Position numbers and translations under genes: made by a program
Part shown: positions 1 through 64,000 of the stretch, in pieces
Numbering within the stretch: position 1 is the first letter of the stretch
Layout: each line of letters begins with the position of its first letter
Notes under the pieces: generated by a model
What the model saw: the letters and a program-made list of their open reading frames with translations, nothing else
Told to the model about the DNA's origin: nothing
Databases searched by the model: none
Virus record (IMG/VR): IMGVR_UViG_3300006802_016159
From: an uncultured virus (IMG/VR IMGVR_UViG_3300006802_016159)
Taxonomy: Duplodnaviria > Heunggongvirae > Uroviricota > Caudoviricetes
Length of the DNA stretch: 64,000 nt
Strand: one strand, 5' to 3'

Positions 1-1
1 A

Positions 2-523
2 AGAGATAACCCTTCTGCTCTTGCATTGATTAGTACAAACATTACTTCTCCAGTTAGGGGAAAGAATTATTCAGCGCAATTTTCTTATTCTGATTCTCCA
101 ATGTATGATCTTACAAGGATTACAGATCCATTTACCCAGTCTCAGGTAACGGGCTTTACAATGTTAGAAGTTTCTGTTGATGAAACCGAACCTAAAGATA
201 TAATAGAAGAGTACAAGGTGATCAATCGCCAGTCTAAACAATCTGTCTTATCTTATGGGTATCAGCAGGAGCCGGGATCAGCAAAAGTTTCTTGTCGCGG
301 CCAAATGACGCGAGCAACAGGCAATCGTATGGGAGATTTTAGACTTCCTACTGGCGAAGCGATTCAGCTTTTGAAATATTCCAAGGGTCATTTCTTGGAT
401 CATGTAATGTATGATAAAAGACTTTACAATTACTATTTGCAGGGAGCGTCATACTCATTTGGTTCTGACAATAGTTTTAATTTAGATTTGGATTTCGTTT
501 ATACGAAGAAGGGTGAGAGATAA
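2..523 (+). CDS. 5'-truncated putative virion structural protein
   Basis: Frame is open from base 2, so the listed TTG start at 26 is probably internal. Stop overlaps the next ATG (TAATG). Lies in a run of structural-type ORFs. Confidence 0.55.
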   Translation, partial: RDNPSALALISTNITSPVRGKNYSAQFSYSDSPMYDLTRITDPFTQSQVTGFTMLEVSVDETEPKDIIEEYKVINRQSKQSVLSYGYQQEPGSAKVSCRGQMTRATGNRMGDFRLPTGEAIQLLKYSKGHFLDHVMYDKRLYNYYLQGASYSFGSDNSFNLDLDFVYTKKGER

Positions 524-2250
524 TGGCTACAACAGTTAAATATGATGGAGTAGAAATTTATCCCACACCATTTGTCAGCAAAACGGTTGAGGCTGTTGAC
601 TATGGTGACAGGTGGGGGTCTGCCCAAAATATCACGCTTCGTGGTGAAATGACCGGTATTGGAACTGGTCGCATTAACAATGTCACCGATCTTTTCCAAC
701 AAGGGTTTAAAACTCTTACTGTTGAATCGAATGGAGATACTAGCTACTACGTTGCAAATAATTGTGTGCTTCAAAGTTTGTCGTTTGAACAGAATAAATT
801 TGTAGCAGGTTCAGACGTTCCTGTTCCATACACAGTCACACTCAAGGCTTATGATGTCCCTAGTGGCGTAACTAACATTAGTAATAAATATACTTACAGA
901 GAAAACAGAGACGGAACTGTGGCTGTAACTAGGGAAATCGCGGCCAAGGGGTTAAAAACTTCTTCCTCTGATCCAATTGATAATGCTTATAATTTCGTTG
1001 CTTTGTTCACGGGTAAAGATCCAAACACCGCAGCGGCACCTCTCCTTGTTAGTGGAGCCACTCAATCTGTTCTTCGTTCTGTTAGTGAGAGCGTAAATAG
1101 ATTAGATGCTTCTTATAGCGTCACAGAGAACTGGGTTTATGAAACTGGGTCAAGCAATGCTTACACAAAAGTAGCCTCTCTTAACGTGGAGGAGGATAGA
1201 AGTCAGGAGTATATTACTGTCACTCTTGACTTGAATTTTAATGGAGACATCAGAAATCCATTCTCAACCCTACAAAATGCAGTTCGAGATTTTGACGTTT
1301 ATAGCGAGGTTAATAATTATGGTCTTGCTACAGGTGAAATGTTTGTTAACGACTTTTCTATAAATGAGAATGAGGATTCAAACTCAATAACCTACAATAT
1401 GAATTTCCTGTCTGGCGAATCTTTGCAAGCTCTTAGTGGAATTATGGTTCATAACATTTCAATGAATTGGGATGAAATCAAGAATGAAAAAAGCTATAGC
1501 ATCAATTCTGAATTTAAAGTCAAAGGACCGAAGGACCACAAAGCCAAAAGAATTGAAACTGAAAAATACGAGATTATTCAGAACTACGGTCATTATATTG
1601 CTTATCTTTACCACGCAATTAAAGACAGTGAAGTTTATAATCAATTTGAAACCGTCTTAGGAGATGGCCACGAATTAAATCCTAATCCAAGAGACTTTAA
1701 AATTCAAGAAGATCTAACAAAATCAAGTCTTTCATTTAGCGCGTCGTTTGATGATTCAGATTTTAAAATCAAACAGACGAATACTCTGCCAAATGGTAAG
1801 TCCTACCCTGTTTCAATTGGCACAACGAATTATAACGTTTCGGTTACTCCAGAAAATTGGATTTTCCAAATGGACCCAGCGGCCAACATCGAAGGGCATT
1901 TTGTTATTCAGGATCTTCAGTGTAAATCCAGAGAGCGTTTTAGTTTGTCAATTAACAATGATGATATAGGAAATGGATTGGGAGATGGGACTGACATTTC
2001 TAGATTTGAGAGCTTTACTGGGGTTTCTGGTCTGGCAGATCATATTATTAATGTGGTGTCTGGATACAATACATCAAATAGATTCTATTTGTCAAATAGT
2101 TCTGTTAATTCTGGTGACCTTAACGCTAATATAAGGAAGGAATATATTTTGAAGACTGGTCTTGCTCCCGAGTTCAGTAAGAACAAATTCAATGGATTCC
2201 TTGGAGCAGGATACGGAAGACGTATCGCGGGATACAAGTTTGGATACTAA
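523..2250 (+). CDS. putative virion structural (tail/baseplate-region) protein, 575 aa
   Basis: Long ORF rich in S/T/N/V beta-strand sequence, translationally coupled on both sides. No catalytic motif seen. Confidence 0.55.
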   Translation: MATTVKYDGVEIYPTPFVSKTVEAVDYGDRWGSAQNITLRGEMTGIGTGRINNVTDLFQQGFKTLTVESNGDTSYYVANNCVLQSLSFEQNKFVAGSDVPVPYTVTLKAYDVPSGVTNISNKYTYRENRDGTVAVTREIAAKGLKTSSSDPIDNAYNFVALFTGKDPNTAAAPLLVSGATQSVLRSVSESVNRLDASYSVTENWVYETGSSNAYTKVASLNVEEDRSQEYITVTLDLNFNGDIRNPFSTLQNAVRDFDVYSEVNNYGLATGEMFVNDFSINENEDSNSITYNMNFLSGESLQALSGIMVHNISMNWDEIKNEKSYSINSEFKVKGPKDHKAKRIETEKYEIIQNYGHYIAYLYHAIKDSEVYNQFETVLGDGHELNPNPRDFKIQEDLTKSSLSFSASFDDSDFKIKQTNTLPNGKSYPVSIGTTNYNVSVTPENWIFQMDPAANIEGHFVIQDLQCKSRERFSLSINNDDIGNGLGDGTDISRFESFTGVSGLADHIINVVSGYNTSNRFYLSNSSVNSGDLNANIRKEYILKTGLAPEFSKNKFNGFLGAGYGRRIAGYKFGY

Positions 2251-4163
2251 TGAATATTGACAATTACAGAGATTGCATTTTGGCAAAGGGCGTTCCTACT
2301 GGGAACTTGTCCGCAGTATATGATTTTACTGGCGGATCAGGCAACTCTGTCTATAATAGTCTCCACAGTCCTGACGGCCACCAAATCAGTGGAACGATGT
2401 TATCTGAGAGAAATCCTGCCATCGTTGTTCGAAATAATGTTCCCTTGGCTGAGACTCTTACTGGTAATCTAAGTGGCACAGAACTTTACAGGGTTGGCAA
2501 AGACAATCCAAATACGGACTTCGCGCTTATCTTAGATTACAGTAATAATTTTTGTAATGTCTCTGGGAGGACTGGTCAGATTCTCGTGTCTTCAAATGCA
2601 GATGGCACAGGGGCCAGCGGCTTCGCTTTAGGCACCAATCAAAGTAACAGGCTATTCCTTGAATACTACAGCGGAACAACAAGGCGATCATTTTCTGTGG
2701 ACGAGGAGCTATCCCATCAGAATACTGTATTTTTAAACATCTACAACAACGAACAAGCAACCTTTGGATTCTACGATTATGAAACGAACAAAATGGTTAC
2801 TACTTCTATTGCTACTCCCGGCTATAGTCATAGCAATTCTTTGTATCTCGGGGGTCTTTATAATTATACTGGAACCACCTATACTGGATTAGAGGGTGTT
2901 AATAGAGAGTTTGTTTTATTTAATGACAGTCTTGATTCCAGTGACCTCATTAAAGACTGCATTGAATGTATGCATTTTACCGGCTTTACTAGCACGGTAA
3001 CCACTACTTTATTTGATCAGGTCAAAGCTACTGGCTTCAACTATTCCACGCAAAACGTTTCTGGTACAATTGGTACGACTTACATTTCAGTAACCGTGCC
3101 TCACCCAGAAGGCGGAACCACTGAGATTATTGTCCCTAGTGGCGTGTCTGGTGTTGTGGATATTATTGACAACATTACTCCTCTTACTGGATTGGATGGT
3201 AGCGGCCAAAGCATTGTTAGCGGGAGGACTTTTAATTACGATACTTCTACTGGCGGGAAAGCTAGCTATGGATTGAAAACTTTGGCATTTGCTTTTGACT
3301 TGGTTAGTGGTGACCTTGTTGAGGCGTACCATTTTAACGAACCAAATCCATATTATAATTTACCTGTAGTTGATTTTACTTTGGATAAAAGCGGGTTTAC
3401 GAACGCTCTTCTTTACCACAATGGACTATTGAACGTGGAGGCATGGGATTTCAATATTGGGGATGAGAACGTATTCACTGGTGCAGCAATACAGGGCTAT
3501 GACCCTTCAGATGCATTTACTTACAACTTGACTGATGATGACGTAGTAATTACAGAATTCAGCGGCCTTTGGAGTAGAAGCAGAATTCTTCTTAACTCAG
3601 GAGATGTGGCAGCGTCAGGTGGAGGAACAAGCTTCTACTATCCGCCAAACTCCCAATACCATGAGGAGGCTTCCACAAACTATATTTGGATTACAGGAAT
3701 TTCAGGAACAATTCTTACAGGTTACGACCTTTTCTTAAACGGACAAAAACTAATAGAGGGCTACGACTACCATACTGGCCTTACTGGCTCAGACCCGGCG
3801 TTAATCCTTTCTGGTGCTGACATGTCAGACTTTACAGCCGACGTTCTTCGTACTGGAAACGGAAACGTTTCTGGTTGGCCTAATGATCCTCCTGCTGGTA
3901 TTACCAATGTGGATTCTAGCCTTCTAGTTTTTGTTCAAAAGCCAAGTTCGTTCAACAGAAGCGTAACCCATTTTACAGGAACAGCCAACTCAGTAGAGAT
4001 TACAGGATATTCTGAACAGGTTTGGGTGAACGGAGTAAAACAAATATCCGATAGAGACTATTTAAAAACATATCCATGTAGTCCAACTAGCGGAAATGAA
4101 TCTTTCAATGATGATTTGTTTTTATTCTATAACAATTTAACATCATATTTTAATATAGAGTAA
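2250..4163 (+). CDS. putative virion protein with N-terminal LamG/concanavalin-like domain, S/T-G rich, 637 aa
   Basis: LSAVYDF...QILVS...GFALGTN...LYLGG...FVLFN resembles LamG-like folds. C-terminal LFLNGQKL/VWVNGVKQ repeats are typical of phage structural proteins. Confidence 0.55.
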   Translation: MNIDNYRDCILAKGVPTGNLSAVYDFTGGSGNSVYNSLHSPDGHQISGTMLSERNPAIVVRNNVPLAETLTGNLSGTELYRVGKDNPNTDFALILDYSNNFCNVSGRTGQILVSSNADGTGASGFALGTNQSNRLFLEYYSGTTRRSFSVDEELSHQNTVFLNIYNNEQATFGFYDYETNKMVTTSIATPGYSHSNSLYLGGLYNYTGTTYTGLEGVNREFVLFNDSLDSSDLIKDCIECMHFTGFTSTVTTTLFDQVKATGFNYSTQNVSGTIGTTYISVTVPHPEGGTTEIIVPSGVSGVVDIIDNITPLTGLDGSGQSIVSGRTFNYDTSTGGKASYGLKTLAFAFDLVSGDLVEAYHFNEPNPYYNLPVVDFTLDKSGFTNALLYHNGLLNVEAWDFNIGDENVFTGAAIQGYDPSDAFTYNLTDDDVVITEFSGLWSRSRILLNSGDVAASGGGTSFYYPPNSQYHEEASTNYIWITGISGTILTGYDLFLNGQKLIEGYDYHTGLTGSDPALILSGADMSDFTADVLRTGNGNVSGWPNDPPAGITNVDSSLLVFVQKPSSFNRSVTHFTGTANSVEITGYSEQVWVNGVKQISDRDYLKTYPCSPTSGNESFNDDLFLFYNNLTSYFNIE

Positions 4164-7100
4164 TGGCTATCAAGGTTTTAGAGGGAGTTAGTATATCCCC
4201 AAGAGGAAATAGGTTTCAGACGCAGAACTGGCCGCAAAGTTATGCGTTTGGCGGCTGGATTTATAATACCAACTGCTCGATCAATTATGGCAATAGCCCT
4301 TCAGAGATCACTCTCAGTGTTGCCCTTGGAAACCTTGGGGATGCTGGCTCTCAGGATTTTTCTCAGCACCCACAAACCTTTGACATTAATAAAAATGATT
4401 TAAAATTGGGTACCACTACTAACGGTCAAGAGTCCTTGTTTGACTTGTCCATTAATGGTACTGATTTCAAAGATTACGTTCTCTACTCTTACGATATTGA
4501 CATTCAAGCCAACCAGAAAATCCTAAATGTTACATTCAAGGACTATTCTGTGATTTTGGATAAGATTTATGTGGGGCTTGTGAAGCGTCAGGGGTCTAGA
4601 AATATTCATAGAACCAACATTAGCGGCGTTTTCCCTATCAAGTGTCCCGACTGTCAGTATTCAGGTGATTCGTTCGTCCATGACGGCGTTTTGTCTCGCG
4701 AAGTTGACCTTGGATCATACGCTGGACTGAACGGCCAGATCTATGACAACATGGCAGACGCGCAGGCAATTTTAAATCAAAATCCATCCCTTGAGCGTAA
4801 TGTTTGGGACTACTGGACTGAGCTTTCTTTGCTTGCTGCCGACCCTTCAAACAGGTCAACGGCTTGGGAAGATAATTTTAATTTGAATGGTGGGTATTTG
4901 ATCCTTGGAACAGAGGACATTCCACAGGAAGCTTGTGGTGGTTTGCCAGAGGTCCGCTACTCTCTTCCAGAGCTTCTTTGGAGCTTGAAACATAGAGGGT
5001 TGAATTTCGCTGGCGCATTCCCTACTGGTTACACGACCCGAAGCATGTACTACAAGCAAAACTATGTAGGAACATTACGTGAGGTCTTGCAGAACTGGGG
5101 TTCTGATTTTGGTATTGATTTCTTTGTCAGTGGTAAAACATTTTGGGGTCTTGATATTACTTCTCCAGTTAACATTGATAACTTGACTGGAGTTCTTGAT
5201 CCTAATGATAGCAATGGCGTCAAGTTTGATTTCCCAAGAGAAGATGCTATAGCGGGATACAAAGAATCTTATAGTTTAGATAATAGTTATGATCAAGCTG
5301 TTGTAACTTATAGCATTAAACCAGCGCAAGTCGAAGAAAGAAGTAAAGATGTAAAACGCCATGTTGGTTATGTTCCATTACATCCAATGGATCTTAACTA
5401 CGTTAACAGGACTTCACTCACTCTTTTCAATAATGCTTTTGGTAAAGAATTTATTACCAGCACACCTTACTTCGATTTCGAGCAATGTGTTAACGCTACA
5501 GAAACAACAGTCGTAACTTCCGGTAATAATATCATTGCATCCCTAAGTCATGGCGGCGACCGATACAGGAGATTCGACAAGTGGACAAATAGAACGTTTG
5601 GAGATATGGACACTTCTATAGCTTTGTCCAAATACAATCAGACTCTTCGTGATATTTTTGTAGGTCAGAGGATTACTGAATCTCTTGAGATTATGGATCC
5701 ATTAAGAAACGGCTCTTACAATATTATTAATGCTGAAGCAAAGAGGGATTTTGACGCTAACTTCAAAGCTTTAGGATTTCATCCTATTGCTAGAATCATG
5801 GATGACCGTGTGAAATACTCAATTCTTGATAAGTTCAAAAAAACACAAGGAAATACTCGTCACCCTAAATTCTTTGAGATTTATCTTGGTTACCATTTCC
5901 CACAAGAATACAATGCTATTTCTTCCGTGGAAAAAGCAATGGCTACAGATATGTATAAATATGGCCTTCTTACACAAGGTATCGTCAATGACACCCCTTA
6001 TACAGTTGAAGATCATTTTTATAATCTAAGCCCAGAAGCAGGATTAACTTATGGTTCATCGGGAATCAAAAGAACAACTTACACTCATGAATACGAGCCA
6101 ACCACAGAACAATACCCTGTTGTAGAAGATGCTCCATTTAAAGATTCTATTCCTTTCTATAACTGGTCAAACTCAAGTAGATATACAGGGGTTTATTATG
6201 GAGACTTGGACAATCTTTGGGGAACTACTCAAGAAGAATTCGACAGGGCGATTGAATTTGAAGATGAGGAATGTCAAAATTATGGCGCTATCGCAAGCGC
6301 AAACGAAAAAATCGATGGCTTTTCTGATACAACCAAGCAGACTTGGGACATGGCATATTTTACGCCGTCATTTCATGATGACATTGAAGAGCAATATAAG
6401 GAAACTCCGCTTAGGTCTATGATTCAAAACTTGGCTGCAAATAATCAGTTAGGGGCAGACCAAGTATCTATTGGTTTCTGGAATTATAATGGTGAGTATG
6501 AATTAGGATGTCGCAAGCTTCATTTTTGTATTATTCCTATTACTCACAACAATACAGACGATACTTATCCTTGTCATCCAAATGGACGTTTCGGTTTCAA
6601 ACCTTCTTGTAACAACAAGATTAGGAACAAAGAGATGTTCATGAAATATCAAAATGAGATCGAAGAAGAAGAAAAGCGTAAAAGCAGGGAAGAAATTCCT
6701 AGCATTTGTGACATCTCTATTGAGCAAGAGTTGTGCGAAAATGCTTTGCAGGCCAGCGGTGACGCTGTAAGAGCTACTTCTTATGATTGTGACTTGCTAA
6801 TGGATGAGGCTTTACAGAGATTTGATTGTGCTGTTGATCCTACTGGCGTTTATCGCGTTGGATTTCACCCAACTTGGGTTGAGTCTCCAAACTCTAGGTT
6901 CCTATCTATTACTATCGAGAGAAATCCTGATGCTCTTATTGAGGGAACATCTGTTCCAACGGATGCTTATGGAGCGGCATATATTTATGATGTTGTTAAT
7001 TCCGCATCTCTTCAACTTTATAATTACAGAAGATTGAATCCAGTTATTGTTTACCCAGTAAGCACTCCTTATTCACAAGACGGATCTAATTATGGCAACT

Positions 7101-7606
7101 ACGATCAAGGCGGCAAACTTTACTATGGAACCATGACGACTTCAGTTAAAACTGAAATCAGGACTCCAGAAAGCGTTGAAATCTTTGGCGAGCCAGTAAA
7201 CAAGATTGGAAGTAATGCATCTACATTTAAAACCATCAACAATGAGGTTCAGCCTGACCTTGATCCATTTTTGAATTCAGCAGATAATCAGTTTTTGTCT
7301 TACATGTCAATCATCACAGGAAACAATCTGTCTTCAGTGGCTACAGTTGAAGACTATCACAATATCATTAATGGATTAAATACGTACAACAGTCCTTCTG
7401 CCTCTGAGAAGGTTGACTTTGAGATCATTGGAGAAGCTACGGGAATCGGACATATCTTGACGCCATTATCTGGCTTGACATCATTTTCTGTTTCAGTCTC
7501 TCAGGGAGGAGTAAAAACCAACTTGTCATTCAGTAGTAAACCTCCTACTTTGCCAGAGCAAGAAACAATTCTAAATAAAATTACAGCAAGATTACCTAAA
7601 CGATAA
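4163..7606 (+). CDS. putative tail/baseplate hub-like structural protein, 1147 aa
   Basis: YVGTLREVLQNWGSDFGIDFF and C-terminal LTSFSVSVSQGGVKTNLSF are reminiscent of tail hub proteins. Coupled to neighbours. Confidence 0.45.
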   Translation: MAIKVLEGVSISPRGNRFQTQNWPQSYAFGGWIYNTNCSINYGNSPSEITLSVALGNLGDAGSQDFSQHPQTFDINKNDLKLGTTTNGQESLFDLSINGTDFKDYVLYSYDIDIQANQKILNVTFKDYSVILDKIYVGLVKRQGSRNIHRTNISGVFPIKCPDCQYSGDSFVHDGVLSREVDLGSYAGLNGQIYDNMADAQAILNQNPSLERNVWDYWTELSLLAADPSNRSTAWEDNFNLNGGYLILGTEDIPQEACGGLPEVRYSLPELLWSLKHRGLNFAGAFPTGYTTRSMYYKQNYVGTLREVLQNWGSDFGIDFFVSGKTFWGLDITSPVNIDNLTGVLDPNDSNGVKFDFPREDAIAGYKESYSLDNSYDQAVVTYSIKPAQVEERSKDVKRHVGYVPLHPMDLNYVNRTSLTLFNNAFGKEFITSTPYFDFEQCVNATETTVVTSGNNIIASLSHGGDRYRRFDKWTNRTFGDMDTSIALSKYNQTLRDIFVGQRITESLEIMDPLRNGSYNIINAEAKRDFDANFKALGFHPIARIMDDRVKYSILDKFKKTQGNTRHPKFFEIYLGYHFPQEYNAISSVEKAMATDMYKYGLLTQGIVNDTPYTVEDHFYNLSPEAGLTYGSSGIKRTTYTHEYEPTTEQYPVVEDAPFKDSIPFYNWSNSSRYTGVYYGDLDNLWGTTQEEFDRAIEFEDEECQNYGAIASANEKIDGFSDTTKQTWDMAYFTPSFHDDIEEQYKETPLRSMIQNLAANNQLGADQVSIGFWNYNGEYELGCRKLHFCIIPITHNNTDDTYPCHPNGRFGFKPSCNNKIRNKEMFMKYQNEIEEEEKRKSREEIPSICDISIEQELCENALQASGDAVRATSYDCDLLMDEALQRFDCAVDPTGVYRVGFHPTWVESPNSRFLSITIERNPDALIEGTSVPTDAYGAAYIYDVVNSASLQLYNYRRLNPVIVYPVSTPYSQDGSNYGNYDQGGKLYYGTMTTSVKTEIRTPESVEIFGEPVNKIGSNASTFKTINNEVQPDLDPFLNSADNQFLSYMSIITGNNLSSVATVEDYHNIINGLNTYNSPSASEKVDFEIIGEATGIGHILTPLSGLTSFSVSVSQGGVKTNLSFSSKPPTLPEQETILNKITARLPKR

Positions 7607-9498
7607 TGAAATTCACTGAAAACAAATTCAGATTAACACCCGAGGTGAACGAAGTCACGTTCTCCTTTGATAATCTATTTTTGTCTAATGTGACTGGCGA
7701 GGCTGAAATTGGGCTATCGGGTAATGGTAATCTTTTGAGATTTAGATTTGCTGATGGAAACATTTATGATCCTGAAGATTCATTCATCAGAACCTACAAT
7801 GCCTCAGAAAGAATCAAGCTTGCTGGTGATGTAAAATCTGACTCATACAGATACTACATTAACAACCAACTATTTAGAATTCAATCCAAAGCGGATTACG
7901 ATTTTCAACGATTTTTTGTGAATGTTACTGGCGTTGAGTTGACTAGTGATAACCAACTTCGCACCAACTCAGACTACGTCAATAACAGCATCACAATGAT
8001 TGGCTCGTTCGTCGGCGGCAATAACGCCAACGGAAACGTCAACAATAGCACTTCCAATAAATTCAGAGTGTTCAAAGCGAACTACTCTTACTTGGAGAAT
8101 GCCAGCCCATCCTTTACGGGCAACTTCTCTGGTGATGTCAATGGGAACAGTAGCCTTTCGTTCTCATTGCCAGACCTTAACTCAAGCTACGGAGATAGCC
8201 ATGTTAAATTCAAGATGATTCTTGATTCCAGCTTGGGGGAGTTGTCCGAAAATTTCGATATATTCAGAACCGGAAACATTACCGGAAACATCAACATCAT
8301 TGATACCACAGATTTCGCAGATCAAATCATTGACTACGAATGGGAGGGTTCAGGATTCAATAATGGATTCGTTTTTGATCCTCCAAGTTCAGGAGAAAAC
8401 GTAAAAGTTTACTACTATTCATTGCTTAATAATGACGGGATTGAGACTCCTAAATCTGTCAACTATCATATTTATCCTGTTACGGATACCACTGGTGTTA
8501 CTGGTACAGGTAAATTCATAACTGGATACAACCTTACTAATTCAGGATACTACGAAGAAGTTCCAGAATACTATTTCACATCATACAGCAACATCACAGG
8601 GGCAGATTTCAAAACAAACAACCTTTTCTCTGAAGATTGTGGAACTTCTATTCCTGCTTTATTTGTTGCTTCAAGTGGATACGGCGCAAGCGGTTCTGGG
8701 ACTGCGCTTCTTGAAAGAGTAAGGATTTCCCTGTACGGTTCTGAAACCTTTTACACCATCACGGGATTCTCTGTTCAAAATCAGGGATCAGGCTACAATT
8801 ATGATGCGCCTATTACTCTGTTGACTGGAGATGTGAGCGCGACTTGTTTTGACGTTCCTTATGTCAGCGGAAACTCCTATATCTATGAGACTTTCTCTGG
8901 TAGCGGTCAGCGTCATCCTGTCGCGGATTACTTCTATGGTTCGTTGTTAACAGGAGAAAGTGTTAAAACCATTAGTGGAACAGGCTATACCGGATATGGT
9001 ATCACTGGCATCAGGATTACAAATATGGGCTCTGGCTACAATGAGGCATCTGGATATACACCTGAGATCGTCTTTACCAGAAACGGAAATACATTCCAAT
9101 CAATTTATGACGTATCAGGATTCCATCACTCAGGAACAATGGTTTACAATTTGAGTGGTGATTACTATGATTTCTTGACAAACTGGACAATCAAGACTGG
9201 TTCCACAGCAACAGGTTTGGTCGAGCTTGCTACTGGCGCAGCTATGTCTCTTGATACAGGATACAGTGGAACAGTCAACATGGCAGTAGGAGAAGACACG
9301 TTTATGGTCAGCACATCATTTGATCAGCCGTCTCTGACCCAGAACTACCAAATTGGAATTGCTGTAGAACCTAGCGGACAAAGCAATACTTCTGGTGTAA
9401 TTAGTATTGTAACTGCAAGAACAACCTATCCTACAGGATCAGGAGCCTTTTGGGTGGTCCCATTTGAGCCTGCGGATACGAATTTAATTTCATTTTAA
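7606..9498 (+). CDS. putative virion structural protein, S/T-G rich, 630 aa
   Basis: ITGFSVQNQGSGY and ITGIRITNMGSGY repeats are typical of phage virion proteins. Confidence 0.55.
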   Translation: MKFTENKFRLTPEVNEVTFSFDNLFLSNVTGEAEIGLSGNGNLLRFRFADGNIYDPEDSFIRTYNASERIKLAGDVKSDSYRYYINNQLFRIQSKADYDFQRFFVNVTGVELTSDNQLRTNSDYVNNSITMIGSFVGGNNANGNVNNSTSNKFRVFKANYSYLENASPSFTGNFSGDVNGNSSLSFSLPDLNSSYGDSHVKFKMILDSSLGELSENFDIFRTGNITGNINIIDTTDFADQIIDYEWEGSGFNNGFVFDPPSSGENVKVYYYSLLNNDGIETPKSVNYHIYPVTDTTGVTGTGKFITGYNLTNSGYYEEVPEYYFTSYSNITGADFKTNNLFSEDCGTSIPALFVASSGYGASGSGTALLERVRISLYGSETFYTITGFSVQNQGSGYNYDAPITLLTGDVSATCFDVPYVSGNSYIYETFSGSGQRHPVADYFYGSLLTGESVKTISGTGYTGYGITGIRITNMGSGYNEASGYTPEIVFTRNGNTFQSIYDVSGFHHSGTMVYNLSGDYYDFLTNWTIKTGSTATGLVELATGAAMSLDTGYSGTVNMAVGEDTFMVSTSFDQPSLTQNYQIGIAVEPSGQSNTSGVISIVTARTTYPTGSGAFWVVPFEPADTNLISF

Positions 9499-9500
9499 TC

Positions 9501-10586
9501 ATGGCATTAACTAGAGACGCTGTAGAAGAAAGAAGAAATGGAAGCTTAAACAATAGGTTTGGCGATGATATTGTTACGGCTCGTGTTGTCGCTAATTATG
9601 GCGATCCCGGTAGAACTGAGAATTATTATTTTGATATTCTTAGTCGATTCTTGATTGTCATGCTAGAACCTGTAAATAGGATTCCTTCTTATGGAATTTC
9701 TCCTATTATGTTTACTCTTGTCAAAAGGCCCGAGCATCTTTGGGTTGACGTAGATGGAGGTATTCAATCTAATATTAACAACCAAAGAAGATCAGATCAA
9801 AACGGCAACATCAATAAAGGCGATTCAAACAATTACACTTTGGACAATATCCCAGAGATCAATCGTCCTTATCAGTTAGGGGAAAAAATCAAAATCAAGA
9901 AACTTGAAAGTCCAATCAATTTCCATGATACGTTTTTCAACTCTGAATATGACGCGCCCAACTATCTTGCTAACGCTGCTAAAAACAAATACAACGAGAA
10001 CTATTTAACAAAAGATCCTGTCGGGGCGGCGAACGTAGGAAACAATCCGACCAAATATGCAAGCGTCAAGACTTTTCCTTTGTGGGATCACGCTGGAATT
10101 AGAGACTATAAAATTAACGGCGTTACCTATTCGAACGGAATCAACGAATATCACCCAAGCTTTAGAGTGGTAAACAACGCTGGTAACCCACAAGCTATGA
10201 CTCTACCTTCATTCGATTCTAGAAAGAAATATGGGATTGGACTGAATAAATATACCTTTGAAGTATTTTGGAGATATATTTCAAGTAACGTATCTCAAAC
10301 TGATCAGATCATTCTAGGAACAGCGGCATTATATGCAAAACTAACGAGGCAAATTGGCCCGTATCTTTGGGACGTTAACACGCAGGGCGGCGCATTGGCC
10401 GCTTCAATTGGTTTATTTACCTCTTGTGCCTACGAGGACATGAATCTAGATGCAAAATTTAGGGGCGAAGCAAATGAATGCTTGCCCCTTGTGGTTACAA
10501 ACCCTTCTCAATTCCCTGTTCCAAGAACGAAACAAGCTGGCAGCATCAAATTCGATCCTACCTTTGAGCAGATCCAGAACTCTTAA
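9501..10586 (+). CDS. hypothetical protein (possibly virion-associated), 361 aa
   Basis: Long ORF ending the + strand block. No recognisable motif. Confidence 0.5.
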   Translation: MALTRDAVEERRNGSLNNRFGDDIVTARVVANYGDPGRTENYYFDILSRFLIVMLEPVNRIPSYGISPIMFTLVKRPEHLWVDVDGGIQSNINNQRRSDQNGNINKGDSNNYTLDNIPEINRPYQLGEKIKIKKLESPINFHDTFFNSEYDAPNYLANAAKNKYNENYLTKDPVGAANVGNNPTKYASVKTFPLWDHAGIRDYKINGVTYSNGINEYHPSFRVVNNAGNPQAMTLPSFDSRKKYGIGLNKYTFEVFWRYISSNVSQTDQIILGTAALYAKLTRQIGPYLWDVNTQGGALAASIGLFTSCAYEDMNLDAKFRGEANECLPLVVTNPSQFPVPRTKQAGSIKFDPTFEQIQNS

Positions 10587-11302
10587 TCCTCAATTTTGTT
10601 GAGGCGACCGATAAGCTCGTAGACCTTCACTTTTGGAAGATCCTCAACGGAGGATAGGTCTGCGGCTCCTTCGTAATTGTCGGAGATCAATCTCTTTTTG
10701 AGGACATCCCAACTCACGCCCTTCTTCTGCATTACGTCAAGCAACGCGTCGGAAGAGTTGATGCTCTTAACATAATCCTCAGCATCGGAATAGTTTCCTC
10801 CTTCTGGATTCTGCGGATTGATTTCTTCAAAACCAACAACATTAATACGAAGGAAATTTCTAACACAGCGGACAAACGCTCTGTTTTCAGCGACAGGTCC
10901 AAGGAACTGCTTGCCGAAGCCCTTTGTATTATGGATGGTTGCGTCTCCAATCCCAGTAAAAGTTACCGCACGACCCTCTGTTTCGAAGTTGGGAATGAAT
11001 TCGATAGTACACGTAGCGAATACGGCATCGGGGTGCGGTGAAGTTATATTAAAATTAACAGAGTTGTATCCTCTGAGGTTTCCAAGACGCTTGATGCCAG
11101 CAAGCAGAATCAAAAGATCCCTGTCTTCTAGCTTTGAAACGTCTGTTTCTTGAGTTCTTTGGCGGTTAGGAACCAGATGTTCCAACTTAACGAGTTTCCT
11201 CCAGTCAATCAGGCCGTCCTCATCATAGGTATAGTCAATACCTTTAATAAGGCCAGTAGAAGGATCTCTTTCCAGCTGTACGGGTGTATTTTTCTTAGGC
11301 AT
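10583..11302 (-). CDS. Rad52/RecT-like single-strand DNA annealing protein
   Basis: ATCTIEF...FTGIGDA...VAENRAFVRCVRNFLRINVVGFEE pattern resembles phage annealases. Confidence 0.5.
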   Translation of the reverse strand: MPKKNTPVQLERDPSTGLIKGIDYTYDEDGLIDWRKLVKLEHLVPNRQRTQETDVSKLEDRDLLILLAGIKRLGNLRGYNSVNFNITSPHPDAVFATCTIEFIPNFETEGRAVTFTGIGDATIHNTKGFGKQFLGPVAENRAFVRCVRNFLRINVVGFEEINPQNPEGGNYSDAEDYVKSINSSDALLDVMQKKGVSWDVLKKRLISDNYEGAADLSSVEDLPKVKVYELIGRLNKIED

Positions 11303-11308
11303 AAAATG

Positions 11309-11337
11309 ATATTATCAGACTTTTCGATTAAAGTCAA
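11309..11337 (-). promoter_or_regulatory. sigma70-type promoter, probably giving a leaderless mRNA
   Basis: TTGACT-N17-TAATAT with extended -10 TG, 6 nt before the ATG at 11302. Confidence 0.65.
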
Positions 11338-12506
11338 GAAGTTTTAATGATCTTTTGGAACTGGAAGTCCTCAAAGAAATCACTAGGAATCTCATCCAAA
11401 TCCTGATACTCGGGGAGCTTGGCCCCTTTGTTTTGATCCATCTTCAATCTGTTGTAGTAAACGTGTTCACCTTTCAGATATGTTTTGTTGGATTTGAATT
11501 TTAATGAATTTTTAGGCATTGCGAGGATCTTCTTTTTGTCCTCGTCGTCAATTTCAGGAAGCTTGCCGATCATCCCAATGTCATAATAATGAGACTTTAG
11601 CTCATCAAGTTTATCTTGAGGAAGATTGGAAATCAAGTTAATACTAACCCCAAGGCTAATAGCGTCTCGAACAAACTTGACTCCCGATTCATCCTCAACC
11701 ATGAAGAACAGCATTCCAATTTGCTTCTTGTATTTTTTTAGAAGTTCCAAGGAGATTGGTTTTTTTGTTATAACAGCAACGTTACATCTTTGCATGACGG
11801 CTTCCAAAAATTTCTCGTCATGATTTAAATCCATGCGAACCTCCATTCCATTGGCGACTTTCATTTTAGCCTGATCAGATGGACAAATATTGGTAAATAT
11901 GGCTGTATTAGAATATTGCTTACCAACAAAGACAGTTTCATAATTGATATTGTGTTTAATACCAAGCAAGTCAAGGATTGCCGCTGAGACTTTTTCACTC
12001 TTAATTGTATTGACCGCTTTTGGGTTCTCTTCAAATGCAAAAGATGGCTTCTTCTTTGAGAAATCTGGAGAGAATAGAATTTGCTTGTCTTTATCTCCCC
12101 AGACAGGACCACAGTTTTGAACGTAGCCATTACTATACAGGCTAACCAATGGAACGTCGTAAGCACTCGCCATGTGTGTTCCAAAACTATCAACTCCAAC
12201 ATGAAGCATAGCTCTATTAATCAGATAAGCAGCCTGTGGGAGAGCGGTTAGTCCTTGAAGGTGGACAGGACCAATGAATCTATGCTCGTCCTTAGCGCCG
12301 ATCTGAACGATGCGGATATTATTCTCTGTCAAATATGGAGCGATGTCATCCAAAACATCCTGCCAGTAATCGTAGTTCTTGGCGGGCTTTGAAATAGGTT
12401 GAAAGGTGATATACCTATCAAAAGGCAAAGGAAAAAACTTCTGATAAACAAAAGGCTTATCAATCTTTGCTCCTGTGTTTAATGCGTATCTATCTAGGAA
12501 GTGCAT
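11334..12506 (-). CDS. GT9 (heptosyltransferase-like) C-terminal domain plus unknown C-terminal domain
   Basis: KNYDYW...IVQIG...LQGLTALPQAAYLINRAMLHVGVDSFGTHMASAYDVPLVSLY matches the GT9 DSG/H motif region. Confidence 0.75.
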   Translation of the reverse strand: MHFLDRYALNTGAKIDKPFVYQKFFPLPFDRYITFQPISKPAKNYDYWQDVLDDIAPYLTENNIRIVQIGAKDEHRFIGPVHLQGLTALPQAAYLINRAMLHVGVDSFGTHMASAYDVPLVSLYSNGYVQNCGPVWGDKDKQILFSPDFSKKKPSFAFEENPKAVNTIKSEKVSAAILDLLGIKHNINYETVFVGKQYSNTAIFTNICPSDQAKMKVANGMEVRMDLNHDEKFLEAVMQRCNVAVITKKPISLELLKKYKKQIGMLFFMVEDESGVKFVRDAISLGVSINLISNLPQDKLDELKSHYYDIGMIGKLPEIDDEDKKKILAMPKNSLKFKSNKTYLKGEHVYYNRLKMDQNKGAKLPEYQDLDEIPSDFFEDFQFQKIIKTS

Positions 12507-14410
12507 GTCTTAGTGTTGTATGAAATCTTATCTTTGCCGTTGTGTTGGTAATCGAACATCTTCTGTGTGCCGAGGTAAGGAAGGAACGCGATTTCGAAAT
12601 AGCCTTCGTGATCTCCATTACCCTCAAGCCAAAGAAGATTGTTCATATTCTCATTGAATAGAATTGTTTTGTGAACGTGTGGGTTGCCATCTAGCAGATC
12701 AAAATTACCTTGCTTGGTAGCAACATACAAATTGTAGTCTGGATACATCTCTTTGATAGACTTGAACAAAGAGGTAGAAAGAAATACATCTCCAATAGCA
12801 TCAGGCATGACGTAAACGATTCTTTTACCTTTATCATCCTTGTCTAGAATATCTTCAAACGTGACTGTTTTTGCTTGCTCGTTTTCTTTGAGCGCGACTT
12901 GACGGAAATACTCAAGGATCTTGTCTCGGGTCATCCCTTTTTTCATTTCCCCTGTCCAGTACTTGAAACCATCTTCTTCCTCGTCAACATCCATTCGAAG
13001 GATATGTTTGTAGATATGAATCAACCACTGTGCATCGTCCTTGATCTCAGGAACCTCATAGAATGGTTGACGCTGCTCTTCCTTGTTGACAAAATCATAT
13101 TCGGTTTCTGGAAGACTATCAAGGTAATCTTCAAAATACTTACCAATGACCTTAATTGAGAAATTATCGAGAACCCACTGCCTCGCCTTCTGGCCCATCT
13201 CCCTCTTCTTATTGTCTTTCATCTCGTAAACCTTTTTCAGGTTCTTGGCGATGGAGCTATGGCTTGTGGAGGCTTTAATGAATTGGGTTCCCGGCTCACG
13301 GTACTCTGTCCAATCCAGAGATAACGAGCAAGCTTCTGGCTCACACATTTCCTCACCACATGAGTAGTTGGTAACAAGAGTAATAAGCTCTGTCAGCTTG
13401 GCTTCCTGAATAGGAATCTCTTGTCCACCAGAGGTAAATGGGTGACAATACACATCCATTAAATTGTAAATCTCATTAAGTTGTTCTTCGCTGACGCCAG
13501 CACCGGGCTGTGTTGTGATTTGAGCCTTCTCATCTCCACAATGCTCGCATTTAACATCCTGACCCTCAAAAGGTTTTACGTTATAACCCATGCAGTTGCG
13601 ACAAACATGAGTAGTAAGGATTTCCTTTTTGTCAATTTGATGTTCTTCGGCAAGACGATGAATATCCCAGCCCTCTCCAAAATGAGTATGAAGAAGAAGC
13701 TTGGCCTTTACTTGGGGATTCTGTCTTTGAAATTCCTTGTAACCTTTGAGTAGGTTAGGGACAGATTTGCGGAGTTGATTCCTAAATACAAAACCAACAA
13801 CATAATCATCAGAGTCAATTCCATTGTCTCTCCTTAATTTTCTTCTTTCAAAATCAGAAAGTCTTTTGAATTTACTGTCGTCAATGGTTCCATGAACTGT
13901 TTTAACGTGCTTGTGGCCTAGCTCATGTAGGGCGTCGGTCGCAAAGGAACTCCATACCCAGAAGTTTTCTGTCTTCTTGGCCGCTGAAATAGCAGAAGGT
14001 AGAATAGGCATGGAGTCCAATGTAGTCCAGATCACCGAATTGATCTTTTTGAACCACTTGCGACCCACAGCGAAATCAACGCCCCAGATGTCCTGCGCTG
14101 CAATGTAAACGTCTGGCTTCTCATCGAAGATAACGTTATCCAAGCGGTGTGACCCATAACTTGCTGCCCGTGCAACTTGAGGGTCTTTGTTCAGTTCGTT
14201 TAGCTCCGCTGGATTACTTGGCAGACAACCGATGGACCTCCAAGGTGTTCGGCCTAACTCGGGGTGGTTTTCCTGAATACCGCAGCAATAATTGACAATG
14301 TCATACTTGCCAGTATTGTGTAAATATTCTAGAAGAGCCTTGCAGTTACGGCCAAAACCCGTTTTAGCCAAAGCCCAGTCAGACTGAAAGACGACTTTCT
14401 TTTTTTTCAT
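12494..14410 (-). CDS. multidomain glycosyltransferase: GT4 + CxxC zinc-finger insert + DUF4214-like helical domain + GT9 N-terminal domain
   Basis: TGFGR, FRNQLRK and YNLMDVYCHPFTSGGQEIPIQEA (GT4). CRNC/CEHC. EGFKYW...GMTRDKILEYF. AIGDVFLSTSLFKSIKEMYPD...NPHV (GT9 N-lobe). Confidence 0.75.
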   Translation of the reverse strand: MKKKKVVFQSDWALAKTGFGRNCKALLEYLHNTGKYDIVNYCCGIQENHPELGRTPWRSIGCLPSNPAELNELNKDPQVARAASYGSHRLDNVIFDEKPDVYIAAQDIWGVDFAVGRKWFKKINSVIWTTLDSMPILPSAISAAKKTENFWVWSSFATDALHELGHKHVKTVHGTIDDSKFKRLSDFERRKLRRDNGIDSDDYVVGFVFRNQLRKSVPNLLKGYKEFQRQNPQVKAKLLLHTHFGEGWDIHRLAEEHQIDKKEILTTHVCRNCMGYNVKPFEGQDVKCEHCGDEKAQITTQPGAGVSEEQLNEIYNLMDVYCHPFTSGGQEIPIQEAKLTELITLVTNYSCGEEMCEPEACSLSLDWTEYREPGTQFIKASTSHSSIAKNLKKVYEMKDNKKREMGQKARQWVLDNFSIKVIGKYFEDYLDSLPETEYDFVNKEEQRQPFYEVPEIKDDAQWLIHIYKHILRMDVDEEEDGFKYWTGEMKKGMTRDKILEYFRQVALKENEQAKTVTFEDILDKDDKGKRIVYVMPDAIGDVFLSTSLFKSIKEMYPDYNLYVATKQGNFDLLDGNPHVHKTILFNENMNNLLWLEGNGDHEGYFEIAFLPYLGTQKMFDYQHNGKDKISYNTKTCTS

Positions 14411-14988
14411 TAAAATACAGGATTAGACCCAGCGTTTTCCTCAGATGTAGTCTCTTCTTGAGAGTCGTTCAACTTGGTACGAGCCGCCTTCTTTGCAGAA
14501 AGCTTCTTGTATTCCTCGGGGTCACGATACCTCAAAAGATCATTCAATCCAATAACGATATACTCCTTCAAAAGACGAACCTCTGCTGGGGTAAAACCAA
14601 GCAAGAAACTAGCTTTGCCTGCGGGAGTAGTGTCCTCTTTGTTTGTCTTGTTAACGTTCAAAGAATAGCCAATCTGCTTTCCGTCCCTTACGTAGGGCCT
14701 GAAGCTCACCTGAGTCTTGAATTTGGAGTTTGGAGCGTCGTGATACGCCTTGAATTCCTCATTTTTGTCAATGGCATCCAAGATTCCACAGACCTCAGTG
14801 GTGCTGAATTTGGTGACCACCCTCTTCTGTGGGTTGTCTTTGCTAGCTTTGAATGAACCAGACCTAGTCGCTGCGTTCCAAGAATGCTGTTTCAAAATCT
14901 CAATAAAAAATGCTTTTTCTCCATGAGCGTACCATACTTGACAGGCAGACCCACTATTTTTTGGTGTTGGTTTATAAATATTAATCAT
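14410..14988 (-). CDS. putative ssDNA-binding protein (PC4/Whirly-like duplicated fold)
   Basis: Two strand-rich units each ending in F-x-x-x-E helix (KFSTTEV, GFTPAEV), with an acidic tail ending in F. Confidence 0.35.
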   Translation of the reverse strand: MINIYKPTPKNSGSACQVWYAHGEKAFFIEILKQHSWNAATRSGSFKASKDNPQKRVVTKFSTTEVCGILDAIDKNEEFKAYHDAPNSKFKTQVSFRPYVRDGKQIGYSLNVNKTNKEDTTPAGKASFLLGFTPAEVRLLKEYIVIGLNDLLRYRDPEEYKKLSAKKAARTKLNDSQEETTSEENAGSNPVF

Positions 14989-15032
14989 TTTCGTGTAATA
15001 TAATATGTTCGGACTAAGGTTTTTGAATTAAA

Positions 15033-18000
15033 ATGAAATTGCTTACAGGAGATCAGGAAGTCATATACGATGATTCAATTTTGGATCATTTGTTTACTGG
15101 CGTTGTGCGTACTAGAGTCGATGAGGAAAAAGAGGAGATAATCAACATCTCCAACAATCTAACTTCTTTCTCAAAAGACTTTGATGCCTACCTGCCAGAT
15201 GGCAATCCTAACTCTACAAGTCCTTCATTCAATAATTCAAAGATCAAAGCTTTCGGTGACTATGTAAAGCCCACTTCAGCGACCAATTTATTGACGAATC
15301 GGTATACGGGAATATTCAGATATAATGTCAATCCAAGCCTTTATGATACATGTCGCGGACAGTCAAACGTTTTCACTTTGAAGACGGGCGGAAAGAACTA
15401 TTACCACGCATTTCATCAGATGGGATATTTCGCGCCGCCATTTGGTGAGGTTATTTCTCTGACTGAAAAATCAAGCGACGGACTGGAGAAGGAGGTTGGT
15501 TCTTGCGCTACGATGAGCGTGGAAGAATACAACCGTATGCATGGTCTTGTGTCAGCTAATGTCAATAACAGCACAAACCTTGATCCCATCAACGTCGAGA
15601 GCAATCCTATCAATTCCAAAATTGGCGCGGTCAACGCTCCATACGAGGAATGTCCACCCGACAATCCATCTTTGTTTTACTTTGAAGAGGTTAATTTTGA
15701 ATATGCTGGTGGAACTTATGCTGGTGGTTCTGTAGGGAATCCATACAATCATAATCCCGTCCCAACTGCGCTTGATTTTTCTGAGATGAAATTGACATCT
15801 CGTTATAGAATTACAAAACCAGATCAGAATGGCCCCCTTAGAATTACTGGCGTACCAGAAGGTAGCGAGATTACTAACCCGGCCAATTATGGAACTGGTG
15901 AGGCTGGGGGAATTGAAGGAATTAATAATGATTTACAGCTAAATAATAAGCTCTCATATCATGGGTTATGTAATGCTGCGAGCTTGGAGCAGAACATGGC
16001 AAACCACCTTTACAAAGGAGGCTCCCTAGATTTGATTGAGTATGATCCTGCTGGGCCACTAAATGCCGCGAGCGTATCTCCTACTTTTAATTATCGTGAT
16101 TTTGAGTATTGGGATTTCACATACAGAGAGAACCAAGACTATCTTCCATTCGCGACCAGCTTTCGTGCATATGAAACAGATGGAAGTATTAACCCTCGTA
16201 TATCTTCGCGAGGAACGCAGCTACTTAATTCAAATAAAGCCGACTACGAATACTGGTGGGAGAACAGACAATGTCCCGAGGTTGTAGATTTCTTGCCTTG
16301 GACCTATGGTGCTACGATTTATGATTGTCCTCGTGACTACTTTGAAGTTCCTTACTATGCTACCAAAGGTAAATTTGGTTATTATGGAACTCGATTCTAT
16401 GTGACTTGTAAAACTCCTGCTCGTACAAAGTCTTATGATGTGAGTGGATTGAAAAGCGGAATCCCTACTTATGAGGTTCCTTACCCCTTAAATAGCTTAT
16501 CCTCAGAAGCTCAATGGGAGGGTGCGGTCAATGTTGACAAGGGCGGCGCGATAACTAATTACTATTTCAATGGACTGTTAGCTGTGGCTGATAGAGAACA
16601 AAAATATGCTGAATGGATGGCGACAACCAAAGCGGTTCCATTTTGGGTTAACGGAGGCATCTTAGAGACTGATCCAGATTATGTAACCTTGGCTTATAAT
16701 AATCCTAAATGGGTTCACTATTACAATGCATTCAAAGAAACATACAGTGGTGCGTTGGGCGGCATTTCTAATTTCTTGTCTGGCTTTGATGATCCATTCA
16801 TTAGAACCAGCGGTGCAGCGTTCGAAGAGGATTACACCTATTACATTACTGGACAAGTTACTGGCTCCTATGCTAGGCTAACAGATAGATACTGGAACGA
16901 GTTCATGAATAATAGCAGACGTGAACTTGATCCTACTTGGATGCAGAAACTTGACAATCTAGTAGCCAATTACGGTTATTACTTTAAAGATCCCCAGAAT
17001 ACCAGCAATGTCTGGCACGACGCCTATAACACAGGAATTTCTGGACGAGAGGAGAGAATCAGAACCCGCTACTTATTGAACATCGCACAAGGTAATCCTG
17101 TTGACTTATTTCCAACGAATCATATCTACTTCTCTTTTGACAATCCAGAAGAATACAACTTGTCAAATAAATGGGGAAGAAAAGAACTTGGAACTATCAG
17201 CACCCCTTCTGTCAATGGGGGTATGGACCTACCAGAAATCAACAGAAGATACTTTGAAGGAACCTTTACAAACTATGGTAGCCTGAGCGGACTTCAGGAT
17301 CAGATTGACGCTCTTGAATCTGCTGATACTGGTGTATTTAATAGTCCATTCATGATTGGCAACTATTATAAGAATCTCCACTGTGCGAAAGACGAACCAG
17401 CAAAGTCATTCCAAAGCGTTACAAATGGTCAATTTAGAGATACTCAAAATCCTACTCAAATTGGAACTGTTAATGGCTGGCTTGGTGTTGGCTACAATGA
17501 AATTGGTAAAATTGATAACAATTTCTCATGTTTTACTCCTATTTTTATTCAGCAACCAAAGAATGTTTACTGTAAACTTGGTCAGCAGCCAACAATGAGA
17601 GCATTAGCTCTTGATTATCACACGCTGCCAGAAGACAAAATTGAAACCAAATATCCAGAGGTCTTTTACTGGGCGCAACAATTGAAGTTGGTTGATACTG
17701 ATAATAATTTACTATACCCTATGCACTATAAATGGTTTAGGGTTCCTGTTACTCATTACGAAGAGGTAATGAAGGGCGACTATACAATTCCTCAAATCGA
17801 ATGGGCTTCCACTGAAGGTGACTGGGGATGTTTAGAAGGAGATGACAGCGCGGATTGTACGTTCATCCATCCAGACGAATGTCTTGGGCCGGGCCTTGGG
17901 CAAGATGGATATATTGACTCAAACGCTTCATCATACATGTTCTTACAAGGAGTTAAAGACAATGACGCTTCTTCTTATGTTTATTTCTGTATGGCTTCTG

Positions 18001-20153
18001 GACGCTTTGGTATCCGTAATAGTGACCCTTTCATCATTGAAGCCGATAAATTTGTTTCAATCAATCTTTCGTATATCAACGGAGGAGGAGCGCAAGGAAG
18101 TTCAGTCGAACCAACCGTCTCATTCGTCGCAAGCACAGTCAACGGAGACGAGACAATCTCATTTGAAAAGGTTCCATCGTCCGTGCCTACTTTATCACAA
18201 CCATTCCAAGGGGTACAGCCTTCCAGAACTCCATACGAAGAAACCCTTAAAAAGAAAAGATACATGAGAGTCGGTGGTGGTCAGAACGTGGCTACTGCTT
18301 TTGGTGGTTCTTGGATTTATCATTCTACTACTCGTTCATACGCTCCAGAAACCATTGATGATCCCCGTGGTCTTGAAGCTACCAATGCTAGACCAATTGA
18401 GTTCGGGACACTGTTTGAATATCGTGCTACACTTGATAACGCCAAAGGGTCTTACTTGTATGGATACAAACATCTTCCTGTGTGTAGAGATGGGAGAATG
18501 CAAGACGGAGAAAAGGGCGTTCGTCTTGATGTAAAGGTAAATGGCGACGTGGTTAAACATCCTCGTGTTGATGACGTAGCTCAGCTTGGCATGACTAATC
18601 CTCCCGCTCCTTCTCGTGTTTCAGCGGCAGGATATATCTCAAAAGTTCCAAATATAGGACACCCCGGCCAGCTTTATGGATTCTACGAAGGCTTCACTTC
18701 TATTGGTGTTACGTCCACATGGCAAATGCACCAGAACATGGGTGCAGTTAAAAGATTTGGTAGAAGCTCAGAGTATAACGATGGCAACGGGCCAGACTTC
18801 ATTTACGTCAATGACATTTCAGCGACAGATCAACAAGCTTCATTAGATGCCTTTAACTACGTCAAAGATGTTATCGTTACTGATTCAACTCTTGCAGGTT
18901 CTAATTGTGGTTACTTGGAAAATAGCTTGGGTAGACACATGCTTTATTATGTTGAAGCATTTGACAGGTTCTATAATTTCTGTGACTCAAAGGCCAAATT
19001 TAATTCGCGTAACCCAGCGTTCGTTGCCCCCGGTTTGAGACTTGGAGATGCTCCATTCCAATACACTTGGATCGGTCAGCCATCTGATACCTATTTGAAG
19101 CGTTTCGCAATGTATGGCCCATACGCATATCAATGGAAAGTCATGAGACACAATAGAGATAGGTTGGGCAACGGTATCTCTGAGGGCTTCTATTCTATGG
19201 GTTGGAAAGAGAAATATAGCTTGATGTATGATGCCCCTGCAATTTATGGTTTGTATCTTAGAGAGGATTCTAGTGACACAAGACAGAGGGCAATTGATAC
19301 TCTTCATCGATTGAGGGGTCATGCATTTCCTAACGAACCATTTGCTGGAATGCAATTCTTGGGTCGTAGAGGCGGTAGAGCAGAGGGTTATGGCTATGGT
19401 GACATCCGAATTAACTGTGAAGATTATGGTGGAATTCAATCTACTATTCTTGAGGCTCGAAATAATGACCCAATCACATCTAGCGGCCCAAGCAGTTTCT
19501 CAGCTATCTGTGCGTACTATCAATATGCTGCCAGCGCCAATCTGTTTGACTTTACTGAATACTTCTGTGACCTGAAGAATATTAAAGATGGTGAATGTTT
19601 TGATCCTTGCTTGTCTATGCGTTACAGTCATGGATTTATGCCGGGTGGAAAACTGATTGGTCACTTGAGCGCGGGTAAAAAGGAGGGTGCGTCTGGCCCT
19701 CTTGTCAGTTACAAGATTACCCATCAGGGAAGGGACATCGGAGACGGTACAATTGAAGCTGTTCAAACTACCCTTGAGGATTTCAGTGACGACTATACAC
19801 TTGTGGAGAACGAGAACTCATTTGGTGATGTCGTATCCAAAATCAAACTTCGTGGGCCAGCAAGCACAAGGTATGCAAGGCAAATAATTGAGGGTGAAGC
19901 CGAAGTTGCCACCCCATTCCCTACAAAATTGCAAGAAAATAGTGCTGAAAATCAAAAATTTGAGGATCTAGCTTACAATGTAGGCTTGGTTTCTAGTAGA
20001 CTTGAGTGGAGTATCAGTCCTCGTGAGCCGGGAGGAGCAGATCATTGCAATTATCTTACTCCTATCGTCCATGTTGGAGGAAATTACTCTCCAAGAACCA
20101 ATATTAATGCATTTCATTCGCATGTTGCTAGCACATCGAGTTCTTTGTCTTAA
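15033..20153 (+). CDS. very large putative virion protein with immunoglobulin-like domain, 1706 aa
   Basis: PIFIQQP...G...YKWFR...YFCMASGRFG Ig signature. Rich in Cys/Tyr/Gly. Confidence 0.55.
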   Translation: MKLLTGDQEVIYDDSILDHLFTGVVRTRVDEEKEEIINISNNLTSFSKDFDAYLPDGNPNSTSPSFNNSKIKAFGDYVKPTSATNLLTNRYTGIFRYNVNPSLYDTCRGQSNVFTLKTGGKNYYHAFHQMGYFAPPFGEVISLTEKSSDGLEKEVGSCATMSVEEYNRMHGLVSANVNNSTNLDPINVESNPINSKIGAVNAPYEECPPDNPSLFYFEEVNFEYAGGTYAGGSVGNPYNHNPVPTALDFSEMKLTSRYRITKPDQNGPLRITGVPEGSEITNPANYGTGEAGGIEGINNDLQLNNKLSYHGLCNAASLEQNMANHLYKGGSLDLIEYDPAGPLNAASVSPTFNYRDFEYWDFTYRENQDYLPFATSFRAYETDGSINPRISSRGTQLLNSNKADYEYWWENRQCPEVVDFLPWTYGATIYDCPRDYFEVPYYATKGKFGYYGTRFYVTCKTPARTKSYDVSGLKSGIPTYEVPYPLNSLSSEAQWEGAVNVDKGGAITNYYFNGLLAVADREQKYAEWMATTKAVPFWVNGGILETDPDYVTLAYNNPKWVHYYNAFKETYSGALGGISNFLSGFDDPFIRTSGAAFEEDYTYYITGQVTGSYARLTDRYWNEFMNNSRRELDPTWMQKLDNLVANYGYYFKDPQNTSNVWHDAYNTGISGREERIRTRYLLNIAQGNPVDLFPTNHIYFSFDNPEEYNLSNKWGRKELGTISTPSVNGGMDLPEINRRYFEGTFTNYGSLSGLQDQIDALESADTGVFNSPFMIGNYYKNLHCAKDEPAKSFQSVTNGQFRDTQNPTQIGTVNGWLGVGYNEIGKIDNNFSCFTPIFIQQPKNVYCKLGQQPTMRALALDYHTLPEDKIETKYPEVFYWAQQLKLVDTDNNLLYPMHYKWFRVPVTHYEEVMKGDYTIPQIEWASTEGDWGCLEGDDSADCTFIHPDECLGPGLGQDGYIDSNASSYMFLQGVKDNDASSYVYFCMASGRFGIRNSDPFIIEADKFVSINLSYINGGGAQGSSVEPTVSFVASTVNGDETISFEKVPSSVPTLSQPFQGVQPSRTPYEETLKKKRYMRVGGGQNVATAFGGSWIYHSTTRSYAPETIDDPRGLEATNARPIEFGTLFEYRATLDNAKGSYLYGYKHLPVCRDGRMQDGEKGVRLDVKVNGDVVKHPRVDDVAQLGMTNPPAPSRVSAAGYISKVPNIGHPGQLYGFYEGFTSIGVTSTWQMHQNMGAVKRFGRSSEYNDGNGPDFIYVNDISATDQQASLDAFNYVKDVIVTDSTLAGSNCGYLENSLGRHMLYYVEAFDRFYNFCDSKAKFNSRNPAFVAPGLRLGDAPFQYTWIGQPSDTYLKRFAMYGPYAYQWKVMRHNRDRLGNGISEGFYSMGWKEKYSLMYDAPAIYGLYLREDSSDTRQRAIDTLHRLRGHAFPNEPFAGMQFLGRRGGRAEGYGYGDIRINCEDYGGIQSTILEARNNDPITSSGPSSFSAICAYYQYAASANLFDFTEYFCDLKNIKDGECFDPCLSMRYSHGFMPGGKLIGHLSAGKKEGASGPLVSYKITHQGRDIGDGTIEAVQTTLEDFSDDYTLVENENSFGDVVSKIKLRGPASTRYARQIIEGEAEVATPFPTKLQENSAENQKFEDLAYNVGLVSSRLEWSISPREPGGADHCNYLTPIVHVGGNYSPRTNINAFHSHVASTSSSLS

Positions 20154-20182
20154 TTTTTAGGGCGTCTTACATATAATAAACG

Positions 20183-23100
20183 ATGTCGGAAGAGGTATAT
20201 TTCTACGAAGAGGATCAGGTGGACCCACAATTAAAATTGATGGCGTCCTATGGCATTACCGCGTCAGTTGCTAGGCTTAGGCAGACTGCACCCTCTATAA
20301 CCAACGCCGAATTAAATACCTGCATGGCTATTACATCAGGAATAGGAAAAGAAACGGGTGTTGGCTATGATATTTATACCTCTGATTATCAAAATGATAC
20401 ATCCCTTGATTCCTTGGGAGGTTTTACAAGTGGCGGAAATCCATTTGTGAGCATTGAGTCTGGAATTGACGCCGATTATTTTTCTTCTTATAGTGCTAAC
20501 GTCAGGAGTATCTTCCCTACCATGACCACAGCCCTGCTCATGGGAGCTTGGGTCGCAGACGTTGACAACGATAGAATTACTGGCTTTTTAAATTCAGCAT
20601 TCAGTGGGGCTTCTTTGTTGTTTGGTTTTGGTCCTAATGCAAACATATTTTCAGATTCTCAAATAACCACATTGATGGCGAGCAACTTCTCTGGAGCGAT
20701 GGCTGACGTGGTGGCTAATTCCTCAAACGACCAAGAGGTAAATAAAATCTACTTCAGATTGTATGACGTAGAAAATTCTTTCACTTCCGACATCGACACA
20801 AAAAGAATTAAAGACTCGGCTATTCAATATTATTCAGTTAGCGGAGACTTTCTTTATGATAATCTAACATGGTCAGGAGACGGCGAGTGTACTGATTTAT
20901 CTGTTCCTATTTTTGCTGGTGACGACTTTGAAATCATTACAGACAGAATTGAATTGGGTCCAGATAGCTCAAGGTGTATTAACTTCGATACCCATTACAA
21001 ACCAATCACGGGTTCCCATTTCTATAGGAAATTCGCTGATGGCCCATATTCTTCTGGCGATTATACTTCAACCATTTCAGAACTATACCAAGAGTATGAC
21101 AAAGATCTTCAGCAATACTACGAATACTCTGACAACAGAATTAAACTTGTTGACTTTCAAGGGAAAGCATATTCGAACAATGGAGCTATTCCTATTGACG
21201 TTCCACAGGGAATTTATTGTGCTGCCTATGAAAGGGAACTGAACGAGCGACCCAGTAATAATCAGAGAATTAAACTTCACCTTGGAAACACAGGACTGAG
21301 AACGGGTCAAACTCTTAGTGGATTTAGATTATCTACTGAACTCAACCCATTTGACATTTTTTCTACTCCTGTTGGGGTTTATAGAACCATCTCTGGATAC
21401 CAGACAGGACTTAAATTCATTCCAATTACATTAAATCCTACCTACTGGTCAGGACAAGAAATTGCTCATAATGCAATGAACCCCGCTACACCGGATGGCA
21501 GGGTTTATCAGAACGCGCTCAACTTTAATCCTAATCACGTTAGAGATTTCTATGATGAAAAAACTGAAACCTATTTTGGTCCTTTCTTTAGAGATATTTC
21601 TGAAATAAGTGGTATAGCTGGCCCTCCTCAGAGAGATTGGGTTTCGGATTTTCCTTTCATTGTAGTTACTCAGAATTTCCAGAGTGAAACCAGCGAGCAG
21701 TATGCGAATTTGAATTTTGGTTTCGGCGCGAGCATAACAGAAGCCAATGCTACAGTTATCAAGGGCATTCCTGCTGAGAGAATTACCAAAAACATCGTTC
21801 ATACCACAGGCATGGAACAAGGTTTTCAATTTGGTGGCTATACTTCTCCTGACGAACCAGATCAAACAACAGTTCCATTCGGTCTTACAATTTCTGGCGG
21901 TGATCTCGATCATAACAACTCAGGAGAAAATCATATCAAATCTCTAGCTTTCGGGATGGGCAATGGAATGGATGGAGGCACATTATCAGGAACTTACGTT
22001 GTAAATAACGCAGGGTGGGCGCACACGGGTTACATCTATACAGGTGTAAATGGAGTTACTACTACTGGCATGGATTTACTTGGTAACTTCTTGATTGTTT
22101 CTGGGTATTCTGGCTTAGGAAAGTCTTACTATTCCACTGGTTTGATTGATAATTTTGATAATGTCAACATTGTGGGAGCTAGAGGGGCGCATTTAAGCGG
22201 TGCATTAATTGGATCACCAAAAAGAAGAGATAAAATGCTCGTAGCATGGACGCATCCTACCTATGGACATGTTCCTATCTCTAAAATGTACACCTACACG
22301 ACTGGCATTGGTAGTGGAATCAGTCGTTCTCATGCTTATAGTGGATTTGATGCTGGGTTGACAAACGGAACCACAGATCCTACCGGAGTTTTTCCTGTCA
22401 TTCCGCCCGAGTCTGGTTTTGCAGCTAACCCTACGGGTTTTACAAATGGGTTGTTGGGTTCTGGTTGGTATCCAGTTTTCAAAGAACAACACAGGGAAAA
22501 TGGATTCCCAAGATATTACAGAGGGCCATATGCTACTTCCGAAGTTAAATTCCTTTACAATAACGCAAAAGATATGTTCACTGGGCATACTGGATATGTC
22601 GCGCCAAATAGCAAGCTTACTTCTGAGCCTAATGATGGAGACGTGCCGTTCTATGACGAAAACGGAGAGAGATATACTTTGCCTTCAGGACAATATCCCC
22701 TTAATGGTTTTAATTATCCAGTTGGATTCCCTCATCAGGTCGTCTTTGAGATCGAAGTTGAGGAATATGCAACAAAGGAATTCTATCAAAGAAGAAACTG
22801 GAGCGAATTTCAGGTTCCCTTTTTCAGCGATTTCTCTGTAAGTGGCATCAACCCTAGCCTTCCTGAAATTACTTGGAGTACAACCAATCAAGTTATAGCT
22901 ACAAACGAGGTTGATTCAGGTTATGCCTCTCCGATTGCTGGCCCTCTTGGTGAATCAAATACCTTCCACATGGGTCATACTGGAGTCAATCCGCTCGTTT
23001 ACGACAGTGTACCAAATTATATTCATGGAAACCTCAATGACGAGGTTGGATTGTGGTCTGGAACTTCTACGCAAGCGTCAGTTAAAACTTGGCCTGAGAA

Positions 23101-24682
23101 CTTCAAGGACGTAACTGGTGGGTATATTGTTAGATGGCAACCAACTTTAAATGGTAGCTCTACAGGAGACGCTATTACCAAAAATCCAGACGCCAACCAT
23201 TACCTATACAAAAAGACAACAAGAACTGTCACCGGATTTTATACTCCACCGGGATGGAAAATGAGAACCAATAAATTCGACCCTTGGTACGCTAGGAGAG
23301 TCTTTACTGGTGAAGTACAAAACATTTGGAATCAAGGTCTTTCTGGTGATCTATTTGGATATGATGGTAGCGACCCATTATTCTATGAGCGAGTAGGAGG
23401 CTTCAGTGGTTCAGGATTATTTCCTAATTCCATTGATGATCCGGTGGCAGTCTATGGAGGTAGCCATTCTCAGGATATGGTGGGAGATAGCTGGTTGTCC
23501 TTTACGTTTGACCGTCAGCCAAATTCAGATCCATACGGTGCCGACTATGGTTATGGAGTTGATGAGGTTAATGATATTTATTGGGACTTCTATCGCGCCC
23601 CTGAGAGAGACAAAGAGGTATTGCTTGTCGATTTGAAATCAACTGGCTTGGCGGTTTACTTTACTGCTTTGAATTACTTCCCTAACTCTGGAAGATTGGG
23701 GGTCACTGGGTTCTCTGATGCGTTCCAGTTCTTTAAAAGCGGTGTCAAGACTCAATTTGAAGAGGGTAACCTGTTTGACATCAATAACCAGACCTTTTCT
23801 TATACTGGCATGATGCACACTGGCTCAACGTTCAGAAAGCCGTTCGGACCTGAGTGGTCAGGGACAGTGAGTGGAGGAAATACAGTTTATCCTACCGTTG
23901 GTTATTGGAATACTTGGCACACTGGTCACGAAAACTTCTGGAGAAGACAAAGTCGCGTTGACATCACGATTAAAAACGTCACATGGACTGGTCACGGTAT
24001 TGCTCCATTTGACGTGGACTATAATGTTCAACCTACTGGCTCTTGTCGAGTCACTGGATTTTTGAAATATGAAAACTTGGCAGAGCAACCAATCTATTCA
24101 GAAGGTCTTGTATTGAGAGATTCTACTCAGAATGATATCGTTAAAGACTATGGAGCTTATCCTGTTGCAATTTCAAATACCATGAAAGAACACGGCGCGA
24201 CAATCTCCACTCAGCCTAACGAAGTTGTAGAAACCGCCCCTTCTAGGCAGGTTCAATTGGGCGAGTCTGGCGCAAGGTTAATTTCTGACACGTCTGAATT
24301 CAACAAAATAAATACTCAGGAGAAGAATTATAATAAATATAAAATCCCTGCAACGAGTGACTATACTTACTTGAATGTTGGTACCATGCCTTCTTATGAA
24401 GGATCGCCTCTTGCTGACCACCAGTTGTTTGATGACCTGACGCTTCTTTACAGCGCACAGCAAGGACAGATCATTGAAGACGACAGGAAGAATCCTACTG
24501 TCATAAAAGAATACACCGTCGAAGATCAAAAACAATACTACGACGGCGTTGTAACTGACGCTACAAAAGACGATAGGTTCGTCACCAACTTAAGGCCCAT
24601 TGACTTATATGAACAGCCAACAGCAGACTACTTTGTTCCAGCAGGACTAACATTTAATGAGATTCAACAGGGTTGGTACTAA
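20183..24682 (+). CDS. very large putative virion protein, S/T-G rich, 1499 aa
   Basis: Uninterrupted 4.5 kb ORF with many SG/TG dipeptides. No enzyme motif recognised. Confidence 0.55.
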   Translation: MSEEVYFYEEDQVDPQLKLMASYGITASVARLRQTAPSITNAELNTCMAITSGIGKETGVGYDIYTSDYQNDTSLDSLGGFTSGGNPFVSIESGIDADYFSSYSANVRSIFPTMTTALLMGAWVADVDNDRITGFLNSAFSGASLLFGFGPNANIFSDSQITTLMASNFSGAMADVVANSSNDQEVNKIYFRLYDVENSFTSDIDTKRIKDSAIQYYSVSGDFLYDNLTWSGDGECTDLSVPIFAGDDFEIITDRIELGPDSSRCINFDTHYKPITGSHFYRKFADGPYSSGDYTSTISELYQEYDKDLQQYYEYSDNRIKLVDFQGKAYSNNGAIPIDVPQGIYCAAYERELNERPSNNQRIKLHLGNTGLRTGQTLSGFRLSTELNPFDIFSTPVGVYRTISGYQTGLKFIPITLNPTYWSGQEIAHNAMNPATPDGRVYQNALNFNPNHVRDFYDEKTETYFGPFFRDISEISGIAGPPQRDWVSDFPFIVVTQNFQSETSEQYANLNFGFGASITEANATVIKGIPAERITKNIVHTTGMEQGFQFGGYTSPDEPDQTTVPFGLTISGGDLDHNNSGENHIKSLAFGMGNGMDGGTLSGTYVVNNAGWAHTGYIYTGVNGVTTTGMDLLGNFLIVSGYSGLGKSYYSTGLIDNFDNVNIVGARGAHLSGALIGSPKRRDKMLVAWTHPTYGHVPISKMYTYTTGIGSGISRSHAYSGFDAGLTNGTTDPTGVFPVIPPESGFAANPTGFTNGLLGSGWYPVFKEQHRENGFPRYYRGPYATSEVKFLYNNAKDMFTGHTGYVAPNSKLTSEPNDGDVPFYDENGERYTLPSGQYPLNGFNYPVGFPHQVVFEIEVEEYATKEFYQRRNWSEFQVPFFSDFSVSGINPSLPEITWSTTNQVIATNEVDSGYASPIAGPLGESNTFHMGHTGVNPLVYDSVPNYIHGNLNDEVGLWSGTSTQASVKTWPENFKDVTGGYIVRWQPTLNGSSTGDAITKNPDANHYLYKKTTRTVTGFYTPPGWKMRTNKFDPWYARRVFTGEVQNIWNQGLSGDLFGYDGSDPLFYERVGGFSGSGLFPNSIDDPVAVYGGSHSQDMVGDSWLSFTFDRQPNSDPYGADYGYGVDEVNDIYWDFYRAPERDKEVLLVDLKSTGLAVYFTALNYFPNSGRLGVTGFSDAFQFFKSGVKTQFEEGNLFDINNQTFSYTGMMHTGSTFRKPFGPEWSGTVSGGNTVYPTVGYWNTWHTGHENFWRRQSRVDITIKNVTWTGHGIAPFDVDYNVQPTGSCRVTGFLKYENLAEQPIYSEGLVLRDSTQNDIVKDYGAYPVAISNTMKEHGATISTQPNEVVETAPSRQVQLGESGARLISDTSEFNKINTQEKNYNKYKIPATSDYTYLNVGTMPSYEGSPLADHQLFDDLTLLYSAQQGQIIEDDRKNPTVIKEYTVEDQKQYYDGVVTDATKDDRFVTNLRPIDLYEQPTADYFVPAGLTFNEIQQGWY

Positions 24683-27219
24683 ATTGATTTCAAACTTTTA
24701 AGATCAGATAGCTTAGTGTAAATCTTCACGCTCTGGATAGCAACGATGTTAGCGAAAACCGCGCCATCACCTGTAGGCTGACCCTTAATTAAAACAATAT
24801 CGTCCTGTTTAGGCACGGCATCCATTCCAGACTTGGCTCTATCGAATACCATAACCTTCACTTCGTCAGATTCGTCTTTGAGATCAATTCTAACATAGTT
24901 GTTACCCTTTCTAGACTTGCCATTCTTAGGTTTGGCAGAAACCATTCCTGCAAAAATTACCTCTCTCTCCTTGGAGCCGGTAACTTCCTTAATGGATCTG
25001 ATTCCTTTGACTCTTTCCTTGTAAACATTGCTCAATGAGCCAGAACAGCTGTATCCAAGAAGCTTAGTTTCGTACCACCAATTAGCCAAAGCTTCGTTTT
25101 TCTTGTTAAGCTTGTAGATATTGGTGATCTTCTCGGACTTCTTCTTGATTGTGTCGATGCGAGAATCTCGGATAATCCTTTTACCTTTTTCATTGACTTT
25201 GGTTTTCAACTCCTTGAGGATCGGTACGATTTCGTAATCATACTTTTCGGCCATTTCGTGAATGACCTTCTTCTCACGCGGAGTCATAATGTTCCAAAGC
25301 TGGGCTTCGTAAACCGTGTAGCTACGAGAGTTTCTGTAACCCTCAAAGCATCCAGCCTGAATCAAAGCAGCAAGAACACCAATATTGATACCCGCGCTCT
25401 CGGCGGCTTCAAATACCTCGAACTTATTGTCGTATTCAGAACGAAACTGCTCAAGCTTTTCCCAAGACTTCTCAGAAATACCCTTAATAGAAGTAAGACC
25501 GTAACGGATGTTATCGCCATCGATAGAGAAGTCCATCTTAGATTTCAAAAGGTGAGGCTGCAACAACTTGATGTTGAAATCAGGCATCTCTTTTTGAATC
25601 TTGTAGATTTCTTCCATTGGATCTGGTTCAAACTTGGTCATCTTAAGCAGAGACAAGAAAAACTGCTTAGGATATTTAAACTTCAGATAGACAGTGATAG
25701 CTGCAAGAGCAGCATAGCACAGAGAGTGAGACTTGTTGAACGAATACTTCGCAGAAGCCTCTGCAATATCCCACACAACGTCAGCGATAGCAGGATCAAG
25801 TTTCCTATCAGCGATCTTATCCTTGATCTTTTTCTCCCATTTCGCCATTTCCTCGATCTTCTTTTTACCGACACAACGACGAACCTGCTCAGCGTCTTCA
25901 AGAGTAAGTCCAATCTTGTGAACCATCCTCATAAGCTGCTCTTGATACAAGCAGACTCCACCCGTTGGTTTCAAAATGTCATCAAAGAAGGGATGAATAG
26001 CTTCATACGTTCCATGATTGGTGTATGCAGCGTACTTGTCAATGAATGCAAGCGCACCGGGACGCGCCAAGGCAAGCACCGCACTCATTTCTTCAAGGTT
26101 CTTTGGTTTAACTTTCTTAGCAAATTGGTATGCAAGGTCAGCTTCAATTTGGAACAGTCCATGAGGGTTTTTCAAGTCCTGCATGTTCCTGTAAATCTCT
26201 GGATCATTCAAATCGATGTCCATAACGTTAATGCCAACAGCCTTACACACATCATCAACGACAGACACGCCCCTTAATCCAAGCAAGTCAAGCTTAACAT
26301 TGGAAAGAGCAACATAGCCCATATCATACGAAGCAACAATAGCTTTGTCAGAAGACAATTCTGTAGGACACGCTTCTTCAAGAGGGTCGTAAGAAATCAA
26401 TTGACCAGCAGGATGAACACCCTTATTCTTGTTAAGGTTCCTAAGCTTAAGGGCGACCTCATAAATATGACGGTGGTTTTCGCACCAATCTTGGAAGTCT
26501 TCCTCGTTATCGTAGGCTCTTTGTATAGAATAAACCTGTCCAGCGTCCTTCGGAATCATGTTTGAAACTTGGTTCACGTCAGACTCGCTCATTTCCCCAA
26601 TGATTTTCCCGCATTCTTTTATCAAGAGCTTACTGGACAGGGTATTAAAAGTAAGAATTTTAGAGGTCTTGCCCTTGTATTTATTCTCAAGGTAATGGAT
26701 GACCTCTGGACGCCTGTAATAGCAGATGTCCATGTCAACATCGCACATCAAGTTTCCATCAAGATAGGTAACGCCGTCAACAACAGTGGACTTCGCACGA
26801 ACCTTTGAAACGAAACGCTCGAAATAAAGACCATACTGAATAGGGTCGATCTTTGTGACGCCGATCAAATAAAGAATCAATGAGCCAGCCGCAGATCCAC
26901 GACCCAAGCCCGTTGGAATATCTTTAGCCTCTGAATAATTAATAACATCCCAAACCATCAAAAAATAATCAACGAAGCCAAGTTCCTTGATAACCTCAAG
27001 TTCTTCCTTGGCGCGATCAATGTATTCTTTTTTGTTCTTCTTTTTGTTGATTCCCATCTTGTCGTAGCCGTTCAAAGCCAACGCTCTCAAGAAATCGTAG
27101 TTAGAACAATCTGGTGCGACATTCTCATTGTTCTTCATGGCAGGAGTAATCTCCATCTCAGGGAGACGCACACCATGAATAGGGATATCTAATTTTTCAA
27201 AGTTATCTAAAAAGTTCAT
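24679..27219 (-). CDS. dnaE: DNA polymerase III alpha-like catalytic subunit lacking the PHP domain
   Basis: GLGRGSAAGSL, LYFERF, DVDMD catalytic motif, KLDLLGL, GLFQIE, YQEQLM, FNKSHS and a C-terminal OB fold. Confidence 0.95.
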   Translation of the reverse strand: MNFLDNFEKLDIPIHGVRLPEMEITPAMKNNENVAPDCSNYDFLRALALNGYDKMGINKKKNKKEYIDRAKEELEVIKELGFVDYFLMVWDVINYSEAKDIPTGLGRGSAAGSLILYLIGVTKIDPIQYGLYFERFVSKVRAKSTVVDGVTYLDGNLMCDVDMDICYYRRPEVIHYLENKYKGKTSKILTFNTLSSKLLIKECGKIIGEMSESDVNQVSNMIPKDAGQVYSIQRAYDNEEDFQDWCENHRHIYEVALKLRNLNKNKGVHPAGQLISYDPLEEACPTELSSDKAIVASYDMGYVALSNVKLDLLGLRGVSVVDDVCKAVGINVMDIDLNDPEIYRNMQDLKNPHGLFQIEADLAYQFAKKVKPKNLEEMSAVLALARPGALAFIDKYAAYTNHGTYEAIHPFFDDILKPTGGVCLYQEQLMRMVHKIGLTLEDAEQVRRCVGKKKIEEMAKWEKKIKDKIADRKLDPAIADVVWDIAEASAKYSFNKSHSLCYAALAAITVYLKFKYPKQFFLSLLKMTKFEPDPMEEIYKIQKEMPDFNIKLLQPHLLKSKMDFSIDGDNIRYGLTSIKGISEKSWEKLEQFRSEYDNKFEVFEAAESAGINIGVLAALIQAGCFEGYRNSRSYTVYEAQLWNIMTPREKKVIHEMAEKYDYEIVPILKELKTKVNEKGKRIIRDSRIDTIKKKSEKITNIYKLNKKNEALANWWYETKLLGYSCSGSLSNVYKERVKGIRSIKEVTGSKEREVIFAGMVSAKPKNGKSRKGNNYVRIDLKDESDEVKVMVFDRAKSGMDAVPKQDDIVLIKGQPTGDGAVFANIVAIQSVKIYTKLSDLKSLKSI

Positions 27220-27863
27220 ATCTCAATCTCAAATTTCATCTTGTTCCACACTTCTACGTTCTTCTCAATGTCGTAGACCGCGTCGTGGAGCCTGTGTTCT
27301 TCAAAAGGAATCTCATATTCTTTTAAACAAGTAATTAATGATGTCCTCATGCCCCTCATTGGGGTATTCGTAAGCTTGTATTGAAAAGAAAGAAGATTGT
27401 CTTTCTTGCCATCATACTTGTAATCACCCTTGATAGCGGTGGCAATGGCCTTTGTATCCAAAATCTTCGGCATTAAAAATTTCCAGTCCTTCCCCGCGTA
27501 TCGATAATGATCGCGAATCAGATAAATATCAAAGCCCAAAATATTGTGGCCTACTACATAGTCTGCCCATTCGAACATCTCATGTATCTTTTCAAGAGCC
27601 TCGTATGGATCAATGCCTTCCTTCTTAATTCTTTCTGGATTGTAGTGATTGATACGCGCAGCCTCGGGCGAACACTGTACATGCTTGCGGAACGGCCACT
27701 TGATCAGAATCTCGCTGGATTCAACGATCTTGTCACCTTCCGCTTTAACCAATCCATACTGCCAAGGTTCATTGTTTTCGCGAGACAGAAACAGATTGAA
27801 TGTTTCAACGTCCACGAAACAATATTTTGCCTTCTTGTTAAATCTAAGTAAATGTCCGTCCAT
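27216..27863 (-). CDS. DEDDh 3'-5' exonuclease (DnaQ/epsilon-like)
   Basis: ExoI DVET, ExoII GHNILGFD, LDT, ExoIII HDAVYD. Confidence 0.9.
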   Translation of the reverse strand: MDGHLLRFNKKAKYCFVDVETFNLFLSRENNEPWQYGLVKAEGDKIVESSEILIKWPFRKHVQCSPEAARINHYNPERIKKEGIDPYEALEKIHEMFEWADYVVGHNILGFDIYLIRDHYRYAGKDWKFLMPKILDTKAIATAIKGDYKYDGKKDNLLSFQYKLTNTPMRGMRTSLITCLKEYEIPFEEHRLHDAVYDIEKNVEVWNKMKFEIEI

Positions 27864-27864
27864 A

Positions 27865-28044
27865 TTATACCTCTTCCCAAGTTTGGCGCATTATTTTAGT
27901 TTCTTTTTTGAGAGACTTTTTAAATTCTTCTGCGTCACTTTCTGCTTCCCCTTTTTTATTATATAATATGCCCTCGTATGGCCCAGACCATGTACGGTTA
28001 TGATTGCGGTAAAATATACCGTAACAATTTGACTTAATTTTCAT
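27865..28044 (-). CDS. small hypothetical protein
   Basis: Fills the gap between the PHP and exonuclease genes. Likely start MKIKSN at 28044. Confidence 0.45.
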   Translation of the reverse strand: MKIKSNCYGIFYRNHNRTWSGPYEGILYNKKGEAESDAEEFKKSLKKETKIMRQTWEEV

Positions 28045-28843
28045 TTTGCTTCCTCCATGCTTCAAAGCTAAATTCGTTACTGCAAAAATGATCCAAATTT
28101 GGGCGGCTTAGAATTGATCTATTGTGGATGCAGCGGAATGTCGCATACGGAATCAAATCTTTTCGGTCTTTGTAATAAATACTTTTGACATCGATGATCT
28201 CATGGTGACCATAAGCATCTACCCAACTCACAACAATGTCCCTTAACAAATCATCAAATGGCAAATCATTATCTTCGATTGCAAACCTCACGTTCTCAGG
28301 CTTAAACGTATAAAGCCAATCGGGGTTACATTGATTCATCTTGAAATTGTTATTATAAAGAAATGAGTCGTAAAATGGAACCACGCACATGATATTGTCA
28401 GAACAAAGCCGTTCCAATTTCTTCTTGTCGGTTCGAGGGGTATAATAGAATCCGTCTCTTGCTGCATCAGACCAAATCTTAACTAGATCTTTGTAGCCTT
28501 CTGCATTCTTAGCGATAAGGATAATCTTACTTTCCTTTTTCTTGGACTCGTCCTCCTTAACGGAGGCGTCATCCAAAACAGTCAACCTAATACCAAAGAT
28601 CATTTGCAAATCATTATCTTCCGCATTGATCTTTCCCTGAAGAAAACCAGAGATATTGTCATCAATCAGAAAGAACTTGTCCATTCCATTCTCCTTGCAA
28701 ATCTCAATAATGGAATCAGGATGAATTTTATTTTCGTCCTTATCTTCCTCGCCCTTCTTAGCCTCATGGGGCTTTTCGAGCGTCAAGATAGACTTGCCAA
28801 GAGAATAATGACTCTTGAAAAATGGTAAAACTTTAAAGTCCAT
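28034..28843 (-). CDS. stand-alone PHP domain of DNA polymerase III alpha (degenerate metal ligands)
   Basis: KSHYSLGKS, IFGIRL, ILIAKNAEGYKDLVKIWS and GFYYTPRTD match the DnaE N-terminus. Confidence 0.85.
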   Translation of the reverse strand: MDFKVLPFFKSHYSLGKSILTLEKPHEAKKGEEDKDENKIHPDSIIEICKENGMDKFFLIDDNISGFLQGKINAEDNDLQMIFGIRLTVLDDASVKEDESKKKESKIILIAKNAEGYKDLVKIWSDAARDGFYYTPRTDKKKLERLCSDNIMCVVPFYDSFLYNNNFKMNQCNPDWLYTFKPENVRFAIEDNDLPFDDLLRDIVVSWVDAYGHHEIIDVKSIYYKDRKDLIPYATFRCIHNRSILSRPNLDHFCSNEFSFEAWRKQNEN

Positions 28844-28849
28844 GCTCTA

Positions 28850-28878
28850 AATATATGATACTTTTAGAAAGAAGTCAA
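28850..28878 (-). promoter_or_regulatory. sigma70-type promoter, probably leaderless
   Basis: TTGACT-N17-TATATT, 6 nt before the ATG at 28843. Confidence 0.65.
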
Positions 28879-29901
28879 GTCTCTTTTTGGATACCAACGT
28901 GGGCAACCGCCGTAATGACGCTTTTCAATTTTCCAACCGCGCTTACCCTTTTTTAATTCTTTTAAAATAGCTGGCTCCTTGTTTCCTGTTACAGTCTCGT
29001 CAGCGAAGGCGGTCTTTATCATCTTACCTTTGTTATCAACGAGAGCGTAGTAATCATAAGGGAATCTGTAGGAGCAATGCCATTTAGGGGTGCCATCCTT
29101 TTTTAATTCTCCCGGCTTGTTGCAGAAGCCACAAAGAAGTTGACCATTGAATCCGCCGCCCTTCTGAGGCTTGTCTGCTGCAAAATTATTAATTGCATCA
29201 TTGTAACTGAAATTGTCAATCTTGTCCTGACATAGCTCAAGATAATGTTCAAAACCGTCTAAGGTCTTCTGATCAAACTGAATGGTTTGCTCGGGGTTCT
29301 TTTTGTAACGAAGGAAAACAAACGTCACAATAGGAACATAATCAGGATGAACCTTCTTGGCAGCTAGAGAGTACAACATAGCCTGTACGTTTGAGGCGTA
29401 GTCTTCTCCAGAGAATTTGGCTTTGCTGCTTTTGTAATCGTAGATATGGACGATTTTATTCTCTTCGTCTGTGGCCCATTTATCAATGAAACCCATTGCG
29501 TTGTAAGAAGGTTCATCATTACGGATATTGAATTCGTATTCAGGATCGAACAATTTCTTGCCCTCAGCAAAGAAGTCATTCTTCAATCCAGTCAAGATCA
29601 TGTCGTTGACCGTATCGTATTCCTCTTGGGAATAAATATTATATTTACGCAAAAACGCCTTAACAATACGATCAATCGCTGGGCAACCAGTGATATGGTC
29701 CGCAGTAATAATCATAGTGTACTGTCTCGCGTGTTTCTTATGGAGCAGCCACTCGAACACGGCATGGCAGATCGTACCCTTTAACGCCCCAGAGTTGGTG
29801 GTGTCAGGTAATTTTAAATGGTAATTGCACCAGTATAGCCAAGAGCAATTCTCAAGAGTTTTTATTCTTGAGGCTGATAATTTTTTAGTTTTTCGTGCCA
29901 T
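28864..29901 (-). CDS. PD-(D/E)XK exonuclease (Cas4/RecB/AddB-like)
   Basis: LSASRI..L.NC, GTICH, EYEF, GFID, IYDYKSSK, QAMLY, and C-terminal cysteines. Confidence 0.85.
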   Translation of the reverse strand: MARKTKKLSASRIKTLENCSWLYWCNYHLKLPDTTNSGALKGTICHAVFEWLLHKKHARQYTMIITADHITGCPAIDRIVKAFLRKYNIYSQEEYDTVNDMILTGLKNDFFAEGKKLFDPEYEFNIRNDEPSYNAMGFIDKWATDEENKIVHIYDYKSSKAKFSGEDYASNVQAMLYSLAAKKVHPDYVPIVTFVFLRYKKNPEQTIQFDQKTLDGFEHYLELCQDKIDNFSYNDAINNFAADKPQKGGGFNGQLLCGFCNKPGELKKDGTPKWHCSYRFPYDYYALVDNKGKMIKTAFADETVTGNKEPAILKELKKGKRGWKIEKRHYGGCPRWYPKRDLTSF

Positions 29902-30785
29902 GATGTTATTTGTTGATCTGTCATATCACCGAAGTCGTTTGCTTCCTCGGGTAAATGAATTCTTACTTTGTCAGGATCAAAGAAATCGTGTAGAGTTCCC
30001 TTGATTCTACGAGCCGCCTTGTTGCCAGCGTCTCCATTTTTTACTTTGTCGTTGTTTGTTGCAATTATAATTTCCGTTGGATCAATCTTAATCAGCGTTG
30101 ATAACACCTTTGGACTAGGATAGACGCCAAAAATGACTAAAGTATTCTTGATACCGTTATCCCACAGGCGTAACATGTCACCAATACTTTCAACTAGGAT
30201 GACCTTTTTCTCGTCGTGAAGAATCTCTTTGTTGAAATGATTGTATGGATAACAGAAAGTTTTCTTTGGTCCTAGAATTTTCCATTTAACTCTCTTGTTG
30301 CTGTTTAGAATGTCGCGGCCATCAAAACCAATAACGTTATCTCTGTCTCCAAAAATAGGAAACACATAACGATAATACATCCTGCCATCTCTTGCTATTC
30401 CTCCTTCGAACGTTGAAATTGTAGAGTGGTTCACGCCACGGTTTGTCCAGTATGTATGATCTTTTTCTAGCTTGGCGAGCCACTCTTTTGGAAAATGTTT
30501 TACTCCGAGTTCCTCTTCGTGGGCTTCTTTAGGAATGTCTCCACTGAAGTTCTTGTTTTTTAAAATACTGTCAACTTCGCCATAGGACTTACCCGTGGTA
30601 ATACGTACCAATTCCTTTAGCTCGCCACCACGAGCCTCTTTGAAATCATACCACAGTCCTGTGTTCTTATCTACAAAGAGAACAGGAGAGTCTGACTGTC
30701 TGTACAAAGGGATGCAGCGATAGCTCTTCCCGCACAGAGAGGGAGTATATCCAATACTCTCTAGAATTTCTTTAATGTCACTCAT
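29862..30785 (-). CDS. dnaG: DNA primase (TOPRIM)
   Basis: YVFPIF...IGFDGR, ILVESIGD, IIIATNND..G, NDFGD. Adjacent to DnaB. Confidence 0.85.
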   Translation of the reverse strand: MSDIKEILESIGYTPSLCGKSYRCIPLYRQSDSPVLFVDKNTGLWYDFKEARGGELKELVRITTGKSYGEVDSILKNKNFSGDIPKEAHEEELGVKHFPKEWLAKLEKDHTYWTNRGVNHSTISTFEGGIARDGRMYYRYVFPIFGDRDNVIGFDGRDILNSNKRVKWKILGPKKTFCYPYNHFNKEILHDEKKVILVESIGDMLRLWDNGIKNTLVIFGVYPSPKVLSTLIKIDPTEIIIATNNDKVKNGDAGNKAARRIKGTLHDFFDPDKVRIHLPEEANDFGDMTDQQITSWHEKLKNYQPQE

Positions 30786-32293
30786 TAAAAATCTAATGGT
30801 TCTTCGTTCTTGTCGTCTCCTGCTTCTAGAATCTCGTCGCCTAGTTCTTGATCTTTCACGATGTCATCTAGAGTTCCAGCCTCTTTAACTTTGAAGTTCT
30901 TTACATCAAAATTAATATAATTTGGTTGAAATTCTTCGGAGCCATCTTTCATTTTCCTTTGAACGAAATCATTGTGACCTGATGCGTCTTTACCTTGATA
31001 GCGTCCTTTTAAACGGACCATTTTATGAGTGCCGAATTTGTCTTCGCCGTCGTTGGATCTGTCTTCTAAAATCTCGTCTCTTGTTTTCTGTCTGAAAATA
31101 GCGAGAAAAGTACAAAACCACATGAGACGGTCAGACTGTGAAATAACAGAAGAATCATCGGTAACTCTTGCTGAATCGCGTCCAAAATTCTCGCCGCTTC
31201 TGTTAATCTGAATTGCTGTGAAGATTGGGCAGTCGATTTCTTCTGAAATTCTCTTGAGCTTATCGGTCTTTTCGCCAATAGCCTGATACTCTGCCCAGTT
31301 ATTGGAAAGCTTTTCTCCCGTAAGCTTCAAATAGTCATAGCAGATCAAACACTTGTTGCCCCTGCCTACAACCTGCCAATACCAACGACGAATGATAGAT
31401 GCTACTTCATCAACGGTTTTGTTTCCTACATGCTCATGGTAAATAGGAAGTTTATTCATATTAGAAAGAGCTTCCTTTACTTTGTTTTTCATACTGGCAT
31501 TCTTATTCCAGTTACCAGTCTCAAGATACCAAAGAGGAACGCCCGTGACAGCAGCCGCAGTCCTGAATTTAATTTCCTCAGTTGACATCTCAGTATCAAG
31601 GAACAAAACAGGAACATTGTTGAGTTCAGATACGCCATATCCCATTTGGTTTAGGAATGTAGTTTTACCTTGGCCGGGACGAGAAGCGATTGCGTAAATG
31701 TTTCCGCCTCGCAATTCGCCATACAGACGATTGAAATGCTCGAATGGAGTCTTTAGTCCTACAGCTTCCTGTGGATCGTTAGCCCTTTCTCTGATGGCAT
31801 CAGCCAAGCCTTCCAATAAATTGGTTGGCCCATCTTCAATACAGAAATTGTTGATTGTTCCGCTGTAAATTCCATCAATGTCACCAATGATTTTGTCAAT
31901 TGGCTCTTCCTTGTGCTGCTCCAAATATTTATTCACATCTGAAGCTGCCCCCTTGATGTCACGAAGGACGCGAAGCTTGACGATGACCTTGGCCGTGTCA
32001 ACCACGCCCCTTTCGCTCATCTTTTTGAAAGAAATGGAGTCAATATACTCCCCAATATCCATCTCGCCTTTGAATTTAATACCTAAACTCTCGACTCGAT
32101 GAATTAAAATTGGAATATTCAGATCTCTTTTCTCTTCAAGGATCTGCTTGATTGAAGAATAGATTACAGAATGCTCTGAACTTTTAAAATCGCTTTCTGT
32201 AAGGAAACCATCGACTTGGGCAATAGAGTTCGGGTTATTTATTAATCCCCCAAGCAAATGTCTTTCCAAATCTACAGAATAAAGGTTACTCAT
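30785..32293 (-). CDS. dnaB: replicative DNA helicase
   Basis: Walker A ASRPGQGKT, DTEMS, DYLKL, AIQINR. Start placed at 32293 on promoter geometry. Confidence 0.92.
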   Translation of the reverse strand: MSNLYSVDLERHLLGGLINNPNSIAQVDGFLTESDFKSSEHSVIYSSIKQILEEKRDLNIPILIHRVESLGIKFKGEMDIGEYIDSISFKKMSERGVVDTAKVIVKLRVLRDIKGAASDVNKYLEQHKEEPIDKIIGDIDGIYSGTINNFCIEDGPTNLLEGLADAIRERANDPQEAVGLKTPFEHFNRLYGELRGGNIYAIASRPGQGKTTFLNQMGYGVSELNNVPVLFLDTEMSTEEIKFRTAAAVTGVPLWYLETGNWNKNASMKNKVKEALSNMNKLPIYHEHVGNKTVDEVASIIRRWYWQVVGRGNKCLICYDYLKLTGEKLSNNWAEYQAIGEKTDKLKRISEEIDCPIFTAIQINRSGENFGRDSARVTDDSSVISQSDRLMWFCTFLAIFRQKTRDEILEDRSNDGEDKFGTHKMVRLKGRYQGKDASGHNDFVQRKMKDGSEEFQPNYINFDVKNFKVKEAGTLDDIVKDQELGDEILEAGDDKNEEPLDF

Positions 32294-32300
32294 ATTGATC

Positions 32301-32329
32301 ATCTTAACTGTCTTTTACGACAAAGTCAA
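32301..32329 (-). promoter_or_regulatory. sigma70-type promoter, probably leaderless
   Basis: TTGACT-N17-TAAGAT, 7 nt before the ATG at 32293. Confidence 0.65.
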
Positions 32330-32592
32330 GAATAATCTTCCTCATCATCATCTGGAAACTCTTCTGGTTCAATCTCTTGCGGTTGTCCCATCATTGCATT
32401 TAGCTGGGACTCATGTACTACTTCAAGCCATCTTTCGAGGAACTTTTCCATAGCCATGATGTGTGTCACTGAGTCCATTTGAAGCTGAACTTGAGGGTTT
32501 CCCTCTTCGTCAAACACCAAAACCAAGTAGCCTCCAGTAGAGAATTCATTAATTTGGTGAAGTATATGTTTCGGTACAATAAAATCCTCCAT
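32326..32592 (-). CDS. small acidic hypothetical protein
   Basis: 88 aa with an acidic C-terminal tail. Preceded by GTGTAATTATATAC. Confidence 0.65.
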   Translation of the reverse strand: MEDFIVPKHILHQINEFSTGGYLVLVFDEEGNPQVQLQMDSVTHIMAMEKFLERWLEVVHESQLNAMMGQPQEIEPEEFPDDDEEDYS

Positions 32593-32610
32593 GTATATAA
32601 TTACACTTCT

Positions 32611-33027
32611 TTACAGGAAAACACCAAACTTTTCTTCAAACCATTCTTTTGTTAGATTATTTACCTCGTCGTATTCTATTTCTATAAATTTAAATTCGTT
32701 TAATTCGGCCCATTTTCTTTTGGCCGTATCCCTTCTGATAGAGTAAAGGAAATTTTCTCTATTTTTATTGTGAAAAAAGGAATTGTAAGAGGAATGTTGC
32801 TGGCCGTTTACTTCAATAGCGATTTTGTATGTCGCATTAAAAATATCAACCTTCATTCTTGAACCGAAGACAGGAAATTCTTCATACACCACATGGTTTG
32901 CCCAGTATGGATAAAGAAATTCTTTGACCTTGCGCTGTAATTTTGACTTTGATTCAGCCTCCCAATCAATGAGATAGCGCGTAACGTCTTTCGACATCAG
33001 TCTCCCGTTAAGGTTGTACAATCGCAC
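32611..33027 (-). CDS. Vsr/DUF559-like endonuclease
   Basis: EEFPV...VDIF...IAIEVNGQQH...RDTAK. Confidence 0.75.
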   Translation of the reverse strand: MRLYNLNGRLMSKDVTRYLIDWEAESKSKLQRKVKEFLYPYWANHVVYEEFPVFGSRMKVDIFNATYKIAIEVNGQQHSSYNSFFHNKNRENFLYSIRRDTAKRKWAELNEFKFIEIEYDEVNNLTKEWFEEKFGVFL

Positions 33028-34188
33028 TTACAAATCCTTTCTTAGATCCTCTTTAAATTTGTTGTAAAGGTAATTGCAAAGTTCCTCATTAGTTGTAATG
33101 AGTTCCTCTACTTTAGCAAGCCCCTGCATTTGTTCTTCGGGAATTTCGATCTTGCTTTCTTTGGCTACCTCAATCAAACTTTCATCAAAACGATACCATG
33201 CACCCTTCTTAATAAGCAATCCGAAAGACAGCATAATATCAATCAATTCTTTCTCAATCCAAATCGACTTGCCTCCTACGCGCCCATACTTGATTGGGTA
33301 GGTAAGGATCATTTGAGACTTTTCATTGGCGCATTTTTCAACTTTGATTTTGCAGTTGTGACCAATGATTCTGTTCTTGTCTGTAGCCTGTCCGTTCTTT
33401 CCTTCCATGAAATATTCGGACTGTTCACCGTAAGTAGTTCCACGATACAAGAACTCAAGAATCAAATCGGCTTGGTGAAGTGCCGCGTTTCCGCCGCTGA
33501 ATTTTTCTGGACGTGCTGCTGAATATTGAGAAGCAGGGATGTCAACCCTCTTTTGGCTCATCAAAATAATCATGTGTCCAAACTTACTTGTTGGCAATGC
33601 CATGTGCTTGAAGAAGTGGGAAAGAAGAGTCGCGCCACCAGCAACAGTATGAGACTCACCAAATTTCTTTTCGAAGTCACTCTTTTTCATCAGAGTGTCA
33701 ATGGAATCCACAATGAAGACGTATTGTTTCTTGGTAGGGTTGGTATGAATCATCTCGGAAATCATTTCCAAGACAGATTCAAACTTGTTGGATTCATGGA
33801 CGTAACACGTCCCATCAACCCAAGCATCTCCCTCTTTGGTTGGATCACCATGAACGAATTTCACACCAGACCTACGGATCATTTCATCCGAAAGTCGTCC
33901 CTCTGCTTTAATGTAAACAGCACGACGATTCTTTTCTTGAAGGAAGTTTCTTGTTACCTCCAAGGCTTCCGATGTCTTGCCTCCCTCTTTGAGTCCGCAG
34001 AAGCGATGGATGCCGGGACCAATGCCACCGAGTTCAATGTCTAACTTTAAACTTCCAAATGAAGTTTTGTAATTGACGGATTCTGCAAAATTATAATGAT
34101 CCTTTGGGTTGTTTTTAAGGAACGCATTTAACTGCGTTGAAGGATCAAGGTTATTTTCTTTTTCGGTGTCTTTCTTTTTAGCTGCCAT
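33028..34188 (-). CDS. recA: RecA/UvsX-like recombinase
   Basis: GSLKLDIELGG, GLKEGGKT, IVDSID, SGGNAALH, KKGAWY. Confidence 0.85.
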   Translation of the reverse strand: MAAKKKDTEKENNLDPSTQLNAFLKNNPKDHYNFAESVNYKTSFGSLKLDIELGGIGPGIHRFCGLKEGGKTSEALEVTRNFLQEKNRRAVYIKAEGRLSDEMIRRSGVKFVHGDPTKEGDAWVDGTCYVHESNKFESVLEMISEMIHTNPTKKQYVFIVDSIDTLMKKSDFEKKFGESHTVAGGATLLSHFFKHMALPTSKFGHMIILMSQKRVDIPASQYSAARPEKFSGGNAALHQADLILEFLYRGTTYGEQSEYFMEGKNGQATDKNRIIGHNCKIKVEKCANEKSQMILTYPIKYGRVGGKSIWIEKELIDIMLSFGLLIKKGAWYRFDESLIEVAKESKIEIPEEQMQGLAKVEELITTNEELCNYLYNKFKEDLRKDL

Positions 34189-34189
34189 G

Positions 34190-34717
34190 TTATCTTAAAA
34201 AATCAATGATGCTTTGAGGTTTTTTATTCACCTCATACTGTTCTGGTTCTTCGTCCAGTATCACATCTTTGACTGCTTTATCTTTTAAGATATTCGCCAT
34301 TTCTTTGTTTGTCTTGATTCTTTTCCGTTCAGATTCCAAGTACTTTTTTCCATTGTAGGTGTTGAACCAGTACAAGGAATTTAATTTGAACTTAGGGGCT
34401 TTAATATCGTTCTTCCAAAAATCAGCACCGTCTTCTTTGATTAATTTCGACAATAAAAAGCCTTGACGAGATTTTTCGCTTTTATTTAAAAATTCGAAAT
34501 TCTCTTTTAAAAACTTTTTTAGGATTATATCGGTGATTTTTTCTTTTTCGGGCATGTGTTCACACGCCTCGTCCATCCAACCGTTTTTTTGAATTGATGC
34601 ATAAGCTCCACCACAAGCTTTTTGGAGTTCTGTTTTTGAAGAATATTTTCTTGCCTCTTCAAGACAATTCTCTTTTACCTTCCAGTATCCTCTAGGTTTT
34701 CTTGCTACGTTGCTCAT
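34190..34717 (-). CDS. hypothetical protein with N-terminal KPRGYW helical module
   Basis: RKPRGYWKVKENCLEEARKY...GAY...GWMDEACEHM followed by an unknown basic domain. Start could be 34717 or 34726. Confidence 0.55.
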   Translation of the reverse strand: MSNVARKPRGYWKVKENCLEEARKYSSKTELQKACGGAYASIQKNGWMDEACEHMPEKEKITDIILKKFLKENFEFLNKSEKSRQGFLLSKLIKEDGADFWKNDIKAPKFKLNSLYWFNTYNGKKYLESERKRIKTNKEMANILKDKAVKDVILDEEPEQYEVNKKPQSIIDFLR

Positions 34718-35786
34718 TGATGTCACATTCTACCATATCTTTGCACATTTTGTCAAGAGAAATCTCTGGTTGCCACCCCAATTCCTCTCGAATGAGCGAA
34801 GAATCGCCCTGTAGAACATCAACTTCGGCGGGCCTGTAGTATTTTTTATTGATTTTTACTAAAACCGCACCTCTTACGTACTCATCGTGATTGGACTGTG
34901 AAACAATGTAAACTTCTTTTGTAGGGTCATTCTCGACTTTAAGCCATACGCCCTTAATCCCAGCATGTTTGAATGCCTTTTCGACAAAATCTCTAACAGA
35001 ATATGCGTTGCCGCTGGCTAAAACATAGTCTTTGATCTCTCCAGTCTCTTTTAATCTAAACTCGTCTTGATTGAGCATCATCCATACTCCTTTGACGAAA
35101 TCTCGGGAGTCAGACCAATCTCTTTTCGCATCGAGATTACCTAATTCAATGGGCGTGGGCATCTCTTGTTTGGATATTTGACTTGCAATTCTAGCTACTC
35201 CCTTGGTGATCTTCCTTGTGACAAATTCCTCTCCGCGCTTCGGCCCTTCGTGGTTGAACAGCAGTCCGTGAACAGCATACATGTCGTACGACTCACGATA
35301 CACCTTGACAATGTGACGGGCGGCACACTTCGACGCCCCATAAGGAGAGCGGGGCTTCATTGGGTGTTTCAAATCTTGTGGACAATAGTCAACGTCACCA
35401 AATTCCTCAGAAGATCCAGCAGAATAGAAACGACAATTGGGTTGATGCTTGCGAATAGCCTCCAAACACCTCAACACACCCATAAAATTGACATCCATCA
35501 CTTGCTCTGGCATGTCCCAACTGATACCGACAAAACTATTAGCAGCAAAGTTAATGAAGTAATCGGGTTGCTCTTTCTTTACTAAATTATTGATGGATAC
35601 TGCGTCTGTCAGGTCCAAATAATCAAGTCTAAAACGAGGATGGTTACGAATATTTTCAATGTTTTTCAGATTAGGGTTCGCTGAACGACGCATTACACCA
35701 ATGATCTCATGGTCGGTTGCATCAAGCAAATACTCTGCCATGTTCGCGCCGTCCTGTCCGAGAATTCCTGTTACGATTACTTTCAT
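34692..35786 (-). CDS. gmd: GDP-mannose (or GDP-heptose) 4,6-dehydratase
   Basis: TGILGQDG, SSEEFG, PRSPYGASK, FNHEGPKRGEEFVTRKIT, LGNLDAKRDW, RPAEVD. Confidence 0.92.
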   Translation of the reverse strand: MKVIVTGILGQDGANMAEYLLDATDHEIIGVMRRSANPNLKNIENIRNHPRFRLDYLDLTDAVSINNLVKKEQPDYFINFAANSFVGISWDMPEQVMDVNFMGVLRCLEAIRKHQPNCRFYSAGSSEEFGDVDYCPQDLKHPMKPRSPYGASKCAARHIVKVYRESYDMYAVHGLLFNHEGPKRGEEFVTRKITKGVARIASQISKQEMPTPIELGNLDAKRDWSDSRDFVKGVWMMLNQDEFRLKETGEIKDYVLASGNAYSVRDFVEKAFKHAGIKGVWLKVENDPTKEVYIVSQSNHDEYVRGAVLVKINKKYYRPAEVDVLQGDSSLIREELGWQPEISLDKMCKDMVECDINEQRSKKT

Positions 35787-36241
35787 ATTTTTTCTTTAAT
35801 TGAACTTGAGGAATTAACCTTGGGCATATGGATACCGATCTGCATAATGTCAAGCTTTTGACATACTTTTGATTCTTTGGGGTTTGTTTCCCCCACTCTA
35901 TCACCACTGTTCACAAACAAGAAATCAACGCTTCCATATTCTTTGGAATAAGATAGATCATTGACTATTTTTTTAATGGAATTTGCTACAGATGAATCCT
36001 TGTCTATAGAAACGATTGCATAGTCAACCTTTTTCAATGCGCTAATAATTCGAAGTCTAGTTTGTTCGTCATATAGAACCTTTGACCCCTTCATCTTTAC
36101 TTGCTTGTCATTGTTTACGATTACCGCAACTGAATCAGCTAATTCGTGTGCCGCCTCAATGAAATCAAGATGACCCTCATGCAAAGGATTGAAATATCCT
36201 GATACTATTGCCACCTTTGGTATTTTATTTCCTAAACCCAT
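35783..36241 (-). CDS. HIGH-motif nucleotidyltransferase (TagD/RfaE-II-like)
   Basis: SGYFNPLHEGH, VIVNND, RLRIISALKKVD, GDR, SSS. Confidence 0.85.
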   Translation of the reverse strand: MGLGNKIPKVAIVSGYFNPLHEGHLDFIEAAHELADSVAVIVNNDKQVKMKGSKVLYDEQTRLRIISALKKVDYAIVSIDKDSSVANSIKKIVNDLSYSKEYGSVDFLFVNSGDRVGETNPKESKVCQKLDIMQIGIHMPKVNSSSSIKEKI

Positions 36242-37215
36242 TCTTGATGATTCTCGTATATGCTTGTTACTCCGTCGCTTTCAAATCTGAAAGGCAGAAC
36301 TCTTTCTCCAAATTCATCAGAGATTTTGTCTCTTGAGTCTGGTCCAGCTAGAACCAATAAAAATCCACAACCCCCACCTCCAAGTAGCTTTAGCCCATCA
36401 GCCCCAAGTTCTAGTATTCTTTCGGACATTTGTTTGACTACGGGGGTGCTGATCAAATTCGAAATTTTCTGCTTCTCAAACCAACTCATCAATAATAAAT
36501 TAGAAATACCATCTATATCCTCATTCAAAAAACATTCGTAAGCTTCATGTGCATACTCTAATATTTTAGTCTTGTCTTTGTTGACATGAGACTGGGCGAT
36601 CTTTTCTGTATTGCGCTGTTCTCCTGTGTAAACGAGCATCATTCTACGCTCAAGCTCTTCCTTGAACTCGGGTGAAACAGGCAAGGGGCGTACTCGGTAG
36701 TTGCCATCCTTGTAGATTTGAATTGAGTTAAGTCCACCATACGCTGCCCAGATTTGATCTTGAATTCCGCCTGCTTCTTTGAGGATTTCGCGCTCTAGTT
36801 TAATGACTTGGTCAGCCACGTCCCTTTTCCCTACTGGATGATTCTTCAGAGTCATAATTGAATGAACGAATGCTGCTCCAAAAGATGATGATCCTCCTAA
36901 ACCCGTACGAGATGGCACATCCGAAAAGACTTTAAGCTCGATTGGCTTTTTGTCGTACTCTGCATTTAGCATTAGTTTAAGACCTTCTCGGATCAAAGGA
37001 TGTTTAACCTCATCCCAATCATTAATTTGCTCTTGTTTACTGTAAGATATAAGCGATCCTTCCGTCATGATGGGTGGTCTGTATCTGACAGCAGAAAAAT
37101 AATACTTATCAATGGTTGTCCCAATACACAAGGAACCATGCTGCTCGTAGAACTCCTTGTAGTCAGTTGAGCCTCCAAATAAAGAGATTCTTAGTGGTGC
37201 CTTTGAAATAATCAT
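36232..37215 (-). CDS. hddA: GHMP kinase, D-glycero-alpha-D-manno-heptose-7-phosphate kinase-like
   Basis: APLRISLFGGSTD, PSRTGLGGSS, GIQDQ..AAYGG, KLLGGGGCGF. Confidence 0.8.
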   Translation of the reverse strand: MIISKAPLRISLFGGSTDYKEFYEQHGSLCIGTTIDKYYFSAVRYRPPIMTEGSLISYSKQEQINDWDEVKHPLIREGLKLMLNAEYDKKPIELKVFSDVPSRTGLGGSSSFGAAFVHSIMTLKNHPVGKRDVADQVIKLEREILKEAGGIQDQIWAAYGGLNSIQIYKDGNYRVRPLPVSPEFKEELERRMMLVYTGEQRNTEKIAQSHVNKDKTKILEYAHEAYECFLNEDIDGISNLLLMSWFEKQKISNLISTPVVKQMSERILELGADGLKLLGGGGCGFLLVLAGPDSRDKISDEFGERVLPFRFESDGVTSIYENHQEWV

Positions 37216-38168
37216 TAGTAATTCTTACAAACATCCTCTACCAAATTGGAATGAAAATTCTCATAATGATAAAGCATTTCTTTGATACCGTACTCAAGGT
37301 TTGACGCGCAGTAATATCCCAAATTGGTTAGCTTATCGCTTGATACAATATAATCCCTCTTGTCTGGATCAGTTCTTCCTTTAACATCTATTACTCTTGC
37401 TCCTGTAAGTTCCCTAATTTTCAGGGCGAGGTCTTTCTTTGTGCAGTTGATGTCATCGTTTCCTAGGTTGTAAACGTTTCCGACCATCCTATCTCTGTTA
37501 TCAATAGCGAATTCAAATGCCCTAACAATATCATTCACATGAATATAGTTGCGACGAAAATGACCATCAAAAATCTCCAATTCGTTATACTCGAAAGCAG
37601 TCTTGGTTAAATTGTTAACAAGGAGGTCTGTACGTGGCCTGTATGACCAACCAAAAACGGTAGCCAATCTGAAACAGATTGAACATTCATGGTTTTCAAG
37701 CAAATAATCCTCTGCCTTCTGCTTAGTCGTCCCATAAAGTGAGAGTGGATTAGATGGAGTTTCTTCTGTGCAGATTTCACTGCCAGTTGAACCATAACCT
37801 GAATTGGTATTCGGGTAAACAACCAACTGATCTCCCCTTAATCTGGCAACGAGGTCTTCAATCCACTGATAATTGATGGCAGTTGACTGCTCTGGAAGAC
37901 GTTCACATAATGGCGCACCTACCATTGCAGCCAATGGAATAATCACATCAGCGTTAATGACCTCTCGTATAAGATTGTTGCTCCAATCCGTTACATCCTC
38001 ATTATAAAACTTGATTTGTCCATACGAATTATGAAATACAGGAGCAACTAATGGCCCTTGATCGTAAAACAAATTGTCAAATACCACAACATCATTAAAC
38101 ACACTCAAACGAGCGGCTAACTTTGAACCGATATAACCGGCTCCACCTGTGATTAAAATTCTACTCAT
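37215..38168 (-). CDS. NAD-dependent nucleotide-sugar epimerase/dehydratase
   Basis: TGGAGYIGS, YGTTK, RLATVFG, RNYIHV. Confidence 0.88.
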   Translation of the reverse strand: MSRILITGGAGYIGSKLAARLSVFNDVVVFDNLFYDQGPLVAPVFHNSYGQIKFYNEDVTDWSNNLIREVINADVIIPLAAMVGAPLCERLPEQSTAINYQWIEDLVARLRGDQLVVYPNTNSGYGSTGSEICTEETPSNPLSLYGTTKQKAEDYLLENHECSICFRLATVFGWSYRPRTDLLVNNLTKTAFEYNELEIFDGHFRRNYIHVNDIVRAFEFAIDNRDRMVGNVYNLGNDDINCTKKDLALKIRELTGARVIDVKGRTDPDKRDYIVSSDKLTNLGYYCASNLEYGIKEMLYHYENFHSNLVEDVCKNY

Positions 38169-39406
38169 AGTACTTTAAATGGGGTAACAAATTTAACTCC
38201 TCTTACTCTTAAATCATCACACTTCTCGTGAATCTCCTTTGCAAAATTCCAACTCAATAACAAAACAAAGCTATTGTCCTCAATAAATAAATGATTTTCT
38301 TCTACGATTGGGATGTGTGTTACTGGCGTGTAATGTCCAAACTTCATTTCGTTTACTTCGAATGCATATTTGATGAGCTTATTGTCCAATCCGCAATACG
38401 TAAGAAGGGTGTTGCCCTTTGCTGGCGCACCAAAGGCATAAATTTCATGACCCAATTTCTTCTGGTCTTCTAGAAAGCTTTTAAGTGCCACCGCGCTTTT
38501 TCTAACCTTCTCTCCAAATTCGGTAATGGTTTCCTTGTTTACAAGTCTCTTATCTTCTTCCAATAAACGGGTATGACGACCAGAAATATCCATCCTTGTG
38601 GGTGATTTAACGTTATCTCCCTTGCAGAATTTAGCAACCACAGTTCCTCCATGAATTTCACAGTGATATGCATCAAACAGATTCAAATCGTATGGTTTCA
38701 AAAGATTGACCAAGGACTGAAGCGAGTAATAACACAGGTGTTCATGGTAAATACCATCAAACGATGTTAACTTAAGCATGTCTCCCAAATACATGAACTG
38801 GCAGACAAATACACCGTCGTCTTTAAGAGCCTTCTTGATACCTCTGATGACACTATGTAGCTCTTCCAGATGAAAGAATACCCCTGCGGCGTTAATCAAC
38901 TTGACTTTGCCCTCAAGCCCCTCTTCGTCAATTAATTCTTCATTAAAGAACTTGTTAATCGTCTTGATTCCAGCTTCTTTACTTAACTCTGCCTGCTTGG
39001 TTCCTGACTCTACATTTAACAGATTTACTCTACCAGCCGCACTATAGGATTTGAGTTGGGTTCCATCGTTACCACCAATATCCAAAATAATATCGTCAGT
39101 AGGATGAAGTTTTAATAGTGAAATATTGTCAGCGGCAACCTGATCGAAATGTTTTCTCAACGACTTGGTCGTGCCACTGACATAGGAATGGTTGACGAAC
39201 ATAGTTTCCTTGGGAACGGTGTAATCCAACTGGCAAAGTTCGCAGTCCTGACACTGAACCATGCGAAGGGGATATGTCTTTTCTTTGCCTAGCTGCTCTT
39301 TCGTGAGAAAATCGTTGCACCAAGCATGTTCGCCTAAATCAACAACTAAATCTAAATTCGTAGAACTACAAGATCTACATTTTGTTTCCGTACTTTTGTT
39401 TGACAT
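38165..39406 (-). CDS. NDP-sugar C-methyltransferase (zinc finger + SAM domain)
   Basis: CRSC...CQDC, DIGGNDG, IYHEHLCYYS, FGAPAKGNTLL, LLSWNF. Confidence 0.88.
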   Translation of the reverse strand: MSNKSTETKCRSCSSTNLDLVVDLGEHAWCNDFLTKEQLGKEKTYPLRMVQCQDCELCQLDYTVPKETMFVNHSYVSGTTKSLRKHFDQVAADNISLLKLHPTDDIILDIGGNDGTQLKSYSAAGRVNLLNVESGTKQAELSKEAGIKTINKFFNEELIDEEGLEGKVKLINAAGVFFHLEELHSVIRGIKKALKDDGVFVCQFMYLGDMLKLTSFDGIYHEHLCYYSLQSLVNLLKPYDLNLFDAYHCEIHGGTVVAKFCKGDNVKSPTRMDISGRHTRLLEEDKRLVNKETITEFGEKVRKSAVALKSFLEDQKKLGHEIYAFGAPAKGNTLLTYCGLDNKLIKYAFEVNEMKFGHYTPVTHIPIVEENHLFIEDNSFVLLLSWNFAKEIHEKCDDLRVRGVKFVTPFKVL

Positions 39407-40286
39407 AATAATCTACTGTTTTTTTAATGCCTTGATCTAAGTCTGTCTGATTAAACGGACCAGTCAAGGGGCTGGGACGAAGCTCTTTGGACTTTTGTCC
39501 TTCGTAAGCCTCGACATCGTATCTTAAAAAATGAGTTGGGTATGACAAGCATTCGCATACACGTTCAACATAATCTCGAATAGTCCTCTCCTTACCCGTG
39601 GCGATATTTACTCTCTCGTTTTCAAGATGAAGGTTGTTTAAAATTCCATTAACCGCGTCATCAATATAAATAAGTTCTCTTTTTTGATAACCGCTTCCCC
39701 ACAAAACCGCAGTCTTACCTTCATACTTTGCCGCTGCAATTTTAGCTATCACTTCAAAAATAAAATGCTTGTCTGTAATCTCAAAATCGGGGCCATATAA
39801 CGTGTTAGGAATGAAATAAATATACTTCATGTTATCCTGTTGCGCGAACGCCTCTAATCCCGTAAGCAACATACGCTTAGTCATTGCGTAGATATACAGA
39901 CGTTCATTTGGATCGCCCTTCAAAATGTTTGCCTCCGTCTTATCCTGTTCATCATCAGGGTAGGCACAACTGGTCCCCATCGTAATCATTTTGGCTTGAG
40001 GTTGATACCTGCGCCAGAAATGCATAATATTAGTATTGATGAGTTGGTTATTCTCCCACTGGTCAGCTTGATGATTAAGACAATAATCGCCAGCTTTAGT
40101 GTCTACAGCTAGATGAAAAATGTAATCTAACTCGTGGTCGATACCCTCGTTATCAATGGGGCGTAAGAGATTTCTTTCTGAACTGTTGGAAAAATAAAGC
40201 TTAACATTAGGGTATCTCCTCTCGATGCCCTTAACCAAATGTCTACCTAAAAACCCGCTATGTCCTGTTACTAATACGCTTTTCAT
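39375..40286 (-). CDS. GDP-L-fucose synthase-like epimerase/reductase
   Basis: TGHSGFLG, GTSCAYP, YAMTK, PNTLYGP, LWGSGYQKRELIY. Confidence 0.8.
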   Translation of the reverse strand: MKSVLVTGHSGFLGRHLVKGIERRYPNVKLYFSNSSERNLLRPIDNEGIDHELDYIFHLAVDTKAGDYCLNHQADQWENNQLINTNIMHFWRRYQPQAKMITMGTSCAYPDDEQDKTEANILKGDPNERLYIYAMTKRMLLTGLEAFAQQDNMKYIYFIPNTLYGPDFEITDKHFIFEVIAKIAAAKYEGKTAVLWGSGYQKRELIYIDDAVNGILNNLHLENERVNIATGKERTIRDYVERVCECLSYPTHFLRYDVEAYEGQKSKELRPSPLTGPFNQTDLDQGIKKTVDYYVKQKYGNKM

Positions 40287-40900
40287 TATGGAATCTCATT
40301 AGGATCGTATCCTAGTAGTTTAAAATCTTCAATGAACACGGTCCTTACTATATCTTGACTCTCTTCGTCATAATAAGATTCATTTTTTTCTCGATTAGAC
40401 TTGTGTATTTTTCTAAACTCTGGCATCGCATTAGGTAAATCGATTCTAATTCTTTTTAATTCTTTCCAGTCCTCATCAAATGACTCTAATTTTCCAATGA
40501 AATTCATCGAATCAAGATTGTCTTGTAGATTTTTCATATAATCAACCTGAGTCTTCCAATCATGCAGGTATTGCGAGTCTTGTTTCCATTCTCTACAAAA
40601 CTCTTGGAAATTTCCCTTGAATCCATGAGCCTGCTTTCGACTCTCCAAATTTTTATGGTACGAAAAAAGAGACAACATTCTTGCGTATGGGTTCCTTACA
40701 AAAGTAAAAGTGAAAATATCCTTTTCATCGCTCCATTTTAAATAATCAATCATCCTATAGTGACCATGCTTATACAGCCAATGGTCTGGATCGCTCTGAG
40801 GGATACCATGAGCATCCACTTGATTTAACATATTAAATATACATCCTGTCCCACATCTAGGGATGGCGATGAATTGAACATTTAACTTTGAAAAAATCAT
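40286..40900 (-). CDS. carbohydrate sulfotransferase (Sulfotransfer_2-like)
   Basis: FIAIPRCG (5'-PSB), FVRNPYARMLS (3'-PB), FIGKLE, DFKLLGY. Confidence 0.8.
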   Translation of the reverse strand: MIFSKLNVQFIAIPRCGTGCIFNMLNQVDAHGIPQSDPDHWLYKHGHYRMIDYLKWSDEKDIFTFTFVRNPYARMLSLFSYHKNLESRKQAHGFKGNFQEFCREWKQDSQYLHDWKTQVDYMKNLQDNLDSMNFIGKLESFDEDWKELKRIRIDLPNAMPEFRKIHKSNREKNESYYDEESQDIVRTVFIEDFKLLGYDPNEIP

Positions 40901-41847
40901 TTAGATGTGCCCTCTCCGTTAGCCTCAATATGCCTTAATGTGCTTTCACATGAATATTTACTGGCGTATTTAGACGCATTAGTAATAATGTGTTGGTAGT
41001 TTTCCCAGTTATTTAAAATTTCCTCAATCTTATCTTGAAGATTATCATTGGAATCGAAATAAATAAAATGCTCGTCTGGTCTGAACCATTTTTCTACCAC
41101 ATTCCAAGGATCACGCTCTACCAGATTCAGCGTCCCACACATTGCAGCCTCCATGAAGCGAGATTTGAACTGCGGAACGAGGTTATCTGTTTCGGCATGG
41201 CTGAATGCTTGGTTTTTTGTCCAATTTGGTTGGCGCTTGATGTTCGATAAGTCAGAACCTCCTCTCACAGAGAAATTATTATAGCATACAGAAATCTTAG
41301 CCTTGGCTATCAAGTCTAATTTATCCTCCCAATCGAGATCGATATTAGTGGCGTATTTACCCAAGCAATTCTTTGTTGAGTCGTTGATGCTGCGCGTCAT
41401 ACTCATGTATCGATAATCAAAATTCTTTAAAATGTCAAGCATCTCAACATATTTAGCTCCATGAATGCCTCCATGATAACACACGTCGTATTCTTTATTT
41501 AGCTTGCGTTTGTATCGGTAGTCAACAGGGTAACAAACCGCTCGGTACTTCGGGCGTCCTCCTTTTACTTCATTCAACCAGTCCACGCTGTACGGACAAA
41601 TCGTATAAACCTCATCGAACTTGTTATCCAGATTAATGTCCTGTGGAGAACAGAACTCGGTAGGCATGGTTACATTAAAATAAATCTTCCTCTCCAAGTC
41701 CTTGATGTCATTAAACAAATTGTCATTAAACAAATTGTCGTAACCATACAACATGGCTGCGTCACATGCAGGCTCCTCACGTTCCATGTTAAAATAATAC
41801 GTGTTGGTGCCGGGTATCTCTTGAGACAAATTTTTTCTAACGAGCAT
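40897..41847 (-). CDS. glycosyltransferase (GT-B, Glyco_trans_1_2-like)
   Basis: KSRFMEAAMCG, FRPDEHFIYF...LQDKIEEIL. Confidence 0.7.
   Translation of the reverse strand: MLVRKNLSQEIPGTNTYYFNMEREEPACDAAMLYGYDNLFNDNLFNDIKDLERKIYFNVTMPTEFCSPQDINLDNKFDEVYTICPYSVDWLNEVKGGRPKYRAVCYPVDYRYKRKLNKEYDVCYHGGIHGAKYVEMLDILKNFDYRYMSMTRSINDSTKNCLGKYATNIDLDWEDKLDLIAKAKISVCYNNFSVRGGSDLSNIKRQPNWTKNQAFSHAETDNLVPQFKSRFMEAAMCGTLNLVERDPWNVVEKWFRPDEHFIYFDSNDNLQDKIEEILNNWENYQHIITNASKYASKYSCESTLRHIEANGEGTSK
41706..41739. repeat. 15-bp tandem repeat (about 2.3 copies), in frame
   Basis: tgtcattaaacaaat x2 + tgtc, encoding DNLFNDNLFND. Confidence 0.85.
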
Positions 41848-42547
41848 CGTAAAGCTTTCTTATTTTCTCTAATTCTTTTGGATATGCCTTCGTCCATTGA
41901 CCTCTTTCTATTGCTGATGCTATGTGAGGAAAGACATTACAATCAAAATGAACCATTCCCCTCTTTGGTTCATCGTTGTAATAGCATACACCCTTGATAT
42001 TCATCTTTCTGCAAACACCTTGAGCAAGAACCTCCAAGTGTCCTCCTGTATCTCCCTTGGCTCCAATCTCAGAGGGTGGACAGTTCTCATGTATCTTTAA
42101 GAAGTCAGCAGTCTTCCAAAAGGAAAGTGTTTGGGAGAAATTATTCCTACATGATTTATCAATAAGGAACAAATTATGCTTTACCTCGTAGTAATCTTCA
42201 ATGTCGGTATGACAGAACTTCACAAAAGAATAACCCTCGTTGAGGACATCCATTAACTTGCTTGCTTTATCTAAATCAGCATCATCATAGAACAAATAAT
42301 CCTCATTTGCATATAAGATTACATCCTCTTTAACCTGCTTAAGACATCCTACCATTTGATCCCTGTAATTGTCTTCGGGTGCGTACTGAATAACCGTCGC
42401 ATACTCCGGTATATCAATAAGCTTGTCACAAAAGACATATACGCGGTTGAAATAATCAGCCCCTACATACGTTTCTAGGCAGAAGAAAAATAACTTCAGA
42501 CACTCTTCGTTGGAGCTATGTGTGTTGACTACTAATGCTGGTTTCAT
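41837..42547 (-). CDS. putative GT-A fold glycosyltransferase
   Basis: VILYANEDYLF (DxD-like), SQTLSFWK, cluster context. Confidence 0.5.
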   Translation of the reverse strand: MKPALVVNTHSSNEECLKLFFFCLETYVGADYFNRVYVFCDKLIDIPEYATVIQYAPEDNYRDQMVGCLKQVKEDVILYANEDYLFYDDADLDKASKLMDVLNEGYSFVKFCHTDIEDYYEVKHNLFLIDKSCRNNFSQTLSFWKTADFLKIHENCPPSEIGAKGDTGGHLEVLAQGVCRKMNIKGVCYYNDEPKRGMVHFDCNVFPHIASAIERGQWTKAYPKELEKIRKLYDAR

Positions 42548-43194
42548 GAGTTAAAAGCCTCGAACATTTCTTTCATATCTTTCAATTTATCGTTACTCCC
42601 AATAGCATGGTAAACTACTGGGTCATGGTCCCTATGACCAAACGACATAGGTAAATGCGCTGATCTGTATTTGTATTTCTTTTCCAAGCCATGTGTTCTT
42701 TCGTTCCATTCCATTTGAGGGAACGCTTCTGACCGCTTATCTTGCTCAATTTCCGCGACATTTTCACAATATTCTTTCCACACTTGATATGTAACCTCGG
42801 AACACTTAACTCCTATGATTCCCATGTTGAATCTATGAAGCATTTTTTCGTTGAAATCGTATTGGAATAAGAAATCAATGTCGCCGCTGAGCAATTCGTT
42901 GATTGTTCTAGCGAATTCGTTCCCTTTGTTTTGGTTAAACAGGCAGTCAACGTCCATGAAGGCGATGTTTTCTCCTATGTGTTTCTTAATTATGTCGATC
43001 TTACTTACATGACTCTGCAAACATAACTTCTTGTGGCCCTTGCCTTTTAAATTCCCGAATTCACAGTCTTCATATTCCTCGTCATGCACAATTTCAAGAA
43101 GCTCGATCTCTGGAGTCTGTCGAGCGGTTTGCCTTAACAGGTCCATCATCTTCAATGCTTCTTCATTTGTATCGTGGAATATGTAAACCTTCAT
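42544..43194 (-). CDS. putative nucleotide-diphospho-sugar transferase (GT77-like)
   Basis: KIDII...IAFMDVD...DFLFQ...FNMG, C-terminal YHA. Confidence 0.6.
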   Translation of the reverse strand: MKVYIFHDTNEEALKMMDLLRQTARQTPEIELLEIVHDEEYEDCEFGNLKGKGHKKLCLQSHVSKIDIIKKHIGENIAFMDVDCLFNQNKGNEFARTINELLSGDIDFLFQYDFNEKMLHRFNMGIIGVKCSEVTYQVWKEYCENVAEIEQDKRSEAFPQMEWNERTHGLEKKYKYRSAHLPMSFGHRDHDPVVYHAIGSNDKLKDMKEMFEAFNS

Positions 43195-43195
43195 G

Positions 43196-43951
43196 TTACT
43201 TGTTTGAATTAAAAATAGCGTGGTCTTTTAACCACCTGTCTCCTAAAAATGCATCCCTTCCGTGCAAATTGGTATGGTCATTAAAAATAATACAGTCGCC
43301 GCTCTTCCATTTTTTGGAGTAATCATACATGTTACCCGCAACAATTGTCTGCTCTAAAAAGAAATAAAAATCCTCTCTAACCTCACACACTTCTCTTGAA
43401 TTGTGCCAGTTTTTAATCTGAAAATAATTCCAGTTGATATTGATGCCGTCAAAGAGTGGCTTGGTATGAATCTTGTCTCCATCAACACCAGTATATTCCC
43501 AAACGATGTCAGTTTTAATCCTTTCAAGCAATTCAGGCTCGTATTCTTCCATGATTTTAACAAGAGTCTTAACTGTTAAAAGATGGGTTTGCCCGCCAAA
43601 CTTAGAGGGCTTCAAACAATAAAGCATTAACCAGTCAGCGGATGTTTCTGCGTCATAATAAGCGTAGTCGCTGTGCAGCGGTTGTCTTTTGTGGGAACAA
43701 AAATAGTGTAGCTTATTTGGATCGGGCCGAATATCTCTGGACTTGGAGAATTTGGTTGTGGTGTCATTAGCGGCGTGACATGTCTTGATGCCGCCGAGAT
43801 GTTCGGCAAGGTTCTCGTATGTGGTTACGTAATCTGTTTCGGGAACATTGCAAATATGATACGCGTCATAATCTCCACCCCAGACCTCGTCTAATCTGGC
43901 TTGAAGACCCAAATTTCCTTCTGACATATCAATGTTACAAATATTAATCAT
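43196..43951 (-). CDS. TauD/TfdA-family Fe(II)/2-oxoglutarate dioxygenase
   Basis: PLHSD (HxD), LYCL...GGQT, WKSGDCIIFND..LHGR. Confidence 0.85.
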   Translation of the reverse strand: MINICNIDMSEGNLGLQARLDEVWGGDYDAYHICNVPETDYVTTYENLAEHLGGIKTCHAANDTTTKFSKSRDIRPDPNKLHYFCSHKRQPLHSDYAYYDAETSADWLMLYCLKPSKFGGQTHLLTVKTLVKIMEEYEPELLERIKTDIVWEYTGVDGDKIHTKPLFDGININWNYFQIKNWHNSREVCEVREDFYFFLEQTIVAGNMYDYSKKWKSGDCIIFNDHTNLHGRDAFLGDRWLKDHAIFNSNK

Positions 43952-45146
43952 TGGTAATTATCCTTATGTATTCTTCCATGTTGTTCATTTTGGATAACAT
44001 TTCTTGTTCTGTAGAGTATTGTAAAATCATGGTTCCAAGGGTATGATTTGATCCATCAAACCTTTTAACCACGTCTCCCGGCTTCACAAAAATATTAGAC
44101 TCTACTATATTAGTTTTTATTTCATCACTTATCCAAATAGATTTAACAATTCCATCATTTATTGCGTGAACCATGTAGGAACTATAGTATCCTTCTGGCT
44201 CTACTTGCTCTAAATTGCCGCAATCTAAACCTAATGCCGAATCAACCGTATATGCTATCAAATCCACGCCGGTAGCATATTTAATCGTATCAGGGATCAA
44301 GCATCCTCCGTTCCTTGGACCCAATTCCAAGAAAGAAAAATCCCCGTCTCTATTAAAATGGAAATCAAAATTCAGCGCACCACGTTCCATGCCCAAAATA
44401 TCCAGTAGCCGCTGGGTTTCTCTGTGAGCTTGATTGGTTGTATAATGACTCATAATAGAGGGGAAGCTCTCGCCAATAGGCACTCTTGGATTGCATAGTT
44501 TATCGAAATGCTCGTTGGCCCAGCATCTAAACGCCAATTTGCCATCTACAACGAAGCCGTCTCCTGCTACTTGATAACCATCCCTAAAAAAATACTCTTC
44601 TACGACGACCTTTTTCTCTCTCGAAAACCCAAGAGCATATCTAAACGCCTCCTCGATTTGATCTTCGCAATCAACCTTGGATACCCCTTTGCTTCCAGAA
44701 GAATCCACTGGCTTAACAATGATTGGATATTTTAATTGCCCCGCCCACTCCTTGGCTTCTTCTATCTCGTAGAAACTATTAGACTTAGGAACCAAAAAAT
44801 TATTCTTACCAAGGAAATCTCGAAACTTGTCCTTTCGACACAGGATTTCAACTGATTCATAAGGATTAGATGGCAAGCCAAGTTTGTTCCCTACGTAAGC
44901 CTGTGTAGGCGCGGCAGGATCAGAAGCGTAAGCTACTACTCCATCCACCTGAAGACTTTCGGCTAACTTTAAAACAGCTTCTTTGTCTGTTGTGCTGACA
45001 TGATAAAATTCTTTCGCTGAAGATCGACAGTAATTGTCTTCAATGTAATCACAAAGGATCGTATGATGCCCTTGCTCATTGGCATACTTAATCGGCGGCA
45101 ACTGGAACATCGAGCCGCCCAAAAATAATATCTTCTTCTGTTTCAT
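43944..45146 (-). CDS. ATP-grasp domain ligase
   Basis: LGGSMFQLP, KDKFR, IVKPVDSSGSKGV, VVEEY, LELGPRNGG. Confidence 0.88.
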   Translation of the reverse strand: MKQKKILFLGGSMFQLPPIKYANEQGHHTILCDYIEDNYCRSSAKEFYHVSTTDKEAVLKLAESLQVDGVVAYASDPAAPTQAYVGNKLGLPSNPYESVEILCRKDKFRDFLGKNNFLVPKSNSFYEIEEAKEWAGQLKYPIIVKPVDSSGSKGVSKVDCEDQIEEAFRYALGFSREKKVVVEEYFFRDGYQVAGDGFVVDGKLAFRCWANEHFDKLCNPRVPIGESFPSIMSHYTTNQAHRETQRLLDILGMERGALNFDFHFNRDGDFSFLELGPRNGGCLIPDTIKYATGVDLIAYTVDSALGLDCGNLEQVEPEGYYSSYMVHAINDGIVKSIWISDEIKTNIVESNIFVKPGDVVKRFDGSNHTLGTMILQYSTEQEMLSKMNNMEEYIRIITND

Positions 45147-45778
45147 TATTGTTTGTAAACATCGAACTTGGATAAATCTGGATACTTTTGTTCGACATCT
45201 TCATTTGATTTAGGGTTCCCGTCAATGTCATAGAACTGAGTGATAAGAAGCAAGCCTCTTGCTGCTATCTCTGGCATCATGTAGAAATTCCAACCAATCA
45301 TGTCCAAATCATCTTCCAAATAAGAGCATTCCCTACGTCCTGAATACCTTGCTCGCTTGAACCACTCATAGGCTTCTTTATTGTCAGTTAGGATCGCGCC
45401 GCCCTTTGACAGTTTGAAGGTCTTGTTCGGACCAGTGAACGAAATGCACATGTGAGAGCCGGGAACATACATATCATTGGTAAACCTCAATGCGCTATCC
45501 CAAATATTCGTAGGCTCTAACCGATACGCACCCTTGAAAGTTTCTCCTTCTACTTCTCTGAATTTTACCTTCGCTCCTGCGTTAATGATTGAGCATGGAA
45601 CAGAAGGGAATGTTCTGTTTGGGATGGTAATTTCTTTTCCTTCTGCCTTCTCATATTTCAGAGCTAAAAATAAAGCGTTAGACGCGTTATCTACGGTTAC
45701 GACGTATGGTGCGCCAGTGTATTTTGTGAGTTCTTGCTCAAACTCTGCGGTTACTTTATATACTCCTGTTGTTTTCAT
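45146..45778 (-). CDS. short DegT/DnrJ/EryC1/StrS PLP aminotransferase-like protein
   Basis: FEQEL..YTGA..VVTVDNAS.AL, DSA, SFTGPNK, KGGAILT, GWNFYM. Confidence 0.8.
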   Translation of the reverse strand: MKTTGVYKVTAEFEQELTKYTGAPYVVTVDNASNALFLALKYEKAEGKEITIPNRTFPSVPCSIINAGAKVKFREVEGETFKGAYRLEPTNIWDSALRFTNDMYVPGSHMCISFTGPNKTFKLSKGGAILTDNKEAYEWFKRARYSGRRECSYLEDDLDMIGWNFYMMPEIAARGLLLITQFYDIDGNPKSNEDVEQKYPDLSKFDVYKQ

Positions 45779-46401
45779 GCTACTCTACAGTCTGGATGGT
45801 TCTTGAAAAATTCAAACTCAGAAATATCTCTGTAATCTGGGAATTCGATTTGATCTGGTGCATCTTTAGGATATACTCCAAGCAACATCATGCCACGCGC
45901 TGCCCATTCTGCTGTGATGTAAGAATTATATCCCATTTCATCTAAAGTATCTACTGAATAAGGAGTCTTCTCGTCGCGACCTGACCATCTAAGCTTCTTG
46001 AGTTCTTTGTAAGCATCTTCGCTATCAGTCAGAATCATACCTCCTTTACCAACCTTCAATGGCTTCTTGATTCCAAACGATAAGCACATCAAATGATTGG
46101 GAATGTACATGTCTCTAGTCAGCCTTTTGGCGGCGTCAATGATAGGAAACGGAGCAAGTGTATATATGCCCTTCCATTTGTAATCCTCTAGAACCACCTT
46201 GCCTCCAGCCTGAAGAATCGACTGAGCGACAGATACATAAGTTCTTTTGGGGATATGGACATCTTTGCCTTTGACGTTGCAATAGTCGCAACAAATTTTA
46301 ATTGCATTCGTGCAGTTGTCAACTGACACAGCGTACTTTGCTCCTGTGTATTCCGCCATGTTCTCTTCGAACATTTCTACTACTCTTTGTGGATTATTCA
46401 T
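45775..46401 (-). CDS. short DegT-family aminotransferase-like protein, paralog of the neighbour
   Basis: FEE..AEYTGAKYAVSVDNCTNA, DAA, SFGIKK, GKGGMILT, GYNSY. Confidence 0.8.
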   Translation of the reverse strand: MNNPQRVVEMFEENMAEYTGAKYAVSVDNCTNAIKICCDYCNVKGKDVHIPKRTYVSVAQSILQAGGKVVLEDYKWKGIYTLAPFPIIDAAKRLTRDMYIPNHLMCLSFGIKKPLKVGKGGMILTDSEDAYKELKKLRWSGRDEKTPYSVDTLDEMGYNSYITAEWAARGMMLLGVYPKDAPDQIEFPDYRDISEFEFFKNHPDCRVA

Positions 46402-46814
46402 TTGTTAATTGCTGGGCGCATAACAATTCTATCTCCGAATTGGACTCGTACCCAACCTGCATGTTCGAAAGCTGTTATACTTGCTATGTTATCTTTTTTA
46501 ATTACTGCTTCGACATAATGTTGTCGCCCCGACTGTAGAAGCTCGTCAGTGTATTTTCTTATAAGTTTCGAACCTAAACCTCTACCCCTTCTCTTTTTAC
46601 ATACTCCCACTCGAATATCATCATTTACTACTCCAATGAATCCAACGTCTTCTCCTTCTTCTACTCCGATGTAATAATCGCGACCATGCATCGCCATAAA
46701 TTTTTCATGTTCGTCAATACTGACATCCTCGCTTACAAAAAATCCTTCCTTTCCCGCGTTCCTGACCTTGCGGATAAATTCCCAGTCCAAATATGTAGCC
46801 CGTCTTAATTCCAT
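46398..46814 (-). CDS. GNAT acyltransferase
   Basis: RGRGLGS acetyl-CoA motif, NIASITAFEHAGW. Confidence 0.85.
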   Translation of the reverse strand: MELRRATYLDWEFIRKVRNAGKEGFFVSEDVSIDEHEKFMAMHGRDYYIGVEEGEDVGFIGVVNDDIRVGVCKKRRGRGLGSKLIRKYTDELLQSGRQHYVEAVIKKDNIASITAFEHAGWVRVQFGDRIVMRPAINK

Positions 46815-47605
46815 TGATCTACTTCATTGATTACTACTCCATGATGCCAATACATTTTTAAATAATGACGGTAATAACATCCCTTTAATTTAAAATGGTA
46901 TCCTAATGACGACCCAACATCAACGTATTGGTTTTGAGGGTAATCCTTGTATAGTTCATGAATTGCATAATTGCTAAGGGTTGAGGCTGCAAATAGGAAG
47001 GTATGATCCTTGATGTTATTTTCCTCAATCCAATGTTTCATCTCCTCAATCTTATGATAATCGTTAATCATACAGTTTGGACCGCAGGTAAAACTCTTCT
47101 CGACCTTAAAAGGGAGATCGCTAAGGTCAGCATTTTCGTTCGCCAAAAGAACAGTCTTCCTTTTAGCAAACAAAGGAATAATCTCCTCAACAAACCGCCC
47201 ATAATTAGCATTAATCATGACATTGGAGAAAGACAAATGTTCGTCGTCGCCCTCGCCATACAGTTCTGTGCAGAATTTCCAAGAGACGTTACCATAAGGT
47301 GCATTGGAGGGTGGGATACCCTTGAAATAATTGGGTTGACGATGTTTAAATGCCTCCACTAACTTCTTCTGAAAAAAGACATCTCGGTCGGGGCGGAAAT
47401 CTTTTTGTTCTTCTGGCAAATAAGAGCCATTGTGTTTTACGTCATCTCCATGTAGATCACCCTGAATAAAATGATCCTCTGCCAACACAACCACATTGTT
47501 CTGAAGCATTGTTACCTCGCCATCAGAGAAACGAGCAAAAGCAAATGGCTCGCCCGACTCGATTAGAGCTTTGATCTTATTGAATTCCCCTGTAAATGTT
47601 TTCAT
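46805..47605 (-). CDS. GT-D fold (DUF1792-like) glycosyltransferase
   Basis: FAFARFSDGE and VDVGS motifs. Start at MKTFTG overlaps the upstream stop (ATGA). Confidence 0.6.
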   Translation of the reverse strand: MKTFTGEFNKIKALIESGEPFAFARFSDGEVTMLQNNVVVLAEDHFIQGDLHGDDVKHNGSYLPEEQKDFRPDRDVFFQKKLVEAFKHRQPNYFKGIPPSNAPYGNVSWKFCTELYGEGDDEHLSFSNVMINANYGRFVEEIIPLFAKRKTVLLANENADLSDLPFKVEKSFTCGPNCMINDYHKIEEMKHWIEENNIKDHTFLFAASTLSNYAIHELYKDYPQNQYVDVGSSLGYHFKLKGCYYRHYLKMYWHHGVVINEVDQWN

Positions 47606-48645
47606 TTGTAATTTTGCTTTGCCCATTCGAGCATTCTCTTAATGGACTCATCTAAATCAATGGTTGTTTGGTAGTTAAGTTCCTCTCTGATCTTGTCAAC
47701 TGACGGACAACGACGTTGAGGCTCGTTCTCATAAACCAATGGTGTCTTTACTACCTTGACCAACTCTTCCTTGCCTGCGATCTTTGCTACCTTGTTAGCC
47801 AAATCAATGACAGAGATTTCATTCTCAGGATTACCAACATGATATAGAATATCTTTACCTTTTGTTAGTACTTTGATACAGCCAGCCAAGAAATCCCCAT
47901 ACCAACAGAACGCTCTTGTCTGTGAGCCGGGAGCATAAACCGTAATCTCCTCATCCTTCAATACCCTTGAGATGAAATTAGGCATAACCCTCTTATCGTC
48001 CTGTCTAAAATAACCAACCACATTGAACGGTCGAACTACTTTACAATCAAGATTAAACTGATCTCTAAACACAAAAGAGATTGTCTCGATATACATCTTG
48101 GTTACGTCATAACATGAACGCTTATCCAAAGTCAACACGTTTGGAGTGTAATCTTCTGGTGTTGGAATGAACTCTCCGTGTGGTGTTCCAAGAACTTCTG
48201 ACGATGAGAAGTTTAGGATACGAGCGTTGTGATGAAGCGCGACTTCAAGTAGGTTCTTGGTTCCAATAGTGGAGACATCCATAGTCTCAAGCGGGAACCT
48301 CTCATAATAATACGGGCTTGCACAGCCGCTACAATTAATAATGAAGTCGATCTTCTTGTTGTGAAATTTAAGACCAAGGGGAGCGATGAGGTCGTGATCC
48401 ATGTTGACTAGGTATGGATCTTCAGGCTGCTTGGTCTTTTCTCTACCCAAGAAATTGTCTAGTGATATTATGTTGCACGGGAATTTGAGTTTGTGTTTGT
48501 TGAGGTACAAGAAATACTTAACAAACAATGAACCCAAGAACCCCGCTCCACCCGAAATAAGGATGGTTTTGCCGTCAAAATCGTATGTCTCTTCTTCTGT
48601 GAGCGCATGGATCTCCCTAAAATCTCGTTCTAAATGTTTAGCCAT
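47602..48645 (-). CDS. UDP-glucuronate decarboxylase (UDP-xylose synthase)-like SDR
   Basis: GGAGFLG, ASPYYY, SSSEV, RSCYDVTK, QTRAFC, PQRRCP. Confidence 0.8.
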   Translation of the reverse strand: MAKHLERDFREIHALTEEETYDFDGKTILISGGAGFLGSLFVKYFLYLNKHKLKFPCNIISLDNFLGREKTKQPEDPYLVNMDHDLIAPLGLKFHNKKIDFIINCSGCASPYYYERFPLETMDVSTIGTKNLLEVALHHNARILNFSSSEVLGTPHGEFIPTPEDYTPNVLTLDKRSCYDVTKMYIETISFVFRDQFNLDCKVVRPFNVVGYFRQDDKRVMPNFISRVLKDEEITVYAPGSQTRAFCWYGDFLAGCIKVLTKGKDILYHVGNPENEISVIDLANKVAKIAGKEELVKVVKTPLVYENEPQRRCPSVDKIREELNYQTTIDLDESIKRMLEWAKQNYK

Positions 48646-49640
48646 CTATCGTTCTCCAATGTCCATTTAATTGTTTTCTCCAATGACTCATTGATTGCCA
48701 TTGGGTGCGACCATCCCAGTCCTTTCATCTTATGACCGTCCATAGCATACCTTAGATCATGGCCGGGACGACTGCTATGAAAATCAACCATCTCATACTT
48801 TAATTCTTTGCCTAAAATGCCAGCAATGGTCTGTGCTAACTCAAGGTTGTCGAATTCCCTTTCTCCTACGATATGAAACTTACCAAGGGAAGCGTCGTAA
48901 TTGTCAAGAGTTTCTGTTGTATTATAAATGATATAAAGTAAAGCGTCAGCTACGTTTCTTGCATGAATATAAAATCTGCTACCAGCCTTTGTTCGGTCAG
49001 CATTGCTATGAATGGTTACTGATTCTCCAGCTAAGACCTTTCTAATAATCATAGGAACGAATTTCTCTGGATGTTGCCTCTCGCCAACTACATTCATTGT
49101 ATTTGTGACAATAATGGGCAAACCATAGGTGTTGCTGTATGCTTGACAAATAGATTCTCCTGCCGCCTTCGAAGCAGAGTAAGGGTTACCACAATTAAAT
49201 CGTGCGCCCTCAACATAGTTGGTTCCCTCTGGCGCTGAACCATATACCTCGTCAGTTGAAAAATAAACAAACTTCTTGAGGTTCTTTAAATTCTTTGCAT
49301 ACTCAAGCAAATAAAGGATTGAATTTACATTGTTCTGAACGAATGGGACTGGGTTTGAAATTGAATTGTCCACATGGGAATCAGCGGCAAGGTGAAAAAT
49401 GTATTCGATTTCACCAAGTTCATGAACCAATCCCTCTGGGAACGGCATACACAAGTCGGTCGTAAAAGTCTTTACCCTCTTGTCGTCGAACGCTTTGATG
49501 TCTCTGATCCTGTCGTGACCAGAGCTTGCATAACTCAACTTGTCGATGCAATAGATCTCCCAGTCCGTGTTCTTCAAAAAATGTTCGAGGACATGATGCC
49601 CAACAAACCCATTAGCTCCTGTTAGAATTACCTTTTTCAT
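48630..49640 (-). CDS. rfbB: dTDP-glucose 4,6-dehydratase
   Basis: TGANGFVG, DKLSYA, AADSHVDNSI, STDEVYG, PYSASKA, QHPEK, RPGHDLRY. Confidence 0.88.
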   Translation of the reverse strand: MKKVILTGANGFVGHHVLEHFLKNTDWEIYCIDKLSYASSGHDRIRDIKAFDDKRVKTFTTDLCMPFPEGLVHELGEIEYIFHLAADSHVDNSISNPVPFVQNNVNSILYLLEYAKNLKNLKKFVYFSTDEVYGSAPEGTNYVEGARFNCGNPYSASKAAGESICQAYSNTYGLPIIVTNTMNVVGERQHPEKFVPMIIRKVLAGESVTIHSNADRTKAGSRFYIHARNVADALLYIIYNTTETLDNYDASLGKFHIVGEREFDNLELAQTIAGILGKELKYEMVDFHSSRPGHDLRYAMDGHKMKGLGWSHPMAINESLEKTIKWTLENDRWLNI

Positions 49641-50571
49641 TGATGTATTTTTTGAAATCGTTTTCTGTGTCATACCACCAAGAACTAGCCTTTGCTAAAT
49701 CTCTCTCAGTGTCCAAAATAAGTTTGTCCCACTTCGGCCCTTCTGGATCTGTTACGACCATGTCCTGTGGGTGGGTAGATAAAGACCGTAACTTGTCGCC
49801 GTCTTTAATGAGTTCGCGCCACTGTGCTACGCGTTCTTCAAGGGTACCCTCTGGGGCTTGACCTTTACAAAAAATACCAGACAGGCCAACATGCATTGAC
49901 CTTGCTTGATCTGGTTTGAGAACAAAAAGCTTTTCATTCTCCATAATACGCTCGATTGCGCCGTCATGATGAGTGTGTTCCCTTGTGTTCATTCGAGAGT
50001 CTGGGAAATTGGCCGCGTAATATCCAAGTGGGTTATTGTACAGGGCGTCTCTTGTTAAATGGGGGAAAAGAGCGTTATTAATCATCTCTCCAGAAATAAC
50101 AGACAGTGACGTACATTGATAATCGCCAATCAAGACTTCAGGATCTCCATCCATTTCTGTTTCTGGGCGCCTCTTATGTGCTGCACCCATGATACGAGGA
50201 TATTTTTTGAGATAGTTGTCATAAATATACTTGTTGAATCTCAATTGATCCTTAGTCGGCAAAATATCTTCTTCTCCAATAATTACAAAATCACAAGTTC
50301 TAGGCTTGTAGTTTTGACCCAAATAAGAAGAGAGGATGTTATGGAAGCCAGTCAGAGGGCAGCGGTGCTTTTCTTTAACAATCTGAACTATCTCAACCCT
50401 GTCTCGGTACATTTGGATAACATCGTCTTGTTCAGGACTGTACCCTTCCTCGGTATGAATTTCAATTATGTAATCTCCAATCGTGGGATCGGAGCATAGC
50501 TGCTCTAAATATAAATAAAGCAGGTCTGGCTTATTATAAGCACATATCGCTATAACGTTTTTTGAACTCAT
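49612..50571 (-). CDS. putative GT-A glycosyltransferase
   Basis: AICAYNKP, IIGEEDI, RSMHVG. Resembles GT2/GT13-like proteins. Confidence 0.6.
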   Translation of the reverse strand: MSSKNVIAICAYNKPDLLYLYLEQLCSDPTIGDYIIEIHTEEGYSPEQDDVIQMYRDRVEIVQIVKEKHRCPLTGFHNILSSYLGQNYKPRTCDFVIIGEEDILPTKDQLRFNKYIYDNYLKKYPRIMGAAHKRRPETEMDGDPEVLIGDYQCTSLSVISGEMINNALFPHLTRDALYNNPLGYYAANFPDSRMNTREHTHHDGAIERIMENEKLFVLKPDQARSMHVGLSGIFCKGQAPEGTLEERVAQWRELIKDGDKLRSLSTHPQDMVVTDPEGPKWDKLILDTERDLAKASSWWYDTENDFKKYINEKGNSNRS

Positions 50572-51580
50572 TAAAAATTGCCTTTGCCGAATTGCCATCT
50601 CCAAACGGACATGGTTCCTTTATAACATAATTGTTATTAAACTCAATAAAGAGACGATCTAAATCGGCGGGTGATTCACAAAGTTTAAAGAACGAGTTCA
50701 GTCCTTCTGCTCTTTCTGTGGTTTTTCTGCATACAATAGCCTTCTTTTTAAGAAAACTGGATTCTTCTTGAATTCCTCCGCTATCAGTAATTACGAATCT
50801 GCAATCTTTCAAAAACTCAATCAGACTCTCATGACTCATTGGCTCCACAACGTTCACGTTTGGGACGAGATTTTTTATACTCTTGTCAATGGATGGGTGT
50901 AATGGCAAAACGAATTCAACATCTGGATTTTTTATGGCTAATTTATTAAATTCTTGAAACCAAAAATTAAAATATTCCCTGTTTTCTCTTCGGTGCATTG
51001 TTACGAGGACTTTGTCTCCATAACTAGCCTCAACACCTTTTAAATTATCTAATACTGTATTACCAACGACAGCGATGTCTCCAGAAATGTGTTCCATATC
51101 TAGATTTCCAGCCGCATCATCTGTTGGACATAAATGTAAATCAGTAATTCTGCTCACCATTTGGCGATACCCTTCTTCTGGAAATGGATTTTTTAAATCA
51201 CAAGTTCTTAGTCCAGCTTCCAAATGAATAACCTTTTTACCCATGTTGAAAGCCGAGATGGCTGTAGCGGCTACGGTAGCCGTATCACCTTGAACTAAAA
51301 CATGAGTATAATTTTCCAGTATTGCCGTCGATCTTGTTAGAATGTATGCATAAATAGAATTTAGTCTATTATTATTTATTGTTGACCCACTATCTATGCG
51401 GAGGATGTGATCGGGTGAATTTTTAAAATCAAAAGAGCCTTTAACGTTGTTACCTACAAACCACTTGTCGTGTTGTCCGATGAATACTGTTCCAAAGTTA
51501 ACCTTCCCTTTGAAATATTCGATCAAAGGCTTAACCTTGATGTATTCAGGTCTTGTCCCATAGCAAATTAGCAATTTCAT
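50534..51580 (-). CDS. wecB: UDP-N-acetylglucosamine 2-epimerase
   Basis: GTRPEYIK, GQH, VQGDT, HLEAGLR, PFPEE, HRREN, TDSGGIQEE, TERAEG, PFGDG. Confidence 0.93.
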   Translation of the reverse strand: MKLLICYGTRPEYIKVKPLIEYFKGKVNFGTVFIGQHDKWFVGNNVKGSFDFKNSPDHILRIDSGSTINNNRLNSIYAYILTRSTAILENYTHVLVQGDTATVAATAISAFNMGKKVIHLEAGLRTCDLKNPFPEEGYRQMVSRITDLHLCPTDDAAGNLDMEHISGDIAVVGNTVLDNLKGVEASYGDKVLVTMHRRENREYFNFWFQEFNKLAIKNPDVEFVLPLHPSIDKSIKNLVPNVNVVEPMSHESLIEFLKDCRFVITDSGGIQEESSFLKKKAIVCRKTTERAEGLNSFFKLCESPADLDRLFIEFNNNYVIKEPCPFGDGNSAKAIFNEFKKRYSDMCL

Positions 51581-51699
51581 TTTTTCTTCTTTCCATGATA
51601 TTCGCAATTATCATATTCATTCTTAATACTCATTAACAATACAAAAGCGTATCCTGATCCAATAACAAAAGAAGCCAATGATAGTAACCAGTATTCCAT
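51577..51699 (-). CDS. 40-aa single-pass membrane microprotein (not in ORF track)
   Basis: MEYWLLSLASFVIGSGYAFVLLMSIKNEYDNCEYHGKKKK. Start overlaps the clpP stop (TAATG) and stop overlaps the wecB start (ATGA). Confidence 0.65.
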   Translation of the reverse strand: MEYWLLSLASFVIGSGYAFVLLMSIKNEYDNCEYHGKKKK

Positions 51700-52268
51700 T
51701 AGTCGGGCTTGATGATTTCATCGACCACGCCAAGTTCCAAAGCTTCCTTGGCATTCATGAACCAGTCGATCTTTTTGTCTTTGATTTCTTTGAGTTTTAC
51801 CTTGGTAATCTTAGTCTTCTTAAGGGTCATGTCCTCGATTCTCTTTTGGAGTCGGCGCGTTTCCTTTAAATCAATCTCCATGTCTTCGATCTTACCCCAG
51901 AATCCAGTGGATACTTGGTGATAAAGAGGTGTCGCCTCACTGAAACAAAATCTCTTATGCCCATGAATCAAAATCATAAACCCACAAGACATCGCTGCGC
52001 CTGTGGCGATTGTATGGATAGGTGTCTTAGAATTCTCCATGTGACCAAGCAAAGAAAAGCATTGGTAAACCGTTCCTCCATAACTATCAATGTAAAGATT
52101 GATTGGTTGTGGCTCGTAGGTAATTCCGTGAACCTCTGCAAGTTGCTTGTTTAACTCGTCGGACTTGTTGATGTTATCAATCTTTTCCGCTACCTCCTTC
52201 ATAGTCTTCTGTTCTACTTGACCAGAGAAGAAAATGTTCCTGTCTGCAATTTCTAATGTTACTGTCAT
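51699..52268 (-). CDS. clpP: ClpP-family protease
   Basis: LYIDSYGG, AMSCG (Ser), YHQ (His), DWFMNAKEALELGVVD. Confidence 0.88.
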   Translation of the reverse strand: MTVTLEIADRNIFFSGQVEQKTMKEVAEKIDNINKSDELNKQLAEVHGITYEPQPINLYIDSYGGTVYQCFSLLGHMENSKTPIHTIATGAAMSCGFMILIHGHKRFCFSEATPLYHQVSTGFWGKIEDMEIDLKETRRLQKRIEDMTLKKTKITKVKLKEIKDKKIDWFMNAKEALELGVVDEIIKPD

Positions 52269-52318
52269 ATTGTTTTACGATAAATTATACTGAAACCAAA
52301 ACTCAAAATCACCTTCAA

Positions 52319-53176
52319 TCATGCTGGTACATCCTTCCATGCTTTGATCAACTCAGGCTTTGCTCCTAAATGAAATCCCGGTGCTATTCTATTGTGGTCT
52401 GCCTGTTTAGCTTTCTCTTCGTCTGATACAAAATCTGGATGGCGAGCGATCTTTTGGAAACACATTCCCTTTTTATGATAATGCTTGAGGTTCGCGCCGA
52501 AGTGGCTTCCATGATAGTTACAGGAAATAGCTACATCATCAATGCCATACTGCATCGCCTCGTTTGGTTGGCTACCCCACAGAGATAGGTCGTCTCTAGG
52601 ATGGGGAGGCACGTATGTATTCAGCCCCAACTTCTGAGCAGAGTATGATAGATGAACGTCTTCGCCAGACAATTCATGTTGAGGAACAGGTGCCTCGCTC
52701 CAGAACTTACCAAGGACTTCTCTATCAAAGAACCAGCTATGACCTACGATGTCAACCTCTTGAGCGTGTTCGTTTGGTTCTGCCCAGCCATACCTCTTGT
52801 AATTTCTGTAATCTAAATCGTGAAATACAACACCGATAGTACCGTAAACCCCTCTTTGTCTACTATGGTTTACCAAACAGTTTTCTAGCCAATTCTCACC
52901 GGGAATTGTATCGTCGTCAAATAAACAAATGTAATCACCAGTAGAATTCAAGGCGTATGCAAACCTAGACCAGACACCCCAATTAAAATTAGATACTGCT
53001 GATGCGTGGTTGTGAAGAACGGGTTGAATAGGCTGGAAGTCCTCAAGGTTACCTTTGTTCTGCCAAATAAGTATCTCATGGGGCGCGACGGACTGAGCCT
53101 CCAACGCCGCGATCTGCTGATTCAATGTATCAGGACGCTTATAGCAATTTAAAATAACAGATACTTTACCCTTCAT
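52319..53176 (-). CDS. GT2-family glycosyltransferase
   Basis: VSVILNCYKR, ICLFDDD, GEDVHLS. Confidence 0.82.
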   Translation of the reverse strand: MKGKVSVILNCYKRPDTLNQQIAALEAQSVAPHEILIWQNKGNLEDFQPIQPVLHNHASAVSNFNWGVWSRFAYALNSTGDYICLFDDDTIPGENWLENCLVNHSRQRGVYGTIGVVFHDLDYRNYKRYGWAEPNEHAQEVDIVGHSWFFDREVLGKFWSEAPVPQHELSGEDVHLSYSAQKLGLNTYVPPHPRDDLSLWGSQPNEAMQYGIDDVAISCNYHGSHFGANLKHYHKKGMCFQKIARHPDFVSDEEKAKQADHNRIAPGFHLGAKPELIKAWKDVPA

Positions 53177-54008
53177 GTAACAAGTCTTCTATAATCTCAA
53201 CAATTTCGTCTCTCTTATTCCAAATCTCTTTGATTAACTCTCTACCGCTTTTCGGATAGTAATCTTCGAAATAAGCCCCAGTGTATTCGTTTGTAATGAC
53301 CGCTAGGTTCATCATCTTTGCTTCCAGCGTCACCCTTGATAAGGTTTCAGGAATCAAAGGAAAAAACAGGTACAGTGAGTAATTACTTAGACTGTCCAAG
53401 AAAGAATAATATTCTTGCTTTGGGATTAAATCGTATGTAATTTGATTCCTCTTACAAAAATCGATTGCTCCTTGCTTGTTTTTAATCCAGAAACCCTCAT
53501 CGAGAATAGCGGCCTTCCCATTCTTTGGTTTCTCGGATAGACTCTCGATGTATTCTAAGTCAGCGGACCTCCATAGATTACCGCCGAAGGATTCAATGTG
53601 ACGTAGGTTGAGGTTCTTGACAAAAATATCTCTTTGTAACCTACTCTGGGTTAAGATTTTACGAGCGTACTTGTAGAAACTTTTATGGACGATCTTATCT
53701 GTCGGGACAATGCAATTGTCATACTCTGAGGGATTGCGCGTCTTCAGGAATTTATAATCATGCTCAATGATAATGTATTTTTTATCCATTAAAAAGTCCT
53801 TGGCTTCATCAGAAATAAAATAGAAGTTCGAAACAATGAATGAATCTATGTTAGTATAACTTGAGAGACTTTTATTGAAGTTCTCAGTCTTAACGTAGTC
53901 AACCTCAATGTTTCGCTCCTCTAACAGACCTTTTAAAATAATATCATTAGACTCCGCGCCACCGGGAATTTCATCATACAGGAAGTCTGAGATTAAAGCT
54001 ACTTTCAT
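53166..54008 (-). CDS. GT4-like glycosyltransferase
   Basis: GGAE, EHDY, PETLSRVTLEAKMM. Confidence 0.7.
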   Translation of the reverse strand: MKVALISDFLYDEIPGGAESNDIILKGLLEERNIEVDYVKTENFNKSLSSYTNIDSFIVSNFYFISDEAKDFLMDKKYIIIEHDYKFLKTRNPSEYDNCIVPTDKIVHKSFYKYARKILTQSRLQRDIFVKNLNLRHIESFGGNLWRSADLEYIESLSEKPKNGKAAILDEGFWIKNKQGAIDFCKRNQITYDLIPKQEYYSFLDSLSNYSLYLFFPLIPETLSRVTLEAKMMNLAVITNEYTGAYFEDYYPKSGRELIKEIWNKRDEIVEIIEDLLHEG

Positions 54009-54850
54009 CTATTGGGCAAGGAAACTGTGATGATTTCCTCATTGCCACCTGTCTTATAGGTGTAGGTCATCTGGGTGATCGGCATTTTAGCCCTCTTGAA
54101 TTCATCCATCTTCTTGTAGAAAAAATCGATTGACCAATTCGTTGGGAAGTCAAAAGTATATTTGATGTTGCCGTCAGCTTCTACGCTTTGAATTCTTTCG
54201 ATTTTGAGTCCATCGTCTGCCTTGGCTATCGCTTCGTTTAGCTTCAGGTATTCTTGGTTGCCTTGTACAGCGGTGATATGTTCTGGCGCAGCATACCTGA
54301 GATTGTAAAGACGCACAATACTGTCCTTGCCCCTGTCCAATCCATGAAAGAAGACATTGTTTACGTCGTAGGTTTCTCCAGTTTCAGCAACGAAATAACC
54401 ATAAAAGGTTCTAATCTCGTCGCCTTTCTTGATGTTCTTGTCTGCAATGAAACGAAAAAGTTGGTCGTCAATATGCCAGCTTGCATTGTTGTTTGTATTG
54501 GACGTGTTGTAAATTGGTCCGTTACCCAAAGGAAGAACAGTAAACACAATCCTCTCTCCTAATAGATCGGGGGCCGGTGGACTCCATTTAAAGTAATACT
54601 TTTCTGGCACTTTGAATTTGAGGTTGTGTCTCAGGTTAACCAAATATTCAGCCTTGTCATGAAGAAGCTTTTCGCTTTTTAGGAAAGTCATCAACTTCTC
54701 GCCATACTTAGTGTACTCGGGGAACAATACAAATGGAACCTCTTCCAAAACTTCGCCCTGACTGATGTCATCCATAGCGAATACACCATACCCCTCGATA
54801 GGTGATTGTCTAACTTCTAGTCTTCCGCAGTTGTGTAATACTTGTTTCAT
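54005..54850 (-). CDS. SET-domain methyltransferase-like protein with C-terminal extension
   Basis: SPIEGYGVFA..DI..GE, IYNTS (NHS-like), IKKGDEIRTFYG. Confidence 0.8.
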   Translation of the reverse strand: MKQVLHNCGRLEVRQSPIEGYGVFAMDDISQGEVLEEVPFVLFPEYTKYGEKLMTFLKSEKLLHDKAEYLVNLRHNLKFKVPEKYYFKWSPPAPDLLGERIVFTVLPLGNGPIYNTSNTNNNASWHIDDQLFRFIADKNIKKGDEIRTFYGYFVAETGETYDVNNVFFHGLDRGKDSIVRLYNLRYAAPEHITAVQGNQEYLKLNEAIAKADDGLKIERIQSVEADGNIKYTFDFPTNWSIDFFYKKMDEFKRAKMPITQMTYTYKTGGNEEIITVSLPNR

Positions 54851-54852
54851 AT

Positions 54853-55221
54853 TTATGTAGTGATGTGGGTGATTGAATTTGCGTCGCCATTTTTAAGCGG
54901 GTGGTCTTTTTTGGTTTTCTTTTCGTATTTTTTAATTGAATCTTCTTTGATATAGTCTTTTCCGTCTTTTTGGGTTCTTTTCTCGCTCATCTCTTGGCTG
55001 ATATCCCACATATCCCCAACGGTCATATTTCTATTTGTTTTCTTCATGAAAGCGTCTTTACTATATGGGTCGTTATCCATTACGTCAATGGACGCATTGG
55101 GGATTGTAAAAATTCTCTTCCATTCAATTCCGTTTTCGGAATAAATATGGTCTTCGTTCATTTTTTGAACGACTTCTTTGATCTCTCCGGTTTTTGGGTT
55201 TTCAAATAGGTAAATCGGCAT
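54853..55221 (-). CDS. FmdB-like ribbon protein lacking cysteines
   Basis: MPIYLF...TGE..EVVQKM...KRIF pattern. Confidence 0.5.
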   Translation of the reverse strand: MPIYLFENPKTGEIKEVVQKMNEDHIYSENGIEWKRIFTIPNASIDVMDNDPYSKDAFMKKTNRNMTVGDMWDISQEMSEKRTQKDGKDYIKEDSIKKYEKKTKKDHPLKNGDANSITHITT

Positions 55222-55465
55222 GGTCCTTGTATTCCTTGATTAAATCTTTGATTTCTTCTTTTGTTAGCTCTTCAAACTCTAAAATATCAAACCTATCCTC
55301 TTCTTCGCTTCCAACCATGATAAAAACAGGGAAGTCTCTATTGGATTCTTCCATCAGTTTATGCATACATTTTTTAATTTCTTTACAATAAGGCTCCCCT
55401 CCAGACCTTTTTGTTGAAAGGATGACGATGGAATTTTTTTTTATTTTATGTGTATTGATTTTCAT
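55202..55465 (-). CDS. hypothetical protein
   Basis: 87 aa, overlaps both neighbours. Confidence 0.5.
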   Translation of the reverse strand: MKINTHKIKKNSIVILSTKRSGGEPYCKEIKKCMHKLMEESNRDFPVFIMVGSEEEDRFDILEFEELTKEEIKDLIKEYKDHADLPI

Positions 55466-56139
55466 GCATACAACGAAAAAATGCTTTCGGTCTCCGCTTT
55501 ATCCTTTCCGAAAACGAACTGGTTTGTTCCCTCTTCGTCGTTCGCCCTGAAAAAGCTCTGTTCAAAGCCTTTCTCTTTCATTGCTTCGATTGTACTTTTG
55601 ATGTCCTCTGGACCTTCAACGTAGGCTTCGCCGCATACGAATTCAAAATCCTTGATCTTGTTGCTTCCCTTCAAGAGTTCCAAGTCATAATTTCTAGTAT
55701 GAAGTTTGAGGAAGTTAGGTTGCTCAGGTAACTGTCCGACCATTGTATCGAATGGGACAAATAATCCTTGGTCGAAGTCGCCCTTTGGATTGAATTTGAT
55801 TTCATTGAAATCGTAGAACTTGTTGTTCATGTCAGGGTGTGCCAATTTCTGTACGCAGTAATCATACCACATACCTGCATTGAAAGGCACTACGATGTCT
55901 CTAAATAATGACACGTTCTTAAGAAGCATTTCATAGTTTGGCTTATATGGTTCGAAAGCGTAAACTCGTTTGGCTCCCTTCATTGCGCAGTTGAGAGAGA
56001 AATACCCACAATGCGCTCCGACATCAAGCACCACGCAGTTCTCAGGCAGGATTTGAATGCGATAATGATTCGTATAAAAAATCTTATCCAAGATCATCTG
56101 GTCGTTAGAGAACGAACGGATTGTAAGTTCGGGTGTCAT
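55462..56139 (-). CDS. FkbM-family SAM methyltransferase
   Basis: VLDVGAHCGYFS, VYAFEP...NYEML. Confidence 0.82.
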   Translation of the reverse strand: MTPELTIRSFSNDQMILDKIFYTNHYRIQILPENCVVLDVGAHCGYFSLNCAMKGAKRVYAFEPYKPNYEMLLKNVSLFRDIVVPFNAGMWYDYCVQKLAHPDMNNKFYDFNEIKFNPKGDFDQGLFVPFDTMVGQLPEQPNFLKLHTRNYDLELLKGSNKIKDFEFVCGEAYVEGPEDIKSTIEAMKEKGFEQSFFRANDEEGTNQFVFGKDKAETESIFSLYA

Positions 56140-56363
56140 TATTGAAATCGTGAGCTAGGTGTTGGATACTTCTTCAAATTAGATACACGCACAACTAAGA
56201 TGCTGCTAGGAGGATAAAACTCCATAACGTTATTATTACTGAATGTGTGGCGGTAACCTTTGTCAGCAATGGCGGCGGCGTGTTCCCTCGCCTGCTCAGC
56301 GTTGTCCGCTTTATATCTGAATGTCTTACCGTTGATTAAATGAACTGATACTATTGGTTTCAT
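56139..56363 (-). CDS. small hypothetical protein
   Basis: 74 aa, coupled on both sides. Confidence 0.55.
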   Translation of the reverse strand: MKPIVSVHLINGKTFRYKADNAEQAREHAAAIADKGYRHTFSNNNVMEFYPPSSILVVRVSNLKKYPTPSSRFQ

Positions 56364-57466
56364 ACTGCTTTCAAAACTGCTTCCACCATCTTCTCTGAAC
56401 TGAAGTCCTCTTGGAGCTTCAATCCTTCTGTGTTTTCTCTTGACTTTTCAACTCGGGCGACCGCTTCCTCACAAGCAGCAATAAATTCTTCTTCGCTGAA
56501 ATCAAAAATCTGTCCTTGATTCCAAGGTCCACCCTTATGGAAAAAGAATCCGTCTGCTGCATCAATCTTACCCTTCGGCTCGACAAGTACGGAGTTCTTT
56601 TCGTTTGCCCATTCCTTGTAACCATGAGGGTTCATAATGACGGCGTGTTTACCCAATGCCACAGACTGAAACTCTGGAAGACCCCAACCTTCGCCTCCGC
56701 TCATGCCGATGATAATATCACCTGAGTTCAAATAATCATTGTAGAGTTTGTTCTGAACCATGTGACCGTAGAACTGGACGTTGAAAATCCTTTGTCCACC
56801 AGTTAAATGTTGAATGATCTTTTGATATTCTTGTTCGGCGTTAGGGAAGTGAGGGTTATAAATACAAGGTTGTAAGAAATATTTAGGATTGTTACCGAAT
56901 CTCTTGATCCACGCTCGAATCAATCTCTCATGGTGCTTTCTCTTCTCGAACTTACCCGCAATATTAAATGTCACGCGCCCATCTTGGATCTTCTTCCCCT
57001 CGATCTTTTTGAAATTGTATTTGTCGAATGCCAATGGAATGTAGTCGGACTTGATTCCATACTGTTCAAATACAGACTGAGTATATTTTGAAGAGAACGC
57101 AACCCTATTATTTTTAGCAATATTAATTTCCGCTGGGGTTGGCGCGTCCAGTTCATAGAAGGTGAGAAGCAAAGGGTCATTAGAAATAGACTCCATTGAT
57201 CCATTCAAATGCCATAGCTTGAAGCTCGGCATCGACCTCTTATGCTTGTCTAGTCCATTGTTCAACAAGTCATTGACAGTCTTTTGAAATTCGGGGTTTT
57301 CCTCTTGTGCGCTGAAATCGGGCTGACCAATCAAGAACATCTTGTCAAGGTTGGCAATATCTTTATACTTGTCGTAGTTATCCAAGTAAGTTCTAAGCAA
57401 CAAGATGCTTGTCTGTCCAAATGAAACGCTGTTTAATGGTAGATGCGCCGTAAATTCTTTACTCAT
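56360..57466 (-). CDS. GT4-family glycosyltransferase
   Basis: GKFEKRK, SGGEGWGLPEFQSVALGK. Confidence 0.82.
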   Translation of the reverse strand: MSKEFTAHLPLNSVSFGQTSILLLRTYLDNYDKYKDIANLDKMFLIGQPDFSAQEENPEFQKTVNDLLNNGLDKHKRSMPSFKLWHLNGSMESISNDPLLLTFYELDAPTPAEINIAKNNRVAFSSKYTQSVFEQYGIKSDYIPLAFDKYNFKKIEGKKIQDGRVTFNIAGKFEKRKHHERLIRAWIKRFGNNPKYFLQPCIYNPHFPNAEQEYQKIIQHLTGGQRIFNVQFYGHMVQNKLYNDYLNSGDIIIGMSGGEGWGLPEFQSVALGKHAVIMNPHGYKEWANEKNSVLVEPKGKIDAADGFFFHKGGPWNQGQIFDFSEEEFIAACEEAVARVEKSRENTEGLKLQEDFSSEKMVEAVLKAV

Positions 57467-58053
57467 AAATTGTCTTTGTCTTTGATTTTGTCACGCAGAA
57501 TATTCAATACTCTGTTATGTAATGAGATTGCAGTTTGGATTGAAATATTCATTTTTTCTGAGATAGTTCTCCAAGTTAACTTCTTGTCTTGGAAATATCT
57601 TAGCTCAATGATCCTCTTCAGCCTCTCGTCAGAGATGCCTTCGTAACAGAAGCGAAGTTCGTCATACTGGTACGGGTCTTCATCCGTATCGTACGATGAT
57701 TTCTGAGAATCTTCGATGAAGTCTTTGATCTCTTGGTTATCGAAGTTGACCAAAAGACGGCGGGAATTGATGGAGTTTAGACAAACATATCTAGCATGGT
57801 TGCCTATATGAGTGGAGAGCTTGGTCTTCCTGTCTGGATCGTAATTGCAGGCGCAGGACCAAAGGATGAAGTCTTTCTCCTTGTAGAGATCGTCAGGGTT
57901 TACACCCGAATTTTTTAAAGCTTGAGAGTATTTCTGGCAAATTTTATAAAATACATTCTCGTATCTACGACATAATTCTAAATAACTGTCGTTGCAACTC
58001 TCATTTTTAATCTTTAAAACTAAATCTTTGTCATTTACTTCTTTTATATTCAT
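57463..58053 (-). CDS. phage RNA polymerase sigma factor (sigma70 regions 2 and 4)
   Basis: YDPDRKTKLSTHI (region 2), IIELRYF...TWRTISEKMNISIQT (region 4 HTH). Confidence 0.82.
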   Translation of the reverse strand: MNIKEVNDKDLVLKIKNESCNDSYLELCRRYENVFYKICQKYSQALKNSGVNPDDLYKEKDFILWSCACNYDPDRKTKLSTHIGNHARYVCLNSINSRRLLVNFDNQEIKDFIEDSQKSSYDTDEDPYQYDELRFCYEGISDERLKRIIELRYFQDKKLTWRTISEKMNISIQTAISLHNRVLNILRDKIKDKDNL

Positions 58054-58690
58054 TGAGATAATCCACAAGAGAATCTATATGATCCTCTAATAGATGTAGA
58101 CTGGTCCCAACGTCTCGCCATTCAATTTTATAATCGGCAAGTTCCTGAAGTTTAACATCATTTTCAGCCTCGTCTACGTTCGGAGCTTCGACGTAGCTCC
58201 TTCCGCAATCTATCCAACCCGTAGGTTCTTCCATTGGACCCGTGAATGTTTGAAATTGTTCGTATTTCTTGAGATGAACCAAGGTTCCTCCAAGAGATTT
58301 CAACCAAAACACTTCATCGCTGGGGTAATCTGGATTAGCATATCTAATGTCAGTAACAATAGCCCAACCTCCTGCCTCAACAATTTTTTGAATTTCAATT
58401 GTGGCTATATTTGTCCAGTGTGTTCCTTTAGATTCACGCCTACGGATTCCTCCCCACGCCACCATCAATGGACGAAGGAGTTCTTTTTCTTTTGAATCTT
58501 GAGTCCAGACATCCTTATCGAAATAATTTCTTAAGACAGGAGACATTTCAGTTTTCAAAGCGTCAGCCAAGGCAACTCGCTTGGAATTTTCATTCATTCT
58601 CTTCAATAATAATTGACAGAGAGTGTCCTTACCCGTCCTTGCGAAACCACTAATGCCGAGAACGCCGCCGCCTTGTACTTTTTTACTCAT
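58031..58690 (-). CDS. deoxynucleoside monophosphate kinase
   Basis: GISGFARTGKDT, LADALK, RPLMVAWG, VTDIRY. Confidence 0.8.
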   Translation of the reverse strand: MSKKVQGGGVLGISGFARTGKDTLCQLLLKRMNENSKRVALADALKTEMSPVLRNYFDKDVWTQDSKEKELLRPLMVAWGGIRRRESKGTHWTNIATIEIQKIVEAGGWAIVTDIRYANPDYPSDEVFWLKSLGGTLVHLKKYEQFQTFTGPMEEPTGWIDCGRSYVEAPNVDEAENDVKLQELADYKIEWRDVGTSLHLLEDHIDSLVDYLNEYKRSK

Positions 58691-59327
58691 AAACTTTCAT
58701 TTTAAATTCGAAATAAGCATGTAATTCTTCTGGAACGTGGTGTCTCCACTTGCCTACTTCTGGTGTGTTTGAAATGTGATGACCATTGATTGCAAAATTT
58801 GGGGCGGTTTGATCGAATGATGTATTCGCAGCATCCTCCTTCAATTTGCGCATGTCATACTTTTCTTGTACCAATGTAATGAAATTTTCGTCAATTGTCA
58901 AGTCTAAAAGCTTACCTAACTTGTTCAATACGAAACGGTAATCTCCTAAACCATCAGGATATATCTCATCATAATTAAATATTCCGCGATGCTCAGTCTC
59001 GCCCAAGGCATTGATACGCTTTACCATGTCAATCGAGCGTGTAACATGAGGATTATTAATCAAACTTGTGATTTTTTCTTTTGTGTCGTACTTTTTATTC
59101 ATGTTGTCCTCAAGGATAGTATTCCCAATTGAGACAGCAAGATCCCTTGCATTACGTGTACAAAGAATCGTCTTGGCTCCATGAGAATCCCTTGCTCGAA
59201 TGTGTTCTTCTGGCAAGTCATGATGTGACAGCACAGAATCATCAATCAATTCTGCGGCAAGCAATCTGAGGATTGACGTTCCAGTTCTGGGGGGTGCGTA
59301 AATTTGAAGATCAATAAAATTGTCCAT
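58683..59327 (-). CDS. sulfotransferase-domain protein
   Basis: PPRTGTS, RNARDLAVS, YDE, GKW (Sulfotransfer_1-like). Confidence 0.65.
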   Translation of the reverse strand: MDNFIDLQIYAPPRTGTSILRLLAAELIDDSVLSHHDLPEEHIRARDSHGAKTILCTRNARDLAVSIGNTILEDNMNKKYDTKEKITSLINNPHVTRSIDMVKRINALGETEHRGIFNYDEIYPDGLGDYRFVLNKLGKLLDLTIDENFITLVQEKYDMRKLKEDAANTSFDQTAPNFAINGHHISNTPEVGKWRHHVPEELHAYFEFKMKVYE

Positions 59328-59362
59328 AAAAATATGACAAAGAAAACCTTTGAAATATTCAA

Positions 59363-60013
59363 TTAAGTACTTTTATGTTTTTTTATTTCGGAGGTATAAT
59401 ATTCATGCAGTTCTTCAGGAATGTATTTTTTCCATTTTCCTGTCTCTGGGTTCTCGGAAATATGCTTGCCGTGCAAAGGGAAGTCCGCGCAAACTTTTTC
59501 AAATGAATCTATTTTGTTTGTGGCCTCTTTTAGTTTATTTAAATTCAATTTCTTGTTAATGGAATCAAATACTTCTTTTCTACAATCCAAACCATAAAAT
59601 TCATTCAATGTCTCAAATAAAAACTCATAATTGCCTAGTCCATCAGGAAATATCTCATCGTAATTTAAAAACAATCGAAATTTCGTACGAGGAATTGCGT
59701 GTACCATTCTCACCATATTAAATGCATTCGAAACAATCTCATTGTGTATGAGTTCATTGATTTCTTGTTCCGTTTTAAATTCACGCTTACCCTTCAGCTT
59801 CCCTCTCAGAATGCTGTGACCGATTGAAATTGCTAAATCCTCATAATTTCTCACCATATACACAGTCTGCAAAGATTGCTTGTCCCGTGCATCAATTTCA
59901 TTTAAATCCAAATCATGATGCTTTTTCAATTCTACTCCCATCTCACCGCTCACCATCTGGACAATAGTAGAGCCACATCTAACAGGCGATCTCAAAATTA
60001 CTTCTTTCTTCAT
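59363..60013 (-). CDS. sulfotransferase-domain protein, tandem paralog
   Basis: PVRCGST, RNYEDLAIS, NYDEIFPDGLG, HISENPETGKW. Start placed at MKKEV, 6 nt after a TATAAT. Confidence 0.65.
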   Translation of the reverse strand: MKKEVILRSPVRCGSTIVQMVSGEMGVELKKHHDLDLNEIDARDKQSLQTVYMVRNYEDLAISIGHSILRGKLKGKREFKTEQEINELIHNEIVSNAFNMVRMVHAIPRTKFRLFLNYDEIFPDGLGNYEFLFETLNEFYGLDCRKEVFDSINKKLNLNKLKEATNKIDSFEKVCADFPLHGKHISENPETGKWKKYIPEELHEYYTSEIKKHKST

Positions 60014-60047
60014 AATTCTATTATACGTAAAATCCGCCAATTGCTGG

Positions 60048-60426
60048 GCCTGATCTTCGAACTTACCATTCAGGCTACACCTCTCCCAATGCACGTATAA
60101 TAAAAAATACTATACGGCAAAGGGAGAGTTATACCAAACGAGTATAACCTGACTTTCGTCAATTGAATCTTTTTGGTATGCGTCCACAACTTACGCCTAC
60201 CTCACCCTGTCTGTCGTGCAGGGACTTCAATTCTCTGTTCCGTTTTATCTGGAACCATCCACAGAATTACTTCTGTTTCAGCTTGTGGTCCGCGTTACAG
60301 TTAGCCCTCTACCACAAGATTTTTTATTTGTAAAGCGATATTCATATTCGAGTTGCCATCCTCGCGGGTCATGTTTCAGATCTCCGTCGCTTGTCTACGC
60401 CATACAAAAGTATGGAGGCATGATCT
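60048..60426 (-). ncRNA. candidate structured non-coding RNA or cis-element
   Basis: About 10 consecutive inverted repeats, including a GAAA tetraloop on the minus strand, downstream of a TTGACA promoter. No convincing ORF. Confidence 0.45.
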
Positions 60427-60428
60427 TT

Positions 60429-60457
60429 AAAATCTCACATTTTTCATATTTTGTCAA
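60429..60457 (-). promoter_or_regulatory. putative sigma70-type promoter pointing into the structured region
   Basis: TTGACA-N17-GATTTT with extended TG. The -10 is weak. Confidence 0.4.
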
Positions 60458-60469
60458 GAAAAAAAATGA

Positions 60470-60498
60470 TTGACATTGTGCGAAAAATAGTCTAAAGT
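60470..60498 (+). promoter_or_regulatory. sigma70-type promoter (divergent)
   Basis: TTGACA-N17-TAAAGT at the strand switch. Confidence 0.6.
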
Positions 60499-60510
60499 AA
60501 ATAACACATT

Positions 60511-60618
60511 ATGATTTGGATATTTTTTTTGATTTTATTCGTGTTGGCTCGATCATTTTTCGTTGAGTTGTTCTATAATAAAAGTAATAGGGAAAGCTTA
60601 TGGAAGTATATGGATTAA
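60511..60618 (+). CDS. possible 35-aa membrane microprotein
   Basis: MIWIFFLILFVLARSFFVELFYNKSNRESLWKYMD, directly after the + promoter. Confidence 0.3.
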   Translation: MIWIFFLILFVLARSFFVELFYNKSNRESLWKYMD

Positions 60619-60959
60619 TTTTAATTGGCCTCGCGGTTTCGGTGGCATGTTTCATCTTGTATGATACTGATGCGCTGGAAGCGTATGCCAAAGTCCTGTT
60701 CAAATCCGACCACCCCATTAACAATCCAACTGGTCCCTCTACTAATATGACTCTGTTGGAGAGGCTCCAATTCAAATATCCTGATAGTTTTTGGGTTGAT
60801 CTTGTGAATTGTTCAGTCTGTTTGACTGTTTGGTTGGTAGCAATCTTGAGCCTGATTGTAGGAATATTTAATCCTCTTATCTGGGCCGCTTCAATTTTTA
60901 TTGCATGGTCGGGCTATTTTATTTTAAAAATTTTGCAGCATCATGGATCAAAGGATTAA
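60600..60959 (+). CDS. membrane protein, DUF1360-like
   Basis: Hydrophobic segments and LVNCSVCLTVW (CxxC..W). Confidence 0.55.
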   Translation: MEVYGLILIGLAVSVACFILYDTDALEAYAKVLFKSDHPINNPTGPSTNMTLLERLQFKYPDSFWVDLVNCSVCLTVWLVAILSLIVGIFNPLIWAASIFIAWSGYFILKILQHHGSKD

Positions 60960-61488
60960 AGATAGATTTAAACAACAGGAAGAAAGCTGGGACTTCACCA
61001 CTTTTATAGACGGCAAGCTTCATAGTCACAATGAGGCAATGGAAAATTTAAAAAAGGAAATGGACGAACAAGACGCTAAAATAAAAGAGAAAGAGGAACA
61101 AGAGAAGCTCGAAAACTCACCCGTCGAACCAGAAGTCGTATCAGAAATTCTGTCAGAAGAATACGGGACAAATCAAGAGGCGACGGCAACGCGCCATGTA
61201 TTTGGTGGCATGGAGGAATACAATTCTTGGTATCTTTCAAACCAAGATAGGTTTACTGAGGCCCAACAGAAGCCATCCGATTCTATAGTCAAGCTTCAAG
61301 AGTGGTCGTCCAAGGGCTGCGCATGTAATCGAGACAAGAGACGAGCATTTGCTAGAGTAGAGTGGAGACGCCTCATGTTAGAGAATTACGAAAAGACAGA
61401 TTTGATCGAAGTCATTAGACAGATCACGGGCAAGGACGAAGTCGAGTTTAAATTAGGTGAAGATTCCTTCATCGTACACTCAAAATAA
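60943..61488 (+). CDS. hypothetical protein
   Basis: 181 aa with an acidic coiled N-terminus and a GCACNR motif. Confidence 0.6.
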   Translation: MDQRIKDRFKQQEESWDFTTFIDGKLHSHNEAMENLKKEMDEQDAKIKEKEEQEKLENSPVEPEVVSEILSEEYGTNQEATATRHVFGGMEEYNSWYLSNQDRFTEAQQKPSDSIVKLQEWSSKGCACNRDKRRAFARVEWRRLMLENYEKTDLIEVIRQITGKDEVEFKLGEDSFIVHSK

Positions 61489-61583
61489 TTCCTCCAGAAA
61501 AAAAACAACTTTAAACATCTTTTTACTTTCTTTCTGTAGAAAAATGTTGTAATATACTCTAACACAATCAATTTCAAAAGACA

Positions 61584-64000
61584 ATGACTAAATTTACAAA
61601 CGAATTTTCAGCAGAGGTATGGTCAGACACCTACAAACACCACAAAGACGAAACAGTAGATGACACATTTAGAAGAGTTGCAACTGCAATAGCTTCCGTC
61701 GAAAAAAACAAAGAGCTTCGCCAGAAATATCAAGCCGAGTTCGAGGATATGCTCTCAGATTTCAAGGCAACTTCTGGAGGAAGAATTACCGCTAACGCAG
61801 GAGCGGGTTGGGAGGGAACCACTCTTATGAACTGCTTCGTCGGGCCAAAGCCAAAATACGATCAGGATTCTCTTGAAGGCATTCTTGATGTTCTTCGTTC
61901 ACAGGCTCAAACCCTCAAGTCCGAGGGTGGTTGGGGAATGAATTTTTCCTTCATTCGCCCACGTTCTTCATTCATTCATGGGATTGGCGTGGAAACTCCC
62001 GGCGCAGTCAAATTTATGGAGATTTTTGATAAATCTTCTGATGTAATTACCGCTGGTTCTGGCAAGAAAAAGAAAAAGAAAGAGGGTAAAACCAAAATAA
62101 GAAAGGGGGCAATGATGTCAGTCTTGGACTGCTGGCATCCCGACGTTGTTGAGTTTGTTACAGCAAAGCAACAAGAAGGCAGGCTTGAGAAGTTCAATAT
62201 GTCTGTGAATTGCAGCACGGAATTCATGGAAAAGGTCAAGAAGGCTAAGAAAGGTCAGGCTCAGACTTGGGATTTGATTTTTCCAGATACGACACACGAA
62301 AAGTATTGTGAGGAATGGAATGGTGATATTCAAACATGGAAAGCTAAAGGTTATCCAGTTGTAGTTCATGATACTATTAATGTGTTAGATTTGTGGAACG
62401 CTATTATGGACTCCACTTACAATCGCAATGAGCCGGGGGTTCTATTTATGGACACCGCAAATAAGACTCATTGTTGGAACTATGGCGGTCCCGATTCTTT
62501 CATTGCAGCTACAAACCCTTGTGGAGAACAGTGTCTTCCTTTCGGTGCCGTTTGCAATTTAGCTTCTATCAATCTTACTCAGTTTATTGACATGGATTCT
62601 AGGGCGTTTAATTTAAAAGCAATTAAAAAGCAAGTCAAGAGGCTTGTCCGATTCTTGGATAACGTCAACGAATACACCAACGCTCCTTTGGCAGAATATG
62701 AAGCTTCTATTAAGGGAAGAAGGCGTATTGGTATCGGTGTAATGGGTTGGGGTTCTGCTCTTTATATGCTGAAGACTCGTTTTGCTTCTAACAAAGCCGA
62801 ACAAATAAAAGACGAGTTGATGAAGGTCATTACTCATACTGCTGTTGAGGCGAGCATTGATTTGGCTATTGAGAAGGGAATGTTTGAGGGTTGTGATCCA
62901 GAACAACACGCGGCGGCGCCCTTCTGGCAGCAGATTGACCTTCCCCAGAGTCTCATAAATAAGATCAAGAAATACGGCATTCGTAACTCCGCGCTGTTCT
63001 CCATTCAACCAACGGGCAATTCCTCTGTGTTTGCGAATTTGGTTTCGGGTGGATTGGAACCTGTCTTCCTGCCAGAATACATTAGGACTTCCATTGTAAA
63101 CGTGTGTCCTGATGACCTCTTACCTCACTGTCCCAAATATTGGGAGGGGGAAATGAAGGAAACGGACGTGTTCAAGTGGACAACTGAGGGTGACACCAAG
63201 ATTCTCCGTGGAGAATTCGAAGGGATTGTTTACAAGATTGACGGAAACCGTGGTCTTACCAAAGAAACTCTGGTTGAAGATTATGGAGTGAGAGTCTTGA
63301 AGGAATTGGGAGAGTGGAAGGCAGACGCGAAATGGGCGGCTACCACGACGAACCTTTCTGTTCAGGAACACGTCAAGGATATGCAGGGCTTCGGTAAGTG
63401 GATTGACTCTTCGATGTCCAAGACTGTGAATCTCCCTCAAGATTATCCTTTTGACAGTTTCGAGGAATTGTATTTGGACGCTTATAATACTGGCTATCTC
63501 AAGGGTATCACTACTTATAGAGATGGAACCATGACCTCTGTACTTTCCGCCGCAAATAAAGAAGATAACAAGGAGGAAGAAAAGATCGTCAAGACTCTTG
63601 CTCCTAAGAGGCCAAAGGAAATGAAAGCCGAGCTTCATCATCTTACAGTTCAAAAAAGAAAGTATTATGTTGCAGTGGGACTATACGGTGGTGACCCATA
63701 CGAAGTGTTCACTGGAAATAATTACGACGCAGAGGGTGAAGTGTATATTCCAAATAAGATATTCGAAGGAACCATCGTCAAGAAGAAGCGTGGTTCCTAT
63801 GAGTTCTGTGTGGAGGAAGGTGAGTGTTTCAGCTTGACCAATGGACACGCTGATGATACGGCTGATGCTCTTACTCGTTCTATTTCTACTGGCTTGAGAC
63901 ATGGGGTTGATATTTCTATTCTAGTTCATCAACTTGAAAAGACCAGCGGCCCGCTTGTCAGTTTTTCCAAAGCTCTTGCGAGGACTCTCAAGAAATACAT
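61584..64000 (+). CDS. nrdJ: class II (adenosylcobalamin-dependent) ribonucleotide reductase, 3'-truncated
   Basis: Manual translation from ATG 61584: GGRITANAG, LMNCFV, GGWGMNFS, RKGAMM, WHPD, FNMSV, EPG, TNPCGEQ, CNLASINL, RRIGIG, SIQPTG, SMSKTVN. Absent from the ORF track because no stop lies inside the window. Confidence 0.9.
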   Translation, partial: MTKFTNEFSAEVWSDTYKHHKDETVDDTFRRVATAIASVEKNKELRQKYQAEFEDMLSDFKATSGGRITANAGAGWEGTTLMNCFVGPKPKYDQDSLEGILDVLRSQAQTLKSEGGWGMNFSFIRPRSSFIHGIGVETPGAVKFMEIFDKSSDVITAGSGKKKKKKEGKTKIRKGAMMSVLDCWHPDVVEFVTAKQQEGRLEKFNMSVNCSTEFMEKVKKAKKGQAQTWDLIFPDTTHEKYCEEWNGDIQTWKAKGYPVVVHDTINVLDLWNAIMDSTYNRNEPGVLFMDTANKTHCWNYGGPDSFIAATNPCGEQCLPFGAVCNLASINLTQFIDMDSRAFNLKAIKKQVKRLVRFLDNVNEYTNAPLAEYEASIKGRRRIGIGVMGWGSALYMLKTRFASNKAEQIKDELMKVITHTAVEASIDLAIEKGMFEGCDPEQHAAAPFWQQIDLPQSLINKIKKYGIRNSALFSIQPTGNSSVFANLVSGGLEPVFLPEYIRTSIVNVCPDDLLPHCPKYWEGEMKETDVFKWTTEGDTKILRGEFEGIVYKIDGNRGLTKETLVEDYGVRVLKELGEWKADAKWAATTTNLSVQEHVKDMQGFGKWIDSSMSKTVNLPQDYPFDSFEELYLDAYNTGYLKGITTYRDGTMTSVLSAANKEDNKEEEKIVKTLAPKRPKEMKAELHHLTVQKRKYYVAVGLYGGDPYEVFTGNNYDAEGEVYIPNKIFEGTIVKKKRGSYEFCVEEGECFSLTNGHADDTADALTRSISTGLRHGVDISILVHQLEKTSGPLVSFSKALARTLKKY

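Follow-up and report, generated by a model that had tools for sequence, protein, structure and literature searches.

What is the hairpin-packed stretch of non-coding DNA that lies between two divergent operons of an uncultured aquatic phage? Within the window, the 64-kb stretch of DNA (64,000 nucleotides) that was analysed as a whole, ORF calls leave a single long gap of 586 bp (60014–60599); the next longest measures 170 bp. A sequence-only reading had singled out this gap as the only long intergenic stretch of the window and its hairpin-rich part as less AT-rich than the other gaps, and both observations hold. The GC content of the hairpin part (60048–60426, hereafter the element) is 0.435, against 0.25–0.36 in five other gaps, and it falls to 0.254 in the remainder of the gap. 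The AT-rich part that adjoins the element (60427–60599, GC 0.254) coincides with promoters.

To the left of the gap lies a 35-kb minus-strand operon of about 45 tightly packed or overlapping genes, which starts at ATG 60013 and includes sulfotransferases, a kinase, a sigma factor, glycan synthesis genes and replication genes; plus-strand genes run to the right from 60600. The genes of the window include a DNA polymerase in pieces, a DnaB-like helicase, a primase, a UvsX-like recombinase and a sigma factor, and there is a very large sugar-modification cluster. A class II-type ribonucleotide reductase (RNR), encoded from 61584 onward, is at best 64% identical to proteins of IMG/VR phage contigs and 48% identical to that of an 'uncultured phage' record of 642 kb. 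The phage is itself fairly large. TATAAT boxes stand close to many of its gene starts; a Shine-Dalgarno-like word precedes only 7 of 44 genes and is absent before the first gene of the operon.

Protein searches with the two genes that border the gap returned, for the sulfotransferase, only its own cluster (five members at 98–100% identity) and, for the hydrophobic protein p119, only itself. Near-identical DNA is present in 20 public runs from 12 studies, labelled freshwater, estuary or seawater metagenome, with no RNA run among those listed. Two metatranscriptome runs contained next to none of the sequence words.

The sequence-only reading had named a conserved ORF among the findings that would overturn its own proposal. 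Every reading frame of the region is interrupted by stops. The longest open stretch (60153–60470, plus strand) has no ATG start and matched nothing among 5.8 billion predicted proteins, itself included, and the six read-through frames, with stops written as X, gave nothing better than E 0.16 against Pfam and PHROG.

Searches for known RNAs were likewise negative, in agreement with the earlier failure to match the element to tRNA, tmRNA, RNase P or a known ribozyme. Rfam 15 (4227 models, among them RNase P, tmRNA, riboswitches, ribozymes, GOLLD, ROOL, HEARO and group I and II introns) gave no match at gathering level in the whole window. At E ≤ 10, with query segments of 801 and 411 nt, the best matches were to snoRNA or lncRNA models or were 13-nt fragments, with E values of 0.5–8. 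ARAGORN predicted no tRNA or tmRNA gene in the 64 kb. Word resemblances to RNase P and to T-box RNAs were dropped because the order of the motifs was wrong and Rfam gave no match.

Searches for relatives covered several collections. Against phage GenBank records, blastn of 59900–60700 gave no match, and blastn of 60150–60360 at E ≤ 10 gave only chance matches of 19–36 nt in unrelated genes. IMG/VR yielded no locus with the sulfotransferase, one weak locus with p119, and ten loci with the RNR at 58–64% identity, none of which had the neighbouring genes or the element; JGI metagenomes yielded one uninformative 1.5-kb locus with the sulfotransferase. Exact and gapped DNA patterns returned 0, 0, 22, 6 and 9 loci from IMG/VR and 0 and 118 loci from GTDB genomes, all chance matches when compared with the element by blastn. 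A covariance model built on 60278–60400 (R1) found only its own source in the window and nothing in five IMG/VR records, and neither this model nor blastn detected a second copy of the element in the 64 kb.

The borders of the element carry 11-nt direct repeats (60047–60057 and 60417–60427) that are identical at 10 of 11 positions; we estimate that chance alone would produce about one such pair in 540 nt. With border repeats so near chance and no empty-site joint seen in the aligned contigs, a mobile element was rejected.

The structural claim was examined directly. All ten stems listed by the sequence-only reading are exactly complementary, including the arms 60111–60116 and 60251–60255. One of them (aattct/agaatt, 60229–60234 with 60263–60268) competes with a GUAA-loop hairpin at 60261–60276, which is favoured both by the energy model and by a homologue fragment. 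Relative to dinucleotide shuffles, the fold is more stable on both strands (z = –3.73 for the minus strand and –4.60 for the plus strand; 0 of 100 shuffles as stable), so a folding excess over shuffles, whose lack would have counted against the earlier proposal, is present. Since shuffles are a weak null, a comparison with real genomic sequence was added, using 335 windows of 380 nt from the same phage and regressing energy on GC. By this measure the plus strand is ordinary in its whole-fold energy, with 42 of 335 windows as low, and the minus strand, with 4 of 335, is unusual. When only local hairpins are counted (pair span ≤ 60 nt), 1 of 335 windows is as low on the plus strand and 3 of 335 on the minus strand, placing the element in the top 1%. 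Measured against this genomic background, the element is packed with hairpins beyond chance.

The features of the locus are collected in Table 1. Two structural details complete it: the predicted long-range helix encloses the hairpin 60349–60364 together with a three-pair helix (60384–60386 with 60365–60367), and four hairpins fall inside 60168–60285 (60175–60201, 60205–60223, 60237–60255 and 60261–60276).

Table 1. Features at the strand switch, in window coordinates.
Feature	Coordinates	Strand	Evidence or remark
First gene of the 35-kb operon; sulfotransferase-domain protein, 216 aa	59363–60013	–	PF00685, E 2.8e-08
TATAAT, 6 nt before the ATG of the first operon gene	60020–60025	–	Sequence; possible second promoter
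Hairpin-packed non-coding region, candidate structured RNA	60048–60426	–	Verified stems, folds, background ranks, GC
Three 3'-side hairpins: 60128–60148 (7–9 pairs), 60081–60128 (long, imperfect), 60048–60075 (6 pairs)	60048–60148	–	Stem check, fold
GAAA-tetraloop hairpin, four pairs	60150–60161	–	Stem check, fold; X9 overhang
Conserved block B, 42 nt, with hairpin 60175–60201	60168–60209	–	X9 contig; loose end before 60168
Variable insert, 76 nt	60210–60285	–	Missing from the X9 homologue; joint 60209 to 60286
GUAA-tetraloop hairpin, six pairs	60261–60276	–	Fold; X3 overhang
Hairpin, eight pairs, 21-nt loop	60282–60318	–	Stem check, folds
Conserved block A, 60 nt	60286–60345	–	At least 85% identity with otherwise unlike contigs in runs X3 and X9
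Fourteen-codon ORF (MNIALQIKNLVVEG, stop TAA)	60301–60345	–	Frame –2; starts exactly where block A starts
Predicted long-range helix AAGCGA/UCGCUU, 60387–60392 with 60333–60338	60333–60392	–	MFE and centroid agree; prediction alone
Hairpin, four pairs, loop GAUGGCAA, 3 nt before block A	60349–60364	–	Stem check; X3 and X9 overhangs
Hairpin CCAUAC-UUUU-GUAUGG, six pairs, 5' edge	60400–60415	–	Stem check, fold
Imperfect palindrome, 50 bp, with two back-to-back TTGACA boxes	60439–60488	.	Inverted repeat I1; skew sign change
First gene of the divergent plus-strand operon; hydrophobic protein p119, 119 aa	60600–60959	+	No known family

Parts of the element recur in other assemblies. Contigs of four public runs were aligned to 56000–64000 at 85% likeness. 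The phage's own contigs stand at a depth of about 4–6; for the other contigs, alignment is confined to short pieces of the element. A contig from X3 (labelled freshwater, 2017) matches 60286–60345 only, with at least 255 unlike letters on each side. A contig from X9 (labelled estuary, 2024; a different study from X3) matches both conserved blocks, B over 42 nt and A, joined directly with 76 nt skipped, and it too is flanked by at least 255 unlike letters on each side. Depth separates these contigs from the phage: 29.6 for the X9 homologue against 4–5 for the phage, and 12.3 in the X3 bin 60272–60538 against 5.4. In the 30 letters behind 60345, X3 and X9 agree with each other at 27 positions (counted by hand) and are unlike the window.

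Some 100 nt of the element are thus common, at 85% identity or better, to at least one other lineage whose flanking sequences are unrelated. The proteins on either side of the gap are orphans, so the range over which the RNA blocks are conserved is wider than theirs. Strain-level divergence is no lower in the gap than in the adjoining gene and is uninformative: in X9, the gap has 9 differences and one indel in 667 nt, and the neighbouring gene 18 in 1212 nt. Local divergence within the phage ranges from 0 to about 8%. Block A holds the 3' strand of the long-range helix (60333–60338), an A-rich linker, and the 5' strand and loop of the hairpin 60282–60318. The 76-nt insert holds the GUAA hairpin, the hairpin 60237–60255 and most of the hairpin 60205–60223.

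The sequences just outside the blocks differ between homologues in a patterned way. Three 30-letter overhangs, which come from two or three other contigs, were reverse-complemented by hand and aligned by eye with the minus strand of the window. After block B, the window has a 10-nt spacer followed by UGAC-GAAA-GUCA-GG, and X9 a 9-nt spacer followed by UAGC-GAAA-GCUA-GG. Both sequences keep the loop and the GG that trails the stem; they differ in the two inner pairs, each of which is swapped on both sides. Following block A, the window reads ACAGAA-GUAA-UUCUGU, with the loop 15 nt from the block, and X3 reads CUGAGA-GUAA-UUUCAG (6–7 pairs), with the loop 16 nt from the block. Four pairs of this GUAA hairpin are changed on both sides, and the X3 stem also has one G-U pair; its nucleotide alignment needs an indel of 5–6 nt, which makes it the softer case.

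Before block A, the window has AUGACCCG, then CGAG-GAUGGCAA-CUCG, then 3 nt. The corresponding stretch is AUGGCCCG (with an extra U in X3), then ACUCC-UUGGCU-GGAGU in X3 or ACUCC-UUGGCA-GGAGU in X9, then 2 nt. The two stems, of four and five pairs, are unrelated, and their loops share UGGC; in X3 and X9 the hairpin comes after AUGRCCCG, a word that the window also has ahead of its own hairpin. The 76-nt gap in X9 removes whole hairpins. The 5' strand of a predicted closing helix is lost with them, and X9 also has other sequence in place of the matching 3' strand, which lies after 60168. By these comparisons the insert behaves like an optional RNA domain.

Only a minus-strand reading of the element gives the GAAA and GUAA loops and the G-U pair; on the plus strand they become UUUC, UUAC and an A-C mismatch. 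Because GNRA loops and the G-U pair belong to that strand only, they support a conserved minus-strand structure. The overhangs offer real, though thin, support for such a structure, and we consider a conserved structured RNA on the minus strand probable. The sequence-only reading had proposed a large ncRNA or 5' leader. Paired changes in three hairpins, the GNRA loops and the lack of any ORF or Rfam family are in its favour; the homologue evidence consists of 30-letter fragments, and the proposal is supported in part.

The same coordinates raise an objection. Block A opens at ATG 60345, which is a caveat for the RNA reading: the element might instead contain the minus-strand start of a small or decayed protein gene, with block A as its shared 5' end and the other hairpins incidental. 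Block A begins exactly at that ATG, GGAG stands 3 nt before it in X3 and X9, and the two blocks, at 60 and 42 nt, are both multiples of three. GC content and skew are coding-like, and an X4 overhang before 60326 would continue the frame openly, as a hydrophobic N-terminus. Against this, the frame in the window meets three stops (after 14 codons, at codon 17, and a TGA at 60204) and ends at 60072, and the X9 homologue, read by hand, would stop five codons past block B. No family matched in any frame, no called protein matched, and paired stem changes are not expected in coding sequence. We regard a small gene as unlikely.

The unlike flanks of the blocks would also suit a DNA-level regulatory and recombination cassette, in which a short conserved stem-loop and promoter form a crossover point between genes that are otherwise unrelated, of the kind described for PeSLs, and the remaining hairpins are terminators, operators or chance. 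Blocks that sit between otherwise unlike sequences in X3 and X9 are what a junction marker would leave, and in X4 the assemblies are interrupted or branched within the region (contig ends at 60063, contig starts at 60334, and loose ends before 59958 and 60326). The hairpin 60282–60318 with its T-run resembles a plus-strand terminator, the phage has UvsX-, helicase- and primase-type replication genes, and PeSLs are described in PMC4122927 as small composites of terminator and promoter that lie at exchange points. Several PeSL copies occur per genome, whereas no second copy of the element was found in the 64 kb. With about 100 nt and the hairpins on either side, the conserved part of the element exceeds a promoter and stem-loop, and the cassette leaves unexplained both the paired changes in three hairpins outside the blocks and the conserved GNRA loops. 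We judge a cassette improbable, to about the same degree as a small gene. The ATG at the start of block A, the GGAG of X3 and X9, the X4 overhang and the X4 assembly breaks nevertheless keep these two alternatives alive.

A plus-strand small RNA of about 220 nt could start after a TATAAT at 60096–60101 and end at the hairpin 60282–60318, which on that strand is followed by a T-run (60319–60329) and has a terminator-like look. The better shuffle z (–4.6) and the top rank for local hairpins (1/335) favour it, as does the presence of TATAAT near many gene starts in this phage. Conservation and a conserved hairpin, however, extend past the supposed terminator (60331–60364), the tetraloops would be UUUC and UUAC, and the G-U pair of X3 would be an A-C mismatch. 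The TATAAT lacks a –35 box, the loop of the terminator would be 21 nt long, and the terminator scan did not select this hairpin. A plus-strand RNA is therefore quite improbable in our assessment.

The sequence-only reading had offered a structured replication origin as its alternative, to be checked by GC skew. An origin or single-strand DNA initiation site at the strand switch would be compatible with the minimum of cumulative GC skew in the window, which falls here, with the adjoining AT-rich segment, and with the replication genes of the adjoining operon; paired stem changes would preserve DNA hairpins too. But the skew follows gene direction at all four strand switches (at about 10.6, 15.0, 24.7 and 60 kb), changing sign with every change of gene direction, so the minimum at this site is not specific to an origin. 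No iterons and no direct-repeat family beyond chance pairs were found, DnaA-box-like words occur at chance (240 against 234.9 expected), the hairpin part is richer in GC than the genome, and the GNRA loops and G-U pair point to RNA. An origin is accordingly very improbable, and this part of the earlier proposal is not supported.

The sequence-only reading placed the element just downstream of a TTGACA promoter, and this is partly correct. A minus-strand TTGACA (60452–60457) does face the element, with a poor –10 (GATTTT at 17-nt spacing). The good promoter points away: the promoter scan accepted only the plus-strand TTGACA (60470–60475), which with a 17-nt spacer and TAAAGT forms a promoter (60470–60498) that scores 10/12 and serves the right-hand genes. 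Across the hairpin region, GC skew has the same sign as in the minus-strand operon; the sign reverses at about 60400–60450, where the TTGACA boxes lie. Aligned contigs show a variant in A-run length behind 60458.

The most likely source of an RNA would be the minus-strand half of the promoter pair, with a start near 60422. From there, the transcript would carry a leader of about 400 nt (about 409) ahead of the 35-kb, roughly 45-gene operon. We hold the assignment as an operon leader tentatively, at somewhat less than even odds. The TATAAT 6 nt before the first gene means that the operon could start without the element, which may then be a separate RNA gene.

Taken together, we estimate a probability of roughly 0.45 for our best explanation, namely that the element is a structured RNA of the minus strand, representing a new small family, and serves as the leader of the 35-kb operon. 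The RNA would contain two sequence-conserved blocks (A and B), surrounded by hairpins whose stems vary and whose pairing is kept, including the GAAA- and GUAA-capped ones, and an optional 76-nt insert with two hairpins. The family is probably previously undescribed, small, and found in uncultured aquatic phages.

For a leader of this kind, our best guess at function is action on its own transcript, whereby polymerase would be kept elongating through the operon in the manner of a processive antitermination RNA; protection of the 5' end, or control of processing or stability, may be the action instead. The position fits antitermination. The minus-strand promoter is weak by consensus, the TATAAT before the first gene could bypass the element, and terminator-like sites in the operon are at chance (15 against 15.2 expected and 14 against 12.4), as are promoter counts. 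With terminators at chance level, nothing shows a need for antitermination, and we consider this mode of action unlikely. We do not think that the element acts as a metabolite switch. A scan of 59800–60800 found no minus-strand terminator, and the first gene has no Shine-Dalgarno word that could be sequestered; in the absence of such an expression platform, a classical riboswitch is unlikely.

A broader interpretation, which we hold to be possible but doubtful, is that the element exemplifies a new class of large (260–400 nt), multi-domain phage RNA, in which a core of some 100 nt with invariant sequence is accompanied by two hairpins with GNRA caps and by an optional insert of two hairpins, and which is present in several unrelated uncultured aquatic phages in different gene neighbourhoods. 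If the family does occur in several unrelated gene contexts, a self-contained functional RNA would fit better than a gene-specific leader; set against a cis-acting RNA that modifies the polymerase, a self-contained RNA suits the occurrence in other gene contexts equally well. Candidate roles in a new class include a polymerase-binding antiterminator, a ribozyme and an early-expressed decoy against host defence.

The non-coding RNAs of phages have been charted poorly, and known examples of large structured ones are few. The core of this element is better conserved than the surrounding protein genes, and it stands at the head of an early operon with sigma factor, replication and glycan-modification genes. 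The conserved core and the position at the operon start recommend it as a candidate master control point for the infection programme. A trans-acting or catalytic RNA would constitute a new RNA class. In either case the locus supplies a concrete sequence for testing, and the family can be extended through raw assemblies.

Several known systems invite comparison. The PeSLs of T4-type phages are short conserved regulatory pieces between unrelated flanks, at points of mosaicism (PMC4122927; see also PMC2839356). The element differs from them in being single-copy in 64 kb, in its much greater length and in the paired changes of its stems.

The wcaG and manA motifs belong to another group, structured riboswitch-like leaders upstream of sugar or polysaccharide genes in aquatic (marine) phages. 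Unlike them, the element has no Rfam match, and neither a minus-strand terminator nor a ribosome-binding-site platform is visible.

Some of the large ornate RNAs of bacteria and phages are carried by phages and first came to light in metagenomes from lakes or the rumen. Like the element, GOLLD, ROOL and OLE are long, multi-hairpin non-coding RNAs without an assigned function; they are reported to form RNA-only complexes (PMC12286853). The element is smaller, gives no Rfam match to E 10 and has no tRNA neighbour, there being none in the window.

The closest likeness is to the put and EAR antitermination RNAs, folded RNAs that act in cis and are made immediately downstream of an early promoter, where long operons begin. 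put spans about 70 nt with two stem-loops, and EAR, of the Bacillus eps operons, about 120 nt. At 260–400 nt and with at least ten hairpins, the element is larger than either, and it is likened to them by position, having no sequence or Rfam similarity to them. HK022 has a put site at each of its two divergent early operons, whereas here only the minus-strand operon would have such a leader. HK022 putRNA acts alone on the elongating polymerase (PMC9378689). The place of the element is comparable, with a back-to-back promoter pair ahead of it and 35 kb of genes behind it. Should the element also act alone on RNA polymerase, the HK022 put paradigm would gain a second natural example, from a phage and a host that are very different.

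Direct repeats of 11 nt (60047–60057 and 60417–60427; 10/11 identical) lie exactly at both borders of the hairpin-packed non-coding region, a candidate structured RNA read on the minus strand. Chance alone would give about one repeat pair of this kind, and contigs of the four metagenome runs compared with window positions 56000–64000 showed no empty site lacking the hairpin region; an insertion origin of the region is therefore possible but not supported. Within the region, the word CUGAAACA occurs twice on the minus strand (60269–60281 and 60368–60380), each copy being directly followed by a helix.

The same intergenic gap holds an imperfect palindrome of 50 bp (60439–60488), in which two TTGACA boxes lie back to back on either side of an A-run; one strain (run X9) has an additional A there. 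A dimeric regulator that controls both early operons may use this palindrome as its operator.

Across the whole window, a Shine-Dalgarno-like word of any kind precedes only 7 of 44 gene starts, and several start codons, e.g. 20183, 27863, 52268, 60013, and 60600, have a TATAAT box 0–30 nt upstream. Together, these features hint that the mRNAs are leaderless or have short leaders, and that the host seldom relies on Shine-Dalgarno pairing.

The minus-strand operon opens with two tandem sulfotransferase-domain genes (58683–60013, minus strand; PF00685, E = 3e-07 and 3e-08), with a P-loop kinase and a sigma-70-family factor (57463–58068) downstream of them. The entire 34–57 kb of the window is a glycan-modification cluster. 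Elsewhere, a DNA polymerase gene is apparently split among three consecutive minus-strand ORFs (24679–28843), with a 170-nt gap (27864–28033) between the N-terminal piece and the "exonuclease subunit" ORF.

Coordinates of further genes and ORFs in the window
Feature	Position	Strand	Remarks
HNH/homing-endonuclease-like ORF	32611–33027	minus	flanked by helicase and UvsX-like recombinase genes
Third sulfotransferase-like gene	40286–40900		
DNA polymerase N-terminal piece	28034–28843	minus	phrog_405 profile positions 61–242
"Exonuclease subunit" ORF of split DNA polymerase	27216–27863	minus	
Polymerase body	24679–27219	minus	profile positions 323–1090

Comparison of the window with strains of this phage in three public metagenome runs (X4, X7, and X9) revealed approximately 18 differing sites within 235 nt (56077–56311), nearly all of them in third codon positions. 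The adjoining stretches differ by 0–3%, a pattern suggesting that recombination has made the population a mosaic here.
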